Of a DNA stretch of 64,000 bases, positions 1 through 64,000 are shown piece after piece (positions within the stretch are counted from its first letter, which is position 1; every line of letters begins with the position of its first letter). Location: the NCBI GenBank assembly GCA_047495785.1, contig JBLDXI010000066.1, positions 711,701-775,700 of the forward strand. The letters are read 5' to 3'. Source of the DNA: Lepidodermella squamata (lineage: Eukaryota > Animalia > Gastrotricha). The notes below the pieces were generated by a model. It was not told where the DNA came from. It did no database searches and saw only the letters and a list, made by a program, of their open reading frames with translations. Made by a program: the position numbers and the translations under genes.

Positions 1-3000
1 CATCAATCCGAGTTTATAATCGGAAAATTGAACTTACAGTACAAGACATTTGCTGGTCGCAACTCATCAATTGGCTGGCCTATCAGTGAGCAATTAACAG
101 CTCGAAGGCCGGTGATTAGCCCAGCAATGTCGATGGCAACACAGCCACTTGAGGATTCAATAGCCGGCTCCCCAGGTAGCCAAAATGAGTCATCAACAGC
201 GGCGCCAGACTGCGACCAGAAAAAGTTGCCCTTATTTATATCAAATGCAGCCCCAAGCCAAAAATAACGCCGGGATACGATCTCAGGGGGCGTCGCGAGT
301 TTCAGAGCATCAGCTATCACTGTAAAGACATCCGGGTCTGAGAGTTGGGCGAGTTTCCTATTCCCCCGATTTCGGGCCGAAAACCCATTCACTGCGTCGG
401 CTGAGAAGGAGTAGCAAGTCCCGCCAAGGCTGAGTGCGTTAGACCCGCATTCACTCGTGTTCGCAGTGGATCGAAGCACGCAAGCGTCAACACATCGATC
501 TATGCCGGTCCAAGTCCCATCGACCTGGCAGGTGATGGCGGTTGTATTTAGGCCGGATGAAATGAAAACCCAGTTGGGATCCGAGCACTGGAGGTTTGCT
601 GTAGCGCCTGGGTAGTAGGTCGGCTCCGTACAATCGAAATACATTCGTAGCTGATTTTGCTCTGAAACACTCGGGATAGGGCAAAGGGGTGCTAAAATTA
701 GAGATAAATCAGGACATTTCTTAACAAGTCCAAACATTGCTATGGGAGTGGCTCACAGTAAGCAGCTGGTTTAGCAGCTTGCGAAACATTCAGACGCCTA
801 GTTGTTGGGCTTGAAGCTGAGATTTTGCATGCAGTCTGGTAAGAGCTACTACAGTCGCCCATTTGAAGCTGATTATTAGCATCCAGATAGGTACATTGAT
901 CTAAATTTCTTGGATCAGCAATTGCGGGATGTTAACTCTAAACTTTACTTTCAACACATAGCGGCAAGTCACTCCAACCGGTCGAGTTCATGCAAGCGAT
1001 TTGTTTATTCACAGCTAGGTCCAAGAAGCGAAAATTCCCATCACAACGAATCGTTATGACAGCCTCTGTGTGCGCAAAAACCTTACAAGGCTTCATATTC
1101 AAAAATTTTAAGGCTTACGGTTAAATTTGTTCGAGTTGAAAACTGCATCGATAGTTGGCTTTACCCAAGCGTTGGTGGAATAATTGTAGATTTGGTAGCC
1201 ATTTATCAACAACTGGCGACCGCTGCATTTGGCTCCGGTATTCGGGTTATTCTTACTTTCTGCCTGGCCGTAGTTTGAGGTGCTATCTATATGACAGCCT
1301 GGGTTTAGCGGTCGTTCGCACACGAAAAACCGATTCTTAGTGCAGTTGTCTGCGTACCACAGCCCGTCGATTGAGTTGAAGAAGTAGCACGACCCGGGTT
1401 GTGTTGAGGTTGCAGTCGGGGCTAGGTTGTCATATTTCGTTGGCAATGTAACGTCCTCGTCCGTGTAAGACCACATAGGCCGAGTCATAATGTTGAAGAC
1501 TAGGGAAGAGCGAACATAAACGTAGTCTCAGTAAACAAGGTGGAACAAACTGTTTGGTATTGAATCTCCGGCCACTGAGCACAAAGCGTTGAAGTTAGAT
1601 GTGTTGTAGAGTACCCGGCATGCAGGGTCGTCAGACATTAGCCATATGACCCAAGTCTTGTCTGCTCTTACTCCAAATGACGCGAAATAGTTACCTCTAG
1701 GTGGGTCTATATTGCAGAAATCGAAAACACTGGCATTCGCAAGTACAGCGCTGACAAAGGACGAGTTCGATGGCGAGGATTTGTCATCAGCCCAGAAGAA
1801 ATTCAAGACACTGAGTGGCAATTGCCGGAAAGGCCTCATACTGCCCTCTGGCACAAGCTGCGAGCCATCAGGCCACGCGGTGACTGTGGGAGACAACTGA
1901 AGCAGTGACGGGAATATATACCAGTGTCGACCTCCGGGCGGCACATATGTCGCAAAGCCGAGATTCAGCAGAGTCGACGCAATATAGCTGGCCTTTTCAA
2001 TCACGATTTTATAACTGAAAGCAACAAATTACCAGGGCTTACTTGACTGGCAGTGTCAATGCGCAGCCAGTTTGATGTCGAGTCGTTACAGATCTGCTGA
2101 TAATTTGACAAAAGTGACGTATACCAGACAGATGGTCTGAAACATCTCCCTTCAACGGGCACGTAATCGAGCGGACAATCTATGTCTAAAATCTTACATG
2201 CCTTATTGCTTTCAGGCGATCAATTTTCAGCTTACATTTAGAAACCACGTCTCGCCAAACAGCGGTGTTCGGCTCGATAACTGGCTCTGCCTGGCACAGA
2301 GAAAACGATGGACTGTATTTATTATCTGCGACTGAGTCGATGAGCAAATAAGCTCGATTCCAGTGAGCTACCGCCGGTAGCGAGACTCTCACAGTCTCGT
2401 TAGGCCACGAGTCATTGTAAGCGCTGTTCCCCACGTCAATCGGCATGCCATTGGCCCATTGCAAGTAAAGAGGCGCCAGAACTGGGTCTCGGACGTTGAT
2501 TGTTTGGGTTGCTGTTGCCCGGGAGAACAGGCCTATCGCCAAGCTCCATGTTGCATTGCTAGCTACAGCCTGAATGAAAGTGGCCTGGGCCTTATTCGCC
2601 ACAACGGGGAGAAAACCGCGAGAAAGGTTCGCACACAATTGCGCATGTACATTGTAACGCAGACCACTTGAAACGTAAACTAACCGATAACACGTATCCG
2701 CAGCAGGCACGTAGAAGTAACCATCAGGACATCGAACTGAAATAAACAGGATAACACTTTAGAATCAATGTAATTTAATTGCCCATCTCATGATAAAGTT
2801 GTCATATAAATATGAAAAATGTTTACCTTGCCGATGCACCAAACTTATCCAAAACTTGTCGTACATATCAGTCAAAACACCGAACAACGCAGAGTTTTCG
2901 TCCGCCGTCTCAATGTGGGCCAGGTAACCACCCATGCCGTAACACGTATCCATTGCATACTGCCAAGTACCAATATTTTCCATACCTAGAATATAGCAAA

Positions 3001-6000
3001 TCAACTGGAAGTTCTCAGGCTTTCGCATGGATCAAACCTGGGACCCAGATGCAAGTGTTTTGGAATACGGCCCAGTCGTCAGGGCACGGGCTTGTGCAAA
3101 CGCCAAATGGCTTGCTCTCGCAGATCAGCGAACCCATAGACAGGGAAAAGTCTGTACTGGTGCCTGGGTATGATGTCAACATTCCATCTCGACCGATCCC
3201 TAGGAACCGTTCTGCATTACTCCGCAAGGGGTTCACATATTGGCCGAGTCCAAGCAGGGGAGACAATGGTTCGTCATCAATAGGCCAATATCGCTTGCTG
3301 AAATCAGCCGGATTTCCCATGCTGAAAGTAAGGAAGTTGTTCGTTGGCAACACAGTCCAATTCATGCCATGCCGGTAGAATTCCTTTGTGGCGAAGCACG
3401 ATTTGAATGTTGAACAACCTCGACCTGGCGTGAGCCGTTGTTGACCGATTGCCGCTCGAAAATACCGAGCGAAAAGCATTTCCTCCTTAGAAAAAGAATT
3501 CGTGAAATCAAATTAAGGGGATTTATTGAAAAATGCCTCTGAATTGATGCTAATCGGCCAAGCGGAACCGTGGCGCCACCGGTCACGTGACTCAACATGG
3601 CACCGATAATTAGCCGCGTAGAAATTCAATGGGGTGGCGAAAGAGAAATAAGGTGTAGTAGTGCGGTAACAGCTCGAGCCGAACATAGTCCAGCCATTGG
3701 GGCAAACGCGTGCCATCGTGCTTCGATGCAAATAATTCCGTTCGATGGCGTATTTTGGAGTATCGAACCCGGAGCATTGATCAGTCAACCACATATAGTT
3801 GTCCGATTTACCACTCATGTAAACGCAAGAGGCGTTGTTTTGTGGGTCCAGCATTTCAGCACCGGTTTGCTCTAGGGATTGGCCGCTGTTAGGCTCACGT
3901 AAGTCGGCGTTCCAAACCCAAGATGCCAGCTCACCTTCGGTTAATGAATTATTTGGCTGGAGGCCGAGCCACAGCTTAACGTTTTGGTGCCGGATAAACG
4001 TTGCCCGAATGTGCTGAAGAAAATGTAACTCCAGCCAGGACTCAATACTGATCATCTGCCCGTTATCAATTCTGTTTGCATCTGAATTTCTCAAGGTATT
4101 CCAGTCTCTTGTTGAATCAGTACTCACTAAAAACACCAGAAATGGATACATCGAACTTGGAGATTCAAACCGTCCCTCTGATCCCAGAGAGGCTAAAACA
4201 AAAATTGCTTATCTGTTTCACCCGGAATTACACCGAAAAAAATCAATATATTGTCGGTAAATGTTTCGATTTTTAGGCTTCTTTTTCGTAGTCAATTCCA
4301 ATTTTATGATCACAGACCATGTATATTCTGCTAACCCCCAAGTAAGCAGTAAATTAACCAAGTCAGATTTTTTTGCTTACTTCCGTAACAGTGACCGCCA
4401 AAGTAGAACCAATCCCTGCTCGTGCGCTCGCAAGCAACGGCTACCCCAAGTGGGTATAACGGCACAGGGCTTGGAATGCGGATATCGCAAATGAATGCTG
4501 AAATCAGCCGAGAGCTGCAATTCTGTTGGTACCAAAAGCCATTCCGTGCAGCCATCGCAAGGCAAAGATCGGGTATGATGCCGCTGTTATTGATGTAGGC
4601 TTCGAAGAACGGTGAGTATCCGGGCCAATCCATGTAAATAGTTTCGGCGTTTCTATACCTATGGGTTGATGAGATGAGTATTATGCAAGCTTATTCGATC
4701 CAAATATTATATAGTTAAGGTTATGATTCAGGTAATTCATCCTGATATCAAAAAAGCTCAATGAGTTTATATGAAATTATTTACCACCATGCTTGGTTAC
4801 CCCCAGTCGTGCGGGCGTTGATCCAAGCCCAATTGATGCCATTTTGTAAGAGCCACTGCTGAAGTATCATATTCTGCTCGAAAGTGAAAATCTGCGCGAT
4901 ATTGGCGCCAAATCGCTGGGCGCACTGACCTGCCGCTTCTGCCCACGTCGCGTTGTAATTCGTAACAACTCGATAGCAATGGCCTAATACGTACAGCCAC
5001 CCAGCATAGCATGACGTTTGATTCAGCCACATAGTTCGAAGTGGGGCGTTGAACTGCCGTCGGTAGTTGGCGATGAACGAGTAGTCATCCTCGGTTGCTA
5101 GGGACATTACAGAAGCTCGGCCGACGTTGGCACAGTTGGTCACCGCAGTGCTCATTGTCCCCATGAGCGAGGCTTGGTTATTTGCGCCAATGTACCTATC
5201 CCGTAAATCAATGACTTTCTATTCACTAAACAGCGAGTGAACTCACCACAAGGTTTCGCCACGGCGGATCCAGTTGAAGAACACGTGGGGCCAACTGCCC
5301 CAATAAGTACCGTTGTACCTTGGCGCCAGAGAGCATGATGAGGGTAGGATAGTCACAGTCCCAATACGTGTGTTCGGGTTCATAGCCATAGAATCAGTGA
5401 GATAGGCGAACCCAGAGGTCGTCAAATAGCCGGAAGGAGAGTTAGCAGCAGTCTGGGTAAGACTGAGCAAACGCCCATCCGGCCAGTAAATATGGCCGTG
5501 TATGTTAGAAAGGGTTGGGCCGTAGTAAACTCCAGGCATCATTGTCGAAAGGCTAAGGTATGAATCACGGCCTTCTAGCGACACCCCGGCGAATTCGGTT
5601 AATGTAGGCGGGCGTGGCGAGGAAGTTGTGATTCGAAGGCAAGCCGATGAACCATCCGGAGCTGTAATTTGGGCCGAGCCTCTAGAGCAGCAAGATTGCC
5701 TATGCTCACAGATGCTTGTGAGGTTTTCGGTGCAAAGGCCTAACGTGGTTTTCTGAAGCTGGGCCGAGAAGCGAACGCAATATATTATATCCGGGACAGA
5801 TGAATATGATGCGAACGCGAAGCTGTTATTGCCATCGAGCGGAACTGTGACTATGCGGTTCCTCACGTCCACCACTGTGGCAATTCATTAAACTCTGAAA
5901 AAGAAAATCGAAACAACTCACGTGGGCCCCACATGTAGGTGACGCCAACCGGTGCGGGGGTTATGGCCGGGGTGTAGTAGCCGAGATGGAGGTCACTAGT

Positions 6001-6958
6001 AATACGAGCCCGTTTAACTGCCGCGATTATCAGTGCCCAAGCCATGTCGTTCAAATTAAAGTTGATCGGACTTGCGAGTACTGCGCCTTGAGCTTCACAT
6101 GCAAGTTGAGCCTCAAAGAAACTCGTCGATCTGTTGTTCACCGTATAAATGGCTCTAGCATCCGCCAAAGCATCGCAATCATTTACTGCAATTTCAATGG
6201 CTAAAATCGGTCGAAAATAGGTTTCACATCAACTTACGAGTTGCTGGAATGTAAGACCGTTTTCTGACCATCATTCGAACTTCGGTAATTCGATCCGTGT
6301 AGTTCGTGACTTGCAGGGCAGTTCCGATCGAACTGGCGCAAGTGCCATCCCACCATCCTGTTGTAGCCGAGCCGCAATTCGGTAGCGGAGCGTCCGAGGT
6401 CGCGAAAGCCCCGCATGCAGTGATCGACCCTCCCGTGCAGTTGAACAACGGCGGCAGGCCACTTGGGTTGCAGATCAGATTCATTGTTCCTCCGTTCGGA
6501 GGCGAGATGGCGTAACGGTCCCCAGGCGATCCAATGACAAAGTTGTCGAACATTTGCCAGGAGTAACGACCAACACTGTCTGTTATCTCGACTACAAGGC
6601 TGAATCCAGGCTGCCCAGCTAGGTAGAACAGCTTGTCATTTCCGAGCCAAAAATTTCCGGATAGCTGGCCGAAACCGGCTTTGTAGTCAGCCCAGGGTCT
6701 TTCGAATGAAACAGGGCTTGAGCTAAGAGTTGATCGTTTCATGATAACTGTCCAACCTCCGCCTGTTTCAAAATCAAGGTTTGAACAACTTGGAAAGGAG
6801 GTTGATATCCTTACCGAATTTATCCATCTCGCAAGGGACAGGGAAAGCCGATGCCATGGTGTTTGGCTGGATCTGGTACGTTCCACTTGGCGAAGCTCCA
6901 TTCGCAAGTAGAATCTGTTCACAGTCCGGCGGAGCTGAAACCGTGCATGCTGGAAGGA
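1..6958 (-). CDS. Large multi-exon extracellular mosaic protein: fibrinogen C-terminal (FReD) domain, then many C-type lectin domains and CCP/sushi repeats; 5' exon(s) not located, 3' end runs off the window
   Basis: FReD motifs PPDCEQI..SGTYQIQP..VPCEMDKF|GGGWTVIMKR..FERPWADYKAGFG..FWLGNDKL (6224-6958). Repeated CTLD motifs (CPDDW, CPNGWTMFGSSCY, FWLG..W..GEP..CV, WYADNC..FFVCE). CCP-like YYPGATANLQC..ITCQVDGTWTG at 490-640. ORF pieces are separated by short GT-AG introns; a few junctions look frameshifted. Confidence 0.85.
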
Positions 6959-7796
6959 CTGAAATAGGAACAAAACTATTTTCATCATTTTATTCAAATT
7001 ATTATAGTTTTTTTCTGAATTGAATCCCTGATTCTCAAAGCAATTTGGAACCTTCAAAAATTCTCTCAGATATTCGCTATAATCTGACTGAAATTTCGAA
7101 TTTTTGTGAATTTCCAAAATAATTGACGTTCTAAGGAAAGTTTTTGGTAACTTCGAAGCTCGGGTCTCCAATTTAATACTTGAACCATGAAGTTAGTACG
7201 TTCCGTTAGCATGGTTTAGAGAATTTGGTTGAAATTAGGGCAAATTCTCATTTTCCTATCTTTGAGAAATAAGACTTATGTTTTAAAGGTTTCCTAGAAT
7301 CAACTGTTTTGTTAAGAAATTGCATACCTATTTCCACTTCCAGAGCCATAATAAGCATAAAAGAGTGAATTGCCCGCCTAAGCAGGCCAAAATCACTCAT
7401 TTTTCTATTCAGAACTGCAGGAACTTTGAGTATTAGCTTGAAGCAAACAAATGGCATTAGTTTTGTTCTTGCATCGGAATAATTTAGCGATTTTTGTTTT
7501 GCCTGTGTTGTGTAGATGTGTTCTGAGTTACAGCTTATAGCAACCGGTCACAGATGGCACGTCAATCACTCTGAAAATCGAATTCATCGCTGTTCGATAC
7601 AAACAGATTGGAACGAATGAAGTTCAAAATACAGATTTATTCAGTAAAAGCTAGACGATACATTAGCATCCACGGAAAATTATGCAGAAATAGGAAAAAT
7701 TTACTATTCAATTTGAAACTTCAAAATCCTAAATTTTCAGAATTTATAACAAAATGGCAGTCATAAATTGTATGAAAAATTCTTATGTCAATTATT

Positions 7797-8093
7797 TCAC
7801 TTGGGCAGCTCTCGGTGGATGTGGTGAACAGCCTCGGCAAATTCTGAAAAAAAATTCAAAAATTAATTAAAATTTCATGGAAAAAATATGAATAAATTCT
7901 CACCTTTAAAATCGATGCTGCCGTTATGGTTTTGGTCAACCTTAAGCCAGACAGCGTCGATGAGCGGCTCTGGAGCCGGGCGGCCCAGAGCCTCGCTAAC
8001 CGCCACAGCGAATTCCAGCTTGGAAATGCGCCCGGATTTGTTCTTATCCGCAGCATCGAACGCTTTCTTAACTTCAATGGGCGACGGGTTCAT
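7797..8093 (-). CDS. Small two-EF-hand Ca2+-binding protein, copy 1
   Basis: Loops DKNKSGRISKLE and DQNHNGSIDFK|E; phase-1 intron, exon 2 EFAEAVHHIHRELPK*. Confidence 0.85.
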
Positions 8094-8517
8094 CCTTAGT
8101 TTAAAATTTACGAACAATTATAAAAGAATAATTTTTGACGATATGATCACTCGGTCGTATTAACTCGGGTTTTTATATGGCTGGCTGATCCAGGTGTCGA
8201 TGGCGGAAATTCACCAATTATCGGCGGTGTTATTTGCTCAAAAAATACAGGTCCAATTTAGTATGCCACGCTACAGCCTTTACCTATATTGATTATCAGG
8301 TCAATATACAGGAAAAAATACAGGTTAATGAAACGGTAAGTGCGATTTATTTTTTTCTGTTCGACGATATATATACGATGATGCAGGAAATTAAAAGACA
8401 AATAAATTATTAAAATAACATTGACTAGAAAAAAATTAAATAGAGCCTATAATATAAATTATGGTGGTATGAACGAAAAAAATTATTTCAAGTCAATTTT
8501 TTTAATTTTAGTCCTTT

Positions 8518-8814
8518 TCATTTACGCTTGGCTTGCACCATATATGCTGAAGCCAATTGGCAAAATTCTGAAAAAAAAATTAAAAATTAAAAAAAATTTA
8601 TTAGAAAAAATGAGAATTTACCTGGGAAATCGATTGATCCGTCGTTATTTTTGTCCACCTTGCACCATAATTGATCGATAGCCTCTTCGGGCGCAGCGTG
8701 GCCCGAAATTTCCGAGATGGCCTTCTGAAATTCAGCTTTCGAAACTCGGCCGTTTCGATTCGTATCCATTTTATCGAAAACAACTCGCAGGGCAGCTGGG
8801 TTGGTCCGTTCCAT
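8518..8814 (-). CDS. Small two-EF-hand protein, copy 2
   Basis: DTNRNGRVSKAE and DKNNDGSIDFP|E; same intron position; exon 2 EFCQLASAYMVQAKRK*. Confidence 0.85.
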
Positions 8815-9108
8815 GGTTTTTGTCGAAAAAAATGCTTGCAAAAAAATATTCTAGAACATTTTAATATTATATATAGATACAAAAAAATAATTGTTTTATT
8901 TGCATATAATTATGCATGGGGTTTTAATTTATAATGGGGCGAAAAATAAGTACAAAATTTGCATGCTGTTATGCTGTTGTGCCAAAAGCAGAAACAAATG
9001 TGTTCTATTATTATTATTATTGCAGGAGACCCACGCTTTTGTTGTTTTTTATTACGGCAGACGCGTGGGTTTGGGGCGTATTTCCCGTTTGCGCGCAGTC
9101 GAGCTTTC

Positions 9109-9543
9109 CTAATGTTTCGCCATCATCATAGACTCAACGGCTTTGATCATGTGACAAAATTCTACAAAGGTTGACAAAAACAAAAACAAATCAGAAATTA
9201 CTCTACATTTCCGTGCTATTCAAGGCAGTGCTCTGTTTTCGTGACTTGAACAATACCCTATGGCGCTATTACTTATATTTCTTGAAATTGCGCCAAAAGT
9301 AGAACATTAAAGTGTGGAATAACAAAAAGGTTTAAACTTGAAAAAATGACCTTCGAAATCGACGGTTCCATTGCTGTTGCTATCAGCCTCGTTCCAGACG
9401 CGGTCGACGACATGTTGCGGCGGTAGTTCTTTCGTTACCTCAACAATAGCGAGTTGAAATTCTGTTTTCGAAATTTTGCCGCTTTTATTCTTGTCGAACG
9501 AATCGAAAGCTATTTTCAGCTGCGAAGACGAGAGTTTAGACAT
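9109..9543 (-). CDS. Small two-EF-hand protein, copy 3
   Basis: DKNKSGKISKTE and DSNSNGTVDFE|E; longer intron at the same position; exon 2 (9161-9109) EFCHMIKAVESMMMAKH*. Confidence 0.8.
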
Positions 9544-10282
9544 TATTTTTATAATGCGTAAAAAAAATTAAATTAAAATGAACGAAATTCAGTGCAAATA
9601 AAATTATTGTTTCAATCGTTTTTTTCTCCATCCAACGCCGCTGATCAAATAGAGTAATAATTTCCTTTTTTGTTTTCTTAGCCACGTCGTCTTAGGTGGC
9701 GCATGGAGGTAATAAAATTTCGCCTTGTTGTGTGTGTGCGCCAATTTTTTTTCCAATGCGCCACAATCACTGGGCGGATGCCAGCCTAATTATACCTTTT
9801 CAGGTCGCGACCTACTTAACGCCAGACGTGTAATCTGAGAGTGAAAATCGCACCTAAAATGGCATTGAATTCCTAACCCATAAATGCAAAAAAAATTAAG
9901 ACGGATTTTTTTTCTAATTTTTTTTCCATTTTATCGATTTTTTTCTCGAGTGCGTATTTTCACTTGATATGTGAATGATGATAATAAAAAGTGTCACTTG
10001 ATAGAATAAAATTCGATTATTCATATCTATAGTTTTATAGTTGATTGCCCGGACAAGAAAGAGGCCGCATCTAATAAATCTCAAAATTGAATTAAGTGGT
10101 GCATTAACGCGCGTGTGGGACACATCAAAGCAATAAAATAAAATCGATCAACCTCTTCAACGCTGAGATGATTGCTAAAATAAATTATTGGTCCTTCCAC
10201 TCAACAACCAAAAAAGCGAAGTGAATTTCGAAAAAAGTGGCTTCGAAATTTCAAATATTCTCGAATTTTCCTATAATTGAAA

Positions 10283-11380
10283 ATGATCGACATTTCGTTG
10301 CTTTTGATTTTTCTAAACTGTTCATCTTCGATCGCGAATGTCATTTTCAGTTGTTGGTGGGCTTTCGGTTATTTTGACGCGTCAACCTGCCTAAACGAGT
10401 GTTTCTTCAACACGAAACGCAACGCCCTCAAATTCTGGGCCTACCACCCGATTTATAACCCAGCTTCAGACAGCGCCTTGACCGAATGCAAAATACCTTG
10501 CCTCGACGCAGTTAAACCCACCTTAATGTCGAATTTCGCCGCAATTCTTCACCTATCAATCGTATTCGTAGTTTCGAGCAAATCGAAATTTCCTGAAAAA
10601 TCGGATAAAATGCTACGAAAATTCCTGAATATTACAGGAATAAGTCTGTTAGTCCTACAATTAGCCGCCTACGTCATGGCTAGAATTAACTGGACAGCCA
10701 ACGAAATTTCTGGAACTTTTGTCGAAAATTGGGTTCGAATTTTCCCGGATAAGGAACAGCCGATACTGGATATGGACGAAATTTTTCAAGCTGCTATGAT
10801 AACTACAACAATCGCGATAACATTTCACAGTCTAAGAGCTGTTGGGATTAATTCGAAGAAAAACGAACAAGACGCAGCCGTGAATCAACCGCAAAATCTC
10901 AAGTTTATTCTAAAACCTGAATTTTTACATAATTTATGCGCAGTTTTGACGTTGAAATTCTTTTTTTGCCTAATTTCAGCCGCGACTTGCATGGCATTAT
11001 CATTTGCCTGGTTTGTATCGCTTTACGGCTTGGTCGATCTTGGCCCTTTTACCCTAAATCTTTCATTGAGCAGGCAAATTTACAGTCGATTGGCGTTTTT
11101 TCTTGCGCATATGATGATTTTGAGTCTGGCATCGCCAATTTCGGTGTTTTACGCCGCCTTCTCGCAGGTTAGGTCAACGTTTTTGTTGTACGCCATCGAT
11201 TTTATTGTTCTGGCGTGTTTTACCGCCTATGTAATTATTGATCCGCTGTCGACTGGTGAGCAAATGATGTGCTACGACGCTGTGATGGGCGGTTTTAATT
11301 TGCTTATGCTTATCATCGATTTTGCGCTACATTCTTTTCCGGATATTCATCGCGGCAGCCGATCAATATTGGACTATTAA
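10283..11380 (+). CDS. Intronless multi-pass membrane protein, unrecognised family, copy A
   Basis: About 7-8 hydrophobic segments; family motifs WWAFGYFDASTCLNEC, RLAFFLAHMMILSLASPIS, IDFALHSFP. Confidence 0.75.
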   Translation: MIDISLLLIFLNCSSSIANVIFSCWWAFGYFDASTCLNECFFNTKRNALKFWAYHPIYNPASDSALTECKIPCLDAVKPTLMSNFAAILHLSIVFVVSSKSKFPEKSDKMLRKFLNITGISLLVLQLAAYVMARINWTANEISGTFVENWVRIFPDKEQPILDMDEIFQAAMITTTIAITFHSLRAVGINSKKNEQDAAVNQPQNLKFILKPEFLHNLCAVLTLKFFFCLISAATCMALSFAWFVSLYGLVDLGPFTLNLSLSRQIYSRLAFFLAHMMILSLASPISVFYAAFSQVRSTFLLYAIDFIVLACFTAYVIIDPLSTGEQMMCYDAVMGGFNLLMLIIDFALHSFPDIHRGSRSILDY

Positions 11381-12302
11381 CGATGAATAAATTTGCATTA
11401 TACACGTAGAAAATTCAAACAAAATGTTGTTCCATCTCTCAAACAGAAAATCCCAGAAAAACCACAGGGAACAATTAAGTGTCGATTCGACTTTGTTTCA
11501 TTTTTCGCTCTCCTCCAAAAAACGTCAAGAGAAATGGCTGTACGGCTGTATAGACCACTATAAATTTATTCAGGAGGACAAGAGCGCTCGGAAAAGTATT
11601 TTGACAGCATTTCTAGGCCTTATAACGGTTTAGAATTATATCTCATCGAAAATCACTAGGGTTTGGCGAATATTCTGACATCGGGAGATGTTGATGTCGC
11701 TTTCAAGATTCAAGATAATTGAACGATGAGTCGGACGATATTAAAAACAGGTTGATAGCCATGAGGGTTGTTGAGAAATTTGACTTTAAAGTTTACCATG
11801 CTAATTTCGAAAAAAGTTCGCCTGGGAAATTTGAGTTTTTATTGCATCAATTAACAATGTCCCACACAATAAATTCTAATATTTTTTGCGCTTTAGACCA
11901 TTATTAGGGTAATCTAACAAGGTGAGGAATTTCGCTAGATGTTCAAAAATTTTGGTTGAATCCAGCTAATGTCTCTTCAACAAGCTGAATAGATAGGCTT
12001 TTCAACAACACTTTGGGATTTCTCGTCTTTTAAGGAGGACGGGAGCCTCCTAGAGGTCGGAAAATTGAAATTTGAAACTGAGTAAGATCATTGGAAAATA
12101 CAGAAAATCCACCAAACCCCACTTTTCACTTGTAAACAGTCAAATTTAAAGAAATCATCAATATTTACTGCAAAATATTTCCATTATTACTGACAAATTG
12201 GTGCAGAAGGATGCAATCGCAGCGAAGTCGATTATTTCCAGAAAAAAGAGAAAAATTGCCATTAAAGCAAAGATCAGTTAGATATTCTCCTTGGCATCGG
12301 GT

Positions 12303-12635
12303 TTACATCTGAGGAAATTCTACGACGTCAAACGCATCAGTTATAACAATGCGTCGAATCTTCTGGTTAATCTGCTTAAGTTTCTTGCTCAGGAGACTGT
12401 TGAAGCCAGGCTGCTGCTGGTTGTTGCTGCTGAAATCCCTAGCAATTCGCGAGCGCATCGCCTTGAGGAAAATATTCAACCGAATCGCCGTGTCGATACT
12501 CAACGGTGTTTCTCCTTGTTGTTCGGGCTCATCGGCTTGAAGAACGTCGTCATTCAGATCTTGCAGAAACGCGTAAGAGGACGAGCAACAACTAATGAGG
12601 CTCGAAATCAAAAGGCAAGTCAGGAAAAGATGCAT
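12303..12635 (-). CDS. Secreted 110-aa prepropeptide-like protein, copy 1
   Basis: Signal-like MHLFLTCLLISSLISCCSSSYA, acidic segment, basic segment with KK/RR; paralogue at 14166-14500. Confidence 0.6.
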   Translation of the reverse strand: MHLFLTCLLISSLISCCSSSYAFLQDLNDDVLQADEPEQQGETPLSIDTAIRLNIFLKAMRSRIARDFSSNNQQQPGFNSLLSKKLKQINQKIRRIVITDAFDVVEFPQM

Positions 12636-14165
12636 TTTATGGCAAAATACTTTCGATTCAGGATCAAGTTGCGAAAGAAATAGTAAGAAAAACTTCGAAA
12701 AGCGTAAGCGTGTACTAATTAGTGTCGTAATATTTGCCATGTTTATTGGCTGTTGGCTTGACATCATGTCCCAGGTGTTAAGTGAGAAGTGAGAGTCGCA
12801 CTGCTCAGATAGTTAGCAACGTTCACACTGATAAGCTGGATCGCGTCTCGAGGATGAATCAAAACTGACGTGACAAAGCATTTTGCGATTCATTTATGTC
12901 AAAATATATGAGGGATAGTGACGCTTACTCCTAAGGCTGAAGTAGCGAGAGGTCGCTTCATCGCAGCGAACTGCGATATCTCACAGTCATCCCTACATCC
13001 CTACAATTTGGGCAATAATTGAAGGCAATTCTTTAATATACACCCTGATTAATGCACTCATCATAGTCCGGGGTGACTCGCATGCGTCGACATTTTTGAA
13101 TATGATGATATTTATCTAATTTCAAATGCGACTTATTTAGGTGTCAGGTGACGGTTAGAACAATTCTATTATGATTGACTTCATATCTTTATCTGGTTAG
13201 TGTCTCGGAGTGCGACACCCCAGCACCCCTGTAATTCGCACCCTGTCCTTTACGCATTCGCGTCAATTTTACCGAAAAATAAGCAAATATAGCTAAGACC
13301 TTAGGTCGGTTGGGGTGCGCGTAAATCTTCCTCCCGGTAATGTTTCCTCAATAATAGTTAAGTTCGGCAGGCCAACACATCAAAAAACAGCAAAAAAAAC
13401 AGCAAAAAACCCACAGGGGACCCTTTGATTATGAATTTTGGGCCCGAAAATACCACCTAGTTCGAGGATCCTACTTCGCGCACTGCTCACTAGGTCACTC
13501 CGGGTTCACGAAGTCACTAGCCTTCAGTTGCGTCATCTTGGTTAGTCGATACATGCGGGGCAGTATTTGGTGACAGTGATTGTCTTCAACCTAACGGGCT
13601 TGAAAAATTCACTGAGCTGTAAACGATCTTTTTTTAATTGATGTTCATCTAAAGGGAGTTGCCCGTCAACTGTCAAAGGCGGACATGCTTTAACAAACTT
13701 GCTAAATTTATACCAAACAATAGTTCTGGCAACTTCTGGTACTCCACTGCTTTTTGTGTTATAATGGGGCTGATGCATGAGACTGATCCCCTTATTTGTG
13801 CCAACAGTCATTGTTGGCTGTGTTTTCACGATAAATAAATCAAACAGTTTTTTACTGGCCAAATTTTGTTTCAGAGAATCGCTCATCGATTGGCTCCGAG
13901 AGAATTGATCAGGGTCTTATTGGAATGGCGAAGTTATAAATGATAGCATTTGGAGGTTATATCCCCCAAAAAGCAGTTGTATGCCACAAATAATGCATGT
14001 TTTTATTTGTACTTGTTTGAGTTAAGTTAGTGCAGGTGGGAGGTGGGTACATGGTACATCAGTATTCCAGAAAAAAAGACAGCGGGTCAAAAAGTAAGTA
14101 ATGATATCACGAAAAGAGAAATTCTCTCTACATCAGTAACAATCCGCTTCGGAAGTACAATGCTG

Positions 14166-14500
14166 CTATTCAGGAATTTCAACTACGTCGAACGTCTCTG
14201 TTATAACAATGCGCCGAGTCTTCTGGTCTATCTGCCTGAGCTTCTTGCTCAGAATACCGTTGAAGCCGGGCTGCTGATTGTTGTTGAAATCACTTGCAAT
14301 TCGCGAGCGCATCAAATGCTCAATTTCGGTTGAATCGCTGAGATGTCGCGAAGCGATGTTCGCTCTTCAGACAGAGGCTGTTGTTGCTCGGGTTCATCGA
14401 CTTGAAGCACTTCGTCATTCAAATCCTGTAGAAAGGCGAACGAGGACAAGCAACGACTTGTGAGGCTTGAAATCAACAGGCAAGTCAAAGCAAAACGCAT
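14166..14500 (-). pseudogene. Paralogue of the secreted prepropeptide with an internal frameshift
   Basis: MRFALTCLLISSL..FLQDLNDEVLQVDEPEQQ in one frame; MRSRIASDFNNNQQPGFNGILSKKLRQIDQKTRRIVITETFDVVEIPE* in another. Confidence 0.55.
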
Positions 14501-15118
14501 TTTTCGAAATAAATTGTAAAATGAGGACCAAATAATTGAGAATGAAATCACAGTTGAAGTCGAAGGGGTCTATATAGTTTACTAATTAGGTAGTGTCGGA
14601 ATATAAGGTAGCAGTCATTTTTATGGTACAACCTTACATTTGAATTCACACTGTTCTATGTTATCAACGTCCACACCGATGTGCTGGATCGCGTCTCTGC
14701 AGGATGTATCAGCGCTGATGTGACAAGATTAAAGCATTTTTCGATTCGATTATGTTCCTATATTTCGTTTAAGGACTAATGACCCTTGTCCTACGATCGA
14801 GGCTTAAGTAGGCTGCAATACTAGGTGAAAGGACGCGGTGAATGTAAGTTTCATTACGTACTGCTCGAAAATTTGAGCGGCTTCAATCAAAGGCCAGCCT
14901 CCCCAATTACACTCTTACTTAAGGAGGGCGTGATTTTTGTGAGTGACAAAATTTATTTGATTTAAAAGCGCGACTTGATGTAATTTGAAAATCCCTAAAA
15001 TGTATGCATCAGCTGATATCGCGTCACAGTTCACTGAATTGTGTTAAAATTTGCCACATAACTGCACATTTATATATTTTTTTTAACCAAAGAAGATCTT
15101 CGCATTGTCAGTTATGAA

Positions 15119-16103
15119 ATGAATTGCAACACATATATCAGAAAATCCGTCTTCTTCGCAGGAGCGAAGGTGCTGCAATTCCTACATTTCAGCTCGGCAG
15201 TTTCGAACGCTCTTCTCGCCTTTTGGTGGGCCATCAACTTCTTCGACGCAACGTCATGCCTAAATGAATGCCATTGCAGAGAAGCAACCACCCCAGGCAT
15301 CGTCGCGATATGTTCAGCTATTCTGTATCTATCTCTTGTCTTCATCATTGAAAGCAGGCGAAATTGGGCCACAGAATGCAGAGAGCAGTATAGATTCCTT
15401 ATTGGCCTATATGCAACAGGCGCTTTGCTTCTAATTCCGATTATTCCCGCCCTGGTCATTTCACGTTACAAATGGATTAATGCGACTAGTAAACACGTTC
15501 CAGTCAACATTTTACCACGATGGCATCCGGACAATTTTCTATCGCTTGATAACATATTCCTGGCCACGATTGTGTCCTCAATCGCTTCAATCACGATTCA
15601 TCTCATTAGGGCGGTAATCACTTTGGATATGCAAAATCGCGAGATCGCATCGGAAACTGATTTCTTCATCTATAGGATTGATAAACTTCACAGCTTCAGA
15701 TCTCTGGCGATCTTAAAGTGTCTGCTGAGTTTCGTCCCGTCTGTAACCTGTATGATTTACGTTAAGAATAGTGTCATGTCAAAATTCGGCCTTCTCGATC
15801 GTGCTAGATGGCTTTACATTCAATCATATGCAAATACGGCTTTGTTCCACCGTTTCGCGTTTTTTCTAACGCATTCGGTCATATTCAGCTGGGCGTCTCC
15901 GGTTTCAGTCACGTATGAACGGCCGTTGCAGACGAAAACCGCTTTTGCTATGTTTTTGATCGATTCCTTCGGGCTAGCGGCCTTCTTGCTGTATGCGGTG
16001 CTTGAGCGTTGCCGTGTTGCTTCCCAGCTTATTGTACATGGTGCTAGGAGGACTTAATCTTGCAGTTTTATTCGTCGATTTTCTCCTCCATTCTTTCCCC
16101 TAA
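15119..16103 (+). CDS. Multi-pass membrane family copy B, frameshift near the 3' end
   Basis: WWAINFFDATSCLNEC and RFAFFLTHSVIFSWASPVS; terminal LGGLNLAVLFVDFLLHSFP* lies in a different frame ending at 16103. Confidence 0.7.
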
Positions 16104-16422
16104 TCAGTTTGAAATTATCTCATTCCGTAATTTGCATTGAAAATAAAATATCTCACGAATGTACGGGAAGAGATTCCCTTTTTAGAAGTAGCTGGGGTTC
16201 AATTGTGCAAATTTGTAGACTGTATCGAATTTCTTAAATATGAGTAAAAATTTGGAAATCGATTGATTTGTTTGCCTTGAAGTGGGTAGCTGTCTACACA
16301 CATCTGAATCCGAGGCCACTCTTTTGGGGGTTTGGAGGGCTCTAACCAAATATTTGCTATTCAATCAAGCGCCACGCCGCAGAAGGTGATTTATTCATAC
16401 CGAACTTCTCTCAACTTCAGGA

Positions 16423-17713
16423 ATGAGGAAATTCTTAGAGTATATCCTTATTGGATTTGCTTTCCTAACTAGCGTAAGGAATGCTTCAAATAACCAAACC
16501 AAGGCTTTAATGGATGAGCTACAGAAAGAGTATATCTACAACTTTTGCCCGGTCGTTCTCTCGAAAAGTGTCCCGAGTGAGACTGTCATTCGCAACAACT
16601 TCACGCAAGCTCTCCGTGTTAAAGCTTCTGCTTACCTGTTCCGTTTTATTGAAATAAGCGACGTAGAGCAGCGATTGTCGCTGTTTCTATACTTCACCTT
16701 CCAATGGCCGTTTCCATGCCCGATTTATGAATGTAGCGAAATCGTCCATGATTCACCACTCTGTCAACTACCGAAAGATCGCGTGGAAAATTTGTACTTC
16801 TTGCTATCACCCGGCGAAATTTGGCACCCGTACCTAGCCCATATGAATGCGCACGAGATGCCGAGACCGTTCGAAAACGCAATCGATGGCGATATAACAT
16901 TCATTTTCCCTTTCTCAGCATCAGGGCCTCAAGCATATATTGGGATGTGCAGGCGGATAGATACATCCTGCCAGTCGTTTTCTTTCAAGAACTTCCCATT
17001 TGATACCCTGGAGTGCGAGATGAAGTTCGAGCCTGAGGAAAGCGTCGAATTTCTGTGGTATGATGTTGCCTTCTACGGCGTGGATCACTCGCTGAGTTCA
17101 AACCTAATAAGTGACACTGATGTTTGGGAACTCGCGTATCCTGACGATCTAGCAAAGACGTTCACTGGCGAGAGTCGAAATATCAGCGAATCCACCGGGG
17201 TTTTCTCTAGGATTGTCCTAACCAGTCGTTTTAGGCGCAAATACAACTACTACGTCGCTAGCATGATGATCCCGTCTTATGCTACATTTGTCCTCCAAAT
17301 CACATGCCTGCTGTTACCACCCAAGTTACCCGATAGGTAAATTTGAACTTCTCACCTTGTTTTTGGCTAAGATTTTACTTACCAGGCCTTCATTCGCTAT
17401 GACAGCTGTTCTAGCTAATTCTGTCCTACTTGCGATGGTTTTTTCAAGCATCCCTCCAACCTCAGAAACAGTCTATTTTGTGAATATGGTGATCATCAAA
17501 TTTATTGTTGGACTTGTAATAACAATGTACACTTTATTGACGGTCCCACTTGCTTGCTGACAGGCCAGTAAGTACAAAATCGTAATTTTTCGGTGGAAAA
17601 TCACTCGCATTCGTTTGGCTGATGCTCTCATCGCCTTGGCTACTGTTGTCATAGGATTTACTGCTGATGTTTACTATTTTTCCAGGCTGAGAAGTGAATT
17701 GAAAAGTGAATAA
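16423..17713 (+). CDS. Divergent pentameric (Cys-loop) ligand-gated ion channel subunit; intron 17337-17385; in-frame TGA at 17558-17560 before M4
   Basis: Signal peptide, EIWHPYL, Cys-loop CQSFSFKNFPFDTLEC, RRKYNYY..IPS (M1), DR|PSFAMTAVLA (M2), IPPTSE, M3; M4-like RLADALIALATVVIGF continues in frame after the TGA. Confidence 0.8.
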
Positions 17714-17954
17714 AGCCGCTATCGACATGAACTCGTGACTGCAAAGGGGAGTTGGGCAGAAAGACAACACAAGCCCGATAACGGCAGTAATTCATCTCTA
17801 TTTCGGTTGATTAGCGCATGATTCACCACTTAGCTCGTTGGCTGATAAGAAGTTGTGAATAAGACTCTGCGGTATAAAAGCAGCCGCCACCACACCGCGA
17901 GTCATTATCTACTCAAACAAACAAACAAAATCCTTTTCAAAAGTCAAAAATCAC

Positions 17955-19228
17955 ATGGGTCTAAAATCGATTCAGCTGGTCCTTGACAAAGCCTCGGTCA
18001 AGCCGATCTACCAATCCAATGATGTGATCAGTGGCTCGTGCAACTACGTCATCAATGCCGAGCGGGGCCTATTCAACTGCAACACGCAGAACGAGCAGGA
18101 GCCGATTGTACTGGAAATCACGCTTCAGGGACTGTCGAAAGTTCATTGGACTGAAACTCGTACAACAACTGTTAGTACTGGGAAATCGACCATTACGACG
18201 ACTTATACGGTCTCTTACTCATCATCGCGAACTTTGGTTAATTTGGTGAGCAGGACCACTCTGAAGGACGAAAAACTCACCCCAGGGCAACATAGCATTC
18301 CCTTCCAGTTCAAACTTCCGGAGAAGGGGTAAGTCAAGCGAAAAAACGACCTACCAAATTTTAATCACAGCTCTCAATTCACAGGCTATGCACGTCCTTT
18401 GAAGGAGCTCATGGCTTTATTCGATATTCGATCACTGCCCAACCGAAAGCATCATGGTTTGGATCCTTTTTCGTTCCTAAATCGACCTTACCTTTGAAGG
18501 TCGTCCAACGCTTGTTTACTAGCAACGCGGCCCAGTTGAAACCTGTCACAGGTACGAATTCGAAGTCTGTCTGCTGCCTGTTTCTTCAATCCGGCCCGCT
18601 AACTGTCGATGCCGAGTGCGATAGGGCTGCTTGTTATTGCCTGGGCGATGTCGCTCATCTCACGGCTGAATTCAGCAACATGTCCTCTCGAAAGGTTAAG
18701 CCTTACGTGAAACTCGTCCAAACCTGCGTTTTCACAGCCGATTGCGGGAAAATGAGGTCGACAACGAAGAGCTTCGATTTACAACCTGTGAACCAGAATG
18801 ACATGGAAAGTATTACTGCCTCGCAGTTATTGAAGGGAGCTTCGTCGAACTGGAATCAGATGGCTTTCAAACTCCCAACAGTTTCCCCCTCGATTGCTAG
18901 TGGCAATATTTCGGTGGTTTATCACTTCGAGGTGGCCATGTCAATCCCTTGGGCCTTTAACCTTCGCGTCAATTTGCCGATTTTGATGGGAACAGTTCCG
19001 TGTAAGAAACAGTCTGAAGTTAAGCCTCGAAAGGTTGCTGATAAGGCTGGCGAGATGGATTCCCTTGTTAAGAGCAACACTTACAATGACGAGGCGCCAC
19101 CTAGCTATTTTGCGACATTTTTGAATCAACAAATTGCAATTCTTCCGGAAAACTTTGATGAAGATTCACAGGAGAAAAATGGCAAGAAAAATGGAGCAAA
19201 AGGTAATGGGAAAGTCAAAGCTAAATAA
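17955..19228 (+). CDS. Alpha-arrestin (ARRDC/TXNIP-like); intron 18329-18384
   Basis: GLSKVHWTE, GQHSIPFQFKLP, spliced G|LCTSFEGAHGFIRYSI, LPILMGTVP, C-terminal PPSY motif. Confidence 0.9.
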
Positions 19229-19711
19229 TATTCTATGGTGTCATATAATATGCAAATTACTATTTTGATTAATAAAATGCGAATATATATTACTTGTTGA
19301 ATTTTGACTTTTGTGAGGAAGGTTTTACCTGCGATTCTCTATTCCCAGAGAAAAACGTGCGATGGGTGCTTCGTGCTACTACGATGCTCCCTCACTGAGG
19401 AATGCGATAGGGTTCAAAGAATTCTAATAAGGATTTTTGGCCTTTCTTCGGGTTATCCCCGGTCAAATGTTAGATAATGGATACGAAATACCTATCACTG
19501 ACGAAAGATACCGGAACCCTACAAAAATCCCCTTACAATTTTTGTTCCCTTTAATCTCAAACAAAGTGGTCAAAGATTCAAATATTCCCAGGCAACAAAT
19601 TTCCTAGAGTTCTAGAAATAAATTCAATTTTCATTGATTTTTCGCTTTCCCCGTCGCGCTAATCTGCTAAAAAGCCATATTTATACAGGACATACAATAA
19701 AAAATTGGGTA

Positions 19712-20785
19712 ATGAAAATGTTGGGCTGTGCAAAATTCTTCGATATCCTACACTGCCTAGCAGCAACAGCCAGCGTTGCATTCACATGCTGGTGGGCATT
19801 TGGTTACTTCGACGCATCAACCTGCCTAAATGAATGCCACCACCACGTTAAGCACCTGCGAGTTTCTTCCGAAAAAGGGAACTACACTAGCACTGTCGAA
19901 AAATGCACTGCGCCATGCATCGAGGCCATCCGACCTATGATCATCGCAGTTTTCGTCAATTTCACCTACTTAGCCATAGTTTTCATTTCTTTCAACAAGG
20001 AGAAGCATTCTGAGATCGGCGGTCGAATATTCCGCAATTTGATAATGACGCTGGGGTTCTGTATTTTCTGGGCCGGACCAACTGTTATGGTAATCTCTCG
20101 GCGTAGATGGATCGAGGAGAATAGGCCGTCGATGCTGGTCGAACGCTGGTCGCATGTCTTCGCAAACCGGCAAGTACCAGTTCTGGACATGCAAGAAATT
20201 TACGAAAATAACTTAATGGCATCTGTAACCACAATATCCGTCCACATTCTGCGGGGTGTTATCATTTTAATCGAAAGCTTCAAATATTCTGAAAACAAAA
20301 CTGATACAGCTTTCATTTACAAACGAACAAATCACCAAACTTTTTGCTTTGTATTACTGATGAGGCTTGCTCTTTGTTTAACCGCCCTGTTTACCTGTAT
20401 GATATTAGCATCAGCTTGGTTTTTGTCATTGTACTTTACGGAAAGTCTTGGCCGCATTGCTTTAGATTCATCATTGAGTAGTCGAATTTACGTGAGGCTA
20501 TCGTTCTTTTTGACTCATTTGATGGTTATCTGTATAGCATCCCCTGTCTCGGCCTCATATGACCGCGCTTCTCGTGCTCATCTAGCATTTTTAGCCTATT
20601 TTATCGATCTCCTAGTTTTCATTGCATTCTTAGCTTACATTGTGAAAGAGCCTCTACCAGACGTTAGGTTGAGCTTTATTTACGACTTCTCATTGATTAG
20701 CATTAATGTAGTGGTTGTTGTTCTAGATTTTCACTTGAGGGCGTTTCCAAAGTTCAGTTGCAAAAATGAAACTGAAGATTATTGA
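19712..20785 (+). CDS. Multi-pass membrane family copy C
   Basis: WWAFGYFDASTCLNEC, RLSFFLTHLMVICIASPVS, LDFHLRAFP; closest to copy A. Confidence 0.75.
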   Translation: MKMLGCAKFFDILHCLAATASVAFTCWWAFGYFDASTCLNECHHHVKHLRVSSEKGNYTSTVEKCTAPCIEAIRPMIIAVFVNFTYLAIVFISFNKEKHSEIGGRIFRNLIMTLGFCIFWAGPTVMVISRRRWIEENRPSMLVERWSHVFANRQVPVLDMQEIYENNLMASVTTISVHILRGVIILIESFKYSENKTDTAFIYKRTNHQTFCFVLLMRLALCLTALFTCMILASAWFLSLYFTESLGRIALDSSLSSRIYVRLSFFLTHLMVICIASPVSASYDRASRAHLAFLAYFIDLLVFIAFLAYIVKEPLPDVRLSFIYDFSLISINVVVVVLDFHLRAFPKFSCKNETEDY

Positions 20786-20876
20786 TGCCATCAAAAAATC
20801 TCATTTCAAATCTATAAAAGTGCCAATTCCCTGGGGACACGTCATGTATTATGCCAAATGCAAAGAATCGAATTCA

Positions 20877-21140
20877 ATGCTATTAGAAAAATCGGGCAAT
20901 GGGTTTTCTCATCTTCGCCTCACCATTATACGGCTGCGAGTTAGGGTTTCGCTAACTATGGGACATCTTCAGACCCGGTCGACAGGCAGAATCCTCCGAG
21001 ACGTGGCAAATCGCTTCGACCGCTGGCATTTTGGGAGAAATTAACGAGGTTGAACTCATCTATTCTCATGAAGCTTACAGAGTCCATCACATTGTCTATT
21101 TTTCAATGTTCATAAATAATGGTGTTACTTGTTTTGCGAT
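20877..21140 (+). pseudogene. Deleted relic of membrane family copy D
   Basis: Nucleotide similarity to the start of the 23685 gene (atgctattagaaaaatcgggcaatgggttttctcatctt vs atgctattaaaaaatcgggaaatgggtttcctcatctt) with indels. Confidence 0.65.
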
Positions 21141-21642
21141 TCGTAAGAGAATCTATGTTATAAGTAGATATAAATAGCGTTATTCTGAGACATATTAGCG
21201 ATTTGGTGATGAGAACGTTGTGAGATTGAAACTCTCAACTGAAACTCATCATTCCACATTTCGCCAAGGGATCATCACTCAAATCAGACGTATCAGACCG
21301 CTCAGTCTGAGATTTGAGCCCAAATCAGACAAAGATCGCTAATAGAAGCATGCGCCAACAACACGACTGATAACTCTCGGACAGAGATAATGTGTATAAA
21401 TCAGCATTTTTCTGTAACCACGCAGTCAACAGATGCATCTCAGTTTGATCTTCCGGCAATCTAGCGGCAGACTACGGAAATAACTTCAGAAATTAACACC
21501 ATTGAACACCCTTTTCCGCTCAATCGTTGCCTCCAAATCAGCATGAACTGGAACGGAAGACCATCCGCGCATATAAATTCCAGTGAAATCGTTATCAATA
21601 TCGTAGGAGAAATTATTTTTCAGTCGAATACATTTGAACGCG

Positions 21643-22865
21643 ATGAACAAATCCAAGGAGAGTTTGCCGCGAGCTGAGCTGGTTAACAGCGGATGGGTTA
21701 GAGTCGACCTTCCACAGCAAGGCTACGGCCACCCGAAGGAGTACTACATCGGCTATACACACGACCTATCATATCGCGGCCTGCCTGATCGTCTCATTTA
21801 TCCAATCATTGTGGGGCTTTTGTTGGTTGCACTGATAGCAGCTTGCATAGTCAATATATTTATCTACGTACGACGTGGGGTGAAGCGAGACTTCCTGATG
21901 CTAGCAACCATCGCCCACATTCGCAGCATTTCATTCACAACTAGCATGCTCATTTTATACATCGGGCCAGTTGCAACTGGCGGGTGGGATTGGCCTGATT
22001 GGACCTGCAAATCTTCTTTCGTTGGGGGTTGGATCGCTGGAATTTACGGGACCAACATCGATTCTTTGATATCGTACGAACGGCGACTTTGCTTGTCCTC
22101 AAAATCGATCAATTATCGAGCGAATACCCTAAAAATTCTGGCTATAGCTTTCGCTCAGTTGACTTATTGCACCTTGATGAGTTTAGCTTTCCTAGTTTGG
22201 CCATTCAATACAGCCAAAGTCGTGCGGTTGATTGTTTCAGGCGTGAATGATGATAAACCATTCGCCATCTGCACACAATGGGACTACAACTTCATCAACG
22301 ATTTCGACACCTCGTTTTTGATGATTGTGTATTACGCATCAAACTATAGCTCTGCGATTCCCTTTCTGGCCTACAACTACTGGAAGGCGTTCAAATCCAT
22401 CGCGAAATTGAAGGCAAGTGAAAGCCACTTCAGCACACAAGCCATTACATTGCAGTCAACAATGTCTGGCAACTTGAAAGCTATCCCGCGATGGCAGCGT
22501 CGAGAAATCTACCTGATGAAGATGTCCATACTAATGTTTGTCATTTTTGTCATCACTTTCTTGCCCGCATTTTGGTCCAGGTATGTGTCGATTTTCTGAA
22601 AACTCAAAATTAACCTAACAATTCATGTCATTGTTTTAGCTTCGCTATAGCAACTTGGAGACTCGGTTCGTTTGTTGTGGAGATAGCTTGGTTCCGCAAA
22701 TTCGCAATATGCGTTGCAATCTCCGGCTCGCTTGTATCCACCATTTTGCAATCTCTCTCACCGTCGTATCTCGAAAAACGATTTGACGCAATTGGCGATT
22801 TGTTTTCACGCATGAAAATTAGGATTTCAAAAGCATGTCGAAGCAACGCTGTTGCCTATGCTTGA
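21643..22865 (+). CDS. Divergent class A-like GPCR, copy 1 (one short intron after TM6)
   Basis: 7 hydrophobic segments, ECL1 WDWPDWTCK, TM3 ISYERR (DRY-like), TM6 FVITFLPAFW; intron ~22581-22639. Confidence 0.8.
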
Positions 22866-23020
22866 GGCTTGAAGTCCCGCCTGATGTTAACCGCCTGAGT
22901 TGGCAGTTTAGCGAGTGAACTTCCTAGTCAAATGTTGTGGAGTTGTAGTTCTATTGAGTTTCCTGGGATAGTTATTTATTCGCGAAAATTACTTTTCACA
23001 ATAGTCTAGCTCTTTGTCGG

Positions 23021-23261
23021 CCAGGGTGCGATCTTCGATCTCCGAGCTCCCGGGGATGGAAAAATTTTTTTGTTGTTTTTGTCAAAAGACTAATAACCGG
23101 TAATAACCGAGCGAAGCAAGAAAATTTTGGAGATTTTCCACTATAACACGCCCCAGAACCTTCCAAATATAACAAAACAGTGGGATAAATTCTCATTTTG
23201 TTGTCTGGCCCGGCCGAGCTGGGGGGATGATCCCCCCATCCCCCCTGAAAGTCGCACACTG
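23021..23261. mobile_element. hAT-like MITE (~240 bp)
   Basis: Imperfect TIRs CAGGGTGCGATCTTC / CAGTGTGCGACTTTC (reverse complement of right end); 8-bp TSD TTTGTCGG at 23013-23020 and 23262-23269. Confidence 0.75.
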
Positions 23262-23684
23262 TTTGTCGGTTTCAACCTTGATGTGTCACATGGCAACTAG
23301 TTAAATGCTAATTTTAATAGTTGGTATTTTTGGAATAAAACATGGTTCTCTCTCTTGGTCGAAATTCTTCATTCCTTATGTTTTACCATTTCGTACGTAA
23401 TATTAAATGAATCATTAATTATCTTTTTATTACGGCTCGCGAGGATGAAACATCTGTGTTCACGTTAAGTAGTTAAAAATGTCGAAATCTGTTAATGTTG
23501 TAGTCGTATTCATAGATTTTCGCTTGAGCGCGTTTTCCAAGTTCAGCTGCATAAATGACACTCAAGATCAATTTCTTTTGCGATCAAAAAATGGCCTACT
23601 CTTGGGATAGTCAAGTCTAATAAAAATGCGAATTCCCAGGGGAAATCTCATGTATTTGTATTATGCCAATAAGAATCGAATTCA

Positions 23685-24665
23685 ATGCTATTAAAAAATC
23701 GGGAAATGGGTTTCCTCATCTTTGGCTTATCATTCTACCTACGTTTCTTGCATTGCACTACAGCGGCAACAAACTTGGTTCTTCTCTATCTATGGAATAT
23801 CTTCAGACCCGATCGACAGACAGCATCCTCCGAAATTTGGTTATTCGCTTCAGCCGCTGGAATTCTTTACACATCTCTAGTTTTCGCTCTATCAAGCTGC
23901 GTCGATAACCAAGAGAGGAAATACCGACAATTTCAACTGATTTTGTACATAATTGGAGCCGTTCTACTAGCAGCAATGATCGTTGCTCCTGTAATCATAC
24001 GGAATGAAGCAATCACGGATGAAATAACTGAAATTGAACGGATTAATTATCCTGATTCAAGAGCTTACAGAACCCATCGCGACATTTATTTTTCAATTTT
24101 GACAAACGGACTGACTTCTTTTGCGATTCATTGCATTAGAGGGGCAAGAATCGTTGCCTACAAACATCAATCGCCCGAAATTGTTGACCCACGAGTTCTA
24201 CCGAGGCGGAAAATGTTCGTTTACCGTCCGAAAATCTTACAAACTTTCTCCTCAGTTGTTACTGGTAGATTGGTCGTCTGCTTCGCTGCTTCACTTACCT
24301 GTTTCTACGCTTCAGCGGCTGTTTTGAATTCGCCTTACACGGTTACCTTTAACTTACAACGCAACTCCAATCCGAAATACATTTTGCGCTTAGCCGGTTG
24401 GTGCCTCCATTTGATGATTATTTCATTCGCATCACCTCTTGCGGAGACTTATGAAAGACTGCATCAGGTATATGTTACTTTCGTGCTGTATGGGATCGAT
24501 ATCATCTTGATAATTGGTCTTGTGACTTGTTGCTACCTCAATCAAATTAGTTCGACTCGGCAAATCTTAGACTTGTCCCTTGCCGCAATCAATGCAGTCA
24601 CCGTGCTTTGTGATTTCTCGCTCCACTCATTTTCGGAGATTTTCGATAGCATGAATCACAATTAA
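23685..24665 (+). CDS. Multi-pass membrane family copy D (more divergent)
   Basis: RLAGWCLHLMIISFASPLAETY, CDFSLHSF; lacks the CLNEC loop. Confidence 0.7.
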   Translation: MLLKNREMGFLIFGLSFYLRFLHCTTAATNLVLLYLWNIFRPDRQTASSEIWLFASAAGILYTSLVFALSSCVDNQERKYRQFQLILYIIGAVLLAAMIVAPVIIRNEAITDEITEIERINYPDSRAYRTHRDIYFSILTNGLTSFAIHCIRGARIVAYKHQSPEIVDPRVLPRRKMFVYRPKILQTFSSVVTGRLVVCFAASLTCFYASAAVLNSPYTVTFNLQRNSNPKYILRLAGWCLHLMIISFASPLAETYERLHQVYVTFVLYGIDIILIIGLVTCCYLNQISSTRQILDLSLAAINAVTVLCDFSLHSFSEIFDSMNHN

Positions 24666-25170
24666 AAATTTGCCAAATTTCACATCGGAATCGATCTTTG
24701 AAGGACTGATACGGGTTTTAGTTACCTAGATCTATTGTCTAAACGCGATAATGAGAAAATTTTAAATTCAGGGAAGGAGTGAAACTCACATATTTTAAAC
24801 AAATTTAGAGAGCTACAGACTGAAGATTAGTGCTGGATACCTGGATTTGGGGGAAAACGGGTCACACCTTTAACGCGAAATAATTTGTTTGAGGATGAAT
24901 GAACCGAGTGTTTACAATTTCTTTCTTTCGGCACCGGATATATCTTGCAACTGTGAGCTCACAGCGATACTTGCAATCAATCTCGCTAAGCGTAGCAGAG
25001 CATGCACAGGCGCACTTGTTTCACGAAGCGGCAAAGAAAATAAACAAAACAAGAACAGGAAGAGGCGAAAAAGCAAAGCAAATGGAGCGTAAGTAACTAC
25101 TACCTCAAAACACACACACAAAGCATTTCCTTCCGATTTTGATTGAATACAGCGAATCACCTGCAGGAAA

Positions 25171-26388
25171 ATGAGCCCAGAACGAGTTCCGATGTACCGA
25201 AGCAACAAACTAGCGACTACAGTTAAAATTTTCAAGTCGATCCTCGCGATTCTTCAACTTATCTTCATCTGGTGGGCGGCGTTTGGCTATTACCGAAATT
25301 CAACCTGTCTGAAGAAATGCATGGCCGAATTCGAACCAGCCCTCGAAAACCCGACGTGGCAAGCTTACGACGAAATGAAGAACGAGAGCGATGACAATGA
25401 AACGCTGGCAAAAATCGAAAGAGTGCTGCGAAAAACTATTGGTGAACCCGGTATCGAGACGCTAATAACTGTTTCCGAACAAAAAACTGTTGAAAAAATC
25501 GAAAATCTACGTGAAGAATGCCGCGTTAATTGCGCCTCGACTATTCTACCTTTGAGATACTCTCTAATAACTAGTTTGGTCCATTTGTGCATTACTTTCG
25601 GATTTTTAGGGAAAACTCAATATTTCCATCATCTTGAATACATTTGGATAGGACTGTTTTTCGCTATCGATGGGCTACTTTTAATCATATCGATGTCCTC
25701 CCTTTTCATTGTCTCTGTAAACAGTTCTGAAGACTATAAAGGTCCCTTCGATTTCATTAGCGAAGTACAATGTGGTCTGCCAACGTTTGCTGTACCATTT
25801 TTAGTTCAAATTGCGTTCTTGCTAACCTCATTTTCGTTATTTATCCACGTGATTCAAGCTATTAATTTAAAGCCGATTCCCCACGATGTTCCGCCGATCA
25901 TTTCACAAAATCCTGTCTATCTGTTTCAATGCTTCCAATTTCACGGCTTTGTCTCTGGTTTGAAACTGATCAACTGCGCTTTGCCAATTTTGAGCTGCTC
26001 TGTTTCTTCGATCATGGTATTTCAAGCTCTTTACGTCCACGGCAGATTGTCGTTCGATCCCAAGTTATGGGCTGATATTTATGTCAATTTTAGCCTGGCT
26101 GTTTTCTTTCTATGGCACGCTGCATTTTGCTCGGCTATCCTGCCTCATACGACCTATTACCTGAGTAAGGTGGAGGTGAAAATAACTCTTGCTTTATACG
26201 TGCTGGAAACATTCTTGTTCGCGAATTGGCTCGGCTTTTTTGTGCTGATACGACTGACTGAGGACAGGTGGTTCACATTGGCAAATTTAGCCATGGTTAA
26301 TTTCGGCTTTTGGGTAATCGACTTTTCTTTGCATGCTTTCCCTGGCGAGTGCTGTTCTAAATGGGTTGGATGTAATCGGAGTGAGTGA
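25171..26388 (+). CDS. Multi-pass membrane family copy E, long first loop
   Basis: WWAAFGYYRNSTCLKKC, charged insert, CRVNC, IDFSLHAFP. Confidence 0.7.
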   Translation: MSPERVPMYRSNKLATTVKIFKSILAILQLIFIWWAAFGYYRNSTCLKKCMAEFEPALENPTWQAYDEMKNESDDNETLAKIERVLRKTIGEPGIETLITVSEQKTVEKIENLREECRVNCASTILPLRYSLITSLVHLCITFGFLGKTQYFHHLEYIWIGLFFAIDGLLLIISMSSLFIVSVNSSEDYKGPFDFISEVQCGLPTFAVPFLVQIAFLLTSFSLFIHVIQAINLKPIPHDVPPIISQNPVYLFQCFQFHGFVSGLKLINCALPILSCSVSSIMVFQALYVHGRLSFDPKLWADIYVNFSLAVFFLWHAAFCSAILPHTTYYLSKVEVKITLALYVLETFLFANWLGFFVLIRLTEDRWFTLANLAMVNFGFWVIDFSLHAFPGECCSKWVGCNRSE

Positions 26389-27414
26389 AGAATAAACTAA
26401 GCGGGGATTGAAAATTTTCTCTTCGTAGTGAGATGTTTGGGTTTCAATTTCAGAAAAGTTTCAATTTGTTGACCTGGACCGTTGATTTTACGCCCTTTGT
26501 TGTTGTCAAAAGTACAAACAAATGCTGAAATATATACAGCCAGTTAGTCATGAGGAACATCACTCCACAGCGTGTTCCGAAAGTTGCGTGACCAATTAAA
26601 CCTACCAGAAGAATCTTTGATCCTCAAAGGATCCTTAAAGGCCTGGAAAACATGCAGAAATGGCGCACATGGCGCACGCATGTGGGGGGAGGGGGAATTT
26701 TCGAAAAATGACAGGAAATTGCTGGAAAATTTGCTGAGAAGGATCACAACCAGCGGGAAATTTCGCAGGTTTTGCAGCCCTGGATCCTTTACCCGCGAAT
26801 TTACTTTAGAAATGTTGACAATTTACTGGAGAAAGCTCGGAAAAACCCGATGGTTACGGGTTCTGCACTGAATTACAAACGACATTTTACCGGGGTCGAT
26901 AACAATTTCTCGGGCGTTTTATCCCGTTGGCAAGTGACAAACTATTCGCATGGCAATTTTCTACGATTTTTCTGGCTAAGAGAGATATGGCTAATATTTA
27001 ATGTTTCAGAGTCTAAGATCCATTCGGCTCTATTGCTTTGTACCTGTGTTCTCTATGGGAAAACGAAAATAGAGGTCTGTTCTGATTCAACGACGACGAT
27101 ATAACAATTTCCGATGTCCAAATCAGAATTCAGCATTCCTTTTGGTTACCACGCATTTTAGCGGCTGAATGTCACTTACATCTTCCGGGGGAAAACGTCT
27201 TGTATTACATCAAATCACTTTGATCAATAAACAGGATGGAACGCCCTTTTCCTCTCATACGTTAGCCAGGTTGCACTTCGTCAGATTTTAGGAATTGCTC
27301 CGTGTATGCCTATCTACACAAAATGTTTAGGGCTTAGGGTGACACTGTTTTCAATATCGCCTATAAAACGGATCGAAATCGGTACAGTCACTTAGTCCTA
27401 TACATTTGATCGCG

Positions 27415-28641
27415 ATGAACAAGTCTCAAGAGAGTATTCCTCGGGCTGAGATGGTTAACAGTGGTTGGGTAAGAGTCGACCTCCCACAGCAAGGCTACGG
27501 CCACCCAAAGGAGTACTACATCGGCTTTACTCACGATTTGTCATCTCGTGGCCTGGCAGATCGTATCATATGTCCGATTATAGTTGCGCTTTTGCTGGTA
27601 GCGCTGGTAGTGGCTTGCATTGTCAATCTAAAGATGTTAAGGCGACGTGGGGTGAAGCCGGACTTTTTGATGCTGGCAACAATTTCACACATACGCAACA
27701 TTTCCTTCACTTTAGTCATGCTGATTTTTTACATTGGGTCCATTGAAACCGGAGGATGGGAATGGCCAGATTGGACCTGCAAAGCTCTTTTCGTATTCGG
27801 CTGGATAACAGGCATTTACGGAACAAACATCGATTCTTTGATATCTTACGAACGGCGATTGTGCTTGACCTCGAAATCGATCCATTATCGATCAAACGCT
27901 CTTAAAATTCTGGCTATAGCGCTTATTCAGTTGATAATTTGTACTTTGATGAGTTTAGCCTTTCTAGTTTGGCCATTCAATACGGCGACGGTTAAAACTT
28001 TGATTGTCATTGGCGTGAATGATGAACAACCAATTGCATTCTGCACACAATGGGACTACAACATGATCAACGATTTCGACACTTCGTTTTTGATGATTGT
28101 GTATTACGGATGTAATTACAGCTTCGCTATTCCCTTTCTCGCCTACAACTATTTGAAGGCGTTCAAGTCGATTGAGAAGTTGCAAAACAGTGACAGTCAT
28201 TACAGTAGCGGACAAACCGCTTCATTGCAGACAACAAAATCTGGCCACCTCAAGGCTGTTCCACGGTGGCAGCGTCGAGAAATTTACCTCATGAAAGTAT
28301 CTGTGCTGATGTTTACCATTTTCGTCATCACTTTCTTTCCAGCATTTTGGTCCGCGTATGTAGATTCAATTTTCTGGAATTTCAAATTTCACTTTTATTT
28401 TTGTCACAGATTAGCCACTGCAACTTGGAGACTCGGTGGGTATGTAGTGGAGGTAGGGTGGGTGCGCAAATTCACAATGTGCTTCGCCATGACCGGTTCG
28501 CTTGTATCTACGATTGTGCAAGCTCTCCCGCCGTCGTATCTCCAAAAACGATTTGATAGTGTCGGAAATTTGTATTCACGCATGCAAAGCGTTATTTCAA
28601 AAGCGTTTCATCGCAATGTTGTGTCCGTAGATCTCACCTAG
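27415..28641 (+). CDS. Divergent GPCR copy 2; 54-bp intron 28356-28409 happens to be in frame
   Basis: Same motifs as copy 1; GTATGT..CACAG intron at the homologous position. Confidence 0.8.
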   Translation: MNKSQESIPRAEMVNSGWVRVDLPQQGYGHPKEYYIGFTHDLSSRGLADRIICPIIVALLLVALVVACIVNLKMLRRRGVKPDFLMLATISHIRNISFTLVMLIFYIGSIETGGWEWPDWTCKALFVFGWITGIYGTNIDSLISYERRLCLTSKSIHYRSNALKILAIALIQLIICTLMSLAFLVWPFNTATVKTLIVIGVNDEQPIAFCTQWDYNMINDFDTSFLMIVYYGCNYSFAIPFLAYNYLKAFKSIEKLQNSDSHYSSGQTASLQTTKSGHLKAVPRWQRREIYLMKVSVLMFTIFVITFFPAFWSAYVDSIFWNFKFHFYFCHRLATATWRLGGYVVEVGWVRKFTMCFAMTGSLVSTIVQALPPSYLQKRFDSVGNLYSRMQSVISKAFHRNVVSVDLT

Positions 28642-29787
28642 TCCTTGTGCCTGTTTTCTCTAATTGAATACTTCTCAATTCCCACATTGTACTCATTCAA
28701 CGAATTTAGCGATCAATAATCAATGTAGTCACCAGTCACCACTCTGTTTGTCACACCGGTCATTACCGACTAATAAAAAAGCTTTCCAGTGTAACGACCT
28801 CTCCGCCTTGATTGTAAAACATAATCTAAGTAAAGCTAATATCAGCCTGAGTGAACACCTGACGGCTGGCTGATTCGAAATATAACGTAAAGGATGCTCC
28901 CAAGATCAACTCCCGAAGCTCGAAGGCTCAAAGGTTCGAGGCTCATGAAGCCCAATTAGACAATATAAGCCTTACTTACATTTCAGGCTGCGGCATCCCG
29001 AGCTTCTGAGACAGGCTTCCTTTGGGGGGTCCAAATCCCCTTTTTTGAAGCGTTGTAAGGCGCTTTTCAGCATAAATTCTGGTAAAATATCGCTAGCTAA
29101 AGCTCGCTACGCTCGCACATATCGGATAACTAGTACCTTTCTCTAGCGACACGAGCGAAATATTCAAATACCTTCGCCAACTGAATTGGGATTGGTGAGT
29201 AGGTAAAAGAGTTCAAGTCGGAAAATTATCGTTTTTCCGGCGTTCACAACGGATGGCATATAAGGTCGACCCGGATGCCATTATGGTGGCGTATTGCGGA
29301 AAAAGTTTGCGAACCGCTGTTCTTCAGGGTTCCGAGAACGAACAGGCGAACTGAAACAAGGGCAGCTTCTTTGGGATAGACTCACGCGCAAGGGCTGCAG
29401 ATCCGTAAGGCATAGTGAAGGCGCGGTTTGCGCTTTCATGTCTGCTTTCTTGTACGTTTTTTTTTGTCTGCGTTTTTCTATGGCCGAAAGTGAATTCTCT
29501 TTAAGTTAAATTGCAACGCCTGACATTTCCGATGTCCACAGAAGAATTTAGCATTTCTTTTGGTTACCACGCATTTTTACAGCTGAATTTCAGTCATATC
29601 CTCCGAGGTTTGCGTCACATCACTTTCGATCAAATAACAGGATGTAGCGTCTTTTTCCGCTCAAGCGTTAGCCATGACTGCCTCTTCACTCGAGTAGCTC
29701 ACGGTGACATCGTTTTCAATATCAACGAAAAAATTGGTTAAACGTGGCCCAATCACTCTTTAGGACATTCTTGGACATTTCATCGCG

Positions 29788-31012
29788 ATGAACACGTCTC
29801 AAGAGAATATTCCCCGAGCTGAGGTGGTTAACAGTGGTTGGGTGAGAGTCGACCTCCCACAGCATGGCTACGGCCACCGGAAGGAGTACTACATCGGCTT
29901 TACTCACGATTTGTCATCTCGTGGCCTGGCAGATCGTATCATATGTCCGATTATAGTTGCGCTTTTGCTGGTAGCGCTGGTGGTGGCTTGCATAGTTAAT
30001 CTAAAGATGTTAAGGCGACGTGGGGTGAAGCGTGAATTTTTGATGCTAGCGACCATTTCGCACATACGCAACATTTTCTTCACTGTAGTCATGCTGATTT
30101 TTTACATTGGGTCAATTGAAACAGGCGGCTGGGAATGGCCAGATTGGACCTGCAAAGCTCTTTTCGTATTCGGCTGGGTCACAGGCATTTACGGAACAAA
30201 CATCGACTCTCTGATATCGTACGAACGGCGATTGTGCTTAACCTCGAAATCGATCCATTATCGATCGAACACCTTCAAAATCCTGGCTATAGCACTCGTT
30301 CAGCTAATCTCATGCACTTTGATGAGTTTGGCATTCATAGTTTGGCCGTTCGACACGATAACGGTGAAAACCTTAATTGTTACCGGGGTGAATGACGACA
30401 GACCAATCGCCTTTTGCACGCAGTGGGATTTCAACTTCATCAACGATTTCGACACCTCATTTTTGATGATTGTGTACTATGCATCAAATTACAGCTTCGC
30501 TATTCCCTTTCTCGCCTACAATTATTGGAAGGCGTTCAAATCAATCGCGAGGTTGCAAGCAAACGAAAGCCAGAAAAGCACACAAGACATTACATTGCAG
30601 ACGACGAGATCTGGCCACGTAAAAGCTGTTCCACGGTGGCAGCGTCGAGAAATTTACCTAATGAAAGTATCTGTGCTGATGTTTGCCATTTTCGTCATCA
30701 CTTTTTTCCCCGCATTCTGGTCCGCGTATGTCGATATTCCGGTATTTTTATATTTCGCTTAACTATTGTATTTATTCCAGATTAGCTACAGCAACTTGGA
30801 GACTCGGTGGGTATGTCGTGGAGGTAGGCTGGGTGCGCAAATTCACAATGTGCTTCGCCATGACCGGTTCGCTCGTATCAACGATTTTGCAGTCTCTCCC
30901 GCCGTCATTTCTCGAAAAACGTTTCGACGCTATCGAAGGCTTGTATTCGCGCTGGCACCGCAGCAAATCGCACCGGAGCAACGTTATTTCAACTGTTTTA
31001 AGTAATGCTTGA
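29788..31012 (+). CDS. Divergent GPCR copy 3
   Basis: Nearly identical to copy 2 in TM1-TM3; exon 2 LATATWRLGGYVVEVGWVRK. Confidence 0.8.
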
Positions 31013-31504
31013 TGTTGCATAGATATCTTAAATTATTCATTTTTAGGTTTCTTTGATTGTTAGATTGATGTTGGTTGCCTCTTAATTATTGATAGAAGTT
31101 ATTATCATGAAAAGTGAAGGATGAATAAAAATATGTTCTATTTGTTAAGTCTTCTGCGCTTATCTGTTGAATTATTCCAATTAATCGAATTTCTCATGTT
31201 GTTTACAATTATTTGAGCAATGTTTGAACTGTACTGCTTTTTTATAAATAATATAATCTATTCGTAATTCATCACTTAGCATTCGGCCCCCTTGGAAGAC
31301 ATTTTAGTTTTTTCCACTATTAGTTAAATGCCTTCTAGGTGCTGTGCGGTTTTGCTTTCCTAGTTAGGAAATCCTGCTCGAGCAACGAATCGAAAGACAG
31401 CCCCGCATAATTGATCTGCGCAAAAAGCTTCCGGTGACATGATGACATTCGGGGATATCGCTGACTTTGCTAGAGGCAAGATTCAGTCGAATCGATTCAA
31501 ACGC

Positions 31505-31606
31505 GATCAACAGGTCCAGGGAAAATATTTCGTGTGCTGAATATGTCAACACGGGCTGGGTGAGAATCGACCTTCCATAACAGGGCCGCCGAAAGGAGTA
31601 CTTTAT
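31505..31606 (+). pseudogene. GPCR 5' relic
   Basis: Start codon reads ATC, in-frame TAA in GWVRIDLP*QG; upstream flank 31375-31500 resembles 37530-37680. Confidence 0.65.
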
Positions 31607-32593
31607 CCCGATCGCCTCATATTCGCCATCATCATGAGACGCAATTTTGGGGTCACTATACACATCTGTTGCTTTAACTCAGAACGCCAGTCTGAAAAGG
31701 TGAAATAAGCACTCAACCTTAATCAACCCTAATTGCTCTGGCTCCAACCGTTGAGCAGCCAACAACGATACGATGGATGGACAATATCTGCAACCGCAGA
31801 AAGGGACCTGCGCCAGTTCCCATTCATATTGTAAATTACCTAGGGCCAGGGACATGAGGCATAGCTATGACGCCGCTTGTTTACGAGAACGAAGCGGTGG
31901 CCCTTAATGAGGATCAAAGTTCAATTTTCTAGTAAATCACCCCGCTTTTAATGTATTCATCCTTAGTCATTGCCAACATTTTGAATACATTGCAGGTTTC
32001 AAGTCTCGGTGTTATAACTACGTCTCATGCTCGGGGACGGAAATTACTAAGAGGTTTCTCATGGCTCATTGTGTTACGGAGTGTCCCAAAACACAACTTT
32101 TACTTCTTTATCCCCTGTAAACAGAGAAGTACAACGCCACTTGAAGAGCTACGAGAACGAAGTGTAGCATATGTTGGCTGAGACCCAACAGCAAGTGAAG
32201 AAGATCACCTTAGGGAGGAACTGTCCGAAAATTTTCGAGGTTCAAGGCAAACACAGCACGGAATCCCTAACACAGGATAATGTAGAACTCCCCACGCAGA
32301 AGTGAATTATGTAGAAAATGAAAATGTCCTTTGTGATTTCATCCTTTCTTTTGCTGGCAGGCATTTTAAAGGCTGAATTTCAGTCCTGTCTTTCCGGCAA
32401 TGGAGCGGCTAGCCAGCCTGGGTAGGCTTGAGAAATCATTTTTCATCAATTAAAAGCACTGAAGAATGTCCGCTGCTTCCGCACGCCTGCTTTCAACGTG
32501 ACCAATAATAAAAGCCTTACCACGCATAAAGCATCTGATGACACCAACTTCTCTATCGCAGAGAAAACACTCATTATCATTCATTTCAAGGCG

Positions 32594-33820
32594 ATGAACA
32601 GGTCACTGGAAAGTATTCCGATAGCCGAGAAGGTTAACAGTGCTTGGTTAAGGGTCGACCTCCCACAGCAAGGCTACGGCCACCCAAAAGAGTACTTTGT
32701 GGGGTATGCGAACGACCTATCAGCTCGCGGCCTGTCTGATCGTCTCATATTTCCGATCATAGTGGCCATTTTGTTATTAGCGCTGACAGTAGCTTGTATA
32801 ATCAACCTAATTATCTACGTACGACGTGGCGTTAAACGGGACTTTTTGATGCTAGCAACCATCTCCCATATACGCAGCATTCTCTTCGCAATTGACATAA
32901 ACATTTTATACATTGGGCCACTTGCAACTGGCGGGTGGGACTGGCCTGATTGGACCTGCAAAGCTGTTTTCGTTGGAGGTTGGATGACAGGCATTTACGG
33001 CACGAACATCGATTCTTTGATATCTTACGAACGGCGATTGTGCTTATCCTCGAAATCAATTACCTATCGATCAAACACCTTGAAAATTCTGGCTATAGCT
33101 TTCGCTCAGTTGATTTCTTGCACTTTAATGAGTTTGGCCTTCCTGGTTTGGCCATTCAATACAGCTGCAGTAAAAACTTTGATTGTTACAGGTGTAAATG
33201 ATGATAAACCATTCGCCATCTGTACGCAATGGGACTACAACTTCGTCAACGATTTCGACACTTCATTCTTGACGATTGTTTATTACGCATCAAATTACAG
33301 CTTCGCGATTCCATTTCTGGCTTACAACTACTGGAAAGCGTTCAAATCCATCGCGAGTTTGAAAGCAAGTGAAAGCCAATGCAGCACGCAAGCCATTACA
33401 TTGCAAACAACAAAATCTGGAAACGTCAAAGCAATTCCGCGATGGCAGCGTCGCGAAATCTACCTGATGAAGATGTCAGTGCTGATGTTTGTCATTTTCA
33501 TCATCACCTTCTTACCCGCATTCTGGTCAACGTAAGTCGTTTCGTTTTTTTTGGAAACGTTCAGATTAATATTTATGTTTATTTTACGATTCAGTTTCGC
33601 TCAAGCAACTTGGAGACTCGGTGCGTATGTTGTGGAGGTAGCTTGGGTGCGTAAAGTCTCCATTTGCATCATGATTTTCGGCTCGCTTGTATCAGCTATT
33701 TTGCAATCTCTCTCGCCGTCATATCTCGAAAAGCGATTCGACAGCATAGAAAGCTTGTTTTCGCGCTTTCAAAGCAGCATTTCTAAAGCGTTTCAGAGGA
33801 AAGTTGCCCCCACAGCTTGA
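32594..33820 (+). CDS. Divergent GPCR copy 4
   Basis: Same motifs and intron position (GTAAGT at ~33532). Confidence 0.8.
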
Positions 33821-35589
33821 AGCCCTTCTTTTCCGTTAGGAGAATAATGTGTAATGTTCGTTTGAATTTACTTGATTGATAAGTGTGGCTAGTTGCTAGT
33901 TCTGTCGACCTTTCTCTCGGAACATCTTGTCTTGTTGCATTCTTGGCGAAATTTATTGAGCCAAGCAAATCCGTGTCTTTTGTCGTCATCAATTCAGTCA
34001 CACTTCTGTTTTTCACCGTAGTCATCTTCAGATATTAAAGGCAGCATGAATCGTAGTTAACCTCAGCAACCATAGCCGGAGCAACATTTCATGTCCATAT
34101 TCCGTATTTGGTGAAAATATTTGTATTTTTTTTTAAATCAACGGAGCTACGCATTGTGTTATTTCTATTGAATATGCGCAGTTTTCCGTGAAACGTTTTT
34201 GTAAAACCGTGCTCCGTAACTTGAAAATAAACCATATTCCGTAAAAAAGCTTGAAAAAACAAAATAATTAAAAAATGTTTTTCACGTGTTCTTGCTCGAA
34301 AAATGCAATGGGAAAAAGTTTTACGCGCACCCCAAATTTAGCCATTAAATTAGGAAAATTGCGTAAATTTCATGCTTTTGACACATTCGCATTTCTGGGC
34401 CATAGCGTAAATACTCTGCATCGCAGAAAAAATCCGATTGCACCAGCAGATTCCTCATGAAAAGCTGCATAAGAAAACTATGAAAGGTCGATTTTGACAA
34501 AATTCAAGCCTTCTTTGCGCTTTGGTAAAGATTTCTCAGAAGTGCGTAAGATACGGTTTTCACTGGTCGCGGCTCATATGTTATCTCGCCTATCAGAAAT
34601 AACTGTTATAAGGTTTGAAAGGGTCGCCACGTGCTCTTTGCCCTACCTTAACCTTTAGGCCTAGTAGCGCTCGTGCCAGCAATAGCACGTGTCGCCTTTC
34701 TGTTATGTAACTAATTAATTATTTATTTCGCGCCTTAATGGCTATAAAAGCAATCAAATAATAATAATAATAAATCATTCGAGTTGATCTGCTTTACTAA
34801 ACTGCCTTTTGTATCAGCACATTCAGTCTAATTGCTACTCTGCCCCCGAACCAGGTCAGGGATACCAACCCTTCAAGGTTAATCACTACCTGGAAAACAA
34901 TTATTCTGTTCAGAAAACATTTATTCTGTTGCGTTAGACCTGGGTAGTTTCACAACATCGATAGCATCTTGTAATGTATGGTTAGTTCAGTACCATCAAC
35001 TTGGGTTTGAATTTAGCTTAAGGTTAGGGTTAGGTTCAGGGTTCGAGAACGACGTCTCACCATACCTCTGGGAGATAATTTTCAAAAACGTCAGGATTGT
35101 TTTTCACAAATAGCTGGAAACTTCATTCGCTACTTCACAATAGAATGATTGGTACATAATTCGTCATTAGCAAGATATTCCCTGAACCCTTTTCCCGTAT
35201 ATTGCTTTGACAAGTGTTAGCGCCTTTTATATGTATCCTTTATTGGAGAACAGAAAAGAGAGGTCTGTTCTGATAAAAAGACAACGCCCAAACATTTCCG
35301 ATGTCCACAGCAGGGTTTAGCATTCCTTTTGGTCGCCACGCATTTTTACGGCTGAATTGCAGTTAAATCTTCCGGGGAAAAGGTCTGGTTATGACTGAAA
35401 TCATGTTTGATCCATTGACAGGATGGAACGCTTAAAGTTAAAGCATTAGTCAGGTGCCTCTCCGTCTGCTTTTAGCATGTCCTTGATTAATATCAACTCA
35501 TAAAGCTTGAGGCCACGTCTTTTTCCATATTATCACACACAAAACCTGTTGAAACTTGAAACTCAATCATAATATAAATTTCAAGAACA

Positions 35590-36804
35590 ATGAACAAGTC
35601 TAACGAAAGCATTCCTCGAGCTGAGATGGTTAACAGTGGTTGGCTGAGAGTTGACCTTCCACAGCAAGGCTACGGCCACCCAAAGGAGTACTACATCGGC
35701 TATGCACACGATTTGTCATATCGTGGCCTGTCCGATCGACTCATATGTCCGATCATAGTAGCGCTATTGCTGGTAGCGCTGATAGCAGCTTGTACTGTCA
35801 ATCTAGCAATCTACATACGACGAGGGGTCAAGCGGGACTTTCTGATGCTAGCAACCATCTCACATATTCGCAGCATTTCTTTCGCAGCGAATATACTTAT
35901 GATATGCTTGGGGGCAGTTGAAACAGGCAGCTGGCTCTGGCCTGACTGGACCTGCAAGGCTGTCTTCGTTGGGGCTTGGATTACAGGAATTTACGGAACG
36001 AACATCGATTCGTTGATATCGTACGAGCGCAGATTGTGCCTATCCTCAAAATCGATCAATTATCGATCAAACACCGTGAAAATTCTGGCTATGGCTCTTG
36101 TTATGCTCATTTCATGCACCTTGATGAGTTTAGCATTTTTAGTTTGGCCATTCAGTACAATAGCGGTTAAAACGTTGATTGTCATTGGGGTGAATGATGA
36201 AAAACCGATTGCACTCTGCACCCAATGGGATGTTAACTTCATCAATGATTTCGACACTTCGTTTTTGATGATTGTGTATTACGGTTCAAATTACAGCTTG
36301 GCGATTCCCTTTCTCGCCTACAACTATTGGAAGGCGTTCCAGTCGATTGCGAGGTTGCAGGCCAGCGAAACCTTACGCAGCGGACAAACGGTTACATTTC
36401 AGACAACTAAATCTGGTCATCTGAAAGCTGTTCCACGGTGGCAGCGTCGAGAAATTTACCTAATGAAGCTCTCTGTCCTGATGTTTGTCATTTTCGTCAT
36501 TACTTTCTTGCCCGCTTTCTGGTCCACGTATGTTGTTTTTCCGTAAAATTCATACGCTATATTAATTTTTGTATTTAGTATCGCTCTAGCAACTTGGAAA
36601 CTCGGCGCGGATGTTGTGGAGTTAGGTTGGGTGCGGAAATTCTCGATTTGCGTCATGATTTTCGGATCGCTTGTATCAGCTATTCTGCAGTCTCTCTCAC
36701 CGTCGTATCTAGAAAAACGATTCGACAGCATCGGAAATTTGTGTTCCCGATTGGAAAGCATAATTTCAAAAGCATTTCGAAGCAACGATGTTTCCGTAGT
36801 TTGA
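35590..36804 (+). CDS. Divergent GPCR copy 5
   Basis: Same motifs and intron position. Confidence 0.8.
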
Positions 36805-37681
36805 AGTCCTACTTGGGCTATGTGTTTTTCCGCTTCTATAATTATCATTTTACGTCCGTGTGTAGCTCATTCTACCGATCTTACAGACTGTTTTCTTGCC
36901 ATCTTGGACAAAATAAATCGATTCTCAGACCTGTCTCTTTTCGCAATCAAGTCAGTCATTGTTCTGGTTTTATCAAGTCATTTCAGATAGACTTGGAGGA
37001 ATGAAAAATTCTTGACATCTGACATCGTAGCCAATTATTTGACCGAAAGACATCGCATTTCTTGGCAGATGCAATATATCCATCTATACTGCAATATATA
37101 CTACGGGAAGCTAAATGCGAATCGCTGAACAAATCAGAATGCTCAAGCTCAGTTATGTCGTAGCATTGAAGAGTTCTGAGAACGAAAGAACAAAAATTGG
37201 TTGAAGCACAGCAAAAATGTCAAACCACAAAATAGGAGATAGGAGTAGCGGCGTTAGGGTACGCTGATCAATTTCAGCCATCAGCAGCATGGTGACGATG
37301 GCTAGCGATGAGCACACGAAGATGAGCCATTGACAACCGCAGCTAGGCGGGACATGCTGCAATCATTCAGCAGATTGTAATTAGCCTTGGGGATTTCTTG
37401 AAATGCAGCTTCATTTTAGCTAACACGCATTTTCCTTCTCTTCCTAATGTTACTTCGATATTCCGGATATCCCGCAGCGGTGGTCTTACACGTCGTTGAA
37501 AGAATCCTCATCAGTTTGCTGCCTTTCAAACTCGAGCAACAGTCAGATTGCATTTGACTATCGACAGAATGAATCCTGTCCACGCAAAAATTAATCTGAA
37601 CGAAAAGCTTCCGGTGACAATGTCTTCATTATCGCGGATATGTTACTAACCGGAGGACCCATTCGAATCAATTGAAACGCG

Positions 37682-37933
37682 ATGAACAGGTCTAAGGAAT
37701 ATTTTCCGCGAGCAGAATTTATTAACAGTGGTTGGGTTAGAGTCGACCTTCCACAGCAAGGTTACGGCCGCCCCAAAGAGTACTACGTCGGGTATGCACA
37801 CGACCTATCAGCTCACGGCCTGGCTGACCGCCTCATTTTCCCGATTATTGTGGCCATTTTGTTGGTAGCTCTGATAGTAGCTTGCATTGTCAACATAAGA
37901 TTCTACGTGCGACGCGGGGTCAAACGCGACTTC
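37682..37933 (+). pseudogene. GPCR copy 6, truncated after RRGVKRDF
   Basis: Homology to the paralogues stops abruptly at ~37933; the remainder is not seen in the window. Confidence 0.75.
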
Positions 37934-39514
37934 ATAGTGACGCCAACTTTGCGTGGCCGTTTTCAACCAAGCGGAACGGGATTCTGCGGCAAAATCAATT
38001 ATTTCTCAATTATTTGTTGTAAATAAATTAGTTAGTGAAAGTTATTATTAATTTCATAAAGAAAATAATTAAATTTTCGCGTTTCTATGGCGATTGGGAT
38101 TGTTTATCGGCTGAAGTAGTCTCGCGTCGCCTCGCGTTTGCTGGTGCTGAGGCGTCAAGTGGCTAACGTGAGGTGGGTTAAGCTGGACTTGTACGTTTCC
38201 TGTTCGTTATCGGCCGATATATCCGTGTTGTAGGTGTACGATCCTACTCCTGAGCATCCTCAGATTGTATAAACAGCCAGCCAAGTTCAGCACGCCTCAA
38301 TATGCCTTCCTCAATCTAAGTATCTGTGAAACCTGCGGTATTGTTACTCAAGAGTAAACGAATTATCCCTTCCAATCTCATCCGTAGTTGAATTGCATCA
38401 TTGAAGATGGTGAAAAAGAAATGATTACGAGTTCTGTTTTGTTCACATCCATTTATTGGCTATGGAAACAAGGAATCGACAATCTATAATGCGAATTTAA
38501 TCGATAATGCGAAAGATCTCATAGCAAGGTATCGTTCAACTCAGGAACTAAGGAGTCGTAGGTGACATAAATAAAAAATGATCTGCCCACCAAGCTTTTT
38601 GTACTTTGTATTACAAAAAACGAGGAAACAGTGATGGCTAATGGATAAATCGCACGACTCAATACTGTGAAAAACAATCTTCAAGACAGCTGGCTGCACA
38701 AAATTATAGACTAAATTTGATCAAGTTGGAACGAGGAATTACGAAGCCAAAGTAGTGTTAGATAACAAGTGAAATCATACCAGCAGCCAGCAACTGAGCA
38801 ACGAGGAGACGCAATTTTTTAAACGAATTTCAGACACCCCATGACTGTTATTAACTCCAAATGAAACCTTGCTAATGAACTCTAATGAATTTCAGAACAG
38901 GTAGATGAATCGAATGATGCAGCCAATAAAAAACAAGAACAGATAATTGCACAGAGGAATCCGTAGTTTCGAGTACCAAGAAATAAGCTAAGCATGCCCG
39001 TTCACAAATTTCGCGGAAGACGAGACGCAGTCTTAAATGAAGATCAATCACGCAAAACAGAGGTAGGGCATGACGGCGGGTGTAGCAATACCGTATATAT
39101 GAAATCACTCCACTTTTATGATTTTCAGGCAGAAAATTGTTGACCAAGTTATTCAAATCAATTGTGAGAATTATAGATCTAATCTTATATCAAAGCAGGT
39201 ATTCAAGGTCGCAAACACGGAACAACAGCAAGCTTCAAACAAAAAGATAAGACCGGCCATCACTGCAATAGGTATCAGCAGTTGGAAAAACACCAGAGGA
39301 AGCTGAAGCTTTATATTGAACGGATGTTTTCATTCGACGAGAGAGTTCCGAAGCGAAGCGCAGGCTGCGTTGAAATTGTTGAGTTAGCTCGAAATTTGCG
39401 GCTTATCGACTCACAATCGACCCGCAAATAGATTTCGACAAGGCTGAAACACAAATCAAATTGTAAATTCGATGAAAAAATTAGAAATAAATTAAAAATT
39501 TGATTGGCAAAATA

Positions 39515-39709
39515 CCGTATTACCGCGCTTTGAGTGTCATGCCACTATAGCTCGTTTTACAGTGGCATGTCACTATGCCCCGTTTATAGTGACATGCCAG
39601 ATTAAATTTTAATGCAAAACATTAGGTGCCACTATAATCGAGGAAATTCAACAAGGGTCAATTATGTTTCACTTTATAGTGACATGACACTCAAAGCGCG
39701 GTAATACGG
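39515..39709. mobile_element. Tc1/mariner-superfamily (pogo/Tc2-like) MITE, 195 bp
   Basis: 35-bp TIR CCGTATTACCGCGCTTTGAGTGTCATG(C/T)CACTATA with one mismatch, TA on both sides; internal copies of the TIR core. Confidence 0.85.
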
Positions 39710-41329
39710 TATGAGAATACGGTAAAGTCGATTGGGTGACTAAACAAGAGGGACATCTTTGAACTTGAGAGGATTAACTGAAGAAGATAAATGAAATTCC
39801 CATACATTTTCATTGCCTTAAATTTGCCAGAATTATTCGCAATTTATTCGCAATATGCAAATCAATGAAATGGAAGAATTTTTTTTTATGCGAATCGTTT
39901 CTAGTGAATAAAACTCAAGCACAGTAACAGCAATTCCTTCGCAATTAAAGTTTTCGAAATTAGTAAGGGTGTGCCAAGTGCGCACCCTAAATTTATCGAT
40001 TCCAAGTATCGAGTTTAGTAATCAGTAATTTTCCCGATATCAGCTGTCTTGGAACCTAACATCGATCATTTTTCTACGTAGCTTAGGGCACCATGTAGCT
40101 ACAATACAAAAATCCAAGGATCAGGCAAGACATCAGTATCGATCGAAAACCGAAAACGCCAAAATCGGAAAGAATCAGAAAAATGTAGTGCCAGGATGCT
40201 CAAATTTAGTGCTGGATCCTCATTTTTAGTTGTGGAAATGTTTGGACCTAATTAGTAATGGTTGAGATACGATGTATTCAAGACGAAAATTACACATCGC
40301 CCATTCGTGATACCCAAAATACAGGCTAGCTCTATGCCCGGAAAGGAGCAACTGGACCAATGTTTAGTCTGACTTGCTTTGGAATCACTTGAAATGAGTA
40401 AAAAATGCCGTGAAATCCGAAATAGAAGACAAAACCACGTTCATAGGGCAGGCGTCGGTCTTAATTCATAACAAAACAATGCGATTTCATAGCATTTATC
40501 GAGCGTTTTTCAAAAGCGTTCAGCATTCAAGAAAGTTAGCATTTAGCATTGGAAAAAATATTACTTGGGTAAAATTGAGAGCAAAAAATGTGACGAGGCA
40601 TCCGTAAATTCTTCCCGATTATTTGACGTTTTTATTGACTTTCTGCACGGGCGGAAAAATGTGAAAAATTACTACCAAAGGGATCGAAAAACGATTTTTC
40701 TATTCACCTGATTTAGACCGGATATATTTTATTTGGAGAGGGCGGTACATTTGAAAAATGGGTAACGAAGCCAGCGAAATGGGATGCCTACGTCCACGAT
40801 TTTTTGATACTGGTTAGATACAATTTTTGGGCCGGCGGAAAAATGTGAAAATTCCTATCTAAGACAGCGGCAGGCCGTGCCTCTACCCGCGGTTTTTCTC
40901 AATTTATAAATTCAGAATAATGCATTTTCCTCATTTTGGCGCATTATAGACTTCAGTACCTATTCTCACCGATTTACCGGGGAAACAAATAAGTTCACTG
41001 CGAGGAAACCACGACTAAAGCTCGATCGGAATTATCGGTATATTCAACTTAAGTGAAGTTAATCTGGATTCATCAGATTGTTCCTGCCAAAAATGCCGGG
41101 CCGGCCTTCGGCAATCTATATGAAAATTACGGGAATATATCGGAGAAAAGTCCGAGAAATTTTTCAGTAACCCTGGATTTTTAAAAATAAAATGCCGAAT
41201 TTTCATTAAAGCTATCAACGAATAAATTCTGAAATTTAGGGCATGCATGCTGCTGAAATTAGACAAATTATGAGTGTTTTCGATGCAAATGTTTGGCAAA
41301 TGGTAACTCAAAGATCCCGCACATTTTTT

Positions 41330-43700
41330 CGATGACAAATGATATTTAATTAATCGGCTGATAATTTTGCCCATCAGGTAAAAATAAGCAAATTCTTACC
41401 AATTCATCGATGAGGCATGTTGACTAGATCTCGACGTATGATAGAGCCAGCGCCCTCATCAACCAATCATTCAATTGACATTCCTGCATCCCGAATAACA
41501 CGCGATCCTCTTTCATGGGTTGCTTGGGCCGGTGGTGGCGCCGGTGGTTGGCGACCCTGGTGCTGTTTTGTCACGCTCGCCGTAGTCGTGCTGGCGCATT
41601 CTGTGGAGGCCACGCTCGCTGGTCGCTGTGTTGAGCGCGAGAATGTAACACTTTCCAATCGACTCGAAAAATTGAAATGCGGCATCTGAAAATAAGAGAA
41701 AATAGCTTTGATGACGTGGGTTTTTTCATGATGCCATTTTTGTCGAGAAGTCCGAAGTTCGACATGCATACGAAAAGATCCATATTTTCCCGCAAAAAAC
41801 CCGAATTTTGTCCGAATTTTGTAGACATGGTGAATAAAAAAGCTTCAACTTGCCTATAAAAATCAATGGTCTTTCACTGAATTTTGGTCGGTCATAGAAG
41901 GATAGAAAGCCAGGGATATAAAATAGGAAATAGGTGGTAATAATGCGCAGTTACGGTAAAAATGTATCTCTTCACACTTTTCAAAGCTGGACATATATTT
42001 TTGTAAAACAAATTTGAAATTGTAATGAGAACTACGAAATCAGACGACGTAACCCCATTTTTAATGCGGAAAAGAGGGTGCAAATTATCTGATGAAATTT
42101 GGCAGGCACTAATCTTCCAATCATAATACCGATTTTGGAACGCGAAGGAAATTGCTTTGAATGAGTCAAGAAATCGGAGGGCGACCTTCGTCAAAGAATT
42201 GAACCTCGATTCAAGGCATCTATTCCTGTTTATAGCACGGCATTGCATTTTAAGAAACACCTTGGAATCCCAGAATCGTCCTTATTCAAGTCAACACACC
42301 TTTCGCCATTTGTTGGAAAATATAGAAAATACGCCAAACCCCATTTTTCACTTGCTACCGGTCAAATAAAAATCAGGTATATTTTCTTCGATGCATCAAT
42401 CAAAAAAGGGAATCGGCTGATATTTTTGCCAATCAGATGAAAAAGGAATAAGAAAATTATTACCGATGGCTGGGACATGCTGACTGTATCTTGACGCTTG
42501 ATGTGGGAGCCAATTCACTCGTCAACCTGTTATTCGATTAGCAATCCTTGTTACCCGCCTAACACGCCTCGAGTTGCTAGGGCTGGTGGTGGTGCCGGTT
42601 GTAGTCGAGTTAGGTTGTAGTGGTGCTGGTGTCGCTTTTTCACGCTCGCCGTGTTGACGCAAACTACGATTGCCGCGCTCGCTGGTCATGGTGCAGAGCG
42701 CGAGAATGTCCCACTTTCCAATCGACTCGAAAATTTGAAAAATCATCTGAAAATAAGAAAATAGCTTTAATGACTTGGCTTTTTCACGATGTAATGAGAA
42801 GGTGGAGGCCAATACGAACATTTTCATAAATATCTCGCAAAGAAGCCGGAATTTCGTTCAACGTTGTGGACATTGTAAAGTTTGAAACCTCTCATGTTAG
42901 CCGAAAAATTATGATCGGTCTTTCATTCAATTTTCGTCTGTCATAATTCATCACTTGAATGGGAATATCAATTTTTAGGGAACTTGTGCCAATGATAGTC
43001 AACCGATCAAACCAATCTATCCGGGAAAAATTATTCATGGGTCTGAATTATTTAATTGCGGCTACATTATTTTTTCGACGTTCATCAATTCTTAACATAC
43101 GACATAATATTAGTATAGACTGTCCACTCACGAGAAAAGGGGTTTAACGCCATGCCTATGATTATAAAATTCTAAAGGAAAAATTCTCGAAACATTCCAA
43201 TTATTCTAATTCTAAGGCTAATTATTTGTGATCACCTTTCTCGAAATGTTTCCTAAAAACGACCGAGCGATGACAAAATGAAATACCGATTTGTTTCAAA
43301 TTTGCAATGTTTGAAAATTCAAAATGAAAATTTTCAAATTCAAGAAGCCTGAAAAAACAGAGGAAATAATTACCGATGGCTCATTGATCGATGCCGACGA
43401 AAATTGGCGTCTTATATCAGAGCCAGAATCTTGATCGGGTCGCCATTCGATTTCAAATCCGGCTGAGCAGACGACTTGCGGACATAGGGGCCTGCTTCTG
43501 CTTTTGCGTTGCTAGGCCACACTGCAGCAGCTTTAATGGGGCAGGAGGTGTTATCTCACTCAGTCTTCTCCGATTTGTGCCCACTCTAGATGGCAAGTGG
43601 ATGGATGTTGAGGTGGACAAGTCCCAATTTTCAGCGGCGTCGGATAGCGACCCGCCATCTAAAAAGAACGATGAAAAACAATAAATTGGAAAAATCAACA
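41330..43700 (-). repeat. Degenerate ~1-kb tandem units, each with an exon-like block
   Basis: 41570-41720 aligns with 42640-42780 (gagcgcgagaatgt..cactttccaatcgactcgaaaa..catctgaaaataag); shared donor-side ttaccgatggc at 42460 and 43370. Confidence 0.55.
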
Positions 43701-44181
43701 CATAATTTCCCTAAGTGATTGTAGACAAAGTATCGATGCTCCAAGGCTAACATTAGGTCTTCAAATTGTATAAAATCTACCTTAGATGGCCTCTGGACTC
43801 ATGTCTTACTTTTTGAAAAAAATTAACAGCGAGCGGGAAAAAATAGTTTGATTTAATCTAAGATCTAAGGTATGCAGGAATTTTTTTACCCAGTTGGAAA
43901 ATATTTACCGTATTATTTGTTCCAATATTGGCCCATTCGCTAATAATCGCCATCCCTAATGGTAGCCCCGGTTTGAGAGGTCAAGTCGGTTCGAAAACAT
44001 AAAAAATGAACGATTAACCAAAATATAGTTTTTGAACTTTTCAAAATATCGAGGTTGAAATTTTAGTAGCCCGGGCTGCTATAGGAACTAATAGTTATTC
44101 GGATTATTTTTTTCTACCGGGCAACTTTCTACAAGTCGTAAATGAAGGATTTAAAAAGCGATAAAGCGAGGTTGAAATCGT

Positions 44182-45233
44182 TTAATTTTTCAGTATATTA
44201 TTCCCATTCATAAGCCTGTATCCGACTCGGCTGCGCGAGAACTCTGAAGATTTTGAATCTTTTCGGAACGCGTTCTGTGTATTGCAGCAAAATTCCCTAT
44301 ATTCCGGATATTCTTCAACATTTCTGAAAATGTGATTTTTTTCAAGTCGATAATCATCAATCAGGAGTGGTTCTTTCATTTTCTCTACACTGGAAGATCG
44401 ATAATCGATTTATTTCAAACTTTGATTCGTTTTAGCGATCGAATGACTGTATGAAAATGAAAACGTACTATTATGGACACGGACTGAAGGAATGCGGTTT
44501 TTTTGGCAAGAAATTCGATTGGTCGGACGTTTACGAATAGCCGGAGATCCGTGTGGTACATGGGCGCCACAATGGTATCGTACAGGTCGTTCTTGTCGTA
44601 CAAGCCGTCCTTTTCCTCGGCGAATGGAATAACGAGAGACGTGACGCGGTCGTAGTGCAAACCCACATTATCTCCGACCTAGCAAAATTAAAAAAATAAA
44701 TTAAAAAAGAATAAAAAATTTAGTCTCGACAAAATTGCAATGATTATATAATTTCAAATAATTTCAAAAAAAAAATAAAAAAATTTGAAACATGAAAATT
44801 ACGAAAATTACAATTTTTCAAACAGCAAATTTCGAAACGGTTTTTTAAATTTCTTTAATTTTTAAGTTGAAAAATTTGAAATTCTCTAATTTTCAAAGAA
44901 ATACACACATTTTGGAAAATAAAATTTAAAATTACTCACCTGAACAAAAATCTGGTCCTTATCGGGCACACTAAAGGTTGCCAACGACTTTGTTGACTGT
45001 CAATACGTTGATGCCGACAAGCTTGTAGAAGGTCTGGCGATCGCGGCGCCACACGTTCATGTAGACGACCTTCTCGCTCGAGTGGCGCTAGTAGATGGTC
45101 CACTCCTTGACGAGGCCCTGGCACATGACCGGGTTGTTCGGGTACGCGCGGCTCCAGCAGCGGCTTGTCGGACACGATGCGGCCCTACACGCAGTCGTTG
45201 CTCCCCTTGGACTTGGACGGCTGCGTCCACTTG
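44182..45233 (-). pseudogene. GC-rich host gene fragment, cut by the Maverick and carrying stops/frameshifts
   Basis: NNPVMCQGLVKEWTIY*RHSSEKVVYMNVWRRDRQTFYKLVGINVL..IFVQ|VGDNVGLHYD; canonical intron 44679-44939; TAG at 45187 and 45090. Confidence 0.6.
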
Positions 45234-45255
45234 AGTAGTAAGGATGGGAACTTTG

Positions 45256-45435
45256 GATCAGTAATGGCAGTACGGCGATTTTTACTATAGCCGTTTGGTA
45301 TAAATATACGCAATTTGGGATCAGTAATGGCAGTACGGCGATTTTTACTATAGCCATTTGGCATAAATATACGAGCGTTGTATCAGTAATAGCACTACGG
45401 TCATTTTTACTATAACCGTTTCACATAAATATATA
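45256..45435. repeat. Subterminal tandem repeat, 3 x 62-63 bp
   Basis: Units begin at 45256, 45319 and 45381: GATCAGTAATGGCAGTACGGCGATTTTTACTATAGCC..TAAATATA. Confidence 0.9.
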
Positions 45436-45599
45436 AGTGCGTTTTATCCGTTGCCCCATAAATGTACGCAATGTTTATGATAAAATATACAGCGGGCATA
45501 CTTTTTTTCTAAAACTATTATGAGTCATGCTTTTGCATTCTTTCTGGGAATTAATTTGTAATATAAAAAATGCACACATGATAATTTATTTTTAATTTT

Positions 45600-45875
45600 T
45601 CAATCTTTGTAACAGTAATTACAATTCCAATCACCACAATCTAGGCTGCATGCCTGATCTCTTGCTCGAGTTGCTATCATAAATCGTGATGCATCATTGA
45701 TCAATTGTTCAACCTCCAATTGTGTGTTCAACATTTCGTTTATAGCTGCTGTCATTGCTCGTTGCAGATGGTCAATGCTTAGCAGTGCTTGATATAAGCG
45801 TTCACGACTAAACATAACAGAATTTATTCAAGATTTTTTAAAAAAGAACCAAACTTACATGTCTTCTGCTTCCAT
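45600..45875 (-). CDS. Small Maverick protein, coiled-coil with Cys-rich tail; intron 45808-45858
   Basis: Splicing GTAAGT..TTTAG gives MEAEDIRERLYQALL..CSLDCGDWNCNYCYKD. Confidence 0.6.
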
Positions 45876-45955
45876 CAATTTTCTTAGTTTCCAAAAAGAT
45901 ACTTGATTAGATACAGTAATCTAAGAACTCAAGCTAGCTCATCTTTTTTCCTGCT

Positions 45956-46209
45956 TTGTCCATTAGCTTATATAAATACACCTTACTTTCCATTAACCTT
46001 TTTTGTAAATAAACATTACTTTCTCCTATCAATCCCCCTTAACTTTAATCTAAAATATAATAAATATTTTTTACTTTGGCCATTAGCATTTATAAATACT
46101 CCTTTCTTTCCTGATATGTCCATTAACTTGTTTTGTAAATAAACTTTACTTTCTCCTATCAATCCAACTTAACTGTAATCTAAAAAATATAAGAAACATT
46201 TTTTTACTC
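45956..46209. repeat. Two imperfect ~120-130 bp AT-rich direct repeats
   Basis: ccattagc..tataaatac..tgtaaataaac..tactttctcctatcaatcc..cttaact..aatctaaaa occurs twice. Confidence 0.8.
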
Positions 46210-46268
46210 AAGGAAAATCGAATAAAAGCAAAGATTAAGGTAGGGATAGCAAGGTCAAATAAGTTGCT

Positions 46269-47075
46269 ATGATTATTGGCTATGATGAATCTTATGAAGC
46301 GATTTTCTACCGAGAAGATTTACTTTTTCCTCCGAAATCATTAAATATATCACTAAATACCCTCTCTGGACGCATTACATTCGCTGAAGTCGCCATATTC
46401 GATTTGATTGCCAACTCGAAAGGCCAACATATTACTATCGATCATGTTTATCTCGGCTACAAAAGAGCCGTTGCTCGTCTCTTCCCATCAACCCACGATG
46501 GCACGAATTTTCAACATTTTGCCGAATATAATTTAGCTACCTGTGCTTCCATCGTTGGGCATGATTTATGGAAGAGCATCCTAAATGATACTACCACGCT
46601 CCTTGTTCGCCAGGATGATTTATGGTCGTCCATTTGTCACTCAATTATTTTTACTGAAAGTGATTACCTTTTGGATGATTGCCTCGACGATAGCCCTAAC
46701 CCTATTATTGTGTCTGGCCTGGAAGAAAGTTTCTGGTATGGCCTAACGGCACACCCTACCTACACCGAAGGCCGATATATCTACATCCAACATTTATTTT
46801 ACGATTTGTTAAAAAACTTTAATGGTGTCAGCGTAAACCTGCGGCACATATTCTACCTTTTACTTCGGGCAGGTCGTAGGGTCTCAGTAGAAATGCAGAA
46901 CGTCGTACCTCCACCCTATCAACACGCTCAGAAAATTCCATGGGCATCAGTCATCGATGTTCTTAATGGTCAGCAGGAAGGTGCGAATAGTAAATGGCCG
47001 GGCATCATGCAACGCTCCATCGCACTACAACCTGTCGCTACCGTCTTACCTTTCAACAACAGCTCTTCGACCTAA
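46269..47075 (+). CDS. Maverick hypothetical protein (268 aa); 3' structure unresolved
   Basis: Long ORF without a recognised motif; intron-like GTCAGT..CAG/AAG at 47080-47132/47135 just downstream. Confidence 0.5.
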   Translation: MIIGYDESYEAIFYREDLLFPPKSLNISLNTLSGRITFAEVAIFDLIANSKGQHITIDHVYLGYKRAVARLFPSTHDGTNFQHFAEYNLATCASIVGHDLWKSILNDTTTLLVRQDDLWSSICHSIIFTESDYLLDDCLDDSPNPIIVSGLEESFWYGLTAHPTYTEGRYIYIQHLFYDLLKNFNGVSVNLRHIFYLLLRAGRRVSVEMQNVVPPPYQHAQKIPWASVIDVLNGQQEGANSKWPGIMQRSIALQPVATVLPFNNSSST

Positions 47076-47242
47076 TTTGGTCAGTTTATTTTATTTATAT
47101 AATGCCTTTGTTATTTATTCATTCCTAATCAGAAGGTTCTGGGGCTCAGCAACTCCAACCAATCACCGCGGCCGGCTTCCGTCATTCGATCATTTTTCAT
47201 TTCAAACGCAAGAACTTTGAATATTATTCTTCTTACTGAATT

Positions 47243-48355
47243 TATGGAAGCTTTCTTCAATTCATCTCCGGCTTCTCCATTGTTTTTTTCTAACAATGAT
47301 TTCGTACCAATAAACCTGAATGAACCGAATACGAGTACGTTTACCAAGGAACCTGTTGAACAAACATCAGCCTCTAGATTAGCAAAAACTGCGGTTCGTA
47401 ATCAACCGAAACGCAATGCTAAACATAAAATTCAGAAAAAAGTCATAGGTACTGAGAAGAAATCAGTTGCTAAATCGGCGAAAACGCCATGCAAGGCGAA
47501 AAATAAACCAGCTGTTCCAATTACCAATCATGAGTCACGAAAGCAAGATTCTGTCGCCTCTTTTTTGGTCATGATTTGCCCTCAACCTATCGCAAAGTTC
47601 AAACAGAAACAGCTGAAATCAAGTATGTTACAAGCCTTCAATCAGCCGCATCACAGTCGACCACGATCATAAATTTGACTATATCCTATCCTGTTGATTT
47701 AAAGCTACAATCTAGCACTGAACCTTTTTTTCTATTGAAATCCCCACCATTAAATATGGAAGTAAATAATATACAATATGATATTGATTACTCTATTTCA
47801 AATATTATGGCTAAATCAAGGTCAAATTTTCTATTTAATTTAGATAGTCTAGCCCTAATTTTACCTTGTGCAAAATATAACCCAAAAAAAATGTCGAGTG
47901 CTTTGTTCTATAAAGTACCTGCTTTTAACGCGACGTTTTTATTATTTTCATCCGGAGCTATAATTTGTAGTGGTACCAAAACAGCCTCGAATTGTGTTAC
48001 TGCTTTTGGAGTTCTTCAAGCTACACTCAGAAAAATTGTTAATCGACGGTTGATAATCCGTGACCCAATAATTACTAATATAGTATTGTTCTACGATTTA
48101 CATAAAACTGTCAATCTTAGCCTGCTAGCTTTTCAATTTCCTAAAATATGCGTTTACCAACCAGAATTTTTTCCTGGGTTGCGTATACGTGTTTTCTCCA
48201 AAGTCAGCACTAATGAAAATGAACCAAAGTTAAATGTATCTGCCACACTGTTTCACACTGGAAAAATGATTATGAGCGGCTGTTTTTCGTTATCTCTTAT
48301 AAAAATAGCATTTGTTAAATTGGCGCCTTTTTTTCTGTATATCAAACAACAATAA
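47243..48355 (+). CDS. TBP: TATA-box binding protein-like; core ~47790-48340, probable basic N-terminal extension in another frame
   Basis: Both TBP repeats: ISNIMA..YNPKKMSS..LLFSSGAIICSGTK and ITNIVL..YQPEFFPGLRIR..TLFHTGKMIMSG. Confidence 0.85.
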
Positions 48356-48472
48356 AATGATTTAATGAATGAGGGAAGATTAATCGCGTGCCGTCTTTTT
48401 TTAAGCTAAAATCATTATTTCTACTTTCATCATTATCTATCAATTTTCAAAATTCGCAGCAGAAATAAAAAT

Positions 48473-48789
48473 ATGGCTATCGGTAAATTTCCCCGTTTTT
48501 AAAGTCTTCGTAATTTATTATGCATCAAACAACAGATATTCCGCGTGCTGTTTTACCGATCCTATTGCTGCTATCCCTGGTTACCATTTTAATCAGCTTT
48601 TTCGCTGTTATGGAAGTTCGCAATACTCAAGCCGAACTCCTTCACCTGCGGCAACTTGTCGAGTCTACTGAGCGGATGTTATATAATATAAATGATTTAT
48701 TATTCCACTTAAACGGTGATTTATTTAGCCACATGGCTAATTGTTCGGTTGTCCCTACTTGCCGTAAATTAGCTATAAAGAAGAATTAG
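48473..48789 (+). CDS. Small single-TM + coiled-coil protein; possible intron 48483-48535 (or unspliced start at 48520)
   Basis: AVLPILLLLSLVTILISFFAVM then heptad-like segment; splicing gives in-frame MAIDIPRAV. Confidence 0.5.
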
Positions 48790-48792
48790 GTC

Positions 48793-50004
48793 ATGCCACG
48801 TAATAAACACAATGCGAGACGTCTAGCTGAAGGAGATGCTAAAATAAACCACAGGTCAGACTTGAAATCGTTTGTTTTGAGCTTCTATAATGATCCGAAA
48901 CATGTTGGATCATTTCAAGGCCTGCGCAGATTATACTCAACACTTAAAGCTACATTACCCTTAGAGCTGAGAAATTCCCTTACTCATAAAAAACTAGCTG
49001 AGATTATGAGCCATGATCGAACATATTCATTATATAAACCACTAAGTGTAAGAAACCGGAAGCAATTCATGCAATATGAAGTTTATGCTAGAAGTGACCT
49101 CTTTCTAGGTGATCTTCTTGAAGTTCAAGATTCAAGCCAAGATAATGATGGAACCCGCTATTTACTTACAATCAAAGACTGTTTTACGCGTTATGCTTTC
49201 TGTATTCCCTTACTTAACAAAGAAGGAAATTACACTGCTGAGAAGATCAGTAATTTTTTGAGCAGCCTAACACCTGATTTGCGTTGCCGCTCTTTCACTA
49301 CAGATTCTGGCGGAGAATTTATCAACAAAGAAGCTAAAAAAATATTTAAAAAATTCAATGTTTATTATTACACTACAACCTCCATGTTCAAGTGTTCACC
49401 CATAGAAATTTTCAACCGTTGGCTTCGTAGAACTATTTCGAGGCATCAAATTGCAAATCATACGCTGCGTTACATCGATTACTTACCTTTTTTCTTAGCG
49501 TCTTACAATCAAATGAAAAATCGCAGCACTAGGGTTGCCCCGTTAGAATTATGGCTAGCTTCCCCAGAAGATCCTATAAATTTGGTTGCTTACAATAATG
49601 TTTTTGGAAAAAGAGATCAATTGATGCTTGAAAAGCGCAAGAATTTACTATACAAACCGACTTTTTCTGTCGGTGATTGTGTTAGAATTAGTCGTGTAAA
49701 GGATTTATTTCACAAAGAAGGAGATTTCATTTTTACTGAAGAATATTTTTTTATCGACCGCATAGATACTTGTACCATCCCCGACAAGTATTATCTCCGT
49801 GATACTCTGAATAAGCGTATTCAAGGTAGTTTTTACGATTGGCAGCTTCAGATAGCACATCCGCAAGAAACATATTTAATAGAAAAAGTTCTGAAGCATC
49901 GCACTATAAATGGCAAGAAACAGGCTCTTGTGAAATGGCAAAACTGGCCGATTGAAGCCGCTAGTTGGATTGATGCAAACGAGATCAAAACCTTGGCCTC
50001 ATGA
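48793..50004 (+). CDS. INT: Maverick retroviral-like DDE integrase with C-terminal chromodomain
   Basis: FLGDLL, YLLTIKDCFTRYAF, TTDSGGEF, PIEIFNRWLR, FSVGDCVRIS, YLIEKVLK..LVKWQNWP..SWID. Confidence 0.95.
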   Translation: MPRNKHNARRLAEGDAKINHRSDLKSFVLSFYNDPKHVGSFQGLRRLYSTLKATLPLELRNSLTHKKLAEIMSHDRTYSLYKPLSVRNRKQFMQYEVYARSDLFLGDLLEVQDSSQDNDGTRYLLTIKDCFTRYAFCIPLLNKEGNYTAEKISNFLSSLTPDLRCRSFTTDSGGEFINKEAKKIFKKFNVYYYTTTSMFKCSPIEIFNRWLRRTISRHQIANHTLRYIDYLPFFLASYNQMKNRSTRVAPLELWLASPEDPINLVAYNNVFGKRDQLMLEKRKNLLYKPTFSVGDCVRISRVKDLFHKEGDFIFTEEYFFIDRIDTCTIPDKYYLRDTLNKRIQGSFYDWQLQIAHPQETYLIEKVLKHRTINGKKQALVKWQNWPIEAASWIDANEIKTLAS

Positions 50005-50204
50005 ATAGAGTTCCTACGACTCCACTCTTAGCTTTCCTACAAAAGCCATCTGTGCGTGTAGGGGCCTACATTTTTTTCCTTCTAATAACCGTTTGGCTTA
50101 TAGAAATTTCAAACTATTTATTCAAAACTAAGCTCCCCCCTTTTGGCAACAGCGCAATCCTTACTTTAGAAAAGATAGATAAGGATAACATAACAAATGC
50201 TTAG
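50001..50204 (+). CDS. Small single-TM protein overlapping both neighbours
   Basis: ATGA overlap with the integrase stop; VGAYIFFLLITVWLI. Confidence 0.55.
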   Translation: MNRVPTTPLLAFLQKPSVRVGAYIFFLLITVWLIEISNYLFKTKLPPFGNSAILTLEKIDKDNITNA

Positions 50205-51417
50205 CATCCAGGAGGACTTCTTTATTTATTTACCCTCGAATGCCTCATATTCTCAACATCCGGCGAATACTCCGTCGGATTATCAAGTTGCTCTCCCTGT
50301 CCCAATTTGCGTACCCGATTGCCGTGCTTATGAAGTAGCCCTACTTGAGGCTACAATTCCTGTTAGGTGGAGTAGCATTGATCGTCATACAGTCTATGTG
50401 CTTGATTGTAACTGGCTGAAATCTTTTAAAAACGACATTATTGCTAATTATTTAACAAATCCTGGCTCTTTGCCACATCGGATGAAAAGTTTCAACAATC
50501 CATGGGAAACTGGCTTTATTAACAAAGTAAATTTCGGAGGTGAATATTTTGCGAATATAACCAAACTAATCGATCACTTTAATGAAAAAATATCCATCTC
50601 AAGTAGTAATGGCTCTATTTTTGCTCATTATGATTCAGTCAACAAAAAAACTAAAATTACCTGTAAATGGCCATATTCTATGTTTATACCTTCAGATTCT
50701 GCTGGCCTCTTAGGTTTTGTGTCTCCAATAGAACAGAATACACCGTCTGGAGTTTTCATTTTTCCCAAGGCCCCAAAAAATGACGAGCCAGAATTTAATG
50801 AAGTTTCCACTTTTGATATAAAGTCAACGTATGCCTTGGCATATGCGTGGAATATGAGCCACCAAATTCGTGAAAATCCACACATTTTATTCAACTCAGT
50901 TGGGATTGTTAGGCTTTCTAGCAGACCAAAACTTAAGGAGGATGCAAATAATGAGACAGCGGCGGTAGAAAATCAAGAAGGCGTAAATTCAGCACAGCAC
51001 TTTGATTTTTCTGAGCAAACAGTAATCACCAAAGATAATGATTTACCGCCTGCCTTTATTTATGCATGCTATGAAGAAAGTGCTACAGCTCAATACAACA
51101 TTCAGTTGAATTATGGCAATAACTCACTGTTCATTTACTGCTCAGTTGCAGCGGATGTTTTTGTTGGAGATTGCCAAGCTAGCCTCCTTCGAATGATAAC
51201 CTATTCTACGATGGCTTCTGCTACGGCAAATTCAGACTTGTCATCACATTTTACAGTGATTTATAACTCGGGCCTATATTTACCTTTAAAAGCCAATTTT
51301 ATAGATTCAATTCAAGTTCAAATCCGCCGCGATAACGGGGCATTGATCGATTTTGTGGATGGTAGCAAAGTTGTATTGCTACTTCATATTCGCCGAAAAA
51401 CCGGAGCCTTATATTAA
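50197..51417 (+). CDS. Minor capsid protein (penton, PX-type)
   Basis: FFIYLPSNAS..NTPSDYQVALP..YEVALLE and LFIYCS..VGD..LLR..YLPL..IQVQIRRDNG..LLLHIRR. Confidence 0.85.
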   Translation: MLSIQEDFFIYLPSNASYSQHPANTPSDYQVALPVPICVPDCRAYEVALLEATIPVRWSSIDRHTVYVLDCNWLKSFKNDIIANYLTNPGSLPHRMKSFNNPWETGFINKVNFGGEYFANITKLIDHFNEKISISSSNGSIFAHYDSVNKKTKITCKWPYSMFIPSDSAGLLGFVSPIEQNTPSGVFIFPKAPKNDEPEFNEVSTFDIKSTYALAYAWNMSHQIRENPHILFNSVGIVRLSSRPKLKEDANNETAAVENQEGVNSAQHFDFSEQTVITKDNDLPPAFIYACYEESATAQYNIQLNYGNNSLFIYCSVAADVFVGDCQASLLRMITYSTMASATANSDLSSHFTVIYNSGLYLPLKANFIDSIQVQIRRDNGALIDFVDGSKVVLLLHIRRKTGALY

Positions 51418-51455
51418 TATAAGTGGCTGAGTTCTAATTATTAATATTACCGAAG

Positions 51456-51998
51456 ATGCCCCTAGCTTATTCTAACCAAAACGTTGACAAGTACCAGCAG
51501 TTTTTTCTCCGCCAACACTCCTCCCCGCTGATAGCAGGCTATGGAGCTGGAGCGGGTGCTAACCTGGACCATTTCCGTGGGGCAACAATTCAATTTCCAT
51601 ATCATTATAGGGGTCAGGGAATAGGAAATATATTAGGTGCCTTTTTCAGAAATTTCTTCCCAGTAATTGCTCCGTCTATTTTTCAACAAGCATTATCTAC
51701 TGGCCAAAAAATATTAGGTGATATGCAACAACCTGAGGGCGCTAGACCTAGTTTTACCGAATCCCTTAAGCGTCATGGCACTTCAGGCGCCTTAAACATG
51801 GCTAAGGATATTGCTGAAACGGCTTTGAAGCAACATCAAGGCGGTGGAGGTGGCCGTAAAAGGCGCCGTCGTCGTGGCCCTAGTAAAACTAGTAGTGTGA
51901 CTGCAAAACGTAGGCGCCGTGCTTCTACTACAAAAAGAAAGGCTTATAAAAGGAAAAGACGCGCAACAACTAAATCAGTGCTATTTGAAGCGTCTTGA
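51456..51998 (+). CDS. Conserved Maverick small basic (core-like) protein
   Basis: RGQGIGNILGAFFRNFFPVI amphipathic motif; GGGGGRKRRRRR Arg/Lys-rich tail. Confidence 0.7.
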   Translation: MPLAYSNQNVDKYQQFFLRQHSSPLIAGYGAGAGANLDHFRGATIQFPYHYRGQGIGNILGAFFRNFFPVIAPSIFQQALSTGQKILGDMQQPEGARPSFTESLKRHGTSGALNMAKDIAETALKQHQGGGGGRKRRRRRGPSKTSSVTAKRRRRASTTKRKAYKRKRRATTKSVLFEAS

Positions 51999-52031
51999 GC
52001 CCATTGCTGCGTTTGATTCTTCAAATTTGTA

Positions 52032-53522
52032 ATGGAAGGCTTTGGAGATAATTTTGTTCACCCAGCCTCAGCCTCTTCAATAGTATTATCTTCAGATTTA
52101 GATTTATTTACTGTACCGCCTTCACAGCTTGCTGAAGAAAACCAAATAAGTATAGATGTTTACCCAATTGCCCCTCTTAATAGTTCACCGAACCTGATTG
52201 AGTTTCAAATCGGCCCGTACAATGATTATTTGTGTCTGTCACGCATGCAACTGATGCTCAAGTGGAAAGTAGTTAGAACCCCTTCTGAAGCTCGGAAGAA
52301 AAATGCTGGCGAAGCTGACGATGCATACAACGAGTATAAGGCTAGTCTTTCGGCTACAAATTTACAAAAAGCCCCGCTTTGTTTAGCCCACCACACAATG
52401 TTCAAAACATGCGAGATTTCACTAAATGGGCAACTTTTAAGTGAACAAAATTCATTATACGCTTATCGGGCCTATATTTCAACGCTTTTGTCTCATAATA
52501 CTGATGCAAAAAACACGATATTACAGACACAATTTTGGTATCCTGATACAGCTAAAAAACTGGATAATTTTGACAATTCAAACGAGGGATTTAAAAAACG
52601 GTTGGAAATTGTTCAGGGCGGGAAATCTGTGTGCACCCTGGGACGCCTGTTTGCAGATCCTATGCTGTGTAATAGGCTACTTCTACCTAATGTTGAAGTC
52701 CGCATCAAGCTCTATAGGGCATCTAACAATTTTGCTTTGGTTGGGCCGAGCACAGCTGATCCTCACTCAATCGTCATTGAATCTGCAAAAATTATTGCCC
52801 GGGCTGTTGTTGTGTCGCCGGACATAGTGATTGCTCATACGCGTGCGCTGGAAAAAACTAACGCCAAATATCCTATAATGAGAGTTCGAACAAGGCTTTT
52901 TCACATACCAAGTAGTGTTTTGAGTTACAGTGTAAGTTTGCTCATCGCGCGTTTCTAAGTCAATTTTTAAAACTCTAATGGTTTAACAGATACCACAATG
53001 TATTAATGGTAAGCTTCCAAGGCGTATGTTTTTCTGTTTTTTTGAAGATTCCGCCCTGAATGGAACGGCGGGTAAAAATCCATTGAATGCATTACACAGC
53101 CAGCTATCCCGAATATCGATTTATTTGGGCAATGAACTACATCACTCAACAGCTCCCTTGGAAATGGATTTTGCAAATGGAGATGTCACCAGAGTCTATT
53201 TGGAGCTTCTCAATGCTATCAACCCAGATAACCCTTTCAAGGCATCTACGTTAACTATGGATCAGTTTATTAATGGCTTCACAATTTTTGGTTTCGATTT
53301 ATCGCGCAACTCCTCGTTGCAAAATTACTCAGTTATACGCACAGGTACCTGCAGAGTAGAGTTGAGTTTTGCTGTTCAAACAACAATTGTTACTCAGCTG
53401 TTAGTATTAACTGAAACTGATTCAGTTTTTGAGGTATCATCTTTTTTCATAAAATTAAAATTGCCTTAAAATTCAAATTTTTTAAGATCACACGAACGCG
53501 TGACGTAATTGTTGATTCTTAA
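52032..53522 (+). CDS. Major capsid protein (double jelly-roll, PY-type), 459 aa; introns 52932-52989 and 53434-53486
   Basis: SDLDLFTVPPSQ, YAYRAYISTLL; spliced SYS|IPQCINGKLPRRMFF and SVFE|ITRTRDVIVDS*. Confidence 0.9.
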
Positions 53523-53532
53523 GCAGTTTTTC

Positions 53533-54096
53533 ATGTACAACAATGAATTGGAAGATTTCATCCGGATTGATCCAGTACTAAAAAAGTTTGACATTTTTGT
53601 TGTAGCCGCTGATCAGCTACCACAGCAGCTTCCTATTGTGAAAAATAATCCACAATTGATTATCTGTAACACAGGAAATGTATACAATTCTACAGGAAAG
53701 CACTGGGTCACACTGTTTGTTCACAGCGCACAGCATCCTGATGAGCCCTGTGAGTTTTTCGATAGCCTTAACCTTTCCCCTTCCTATCATAACCTCTATA
53801 TCGACAACTTTTTGAAAGCGAATAGCCAAACAGAAGTGCCGTACATTCATTGCAATAGGTCTTACCAGCATGTTTTTTCACAAATCTGCGGCTTATGGGC
53901 TCTATATTACAGCATGCTTCGAGCGCGAGGTAAAGACATGCACCAAATTTTGAGGCATTTTGATCAGCTTGGATCAAAGAACAATTTGCTTATAAAAGAC
54001 TGTGTACTTTATCATAAATTTAATACATTATATTCCCACTATGGTCTATCTATGAGACCACTTGAAAGAATAAAACCCTGTAACGTTAGATTATAA
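53533..54096 (+). CDS. Adenain-like cysteine maturation protease
   Basis: IICNT, GKHWV, EFFDS, YQ..SQICGLWALYY (His/Asp/Gln/Cys). Confidence 0.9.
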   Translation: MYNNELEDFIRIDPVLKKFDIFVVAADQLPQQLPIVKNNPQLIICNTGNVYNSTGKHWVTLFVHSAQHPDEPCEFFDSLNLSPSYHNLYIDNFLKANSQTEVPYIHCNRSYQHVFSQICGLWALYYSMLRARGKDMHQILRHFDQLGSKNNLLIKDCVLYHKFNTLYSHYGLSMRPLERIKPCNVRL

Positions 54097-54099
54097 AGG

Positions 54100-54943
54100 A
54101 TGAGTGATTTGCGCTGCTGCCCTGGCAACATAAATGAAGCTTTGCCTTTTGTTCACCCTAGCACAATTCTCATTGTTGGGCCGTAAGTGACGATGGAAAT
54201 AAAAGTCAATATATTTTAGTGTAATTTACTCATCTTCAGGTCGGGGAGCGGTAAAACAAGTCTGGTGCTTCAAATCCTACAGGATGCATTCAGTTTTGAA
54301 CTTCCTTTTGAGAGAATTGTCTATTTTTATTCTACTTTCCAACCCATTTACAATGACATAGCCGATGCTGCATTGCAAGTTCACAAAATTAAAGTTGAAT
54401 TCGTAAATTTAGCAGACACAAAAAACAGCAGTAGCGATAGCTTCAGCTTAAAAAATTATATCAACGACAATAACGAGACGCAGCCCCGCTGTTGCCTAGT
54501 ATTTGATGACGTGTATCGCCTATTAACTGAAGACGAAACACTGGTACAGCTTTTTTTAGGAGGGCGGCACTTGAATACGACAACCATTCTCCTTCAACAA
54601 GTTTTGTTTACTCGAGCAAAAAATAGCAGGGAAATTCTGGTTTGCCTCAGAAAATTATTGTTTTTTCTTCTATGTATTTTCTATTCTATAGCAAAATGCA
54701 AACTATTTATTCTATTTTCGCTGCATTTCCGACTCTGCAAGCTTTAGATCATATGCACAACGGCGTTCCCCAATGGGCTGGCGAGGCCTTCTTGAAGCGT
54801 TGAACCAAGCAACTGCTGAATCATCTCACACGCCACTGCTACTGGATAATTGTGCAACTACTCCGGATAATCTCCGCATTCGTTCGAGCAATGGCTTCGG
54901 TAGTAAACCTGGTTACGCTTACATTTTAGTCTCAAAGAAATGA
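54100..54943 (+). CDS. FtsK/A32-like packaging ATPase; introns 54183-54239 and 54640-54691
   Basis: Spliced Walker A IVGP|SGSGKT, Walker B LVFDD, GRHLNTT..LQQ, REIL|QNANYLFYF, TPDNLRIR. Confidence 0.9.
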
Positions 54944-54994
54944 TGATATGTACTATTATAAAAGGATTCATTGCCGCCCAATTTTCGTCGTTAA

Positions 54995-55408
54995 ATGAAT
55001 AAAGTTATTACCTCAGCAACGTCACCATCGTTCAGTCTTGATAAAAAACGGCGGCTTTTTCTTGCATTGAAATGGTTATTGCATGCTCACCCCGGTCAGC
55101 GTGCTGATATTTTAGCAACTAGCTCTGTTAGCCTTATACGATTTCTTAGCCGTTGCGCCTTGTATTGGCTTCGCAGCACTAGTACTGTTCTGGCCCCTGA
55201 TTTGGCTAAATTGAAACAAAAAGGTGTCAATTTGGTCGAGCACAACCGGCAAGTTTTTATTCGACACTGCCTTAATAGCAACAAGAACAATAGGCGAAAT
55301 AAGGCTTCGAAAGCTTCCTTTTTTGCAGTTTTACCCACTGTATTGAAATCCTTTGCACCCAGGCTAAAGTTTGATTATTCAGAACTCAAGAGGCTTCTTC
55401 GAATCTAA
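54995..55408 (+). CDS. Basic Maverick protein (137 aa)
   Basis: LKWLLHAHPGQRADILATSSVSLIRFLSRCA resembles the small ORF that follows the ATPase in animal Mavericks; TATAAAA at ~54957. Confidence 0.55.
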   Translation: MNKVITSATSPSFSLDKKRRLFLALKWLLHAHPGQRADILATSSVSLIRFLSRCALYWLRSTSTVLAPDLAKLKQKGVNLVEHNRQVFIRHCLNSNKNNRRNKASKASFFAVLPTVLKSFAPRLKFDYSELKRLLRI

Positions 55409-55411
55409 ACT

Positions 55412-56563
55412 ATGCAGCGAAACTATGCACAGCGCATGACTATTGTTCCACTTGCGACACCTGGGCCAACTCCAGCACAACAACAACAACAACAACCAAA
55501 CGCGAGCGACTTGATTGCTGCTAAAACATTGCTGAGCAATCCTCTGCTTTTCAAACTAGTGCAGCTATTACAGTCTTTAGACCGGGATGTGATAAACAAC
55601 GCTAGTAGTAGTGATAATTCAGCCGATTTAGTGCGAAAACGTAACGAACTCATGCATGAGATTATGAATTTGAAGAAGCTGGTAGTTTTACAAGGCAGTA
55701 GCCAGCCGCCAGCCGCTATTCCAATGTCGCCTGCACCAGCAGATCGAGCAGAATCGAGGCCGCGCTCTCCTCCTCCTCCTCCTCCTCCTCCTCCTCCTCC
55801 TCCTCCGCTGCCGCCGCCGCCGCTTCCTTCTGCTTCTTCTCCTCCTCCTCCTCCTCCTCCAAAAAAACAGCAGCAACAACAACTTGCGCGCCAACAACCT
55901 ACTAAATTAACATCTAGTAATTTTGGTCAAGCGGCCGGGCCTAGCTATAACAACTATAACAGAGATTCGGGTATTGGCGGCTTTCAGCAGCAGTTTTCAC
56001 CTAATACAACGCCACGACCTTCAACTGATAATAGCAGCAATTATGAATTTGATGATCTTCAAATGGATTTTCTATTCGCTGCCCCGCAAACATCATCGAC
56101 TTCTAGCGCTGCAGCCACGACCGTCCTCAGCCACGATGATGTTGTTGTTGATCGGCCTAATGATGAGCAGCTGCCTACGAGAGGAGGGACCCCCCGCGCG
56201 CGCACCCCCCAGGCCCCTCGAGACAGCAACACAACAGCAGGGTCGTCTTCGTTTAGCGGCGATGAGGACAGCAGCGGCAGCAATAGTGAAGAGCTGCAAG
56301 ATGGTGCTGATAATGATGATAATCAAGCAGAAAGACAAGAAGAAGCCGCTGCCGCTGAACCGATGGAAATTGAGCTAGCTGGAGCAGCAACTGCAGCGGC
56401 AACGCCACGGAAGGGTCAAAAGCGCGGTAGAAAGCCACGTTCTATGACTGATCAAACACAAATATCACCACCTGGAAAACTTTTCCGAAGAACGTCACAG
56501 CGTAAGATAAATAAAATCAACAAGTTTCAAGCTGGCACAGGGTTTTGGAGTTTATTCATGTAA
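55412..56563 (+). CDS. Pro/Gln-rich, largely disordered Maverick protein (383 aa)
   Basis: MQRNYAQRMTIVP start, (CCT)n poly-Pro at ~55768-55860, acidic region, NLS-like RKGQKRGRKPR. Confidence 0.6.
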   Translation: MQRNYAQRMTIVPLATPGPTPAQQQQQQPNASDLIAAKTLLSNPLLFKLVQLLQSLDRDVINNASSSDNSADLVRKRNELMHEIMNLKKLVVLQGSSQPPAAIPMSPAPADRAESRPRSPPPPPPPPPPPPPLPPPPLPSASSPPPPPPPKKQQQQQLARQQPTKLTSSNFGQAAGPSYNNYNRDSGIGGFQQQFSPNTTPRPSTDNSSNYEFDDLQMDFLFAAPQTSSTSSAAATTVLSHDDVVVDRPNDEQLPTRGGTPRARTPQAPRDSNTTAGSSSFSGDEDSSGSNSEELQDGADNDDNQAERQEEAAAAEPMEIELAGAATAAATPRKGQKRGRKPRSMTDQTQISPPGKLFRRTSQRKINKINKFQAGTGFWSLFM

Positions 56564-56570
56564 TAATCGA

Positions 56571-59500
56571 TCATTGATCAGCGCTATATCCATGTGGATA
56601 AGTTAGAAAGGAAGCATCGCCGGGGCGTAGCCAACGTTTATCATAGGTTAAACGAATCTTTTTTGTTATATGAACACAATGAATTTCCGATAACGGAGTA
56701 TGCACTTTTTTAAACTGAGTCTGATCCAATTCAGCGATGACGCTGTTTTTGTTGTTATCACCCCGGCCCCCGCTTCCGCTGGTTTCGTTATCGTGGAGAC
56801 TTTGTATTACATGCTTGATGAACAAGAAAAAATCGAGAAGACTGCGTGAATGAAAACTTTGACGTATTCCCTGCGCGTGACGTAAATAATAAAAAACAGA
56901 GGGCGTAACAACAAGTAGCAATTACCTTTAACATTAGCTTGGCTTTGCCGTCAGCAAAAAGTAGGGCATATGCCTTACAGCCCAGTACAACCATTGCAAT
57001 GATGCGTTGCCCTGTATCAAGCTGATCCGCCAAGCCGCCAAGAACGGGTGTGAACTCAATTTTAGTAATTCCAGGCCCTTGAAGGCAAAAAATTGAATCC
57101 GTGTCTAAAACAAAAGACAAAAAACGTAGAGATGTTGGTAGCATAAGCGGCGCTATTCTCTAACCGCTGTAGATAGCACTTTTTGGGCCGACTCGGTACA
57201 GCTCACGAGCCAGTTTCACACGAGCATTAGCTGTTACGAAGGCCGCTGTTATAACTGAGGTGGATCCATTTGGAACGTCGGCATCTTTGGTTGGCCGTGT
57301 TACAATTCGCAAGCGAGAGACATCATCAGAGTTGATGAGTAAGCCTAGTGGTTGAATATCCACAATTTCCAAAGCTGGATTATTTAGCATTTGCTGAAGC
57401 AGAAACGGGGATTTGATATAATCTGTTCTCTCTAGATTAGAATTCATAGCAAATCGACCAAAAAAGCTGTTCAAAACTAATTTGGCGATCGCGCGTAACC
57501 CAGGGTTCTTTTTATCCAACTTGGTGCTATCAATCGTTATACCAATGCGTTCCCATTGCTCCAAATACTGTGCTTTTTGTTCACTAGTAGCACAGTTTGG
57601 CGGCCAGCCGGAGGATTCGGCCTTCAAAATGGTGAATCTTTTAATGAAATCTCTGAAAATTGTATTGCTCTTCTTGAACTCCCATATCTAAAAAAAATAA
57701 CTTGATAGAAGCCATGCATGAGTTGGCTAAACAAAATTATTAACCTCGTAGACTTCCAGCAATCTGTAGCCATGAACATCTGTAGCGTACTTCAGTTCCA
57801 CAGAGCAATACGAACCAATCCAGGACCTTTCATAATCAGAATGGGTGCATTCACGGCTTGAAACGCACAAGTTTGGATTTGCAGTCGACGAACAAGCATA
57901 GCAACATGAGAACACGAGCTTGTTTTGTTTACTACGAAAGCAGAGTACAGGTAGCCAGATGTTTTTCGGCGCTAATACCTAGCAAAATAATGTGGTGATG
58001 ATGAAAGCAGGGAGACGATATGTAGATGCGAAGAGCTTACGCGTGCTTGTACGACACCAAAAAAAGATTCCTTTGAATAAATCTCCTGCAGTTTCTCGTT
58101 GTTTAATCTGAGATCCAAGGTGGATACTTTAGGTGGTCCTATTGCATAGTAGCCATCCATCATACAGCTTGGATATAACGAGTTGAAGTCGGCGGAAATT
58201 ATAGAATAATCGGGCGATGGAAATAAGAAGTCCTTGGTTTGCATCCCGCTTTCCTTACAAATTTGAGCAATCTTTTCCAAATTTTGGTCGCCTGAAGTTG
58301 AGTGTGATTCGGCAATCATAGCCATTAAACGAAAAGCTTCGACCCGCCCTAAAAAGTAGGCATGATGTTTTAATCCCGCGAAGATTAAATAGGGAAAACC
58401 TCCAGTTACCTCCAAAGAAAAACGAACGGCTCTCCATTACATTAGCTATTGTGAGATTATCATAAATCTCCTGTGCTCTCGGGTGTTGTTTGAAACTAGC
58501 TCTAATTTCATGCTCCCAAAAGCTTTGAAGAATGTAACCATTCGAGCGAAACAACTCTTCACGTTCCAAGGTTTGCTTGTAAACTACGCCGTTTGGTTGT
58601 CCAGATAGAAAATTTAGTTGTGAGGCCTCAAAGCATTGCAAGCAGCCATGGACAGCACAACCATGAACCTCGACAATCAGATCGGGTTCACTCGGAATTT
58701 TATCACGACGTGCAACAAAACCGTCGACGCGATAAGGATAACGGTGGCCAGGTATAGATATTCGAACTTCTTGACGTGAGTTCTGAGCGTGTTTCATTGA
58801 ACCATAAGTTTCAGGGTCAGACTCCATCAGAAATTGAAGAAAAGCTATCGAGAGCCTGCTGTGTGAATCCTTGCCACAGTAGCCAGCGGTCGGGATGACA
58901 GGTAATGTATCCTTCGTAAGAAACAGCTTGCGGAAGCATGTGCTTGTGAGAGAAGCTAGTGTGATGCATTCTTTAAAGGCATCAGTAGAACACAACTCCA
59001 GCATTAGCGCCCGAAATTTGATTGACGCCTTTTCCAAAACTAGACAATCCTGTATGCAGTATTGCAGTAACGTGTGGCGAACACTGAACCGTTTCAGTTT
59101 GTTTTCGTTGTAGAAAGTTAGAAATTCTGCTCTTTCAGAAGGAGACATTTTGTCAGGCTCATAGTAGATCATATTAGGCAGCTGTGGGAATTCGAGATTG
59201 AAACTCGAAGGATTACAGCGAATTCAATCACAATAGCTCAAGAAGTTGATGATGTACTTACTTTTCTTTAGTGCATAAGACGTAAGGAAAGAAGGTTTTC
59301 TTGTCTGGGATTCCCATTGTTGCTGGTAAATCCCTGTTGTTGAACAAATACCTGTAAGCAATGTAGTTTCTTAGTGTTTCTTAGGTAACCTACCTTAATC
59401 TGCATTGAAAAAAGAGATATGAATCCAAAAATCTGATTTTTTGTTGTTTGAAATCAATGCATAGTAGAGATCCCTGCCTTTGAAGAATCTTCACTTTAGA

Positions 59501-61427
59501 ACATCGTGTTTGAATTTCTTTCAGTAATAATAAGGAATCGAAATTGGCTGAGTTGTGAGCCAAATAAATCGACTGGTAATTCATAGGTAGAAGCACCCAG
59601 TTTACGAAATCCTCCAGAGGACGACTTCCATAAAAAATATGAAGTCCACAACTAGAATGGCATCGCTGAATCCTCGCTTCGATGCAGTGAGGTATGCATA
59701 CGACCTTTGCAACGATAAGGCATACTTGGAACTCATTGTTGTTATCAGCAAGTGATGGCGAAAATGTCTCAGTGTCCCAAAAAACTAGGTTACGATAACG
59801 TTCCAGTTTATTCGCCGGTTTCAAGGGCTAAAAATACACCAACCACAGTATTTTGAAAAAAGCTGGACTGAAAAAAATGAGTATACCAAGGGAGTCATGA
59901 AGCAGAAGTGTGTGCCATTTTCTTCGTCGCTGGCTTTCAAAGGCTCCTGACAAATGTGACAGCGCCGCCCGGGACACATAGCCTCATGCTTGAGAAAATG
60001 TACAAATTTCCTCCCGCATTTAAAGCATGGATTCTTTTTAGCACATTTGTGGTTTTGCTTACAACGTTCGCTATACAAAACTAAAAACATAAAAAGAGCT
60101 GAATAATAATGAAAAGGTTAAAAACATCAGACCTGCACGACATTGCGGACACCGCGTGTAGTTTTGTTGGTCTGTGTTGGAAATCACACGGCAAATGCTC
60201 CCTGATACACCTAAAATAATATTAATGATAAAAGAAGTGAAATTCAGGTTTTTCATGTAAAAATTACGGCAGGAAGAGCATGCCAACTTGCATCTGTGCA
60301 CAGCCGTACTCGTTTTCGTCTGAAAGCAAGTGGGGCATATTCGTTGTGCATTGCTAAGAGTGGCCTTCATAAAGTTGAGATTCGCAATGACATGAAAATG
60401 ATGACTGTTGGGCTGAGAGACGTCGTTGCGATAAACCAGTAGAACAACAGGAAGCAACCCAAGGCTTACGCGATGATCAAATTCTGGGATTTCCCTAATA
60501 ACATCCTGTGATTCGTACGAGTATACTACGAATCTGTAAGTATTATGTTCAGGATCGATAGCCGAACACAGGGCTGAGTAATGATCATCTAGATTGTAGG
60601 CTGGAAGGTTGAGAGGTAAGCCCGCTTTCTGATATAGCGCCGTGGCTTCGCGAAATTGACGATTGGTTCGCGTACTACGTATCGATTTGAAGGTTGCTTG
60701 AAGAGATGGATCCGTAGGATTCGCCTTCATGTGAGCCAAAGCCACTCCAGTGATGAGAGCTCTGCCCATGCAAAGATTGTTCGTTTCATTCTTGCGCGCT
60801 CCGATTCTAACGATCGATTTGGAGCGAAGAAAAAATTTGTCCAAAGTTTCGTTTATAGCCCGCTCTGCCCGAGAACCACCAACAATTTGACCTAGATCTG
60901 CATTGGGGTTATCAATGACACAGAGACGAATTGTCCACCGACCAGCAAATGAGAGTTCTTCATTACTCTGTAATATTTTTCTCAGTTGATCAAAAATTGA
61001 AATTTCCAGCAACCGATCGCGTTTCATGAAGGGTAGGCTAAGAGGCATCTTCAAGTCGGGGTGGTACAGTGTTAGCCGGCAGAAGGAATTCACAGGTAAA
61101 TCACGATGGATATTTACAACAATATCGAACAGGAAGTTGGCCAGAATATTGAAGCGGGTCTCCAAATCAAATATTAGCCACCTGGTCGGCTGGTACGTTC
61201 TGCACAAATGATCGAATATTATCCAGTCGAGGTTCATCAGCGCCACCAGACAATTGAATCATCGGCCCAAGCGAACTAGAAGATTGGCCATATCTGTTGA
61301 TGTAGGTTGAGGCAAAGTCGGATGTTACGGGCTGAATGAAGTACTCCACAGAAAACATTTTGAATTTTGTAGAATGAATCAGGCGATTACTTCGAATAAA
61401 TGAGTATTGTAAACTATAGTTATCCAT
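56571..61427 (-). CDS. pPolB: Protein-primed family B DNA polymerase with 10 introns and one 1-nt frameshift near 61169
   Basis: Introns 60211-60267, 60081-60132, 59828-59886, 59334-59393, 59204-59261, 58349-58409, 57979-58040, 57688-57744, 57105-57164, 56871-56925 restore WDTET, AHNSANFD, FLDSY, YCIQDC, FFG|GRVE, DFNSLYPS, KLVLNSFFGRF, YS|DTDS, KAYA, K|GI, YDKR. Confidence 0.92.
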
Positions 61428-61544
61428 AACAATCTAAGATTAAAAATTTAAAATTGATCGAATTTGGGAAGAGGTAAAACTTTATTACAAGGATAGATTG
61501 AAATAAATATTCAGTAAGTCATTTTAGTCAAGTTTTGTGTTAGC

Positions 61545-62066
61545 TTATTCATTGGCTGTTTCAATCATCGCTGCAACAGTTAACACCCCAGTTGCAAGGT
61601 CTTGAAACTGAGCTGCATCAAGAGAGACTCCTTGTCTTGAGGGTTGTTTATTTCCTAAAAAGTTAAATCATAAAAAGATTGCTATTACTGTAAATTTGAA
61701 GTAAATACCTTTAGCATCCAGATAAAACCTGCGTATATCTATAAGAATCGGTGAAAATGATGGCACAAAGACACAGACTTCAATTTTGCATTCATGCATC
61801 GAAAATTTAAAGCCTGTGTTGTGAGATAGCAGGGCAAGTTGAGCCTGAGCAACCCAAGCATCATTCGGCGGTCGAAAATAAGGAACGAACTGGCTAAGAA
61901 ATTCGTCTTGTCTAAAGGCGAGTTTTTTAGGCTTATCGTTCTTATCTTTGCGATCAGTCATTATGTAGATGAGATTAGAATCCTGAGGATGCTGTTGAAT
62001 GACCAAGTTACTAGACATGTGATGATTGACTGTCTGGTTAGCAGATTCTACTATCGCCTCAGCCAT
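61545..62066 (-). CDS. PC4/Sub1-domain protein; intron 61655-61708
   Basis: Spliced ILIDIRRFYLDAK|GNKQPSRQGVSLDAAQFQDL matches the PC4 pattern IDIRxYY..PxKKGISL..Q(W/F). Confidence 0.8.
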
Positions 62067-62108
62067 GATTATTGAAAATTAAATCTAATGAAATAAGAAT
62101 GTAAAACT

Positions 62109-62471
62109 TTAAGGGATGGGTTCTTTATATTGGCATAACTTTTCATGCCCAAAAATGAGGTCATAAGTTAGAGTAATGGGACAGCCTTTATCAGAATATT
62201 GGCATTTGTAAATCAAATTCGAGATAATGTTCGATAAAATTACAGGGGGTTTAACGAAATCTTTCCCTGTTAATGATTCGCGGCAAAGTGGACAGCAACA
62301 TACTGTTCGAGCTGAATTTTGAAAAATAGCGAGAACACATTTAGTACAAAATAAATGGCCACAGGGGCGCGTTTGAATAGGATTAAGTAGGATAGATAAA
62401 CAAATTGGACATTGCAAAGATTCAGCGTCTAAAATCTGGCTGTTCGAGAGCACAAGTCTTGTTGGATCCAT
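62109..62471 (-). CDS. C3HC4 RING + TRAF/SIAH-type Zn finger, putative E3 ligase
   Basis: CPIC..PCGHLFCTKC..CPLCR, then CQYSDKGC..HEKLC. Confidence 0.85.
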   Translation of the reverse strand: MDPTRLVLSNSQILDAESLQCPICLSILLNPIQTRPCGHLFCTKCVLAIFQNSARTVCCCPLCRESLTGKDFVKPPVILSNIISNLIYKCQYSDKGCPITLTYDLIFGHEKLCQYKEPIP

Positions 62472-62555
62472 CAATGAGGATTCAAGTCTGAGAGATTACA
62501 GGCGTGATAAGAGAGGCAACATACTGAGAAGCTTGCTTTAGAACCTCAGAGGCAT

Positions 62556-63245
62556 TCAATTATCAGTGTCGATAACAAGCACGGGACATGGTAGGGATTT
62601 GTTTGTAGTCTCAACAGTACACATTTTTTCATGAAACTCATGTACGAGGCGTAAATAATCCAGTGATAATAGCATTTCAGAACCCCGAGCTCTAGCTACG
62701 GCTCTTTGACAAGCTATTTGGGGAGAGGAGCGCAAGTAAATAATAGCTTCAGTTTTTACAAAATTCGGCTCGAAATTATCATACAAATTCATGAGAGCGT
62801 GATATTCGATAGAATTTATGCGCTTGGATGCATACGCACATGGGATAAAGACGTTTTTAGAACAGAAGGGCGTTCGATCATGCAGAACGATAGTATGCGC
62901 CCCGTAGATTTCAGGTTTGTGGTTAGGGGCTGAATAAAGGCCGCACATATCACTCGTGGCTACAATTTGAAAGTTGAACGCATTTTTCATCTGATAGTAA
63001 TCTTTCAAAATGTTAGTTTTATCGTCATCAGTAAAGGACTCCCAACGATGAACAGGCTCGCAAATTGGCCACGCGGTATATCCCTGAAGTTTACGGTTGA
63101 GTGAAGGTAGATTAGTGAGACCCTCGATTAAGGTTGATTTCCCGCTAAAACAAGAGACTTTAAATAGAATTCTATTCGGTGGAGTATATGAGACTTACGC
63201 CCCAATGTTGCCGACTATGCCGAAATGGTAGACTTTAGGATGCAT
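62556..63245 (-). CDS. Deoxynucleoside kinase; intron 63145-63198
   Basis: Spliced P-loop GNIGA|GKST, EPVHRW, FQ, DRT, IYLRSSP..RAVARARGSE, YLRLVHEFHE. Confidence 0.9.
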
Positions 63246-63679
63246 CCAGCTTGCTTCAAGAAATATGCTAAGTGTATTCTTGAAGCATCTCTCTTAAATA
63301 GTCTGAGTGATATTTCCATAAAAGGAAAAAACAGGGAGATGTTTTGTTTGAATTGTTTAAGGTAATTACACCGTAAAGGGTAAAAAATCCTAATTGCTTT
63401 TTATTTTGATAAGTAAAAAATCGCATTGTTTAATTAGGGAGGATGTATAAGATTTATTGACATGATGTTTTCTTATTGAATTACCGACAGCAATTAAGGA
63501 GGATGTATACAATACCAAGAATCTTTGATGAAAAGCATTAAAGCCAGCACTGAGGGGTCAACAGAGCTAAAGGCCCTAATGCATTTTTAAGGAAGATTGA
63601 ATTACAAAAACAATATGCCTGAAAGGAGGTAGCCGCTCACATAAAAATCGAACCTCAGTAACAATATAAATTATAAAAT

Positions 63680-64000
63680 ATGAAGCTGAAGGTAGAGCTA
63701 ACAAGTAACAAAGCTAAAGAACCGACAAAGCATACTAAAGGCTCTGTGGGTTGGGACATCTATTCAGCAGAAGAGACGACACTGCAACCTGGAACCAGGG
63801 GACTGATTCAAACTGATATTAAAATCTGTTTACCACGAGGATATTATGGACAACTATTCAGTCGATCAGGAATGAGCATCAACCATGGAATCGATACGGT
63901 CGCTGGAGTAATAGGTAAGAAGCAAATAATAATGAAAATTACTAATGAATATCTGTATTTTTCATGAATTAAAGACGCCGACTACTCTCACGAGATGTGT
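63680..64000 (+). CDS. dut: Trimeric dUTPase; intron 63915-63974; truncated by the window end
   Basis: GWDIYS, SRSGMS, spliced motif III AGVI|DADY. Confidence 0.9.

Follow-up and report, generated by a model that had tools for sequence, protein, structure and literature searches.

Judged by its sequence, the part of the 64,000-nucleotide stretch of Lepidodermella squamata DNA analysed here (the window) that runs from position 45234 onward is a Maverick/Polinton. It carries a protein-primed DNA polymerase B (pPolB), an rve integrase, a capsid protein of probable double jelly roll (DJR) type, a packaging ATPase, an adenovirus-type protease (recognized indirectly, by homology) and a terminal repeat. 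All gene classes named in the original prediction were recovered at 45234-64000, where the features are:

45234-45355, forward strand: left terminal inverted repeat of about 122 nt, starting AGTAGT, recognized from sequence
45249-45435: three 62-nt subterminal repeats, overlapping the left terminal inverted repeat
45600-45875, reverse strand: small ORF of 74 aa, no function assigned, 51-nt intron 45808-45858
46269-47329, forward strand: ORF of ~268 aa, no family, 53-nt intron 47080-47132 in the 3′ UTR
47756-48355, forward strand: TATA-binding-protein homologue (PF00352, E 3.4e-24), no intron seen
48473-48789, forward strand: small ORF of 87 aa with a hydrophobic stretch, 53-nt intron 48483-48535
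48793-50004, forward strand: rve integrase with C-terminal chromodomain, single continuous ORF
50197-51417, forward strand: candidate minor capsid (penton) protein, continuous ORF
51456-51998, forward strand: Arg/Lys-rich basic ORF
52032-53522, forward strand: major capsid protein (MCP), 461 aa, introns 52932-52989 (58 nt) and 53434-53486 (53 nt)
53533-54096, forward strand: adenovirus-type cysteine protease, continuous, weak PF02902 match
54100-54943, forward strand: A32-like packaging ATPase, 245 aa (PF04665, E 3e-7), introns 54183-54239 (57 nt, inside Walker A) and 54640-54691 (52 nt)
54995-56563, forward strand: two continuous ORFs, one of 137 aa and one of 383 aa, proline-rich, no function found
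56571-61427, reverse strand: pPolB, 11 exons, PF03175 on four pieces; introns 60211-60267, 60081-60132, 59828-59886, 59334-59393, 59204-59261, 58349-58409, 57979-58040, 57688-57744, 57105-57164 and 56871-56925
61545-62066, reverse strand: PC4-like protein (weak PF02229 match, E 0.005), 54-nt intron 61655-61708
62109-62471, reverse strand: RING finger protein, continuous (PF00097, E 4e-7)
62556-63245, reverse strand: deoxynucleoside kinase (dNK; PF01712, E 1e-20), 54-nt intron 63145-63198 in the P-loop
63680-64000, forward strand: dUTPase (PF00692, E 9e-15), 60-nt intron 63915-63974

The integrase matches PF00665 at E 1.7e-5, which is under the curated cut-off, and PF00385 at E 6.4e-7, and five homologues with PF00665 were found at E 3e-37. 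The protease has a tblastn match (E 1e-10) to an ORF of the Polinton locus L035 that is itself a weak PF00770 match. The MCP is likely to have a double jelly roll fold: residues 22-457 of the exon-joined protein align to a continuous ORF of the same locus (E 2e-34), itself a weak PF21738 match, and Atlas features reach 0.97 to DJR-like clusters, at a recognition value under the tool's mark. Direct Pfam and PDB sequence comparison gave no match for the MCP, and word-index protein searches returned no relative for its exon 1 or for an arrestin-like exon of the host. The C-terminal part of the penton candidate shows weak tblastn similarity (E 1e-5 to 7e-4) to capsid-adjoining ORFs of other Polinton loci; the label itself comes from the position of the ORF and the usual Polinton layout, and is tentative. 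The adjacent basic ORF, with tblastn matches to L054 (E 6e-7) and L037 (E 2e-6), likely encodes a core protein. For the ~268-aa ORF at 46.3 kb there was no Pfam match, and all Atlas leads were below 0.9. Exonuclease and polymerase motif regions and the integrase, protease and Walker motifs all stand in open frames.

It had been claimed that pPolB, MCP and ATPase appear as fragmented ORFs and that removal of GT..AG segments restores them. This is borne out, as the proteins, joined with an X at each junction, of these three genes, of the PC4-like, dNK and dUTPase genes and of both small ORFs contain no internal stop. Joined pPolB is 1331 aa, read from 61135 down, and matches a profile of 33 homologues with E 4e-254; its exons abut on that profile with no large gaps, and the intron 57105-57164 sits inside motif C. 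The joined ATPase aligns over both junctions to continuous relatives. The three core genes hold 14 introns, 11 of which are skipped in RNA-like runs, so that the intronless core described for these elements, a trait by which they are called intact and not a defining gene, is absent here.

In total we count 20 introns (pPolB 10, MCP 2, ATPase 2, accessory genes 5 and a 3′ UTR 1), where 18 or 19 had been predicted in the same gene classes. All have GT..AG ends and measure 51-62 nt (mean 56.3, SD 3.3), which agrees with the proposal that they are host-sized, the host introns recognized by eye, from DNA only, in the window being of 48, 50, 53 and 56 nt (besides a longer one, 261 nt, and a 28-nt one that is doubtful). 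Their GC content is 29% vs 44% for the pPolB exons, their density is 1.07 per kb, the donor is GTAAGT in 5/20, and the acceptors are TAG (11), CAG (6), AAG (2) and GAG (1). Retention would break the frame for 18 of the 19 coding introns, and the PC4-like intron, in phase 1, contains an in-frame stop.

Removal of these segments can be followed in sequencing runs, all taken as assembled contigs, not reads: X1 is DNA-like, and X2 and X3, from different studies, are RNA-like, their RNA nature not being on record and the RNA label of X2 being a tool's guess. X2 and X3 skip 14/20 introns as listed joints. All ten pPolB introns are skipped within one X2 contig, three of them also in X3 and none in X1, and joints in both X2 and X3 were obtained for the PC4-like and dNK introns, for the 3′ UTR intron 47080-47132 and for 48483-48535. 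Three more introns are supported, bringing the total to 17/20: MCP intron 2, skipped in an X2 contig as contig pieces; the dUTPase intron, where an X2 contig breaks off in a loose end at 63914 and continues from 63975 (an X1 loose end lies at 63985); and, indirectly, the 51-nt intron, where X3 contig pieces end at 45807 and restart at 45859. MCP intron 1 and both ATPase introns are not among the joints listed and rest on homology. Each of the 14 listed skips has GT..AG ends on the coding strand (12/12 + 2/2), for which the probability in a random 51-62 nt skip is 0.003. X1 shows none of these skips, its copies keeping the introns; the predicted splicing is thus seen as segments skipped by X2 and X3 contigs and retained in X1. 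With GT..AG ends, removal of 17/20 in RNA-like data and open frames, these segments have the properties of major (U2-type) spliceosomal introns. Over the integrase and candidate minor capsid genes, X2 and X3 have hardly any coverage, which is uninformative as to expression, and X4, from another organism of the X1 study, has no contig on 55950-64000.

Since neither X2 nor X3 is recorded as RNA, both might instead be DNA of an intronless sister element, the segments then being inactivating inserts in the window's family. But the listed skips all have GT..AG ends on the coding strand in genes of both strands, and one of them is in a 3′ UTR with poly(A) after it: such a run stands after 47329, 3′ of the ~268-aa ORF, with an X2 loose end of 20 A. 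Furthermore, apart from the skips the X2 and X3 contigs differ from the window by 0-1 letters, and their coverage is patchy by gene. On these grounds we reject this explanation, which we hold to be the least probable of those considered.

The left terminal inverted repeat lies in the window. For the right end we infer a second copy, on a single X1 contig that includes the exit from the dUTPase gene, from the loose ends at 45355, where X1 and X2 contigs depart from the window, together with matching contig depth, which is 2186.4 in both X1 contigs, that on the left repeat and that running out of the dUTPase gene. The long X1 contigs on the element differ from the window by 0-1 letters at depth 1533-2186, and the X1 contigs on host flank have depth 159-404 outside repeats and many differences. 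This hints at a young, multi-copy family, contig depth not being equal to copy number. Alternatively, the element could be an endogenous virus, domesticated or in decay, that has lost its mobility and acquired its introns as a fixed host locus, the extra depth reflecting local duplication. The window copy has two non-intron frameshifts, near 61.2 kb (pPolB) and 62.6 kb (the 3′ end of dNK), and its last ~15 nt, beyond 63985, no longer follow the runs; the contigs listed show neither a second insertion site nor a target-site duplication; and intron-bearing transcripts of algal PLV regions have been read as host genes or domestication in the available text of PMC10675990. Against this, every run that covers the two frameshifts reads otherwise than the window there, at full depth, the core genes are all present in open frames, the terminal repeat seems to stand at both ends in X1, and depth rises over the element and not over unique flank. 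We consider domestication or decay unlikely.

A further possibility is that the introns are copies of an introner that recently invaded the integrated element, for which there is a precedent in dinoflagellate Polinton-like proviruses (PMC11957031). Their uniform lengths would fit, as would the 6-nt exonic direct repeat flanking 59828-59886. However, the other 19 of 20 have no such repeat, inverted ends were found at none of the 20, no two introns are more alike than shuffles (best score 21 vs a median best of 23 in 200 shuffles), and the 45-kb host part of the window has only chance-level matches of 12-17 nt to them. The introns being unrelated to each other, we see no recent introner burst and reject a recent introner origin, to which we assign only a very small probability. 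An ancient introner origin is still conceivable. The dinoflagellate proviruses (PMC11957031; PMC12166617) share with our element intron-type inserts in full-length Polinton-like elements, but theirs are repeated transposon copies, mostly acquired after integration, with no core-gene splicing in the available text, whereas here the introns are unique, common to the copies seen and spliced, in an animal host.

Among 89 related metagenome and viral loci, 7 have intron candidates, at other positions than here, and a single origin is rejected (AU p 9e-10). The scan gave 23 gaps with at least 30 nt of excess DNA in 15 of the 89 loci, of which 11 were dropped on visual inspection because their score was low or their lengths did not match. 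Since other Polinton pPolB genes have intron candidates at other positions, the trait spans more than one lineage. A clade that includes proteins of Panagrolaimus and Bursaphelenchus may be the sister group of the window pPolB, a placement on which FastTree and a quick IQ-TREE disagree; its best identity to sampled relatives is 33-34% over the polymerase domain. The predicted spliceosome-dependent lineage adapted to host architecture therefore stands as regards splicing but not as regards its limitation to one lineage, and adaptation would be one reading only, as neutral accumulation fits equally well.

We favor, at a probability of about 0.8, that this is a Maverick/Polinton of an invertebrate with 20 short GT-AG introns in its polymerase, capsid, ATPase and accessory genes, likely spliced by the host. 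The major spliceosome of the host would remove the introns from nuclear transcripts, so that host splicing would be required for the production of replicase and capsid, and an element without that machinery likely could not replicate. Being mutually unrelated and common to the copies seen, the introns would be old gains, likely kept because the element copies DNA to DNA, without a reverse-transcription step that would purge them. The narrow size range likely reflects minimal-intron recognition by the host, and the family would likely have multiplied recently with its introns in place. Going further, we suggest only tentatively an animal polintovirus that is active and forms virions, and for which the host spliceosome is indispensable in expressing polymerase, capsid and packaging genes alike, at ~1 intron/kb. 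It would then be the extreme of a hidden group of spliced Polintons, with several separate origins, that screens have removed as decayed; its host-sized introns would disguise it where intronless foreign genes are silenced and would hinder transfer to hosts whose intron rules differ.

Adenoviruses, with a related polymerase, protease and capsid fold, also need host splicing; they splice leaders and alternative exons onto mostly continuous coding regions, and they do not integrate. In the present element, by contrast, minimal introns interrupt the coding sequence itself. Animal Mavericks/Polintons (vertebrate, PMC8097293; nematode, PMC10748475 and bioRxiv 10.1101/2022.07.12.499685; adintoviruses, PMC8502044) share with our element, in the available text, pPolB, rve integrase, packaging ATPase, protease, a major and (here as a candidate) a minor capsid gene, a terminal inverted repeat and a size of ~19 kb. 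In agreement with the original prediction, the accessible parts of the vertebrate and nematode papers describe the core genes as intronless, with introns in cargo genes only, e.g., wasp and krma, whereas pPolB, MCP and ATPase are spliced here. For the nematode fusogen, no ORF in the window reaches the 730 aa cut-off. Mirusviruses likewise carry numerous GT-AG introns in their core and virion genes, which have been interpreted as a ratchet tying the virus to the nucleus (PMC12768974), but belong to an unrelated viral realm, with large genomes, protist hosts and, in the available text, a density of up to 0.65/kb vs 1.07/kb; unlike what is described there, no introns encode endonucleases here. 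No spliced, intron-rich Maverick was found in the literature searched.

In Maverick surveys, elements are screened by ORF length and pass as intact when their core ORFs are intronless, so that spliced families end up among the fossils. Jeong et al. (PMC10748475, available text) kept pPolB of at least 900 aa, MCP of 390 and ATPase of 190, and here stop-to-stop pieces reach at most 395, 313 and 175 aa, respectively; as predicted, ORF screens would discard the element. It fails three published cut-offs, yet it looks young, and RNA-like data show its genes transcribed and spliced. The case illustrates that host-type introns can enter a small DNA virus lineage, capsid genes and catalytic motifs included, and the element offers a compact system for questions of intron gain and of whether introns shield mobile elements from silencing. 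The candidates in related loci suggest that a re-survey by spliced alignment would shift the counts of intact Polintons in invertebrates.

We find that, judged by its gene content and its ends, the sequence from 45234 to the right end of the window is a Maverick, and that the introns claimed for its core genes by the original prediction are real, with 20 GT..AG segments of 51-62 nt within the element. The left end at 45234 is marked by an AGTAGT start and three 62-nt repeats. Pfam searches of stop-to-stop pieces identified a TBP, an rve integrase with chromodomain, an A32-like ATPase, a RING protein, a deoxynucleoside kinase (dNK) and a dUTPase, and DNA_pol_B_2 on four pieces of the protein-primed polymerase gene (pPolB). 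The major capsid protein (MCP) gene had Atlas protein features at 0.97 to double-jelly-roll-like clusters, which is weak by the tool's own mark, and was aligned by tblastn over nearly its full length with continuous ORFs of other Polinton loci, which themselves match PF21738 weakly. A contig of the DNA-like run X1 leaving the dUTPase gene continues for ~530 nt at the depth of the X1 contig at the left terminal repeat, and we infer a terminal repeat of ~122 nt and an element of ~19.3 kb. A pair of 84-nt direct repeats spaced at 130 nt occupies 45989-46202, between the first two, divergent genes; these are possibly promoter or origin elements.

Introns of the element
pPolB: 10
MCP: 2
ATPase: 2
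PC4-like gene, dNK, dUTPase: 1 each
two small ORFs: 1 each
3′ UTR of the 46.3-kb ORF: 1 (47080-47132, plus strand, spliced, starting 4 nt past the stop codon)

The predicted counts for the six named genes stood, but the total is 20 and not 18-19. As the spliced intron at 47080-47132 sits in a 3′ UTR, intron gain is not confined to coding sequence. Translated exon by exon, with an X marking every junction, the eight genes were all free of internal stops (pPolB from 61135 down), which bears out the claim that removing the segments restores the frame. The X-joined pPolB matched a profile of 33 full-length homologues at E 4e-254, its exons abutting; up to ten residues from a junction, at most 4 positions are inserted or 4 deleted. 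Coding introns number 19, spread over the phases as 7, 7 and 5, and retention of 18 of them would disrupt the frame or bring in a stop. The introns are AT-rich (29% GC vs 44%), and three interrupt catalytic motifs, which we take to be polymerase motif C, the ATPase Walker A and the kinase P-loop. Acceptor-like sequences just upstream of the start codons of pPolB (61430-61445, minus strand) and the integrase (48780-48792, plus strand) could point to introns in the 5′ UTR or to trans-splicing.

Four runs turned up for this sequence, none of them recorded as RNA; they are read here as contigs. X2 and X3, from different studies, are inferred to be RNA from contig features and not from the run records, because they show GT..AG skips, contig pieces or loose ends at intron borders, and a poly(A) loose end (X2, at 47329). 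In 55950-64000, one 4731-nt X2 contig omits all 10 pPolB segments, and the PC4-like and dNK segments are also omitted in X2; X3, in the parts it covers, omits 5 of the 12, and no intron segment is skipped in X1 at a depth above 1500. All 12 skips have GT..AG on the coding strand, with a chance of 0.003 per random skip. Within 39800-55740, the segments at 47.1 kb and 48.5 kb are omitted in both X2 and X3, X2 contig pieces bridge MCP intron 2, and X3 pieces stop at both borders of a 51-nt intron, which is indirect. At the right end of the window, an X2 loose end spans the dUTPase intron. The junction check thus supports at least 17 of the 20 segments as skipped in RNA-like contigs and none in X1 (14 listed joints, two by pieces or loose ends, one indirect), and seven of them are skipped in X2 and X3 alike. 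The first MCP intron and the two ATPase introns are not among the joints listed, a table shortened by 32 joints, and rest on homology. We regard this as strong evidence for splicing. One X2 contig links 46394 with ~63084 via a short shared word, and is either a chimera or an internally deleted copy.

The first 45 kb of the window are animal DNA with C-type-lectin-like, receptor-like, ligand-gated-channel and arrestin-like reading frames.

Host features
1-7200, minus strand: long multi-exon gene with C-type-lectin-like, Sushi and fibrinogen-like segments, introns of 48-53 nt
10-26 kb: another family of ORFs for membrane proteins
21600-38000: six receptor-like membrane-protein paralogues in a tandem cluster
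44420-45233, minus strand: coding-like exon hosting the element insertion, with an in-frame stop, a frameshift and a 261-nt intron

The single ORF tested from the membrane-protein families at 10-38 kb had no Pfam match. The exon at 44420-45233 matched NOD only, weakly, and is likely a pseudogene. The original prediction gave host introns the same size as those of the element (49, 54 and 56 bp); by eye, on DNA only, four measure 48, 50, 53 and 56 nt, one 261 nt and a doubtful one 28 nt.

Long X1 contigs on the element differ by 0-1 letters at depths of 1533-2186, and those on the host flank show many differences at 159-404 outside repeats; this hints at several near-identical intron-carrying copies or at free genomes, contig depth being no copy number. 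Two frameshifts mark the window's copy, near 61.2 kb and near 62.6 kb, and every covering run reads otherwise at both; the copy also departs from X1 and X2 after 63985, inside the dUTPase gene. The departure (63986-64000) could be a nested insertion, a rearrangement or an assembly error; for frameshifts and departure together, assembly error and copy-specific damage are indistinguishable here.

The closest pPolB relatives share 25-41% identity over the searched exon. Of the 89 related loci compared, 9 are viral contigs and 80 are the top-ranked of 325 metagenome hits, the ranking being biased towards continuous genes; pPolB is a single ORF in 29 of the 89 and in pieces, mostly decayed, in 60. 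Seven loci (L028, L030, L031, L035, L036, L054, L068) hold 12 canonical GT..AG candidates of 52-255 nt at 8 positions in conserved pPolB motifs, four of them in L028; these are DNA-only predictions, with 11 other gaps set aside by eye. Candidate positions are common within clades and not between them, and none matches the window's ten, the nearest being two codons off in motif C. The capsid, ATPase and integrase ORFs of L035 and L054 look continuous. In a tree of 40 rows (21 of 61 left out for run time), a single clade of the seven intron-bearing rows kept was rejected (p-AU 9e-10). The placement of the window's pPolB, a long branch, differs between methods: FastTree puts it in a clade with Panagrolaimus and Bursaphelenchus proteins (support 0.965), a quick IQ-TREE run outside it. 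With that grouping, named after seeing the tree, enforced, the likelihood rose by 10.9 and the test did not reject it; a nematode-related origin seems plausible.

The full-text literature searched held no animal Maverick whose core genes are spliced and rich in introns, and the element is a variant not found there; the search did not extend to the founding papers of 2006-2007, to Repbase, to most subscription journals or to any supplements, so earlier multi-exon annotations could exist, and novelty holds to that extent. In the portions of the sources available, intact vertebrate elements showed no introns (PMC8097293), nematode core genes are called intronless and cargo genes intron-bearing (bioRxiv 10.1101/2022.07.12.499685), viral genes are assumed intron-free (PMC9356565), and algal Polinton-like virus regions have intron-bearing transcripts, mostly without homology (PMC10675990). 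The accessible text of PMC12220804, PMC8502044, PMC11296320, PMC11131425, 10.1101/809541, 10.64898/2026.07.28.741278 and 10.64898/2026.10.13.758929 did not address spliceosomal introns of core genes. ORF-based screens would indeed dismiss the element: it fails three ORF-length cut-offs in the available part of PMC10748475, where elements are filtered by ORF length.

Introners, intron-generating transposons, are reported for dinoflagellate proviruses in the available parts of PMC11957031 (journal version PMC12166617). Here, likeness among the 20 introns does not exceed chance (best score 21 vs a median best of 23 over 200 shuffles), none has inverted ends, one of the 20 has a 6-nt exonic flanking repeat, and matches to the host part of the window span just 12-17 nt. 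As the introns are unrelated, lack inverted ends and have such short host matches, a recent introner burst is unlikely.

Introns may protect foreign genes from the silencing that intronless ones meet, as worm and mammalian work suggests, and those of the element may have been selected, for example for such protection, or may simply have accumulated. Any adaptive role, like mobility and virions, is presumed. We propose that host RNA polymerase II would transcribe the element in the nucleus and that the major spliceosome would excise its minimal, host-sized introns; messages left unspliced would be out of frame. The TBP homologue (47756-48355) and PC4-like gene (61545-62066) could steer host polymerase II; the Polinton locus L034 has a weak TBP match as well. 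The element's own pPolB would replicate it and its own integrase would integrate it, and since both steps would go from DNA to DNA throughout, introns once gained would not be purged, the same ratchet of kept introns as that proposed for mirusviruses in the available part of PMC12768974.

Follow-up and report, generated by a model that had tools for sequence, protein, structure and literature searches.

Viral TATA-binding proteins (TBPs) are already known from nucleocytoviruses, mirusviruses and herpesviruses; the present case is a divergent form carried by a Maverick element. According to the accessible part of PMC12529657, the vTBP ORF24 of KSHV brings host RNA polymerase II (Pol II) to viral late promoters, and the accessible parts of two further papers place TBP in mirusviruses, in 59% of the genomes in one of them (PMC10132985; PMC12768974). 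TBP lies outside the core set of Polinton (Maverick) genes, as the first-pass annotation of this locus had stated, in agreement with the eight core genes listed in the accessible text of PMC8097293; by the same text, no particle of any animal Maverick had been seen when it was written. That annotation had left out a published precedent, a TBP label in the legend of Fig. 5 of Starrett et al., 2021 (PMC8502044, accessible in part, and its preprint), attached to a MELD virus with an adintovirus-like PolB. This label is the only mention of TBP in Polinton-type elements that we found in the literature, where figures, Repbase and closed papers may list the gene. By term match, TBP and TATA have no mention in the main texts of PMC10748475, PMC11161782, PMC11131425, 10.64898/2026.10.13.758929 and 10.64898/2026.06.19.733378, and TATA none in those of PMC8097293 and PMC11662393; the supplements of PMC8502044 and PMC10748475 gave no TBP match, and bioRxiv supplements may list the gene.

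The window, i.e. the whole stretch of DNA analysed, comprises 64,000 nt from Lepidodermella squamata (Gastrotricha; GCA_047495785.1, contig JBLDXI010000066.1, positions 711,701-775,700, forward strand). Three sequencing runs were searched for contigs: X1, which may be the source of the window and was not counted as independent, and X2 and X3, which come from two studies and whose RNA status was read from splicing. The X2 and X3 contigs were read as spliced RNA, since they skip 53-nt GT-AG introns that are kept by X1 and since a poly(A) end occurs in X2 at 47329. X2 contigs leave 48812-50014 uncovered and X3 contigs the TBP core, and these holes carry no evidential weight, also as regards DNA carry-over in X2. 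The features of the element are given below, with L001 denoting an independent Maverick locus used for comparison.

45234..45355, no strand: left terminus, with an AGTAGT motif, a likely terminal inverted repeat and 62-63-bp tandem repeats (D13)
46269..47329, plus strand: orphan gene, with a 268-aa ORF (46269-47075) and a 53-nt intron (47080-47132) in its 3' UTR
47309 (AATAAA) and 47329 (poly(A)), plus strand: 3' end of the orphan gene; joint in X2 and X3, poly(A) loose end in X2
47244..47672, plus strand: frame A, a Lys-rich ORF of 142 aa that ends in a stop and overlaps the TBP frame
47534..47755, plus strand: upstream part of frame B, 74 stop-free codons in the TBP frame before the first ATG
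47756..48355, plus strand: TBP core ORF, 199 aa, two repeats, 10-residue insertion in the C-lobe loop
48351..48356, plus strand: AATAAA, a candidate signal overlapping the TBP stop codon
48473..48789, plus strand: small spliced gene with a predicted hydrophobic N-terminus; intron 48483-48535, GT-AG joint in X2 and X3
48793..50004, plus strand: rve integrase with chromodomain (rve E 1.7e-5, below cut-off; 26% to the L001 integrase, E 6e-29)
50197..51417, plus strand: putative minor capsid protein, by position and homology to an L001 ORF (E 4e-7)
52032..53522, plus strand: putative major capsid protein (E 5e-16 and 4e-13 to a 514-aa ORF of L001)
52932-52989 (predicted) and 53434-53486 (joined in X2), plus strand: introns of the putative major capsid gene
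53533..54096, plus strand: putative cysteine protease (Pfam C48 E 0.034, below cut-off; same position as the adenovirus-type C5 protease of L001)
54100..54930, plus strand: A32-like packaging ATPase, split by short introns (Pox_A32 E 1.3e-6, 28.5 bits against 22.8)
56791..61237, minus strand: protein-primed DNA polymerase B, several exons with predicted introns (PF03175 E 4.5e-7, above cut-off; matches the pPolB of L001)
61545..62066, minus strand: PC4-like ORF (exon 2 alone against PF02229 E 0.31, below cut-off; predicted 54-nt intron from 61708)
62109..64000, right arm: RING finger, deoxynucleoside kinase (minus strand) and dUTPase (plus strand, from 63680)

Animal host DNA makes up the first 45 kb of the window; the domains encoded there are fibrinogen C, C-type lectin, ligand-gated channel and arrestin. 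Between 10283 and 38000, multi-pass membrane ORFs, each a long single exon, form two tandem families that interleave; one family has six copies, and the one copy scanned had no Pfam match. The element seems to be inserted in an exon of a minus-strand host gene (44940-45233), with frames that stay open as far as a GT donor near 44940 and no Pfam match in the exon. It begins at 45234 with AGTAGT, the commonest end motif described for vertebrate Mavericks in the accessible text of PMC8097293, and runs off the window end, its right end lying beyond. The same loose end behind 45355 is found in X1 and X2, which hints at a second repeat copy. The TBP gene had been placed between the terminus and the integrase, which holds for the interval from AGTAGT at 45234 to the integrase at 48793; the immediate neighbours are the orphan gene before it and the small spliced gene after it. 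Neither has a Pfam match, and the Atlas leads for the orphan gene next to the terminus are all under 0.9. The capsid names rest on position and L001 homology, since the model of the L001 ORF was unusable (pLDDT 39.6) and a PDB search returned no match; the putative protease had no tblastn match to that of L001.

The TBP gene belongs to the Maverick element, as its GC3 is element-like (0.25, against 0.33-0.39 in four element genes and 0.51-0.53 in two host genes) and its X1 contig depth of 1631-1770, in sequence identical to the window, falls in the same class as the rest of the element. X1 depth over the element as a whole is 1631-1909, in contigs identical to the window, and 51-60 on the flank, with many differences; this hints at many near-identical, recent element copies, depth being no copy number. 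The RING, deoxynucleoside kinase and dUTPase cargo consists of genes common in large DNA viruses, and a contig of a nucleocytoplasmic large DNA virus (NCLDV), L007, also has a deoxynucleoside kinase beside its TBP. The stop of the putative capsid gene and the ATG of the protease gene lie 11 nt apart (53520-53533), and one spliced X2 contig covers both, which is what a shared or read-through transcript would give. The element contains many GT-AG introns of 52-61 nt, also in the capsid, ATPase and polymerase genes: 47080-47132, 48483-48535, 53434-53486 and 54640-54691 (ATPase; X2) are joined in contigs, and 52932-52989, about 54184-54240, one from 61708 and several in 57688-60267 are predicted. 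Intact vertebrate elements are reported without introns in the accessible text of PMC8097293, and introners have been reported in dinoflagellate elements (PMC11957031); introns in Maverick core genes merit separate attention.

The first-pass annotation had described a complete two-repeat TBP core across 47243-48355. This applies to 47756-48355 and not to the whole interval. The 199-aa product matches PF00352 in two stretches (E 1.1e-24, 86.5 bits against a cut-off of 22.9) and 35 distinct PDB sequences at E<=0.001, all of them TBP-containing chains. The TBP fold that had been proposed as a check is present in the AlphaFold2 model, which was built on a TBP alignment and predicts the saddle with a pLDDT of 92.4; superposition on human TBP (1cdw) with Foldseek gave a TM score of 0.80 and an rmsd of 2.5 Å.

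Residues were assigned in yeast numbering, checked against Table 1 of PMC12529657. Of the 17 DNA-face positions in that table, 8 are identical in the Maverick TBP and 7 more carry conservative changes. Three of the four intercalating phenylalanines are kept, the first (Phe99 position) being Met46, and the base-contacting Asn pair (Asn16, Asn108) and the Pro191 equivalent (Pro140) are retained; the canonical residues with retained equivalents are thus Asn69, Asn159, Phe116, Phe190, Phe207, Pro191 and Glu188. In the TFIIB stirrup, Glu188 is kept as Glu137 and Glu186 is replaced by Gln135; Leu205 is changed to Thr, and Lys120 and Lys218 are lost.

On the convex face of TBP, which is gripped by TAF1, TFIIA and Mot1, four of five positions of the helix-2 basic patch and four of five on the TFIIA side are changed, as counted with residue sets that we take to be the relevant ones and applied to the alignment. 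Taken with the net charge of +15 of the core, a kept DNA face with Glu188 and changed TFIIA-side and helix-2 residues are also what a decoy or repressor might look like, one that occupies TATA boxes or ties up TFIIB and so damps host genes (e.g. of defence) or the early genes of the element; that no element-specific motif was found (below) fits such a role as well. We nevertheless consider it distinctly unlikely, as viral TBP homologues of known function activate viral genes, at least in the accessible part of PMC12529657.

Regarding neutral evolution, which the first-pass annotation had raised, conservation in the core is non-random: the consensus residue is matched at 22 of 37 conserved columns (>=90% conserved among 23 cellular-type TBPs) and at 22 of 115 variable columns (Fisher p 7e-6). 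As far as sequence comparison goes, this retention shows long-term constraint, and not present-day selection. Among the run contigs listed for 46950-48900, no TBP-region variant was present at 1% or more.

The interval 47243-48355, previously taken as a single ORF, holds two frames, A ending in a stop at 47672 and B with its first ATG at 47756. From stop to stop, frame A spans 189 codons, a length reached in 0.06% of simulations, and the 74-codon opening of frame B was equalled or exceeded in 2.7% of 5000 composition-matched simulations. The codon score of frame A is 0.112+-0.035 over 47244-47531 and -0.126+-0.043 over 47562-47669, and that of the upstream codons of frame B (47534..47755) is weakly positive, such that the coding signal switches from A to B at about 47550-47565. 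As both frames are longer than expected by chance and the codon signal switches between them, a longer gene seems to hold a frame change, which would be a break or else a programmed frameshift, the latter at the T-run at 47561; the Lys-rich frame A is likely a former or conditional N-terminal extension of TBP. The arrangement is identical in contigs of X1 and X2, and it is not an assembly error, because the X2 contig, from another study, crosses it with 0 gaps. An intron joining the two frames was considered and rejected: 11 GT/GC-AG candidates of 40-74 nt exist, and no contig shows a joint for any of them. For a stimulatory RNA fold behind the T-run, the predicted energy was only -5.3 kcal/mol, which gives no support.

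Six ATGs lie between 47320 and 47756, all upstream of the core ATG, and with the two-frame 5' part they suggest that the output of TBP protein may be low; for the core to be translated, a start site closer to it, reinitiation or a ribosomal frameshift would be required. As the poly(A) site of the upstream orphan gene lies at 47329, its 3' UTR covers the ATG at 47244. These observations would also fit a decaying passenger, a gene that worked in ancestors but that the 5' frame change has cut off in this amplifying subfamily, with little or no protein made today and transposition continuing without TBP or with the protein of another family. A break in a longer ORF would leave just such a pair of coding-like frames, and the ATG at 47244 within a foreign 3' UTR, the six upstream ATGs and the arrangement shared by X1 and X2 contigs all fit this account. 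The core itself speaks against it, as its 199 codons are stop-free, its own ATG stands just before strand 1, as in Maverick TBPs of 168-177 aa, its structural residues are kept, and a spliced contig covers it. We regard decay as unlikely.

The contig in question, from X2, runs ungapped from 47319 to 48481 with 0 differences, covers the whole TBP core and then splices into the next gene; that it spans two genes does not establish one transcript. The gene had been called intronless, which is borne out for the core only. It had further been said to be followed by AATAAA; the motif at 48351-48356 instead overlaps the stop codon, and the X2 contig passes through it without a poly(A) end. No RNA polymerase subunit was found among the element genes within the window, and together with the spliced, polyadenylated transcripts this indicates that the element uses host nuclear Pol II.

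Promoters were searched upstream of the element genes. The pattern TATAA(1-3)G precedes 7 of 15 element ORF starts at a distance of no more than 150 nt, the rate for random windows being 0.136 (binomial p 0.002); the pattern was chosen after looking, and two of the sites (-19, -8) leave too little room before the ATG for the usual TATA spacing. In an unbiased motif search upstream of 8 late-type genes, 44 of 60 and 33 of 60 shuffles were as good, and the same search in L001 gave nothing above shuffles. The best upstream box, TATAAAAG, is canonical, and according to the accessible text of PMC13134418 such a box is readable by host TBP. In L001, the ATPase, PW-like and integrase genes have upstream TATT(T)AAAG boxes resembling the late TATTWAA of KSHV, likewise not above shuffles, and the L001 TBP has Asn at position 124, as ORF24 does.

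TATA-like boxes are also present at 45299, 45430, 45969 and 46091, in the terminal tandem and 130-bp repeats, and the TBP gene itself sits in the terminal arm. The protein might accordingly be pictured as an architectural DNA bender that serves replication, integration or packaging at the terminal TATAAATA repeats instead of promoters. We hold this to be improbable: TATAWAW sites are nearly as dense in the host (1.13 per kb) as in the element (1.33), and the stirrup glutamate, kept here and in 28 of 28 short Maverick-type TBPs (below), points to initiation.

Close relatives of the Maverick TBP were absent at E 1e-30 among 1.84 billion representatives, of which 1196 matched at E<=0.001; identities to the listed matches are 25-40%, the best under 40%. 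Another candidate screen gave 1 match among 192 candidates. No relatives of the TBP were found in viral contigs or phage records, and the element integrase had no alignment in viral contigs. A search with a two-sequence alignment led to a clade of 28 short TBPs ('mini-TBP'). Two of its loci were fetched: L001, an independent Maverick with TBP and a PC4-like ORF (7970-8506, E 6.6e-5), and L002, with TBP beside a Maverick-type ATPase. The gene, whose absence from sister elements had been put forward as an adverse outcome, is thus carried by the Maverick L001. Four further loci, L003-L006 (E about 5e-4), had no match to element proteins and were dropped.

The C-lobe loop of the Maverick TBP, counted from the alignment, has 23 residues; among 162 pattern-matched sequences it has 13 in 101 and 11 in 26, and 22 have 17 or more. 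The long loops include those of P0108 (23) and of the TBP of L007 (17). P0108 is the longest single-stretch match near the top (34%, E 1.5e-17) and groups with L007 (99/82). Three trees leave the Maverick TBP on a long branch; it comes out on the eukaryotic side and, in the careful tree, lies outside both the cellular clade (97/90) and the mini clade (100/99); the 56-row tree is a hand-picked subset of about 240 sequences, with most rows labelled by their tree neighbours. AU tests rejected none of four placements, namely with the mini clade (p 0.147), the large-DNA-virus clade (0.126), cellular eukaryotic TBPs (0.057) and three animal-branch sequences (0.052). The Maverick TBP may have been captured separately, perhaps from a large DNA virus.

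The latter two p values, and a nearest Atlas cluster that is 58% eukaryotic with Nematoda commonest, leave some room for a TRF-like host TBP paralogue, recently captured or merely lying within the element. A mean identity of only 26% to eukaryotic-type TBPs, a position outside the supported cellular clade, an intronless core and the element-like GC3 make this highly improbable.

One X1 contig matches the window at 47775-47813 only. Both of its 30-letter loose ends, read by eye, are stop-free in the TBP frame, and in the 3' one Thr stands at the canonical Thr73 position and Phe, Asp and Leu at the end of strand 1; this single contig may come from another, diverged TBP gene that a sister family in this organism carries.

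Our preferred reading, to which we assign a probability of roughly 55%, is that the Maverick TBP is a private promoter factor that uses host Pol II on the element's own promoters. It would bind and bend TATA-type DNA, recruit TFIIB through the kept stirrup and, by its rewritten convex face, escape TAF1, TFIIA and Mot1, such that host Pol II would be nucleated on minimal promoters of the element outside the control of TFIID and TFIIA, much as KSHV ORF24 achieves by other means. TBP made early could have a role in timing by boosting the capsid, packaging and integrase genes, and the PC4-like protein might help it.

An element-encoded TBP would offer a small, expressible handle on the timing of Maverick capsid and packaging genes, and would extend the herpesvirus trick of combining a viral TBP with host Pol II to endogenous elements of 20 kb. 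As a natural TBP with a largely kept DNA face and rewritten partner faces, it could serve as a probe of the surfaces that initiation needs. Should Mavericks hold, beside the mini clade, a second and separate TBP lineage, the same function would have been captured repeatedly. A much bolder conjecture, on which we would place long odds, is that animal Mavericks run the smallest viral transcription switch known, in which TBP and a PC4-like coactivator commandeer host Pol II without a viral polymerase, TBP having been acquired at least twice (in the mini clade and, in the present form, from a large DNA virus), and a programmed frameshift gating a long Lys-rich TBP and with it entry into a late, particle-making phase.

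Among known systems, cellular TBPs and TRFs (PF00352; 1cdw, yeast 1ytb) share the predicted two-repeat saddle at a TM score of 0.80. The Maverick TBP differs from them in its identity of about 25%, the change of Phe99 to Met, the altered helix-2 basic patch and TFIIA side, a C-lobe loop of 23 residues where most TBPs have 13, and in being borne by a mobile element. The element of PMC8502044 is alike in having a TBP-like gene in a Polinton-type element; there, the gene is a figure-legend label in a section on non-animal datasets, and it is not analysed in the accessible text and supplement.

The mini-TBP clade (P0001, P0018-P0044, L001, L002) resembles the present case in that TBP is carried by a Maverick, in L001 with a PC4-like ORF and in the same gene order as in the window (integrase-minor capsid-PZ-major capsid-protease), and in similar PGLxI and SAxLFHTGK stretches in the C-lobe. 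Its signature of Thr122, Asn124 and Asn213 (28 of 28) and Tyr116 (27 of 28) is, however, entirely missing from the TBP of the window, and its C-lobe loop is short where that of the window is long. Large DNA viruses (Nucleocytoviricota, mirusviruses) likewise carry divergent TBPs, as in L007, where the gene lies beside an NCLDV capsid gene, and in the BFVD matches, and P0108, which groups with L007, has the same 23-residue loop; these are large viruses, and many have RNA polymerase genes of their own.

KSHV ORF24, a viral TBP fold working with host Pol II, provides the working model for the Maverick TBP. According to the accessible part of PMC12529657, it is a 752-aa protein of four domains that belongs to a complex of six members, binds directly to Rpb1, recognises TATT and has none of the TFIIB glutamates. 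Compared with such beta- and gammaherpesvirus vTBPs (ORF24/BcRF1), with their Rpb1-binding and C-terminal DNA-binding domains, the Maverick TBP is a bare core of 199 aa in which Glu137 is kept.

Follow-up and report, generated by a model that had tools for sequence, protein, structure and literature searches.

Host-type introns in a gastrotrich Maverick/Polinton element lean towards conserved columns of its polymerase

The window analysed here (the whole stretch of 64,000 nucleotides) contains a Maverick/Polinton element of about 19 kb, whose features are collected in Table 1. The Maverick/Polinton traits found in it are a protein-primed DNA polymerase (pPolB), an rve integrase, an A32-like ATPase, a double jelly-roll capsid protein and a cysteine protease, while intronless ORFs, a described trait of Mavericks that does not serve to classify them, are violated by 20 introns. 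The element has 40% GC and the host ORF that flanks it 58%; run X1 reaches a depth of 1533-2857 over bins 45802-64000 and of 232 in the bin of the flank, values that are not a copy number. At the left terminus loose ends lie at 45234 in X1 and at 45355 in X2. The opposite-strand joint 45355/63985 in X1, together with a depth that is about doubled in bin 45151-45801, suggests a second copy of the terminal repeat, the right end being outside the window.

Table 1. Features of the element and the evidence for each (X1 to X3, public sequencing runs; percentiles are those of column conservation; a slash in a motif marks the intron).
Feature	Coordinates	Strand	Evidence or remark
Maverick/Polinton-type element	45234..63985	.	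Right end beyond window; gene set, GC, X1 depth
Left terminus AGTAGT, probable terminal inverted repeat	45234..45355	+	
Intron, 51 nt, small unnamed gene	45808..45858	-	X3: spliced contig (depth 5), unspliced contig (depth 8)
Intron, 53 nt, shortly 3' of the stop codon of unnamed ORF 46269-47075	47080..47132	+	X2 and X3 joins
TBP-like ORF, intron-free	47534..48355	+	PF00352 E=3e-24; X2 contig unbroken over 47319-48481
Intron, 53 nt, small ORF starting 48473	48483..48535	+	X2 and X3 joins
rve integrase with chromodomain, one open frame	48793..50004	+	PF00665 E=2e-5 (below cut-off), PF00385 (above cut-off)
Conserved Maverick ORF, one open frame	50197..51417	+	13 homologous ORFs in Maverick loci
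Predicted major capsid protein gene	52032..53522	+	Introns 52932-52989 (predicted), 53434-53486 (X2 join)
Cysteine protease, one open frame	53533..54096	+	PF02902 E=0.03 (weak); 9 homologous ORFs
A32-like packaging ATPase gene, two introns	54100..54943	+	PF04665 30.6 bits, cut-off 22.8
ATPase intron 1, 57 nt, phase 2, Walker A	54183..54239	+	Predicted; percentile 0.78-0.90
ATPase intron 2, 52 nt, phase 0	54640..54691	+	X2 join; percentile 0.76-0.78
pPolB gene, 10 introns	56571..61358	-	PF03175 on four exon ORFs
pPolB intron 1, 57 nt, phase 1	60211..60267	-	Sole in-frame stop-free coding intron
pPolB intron 2, 52 nt, phase 1	60081..60132	-	
pPolB intron 3, 59 nt, phase 0	59828..59886	-	Poorly conserved columns
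pPolB intron 4, 60 nt, phase 2	59334..59393	-	
pPolB intron 5, 58 nt, phase 2	59204..59261	-	
pPolB intron 6, 61 nt, phase 1, in FFG/GR	58349..58409	-	X2 join; percentile 0.99-1.0
pPolB intron 7, 62 nt, phase 0	57979..58040	-	Percentile 0.90-0.97
pPolB intron 8, 57 nt, phase 0	57688..57744	-	X2 and X3 joins
pPolB intron 9, 60 nt, phase 1, within first Asp codon of motif C	57105..57164	-	X2 and X3 joins; percentile 0.96-1.0
pPolB intron 10, 55 nt, phase 0	56871..56925	-	X2 and X3 joins
Intron, 54 nt, phase 1, inside weak PC4-like domain	61655..61708	-	X2 and X3 joins
RING finger ORF, one open frame	62109..62495	-	
dNK gene, one intron	62556-63245	-	PF01712
dNK intron, 54 nt, phase 2, in P-loop	63145..63198	-	X2 and X3 joins
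dUTPase gene	from 63680	+	Cut off near window end
dUTPase intron, 60 nt, phase 1, motif III	63915..63974	+	X2 loose end

Homologs of the integrase (19 ORFs) were found in related Maverick loci, beside pPolB. The conserved ORF that follows it gave no match in the Pfam search and is presumably, from its position, a minor capsid gene; runs X2 and X3 have no cover over these two genes and are uninformative on the expression of either. The major capsid protein, assigned from its sequence as probably double jelly-roll, has neighbours in the Atlas, at 0.96-0.97, that are double jelly-roll proteins (11-39% of members carry PF21738), 18 homologous ORFs in Maverick loci and 27-29% identity over ~410-440 aa to the best related loci. 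An ORF starting at 62066 on the minus strand contains a weak PC4-like domain (PF02229 E=0.005, below cut-off), for the exon of which the Atlas returned nothing. The dNK had no phage match and was found in none of five viral records, and a dUTPase in one of five; the first dUTPase exon ends at GVI, aligned with residue 84 of PDB chain 2okd_A. Relatives of pPolB numbered 1972 at E<=0.001, word-index homolog searches gave one match for pPolB, one for the capsid and none for the ATPase, and viral-contig scans with single exons as query gave no locus in one case and one weak locus in another.

All 20 introns of the element are GT-AG introns of 51-62 nt with U2-type traits (GT..AG ends, GTAAGT-like donor, pyrimidine-rich acceptor and exact removal), and in size they resemble the predicted introns of the host, 11 of 13 of which measure 47-65 nt. 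Eighteen of them are skipped in public runs X2/X3, the remaining two, ATPase intron 1 and capsid intron 1, being predicted only; no join for the former stands among the 15 of 21 join rows displayed, and its prediction comes from sequence alone. We take X2 and X3 to be RNA, a guess that is not on record, from the exact GT-AG joins and the poly-A loose ends (in X2 at 47329 and 55355). Run X1 has none of the 14 listed intron joins, and run X4 contains almost nothing of the element. One X2 contig departs from the window sequence at 63914, where the dUTPase intron starts, and carries on with the bases from 63975 onward, and an X2 contig of 4731 nt is without any of the 10 pPolB introns; the window copy of pPolB has a frame break near 61169, beyond which, in the 3' direction, the exons share a single phase-consistent open frame. 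Retention would bring a stop or a frameshift for 17 of 18 coding introns, wherever they are placed, and the named enzymes do need splicing, as the earlier note had maintained. An origin as introners was rejected (best intron-pair score 21 vs shuffled maximum 24 +/- 2.6), and no 15-mer is common to the element introns and the rest of the window. An identity as group I/II introns or inteins was likewise rejected on the length of the introns and the frame-breaking nature of the coding ones.

The earlier note had drawn attention to five of these introns, in the ATPase Walker A, the pPolB FFG/GR segment and motif C, the dNK P-loop and dUTPase motif III, as lying inside catalytic motifs. Each is present as a GT..AG intron (54-61 nt, 62-80% A+T) with the named motif halves alongside, and four of the five (the two in pPolB and those of dNK and dUTPase) are skipped in the two public runs. 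The earlier note was right that the introns are real. The catalytic label does not extend to all of them, FFG/GR being, as we take it, a conserved pre-motif-A segment involved in DNA binding rather than in catalysis. The five are, moreover, a selected subset of the 20, and pPolB has 10 introns rather than two, strict motifs containing two of the ten.

A permutation of intron position against conservation, which the earlier note had proposed as a check, showed that placement in the full pPolB set is non-random: conservation at the 10 introns was 0.508 compared with 0.368 by chance (p=0.0006), and a second homolog set (65 rows) gave p=0.0008. The bias was also obtained with null models matched on phase and flanking bases (-2, -1, +1; p<=0.0005), and likewise when the local content of GC or of G was matched (p<=0.0005). 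For the eight unflagged pPolB introns, p varied with the null between 0.01 and 0.15 (0.13-0.15 in low-gap columns only, 0.02-0.09 without gap penalty). Taking together the 14 testable introns of pPolB, ATPase and capsid, the mean percentile was 0.73-0.75 (p=0.0005-0.001), and the 11 unflagged ones among them gave p=0.015-0.022; ATPase and capsid introns alone yielded p=0.07-0.13, both capsid introns being unremarkable (percentiles 0.45-0.73). Introns also avoid indel-rich columns (gap fraction 0.058 vs 0.164, p=0.025; p=0.04 and 0.06 with wider windows), as an explanation based on intron survival predicts. We conclude that the pPolB introns, small as their number is, lean to conserved columns beyond chance.

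Among 92 related loci, 72 were without any intron call. Fourteen of the 25 calls were dropped as in-frame and open, hence probable protein insertions, and two of the 11 frame-breaking calls (L051 and L090) as not AT-rich, so that nine were kept. Frame-breaking, AT-rich GT-AG introns occur at motif B in six of the 77 metagenome loci spanning it, at three different nucleotide positions, and the same two motif-B codons are split in four separate lineages. On the tree these introns need 4 changes and a single clade is rejected (p-AU 0.0002), this being a quick tree from which 6 long-branch rows, including the window sequence, were omitted. With motif B counted once, the bias among the relatives' introns had p=0.057, in a locus search that was anchored on protein ending at motif B and disfavours loci with upstream introns. 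In 50 of 150 database relatives the frame ends at most 5 residues from the end of homology, and column conservation at these ends was 0.517 vs 0.42-0.43 under a null that includes alignment-trimming bias (0/10000 draws); seven of the 50 lie within three residues of motif B.

Whether such a pattern could result from chance and selective noticing, with random positions and a signal due to two or three striking cases, has to be weighed against the fact that the earlier note flagged only five of the 20 introns, that the gene was chosen because of these introns and that the low-gap tests of the unflagged ones were not significant. We give this reading little probability, since the full set reaches p ~0.001 with two homolog sets, the 11 unflagged introns reach p ~0.02 and the frames of database relatives end in conserved columns as well. 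Somewhat less improbable, though still unlikely, is a neutral bias of gain, by which introns arise at proto-splice sequences supplied by the Gly, Trp and Asp codons of the motifs. The base at exon position -1 is G in 13 of the 19 introns tallied, TGGGG is the motif-B sequence in all 62 loci read (G/GT in 12), and three of the six motif-B introns are flanked as G/GT or G/GC. However, the phase- and flank-matched nulls keep p<=0.0005 and the local-G-matched one p=0.0005, and beyond the flagged pair G/G stands at only 2 of 10 pPolB junctions; the proto-splice codons that had been offered as a neutral alternative are therefore insufficient by themselves. The context-matched test against biased gain loses force in so far as the flanking bases may have drifted after insertion.

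Another proposal had been that replication and packaging are under a latency or tissue switch consisting in regulated intron retention. Every named enzyme requires splicing, X3 has an unspliced as well as a spliced contig for 45808-45858 in an unnamed gene, and latency-phase genes of the punuivirus are enriched in introns, there as a mark of host-like expression (10.64898/2026.10.09.758095, accessible part, in which the word 'retention' is absent). But a switch gains nothing from a position in a motif because the coding introns, with one exception, break the frame wherever placed; X2 contains no retained pPolB intron, its depth in 7 of 7 bins being that expected from the spliced contig only (assembled contigs); seven introns are spliced in runs of two studies alike; and the unspliced contig may be pre-mRNA or DNA. 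We find the switch unsupported and improbable. Equally doubtful in our opinion is a spread of introns by recombination or gene conversion between divergent Mavericks, a homing-like process without endonuclease that needs the most conserved DNA. It would agree with the recurrence at motif B in lineages whose identity is 45-61%, and group I introns and inteins give the same pattern via homing (PMC2814812, accessible part), yet conversion would copy a position exactly, whereas the motif-B introns differ in theirs and none of the 10 pPolB positions in the window is among the 6 distinct positions in the relatives' DNA.

The explanation we prefer, to which we would give about an even chance, is that the lean of the 20 host-type introns towards conserved columns is an effect of survival rather than of a switch. 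On this view the element would have acquired its introns singly while residing for long in an animal with minimal introns, and the host spliceosome would remove them routinely. An intron in a variable loop could disappear through a genomic deletion that is imprecise but tolerated by the protein, whereas inside a motif only exact loss would be possible, and motif introns would persist for this reason. G-rich codons that the protein keeps fixed, as W-G in motif B, would provide further sites of recurrent gain and, more speculatively, the number of introns, unlike their place, may be favoured as making transcripts look host-like. The logic of precise removal is that given for inteins and group I introns in the accessible part of PMC2814812, where the conserved-site bias is described as absent for cellular spliceosomal introns; survival would consequently have to act more strongly in this element. 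Instances in which an intron was lost through imprecise deletion were not seen. Survival alone leaves the fourfold use of one motif unexplained.

Judged by the accessible part of PMC8097293, the element resembles animal Maverick/Polintons in its pPolB, rve integrase, A32-like ATPase, protease and double jelly-roll capsid, in its AGTAGT-type terminus and in its two gene modules. It differs from them in its 20 spliceosomal introns and its TBP-like, PC4-like, RING, dNK and dUTPase genes, intact vertebrate Mavericks having intronless ORFs according to the same text (Barreat and Katzourakis 2021). Dinoflagellate introner-containing polinton-like elements, as portrayed in the accessible part of PMC12166617, also present spliceosomal-type introns inside full-length Maverick-like elements, but their inserts are repeated transposon copies, whereas the 20 introns here are mutually unrelated and the host is an animal. 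The punuivirus, an endogenous giant virus, is similarly an integrated DNA virus with a working genome and spliced host-like GT-AG introns (in 61 of 506 genes, with latency-phase enrichment), and the accessible part of 10.64898/2026.10.09.758095 mentions no motif bias; unlike in the punuivirus, core replication, packaging and capsid genes are split here. Inteins and group I introns share the preference for conserved positions, precise removal being part of the explanation (Swithers et al. 2009, PMC2814812, accessible part), while the introns of this element, GT-AG and so short, leave no room for a ribozyme or endonuclease.

A literature search, with subscription papers and preprint supplements outside its range, found no report of introns in animal Mavericks. 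In PMC10120064 a prokaryotic gene caller was used on the stated ground that endogenous viruses are without introns, and an element with 20 introns would score as a decayed fossil or be missed by surveys that assume intron-free elements. Because most relatives are intron-free, the introns are most simply gains. Intron gains are rarely caught in animals, and the element shows a bias reported absent for spliceosomal introns (PMC2814812, accessible part), so that the place of intron gain and the cause of intron persistence become directly testable. We tentatively propose, with somewhat less than even confidence, that animal Mavericks gain spliceosomal introns repeatedly and independently at the same catalytic motifs, like inteins as well as group I introns but unlike cellular introns, and that intron-rich lineages which are still multiplying, such as the present one, use their introns to be taken for host genes and escape virus surveys based on ORFs. 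If this is true, intron-rich Mavericks would be a natural experiment starting from an intron-free ancestor, in which gain, site choice and persistence of introns could be measured.

All five introns that the earlier note had placed inside viral enzyme motifs, namely motif C and FFG/GR of the protein-primed DNA polymerase (pPolB), the ATPase Walker A, the dNK P-loop and motif III of the dUTPase, were found where it had put them, bounded by GT..AG, 54-61 nt long and with the named motif halves on both sides. The region is covered by three public sequencing runs (X1, X2 and X3), none recorded as RNA, X2 and X3 coming from two studies other than that of X1. X1 behaves as DNA, lacking every one of the 14 listed intron joins (contigs skipping an intron exactly), and X2 and X3 skip introns exactly. 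The claim that these introns are real thus stood for the four backed by X2 or X3, and the Walker A intron is counted as predicted because no join is listed for it. The element carries 20 introns, all 51-62 nt long; joins among those listed support 18 (17 in X2, eight in X3, seven in both), and two are predicted. All ten polymerase introns are absent from one 4731-nt X2 contig, and the polymerase exons past the frame break of the window lie in an open, single phase-consistent frame. Sequence comparison found no relatedness among the element's introns. Their lengths agree with those of host introns predicted without RNA, 11 of 13 of which measure 47-65 nt.

The earlier note also read the motif positions as a possible retention switch, and this reading was not supported. 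Retention breaks the frame in 17 of the 18 coding introns irrespective of location, so a switch could do without motif positions. Introns are removed routinely in the available runs, and in 7/7 polymerase bins X2 has the depth expected from spliced forms alone, although contigs drop rare forms. One sign of retention, at 45808-45858, lies outside the enzymes. The observation is confirmed and its interpretation partly supported.

Two of the ten polymerase introns fall under a strict motif rule, motif introns being the only ones that the first reading could see. A permutation test of position against column conservation, using all ten and 48 long homologues chosen from 150, bore out the proposed association (junctions 0.508 vs 0.368; p = 0.0006). 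With nulls matched on phase and flanking bases, and with nulls matched on local GC or G content, p was ≤ 0.0005; low-gap columns alone gave p of about 0.01, and a second set of 65 homologues aligned to the same profile p = 0.0008. For the eight polymerase introns not flagged earlier p was 0.01-0.03 (0.02-0.09 without gap penalty, 0.13-0.15 in low-gap columns), and for the ATPase and capsid introns by themselves 0.07-0.13. Polymerase, ATPase and capsid together (14 introns) gave p = 0.0005-0.001, the 11 unflagged among them p = 0.015-0.022; nine of the 14 rank in the top quartile of conservation and three in the top 5%. Introns also avoid indel-rich columns (p = 0.025-0.06). The bias to conserved columns is real but moderate.

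Of 150 database polymerases, 50 stop, in the region tested, no more than five residues from where homology ends. Their end points fall in conserved columns, seven of them at most three residues from motif B, and none of 10000 draws from a null including alignment trimming reached as high a value; the tails, judged from protein sequence, often look like read-through into a GT donor. Six proteins (P0036, P0118, P0047, P0059, P0084 and P0038) have donor-like tails and terminate at motif C, motif A or the FxGGR segment itself, the motif C and FxGGR ends being one or two codons off the intron sites of the window. At the DNA level, a spliced aligner recovered 10/10 window introns, a favourable test because the profile was anchored on the window, and called none in 72 of 92 related loci. 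Keeping frame-breaking, AT-rich calls and dropping in-frame open ones left nine clear introns. Six of them interrupt the W-G codons of motif B, where they occupy three different nucleotide positions. On a quick tree these six require four changes, and their grouping in a single clade is rejected (p-AU 0.0002). The query ended at motif B, so the scan disfavours introns upstream of it; the equally unpenalised downstream stretch held none in 15961 locus-codons, vs six loci in 154 locus-codons at motif B. With motif B taken once, the bias in relatives has p = 0.057. No intron position was common to window and relatives. The motif B sequence TGGGG stands in 62/62 loci read at that motif. Further frame-breaking introns occur in two related loci (L026, 1230-1303; L080, 289-350); one falls within the exonuclease domain's conserved HN-x-x-G segment and the other within a variable stretch.

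By gene content the element is a Maverick/Polinton with a probable terminal repeat, the signs of which are indirect, encoding TBP, integrase with chromodomain, capsid proteins, protease, A32-like ATPase, pPolB, a weak PC4-like protein, RING, dNK and dUTPase; the TBP-like and PC4-like genes amount to two general transcription factors carried by a Maverick of roughly 19 kb. X1 depth (1533-2857 in the element vs 232 in the flank bin, depth not being copy number) and a second flank at the element's start suggest that it is present in several nearly identical copies or as a form that replicates. The host side has lectin, fibrinogen and arrestin genes, which point to an animal. The 383-aa ORF could encode a virion core protein. 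The opposite-strand joints may be fold-back artefacts or double-stranded RNA, and the two indels may be read errors or lesions of the window copy. The last bases of the window presumably resemble a long-read barcode adapter, and the window probably terminates at a read or contig end.

Features of the window and the observations made on each
Position	Feature	Observation
10277-38026	Tandem arrays	At least two unnamed host gene families; open frames 310-420 aa; copies share 65-93% identity over 300 nt; most lack a Pfam match
39512-39712	Inverted repeat	MITE-like; arms 38 nt, 97% complementary, spacing 125 nt
44942-45233	Insertion site	Host ORF, GC-rich (58%), containing several stops; several divergent variants of this flank in X1
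45234	Element start	AGTAGT; second flank joined in one X1 contig
45808-45858	Intron	Spliced and unspliced contigs in X3
47329, 55355	Poly-A loose ends	X2
47534-48355	TBP-like gene	Pfam E=3e-24; spanned by a single X2 contig
51500-55300	Capsid/ATPase module	At least 10 low-depth opposite-strand joints in X2, about 90-130 nt apart
54183-54239	ATPase Walker A intron	Join absent from the 15 rows listed out of 21
55412-56563	383-aa ORF	Poly-Pro and poly-Gln tracts, basic C-terminus; no Pfam match
56571-61358 (-)	pPolB gene	
57105-57164	pPolB motif C intron	Joins in X2 and X3
58349-58409	pPolB FFG/GR intron	Join in X2
61169, 62557	Single-base indel differences	Against X1 and X2 (62557 also X3); disrupt polymerase 5' part, change dNK 3' end
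63145-63198	dNK P-loop intron	Joins in X2 and X3
63915-63974	dUTPase motif III intron	X2 contig exits window at 63914, resumes with bases from 63975
63986-64000	Final 15 bases	Disagree with X2 dUTPase continuation

The most likely account is that the introns were gained piecemeal and persist at sites where exact loss alone is tolerated. In its accessible text PMC2814812 makes the exact-loss argument for inteins as well as group I introns, and finds no such conserved-site preference for spliceosomal ones. Invariant G-rich codons, such as TGGGG of motif B, may supply an extra hot spot of gain. By analogy, a high intron number may be favoured if introns protect foreign transcripts against silencing, as shown for HUSH in human cells (PMC8770142, accessible part).

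Judging from the accessible portions of the sources, intact vertebrate Mavericks are intronless (PMC8097293), whereas this element has its 20 introns; a large survey presumed introns absent (PMC10120064), and those of PMC10748475, PMC8502044 and PMC11296320 do not mention spliceosomal introns in these elements. The nearest reports, equally as far as their accessible text goes, include introner insertions in dinoflagellate elements (PMC12166617), group I introns of protist PLVs (PMC12220804) and spliceosomal introns of punuivirus (10.64898/2026.10.09.758095). The literature searched contained no report of an animal Maverick with introns, although closed papers may hold one. What the window contributes is a nearly complete element in which 18 introns have joins, together with a positional bias that is quantified and DNA-level recurrence at motif B.
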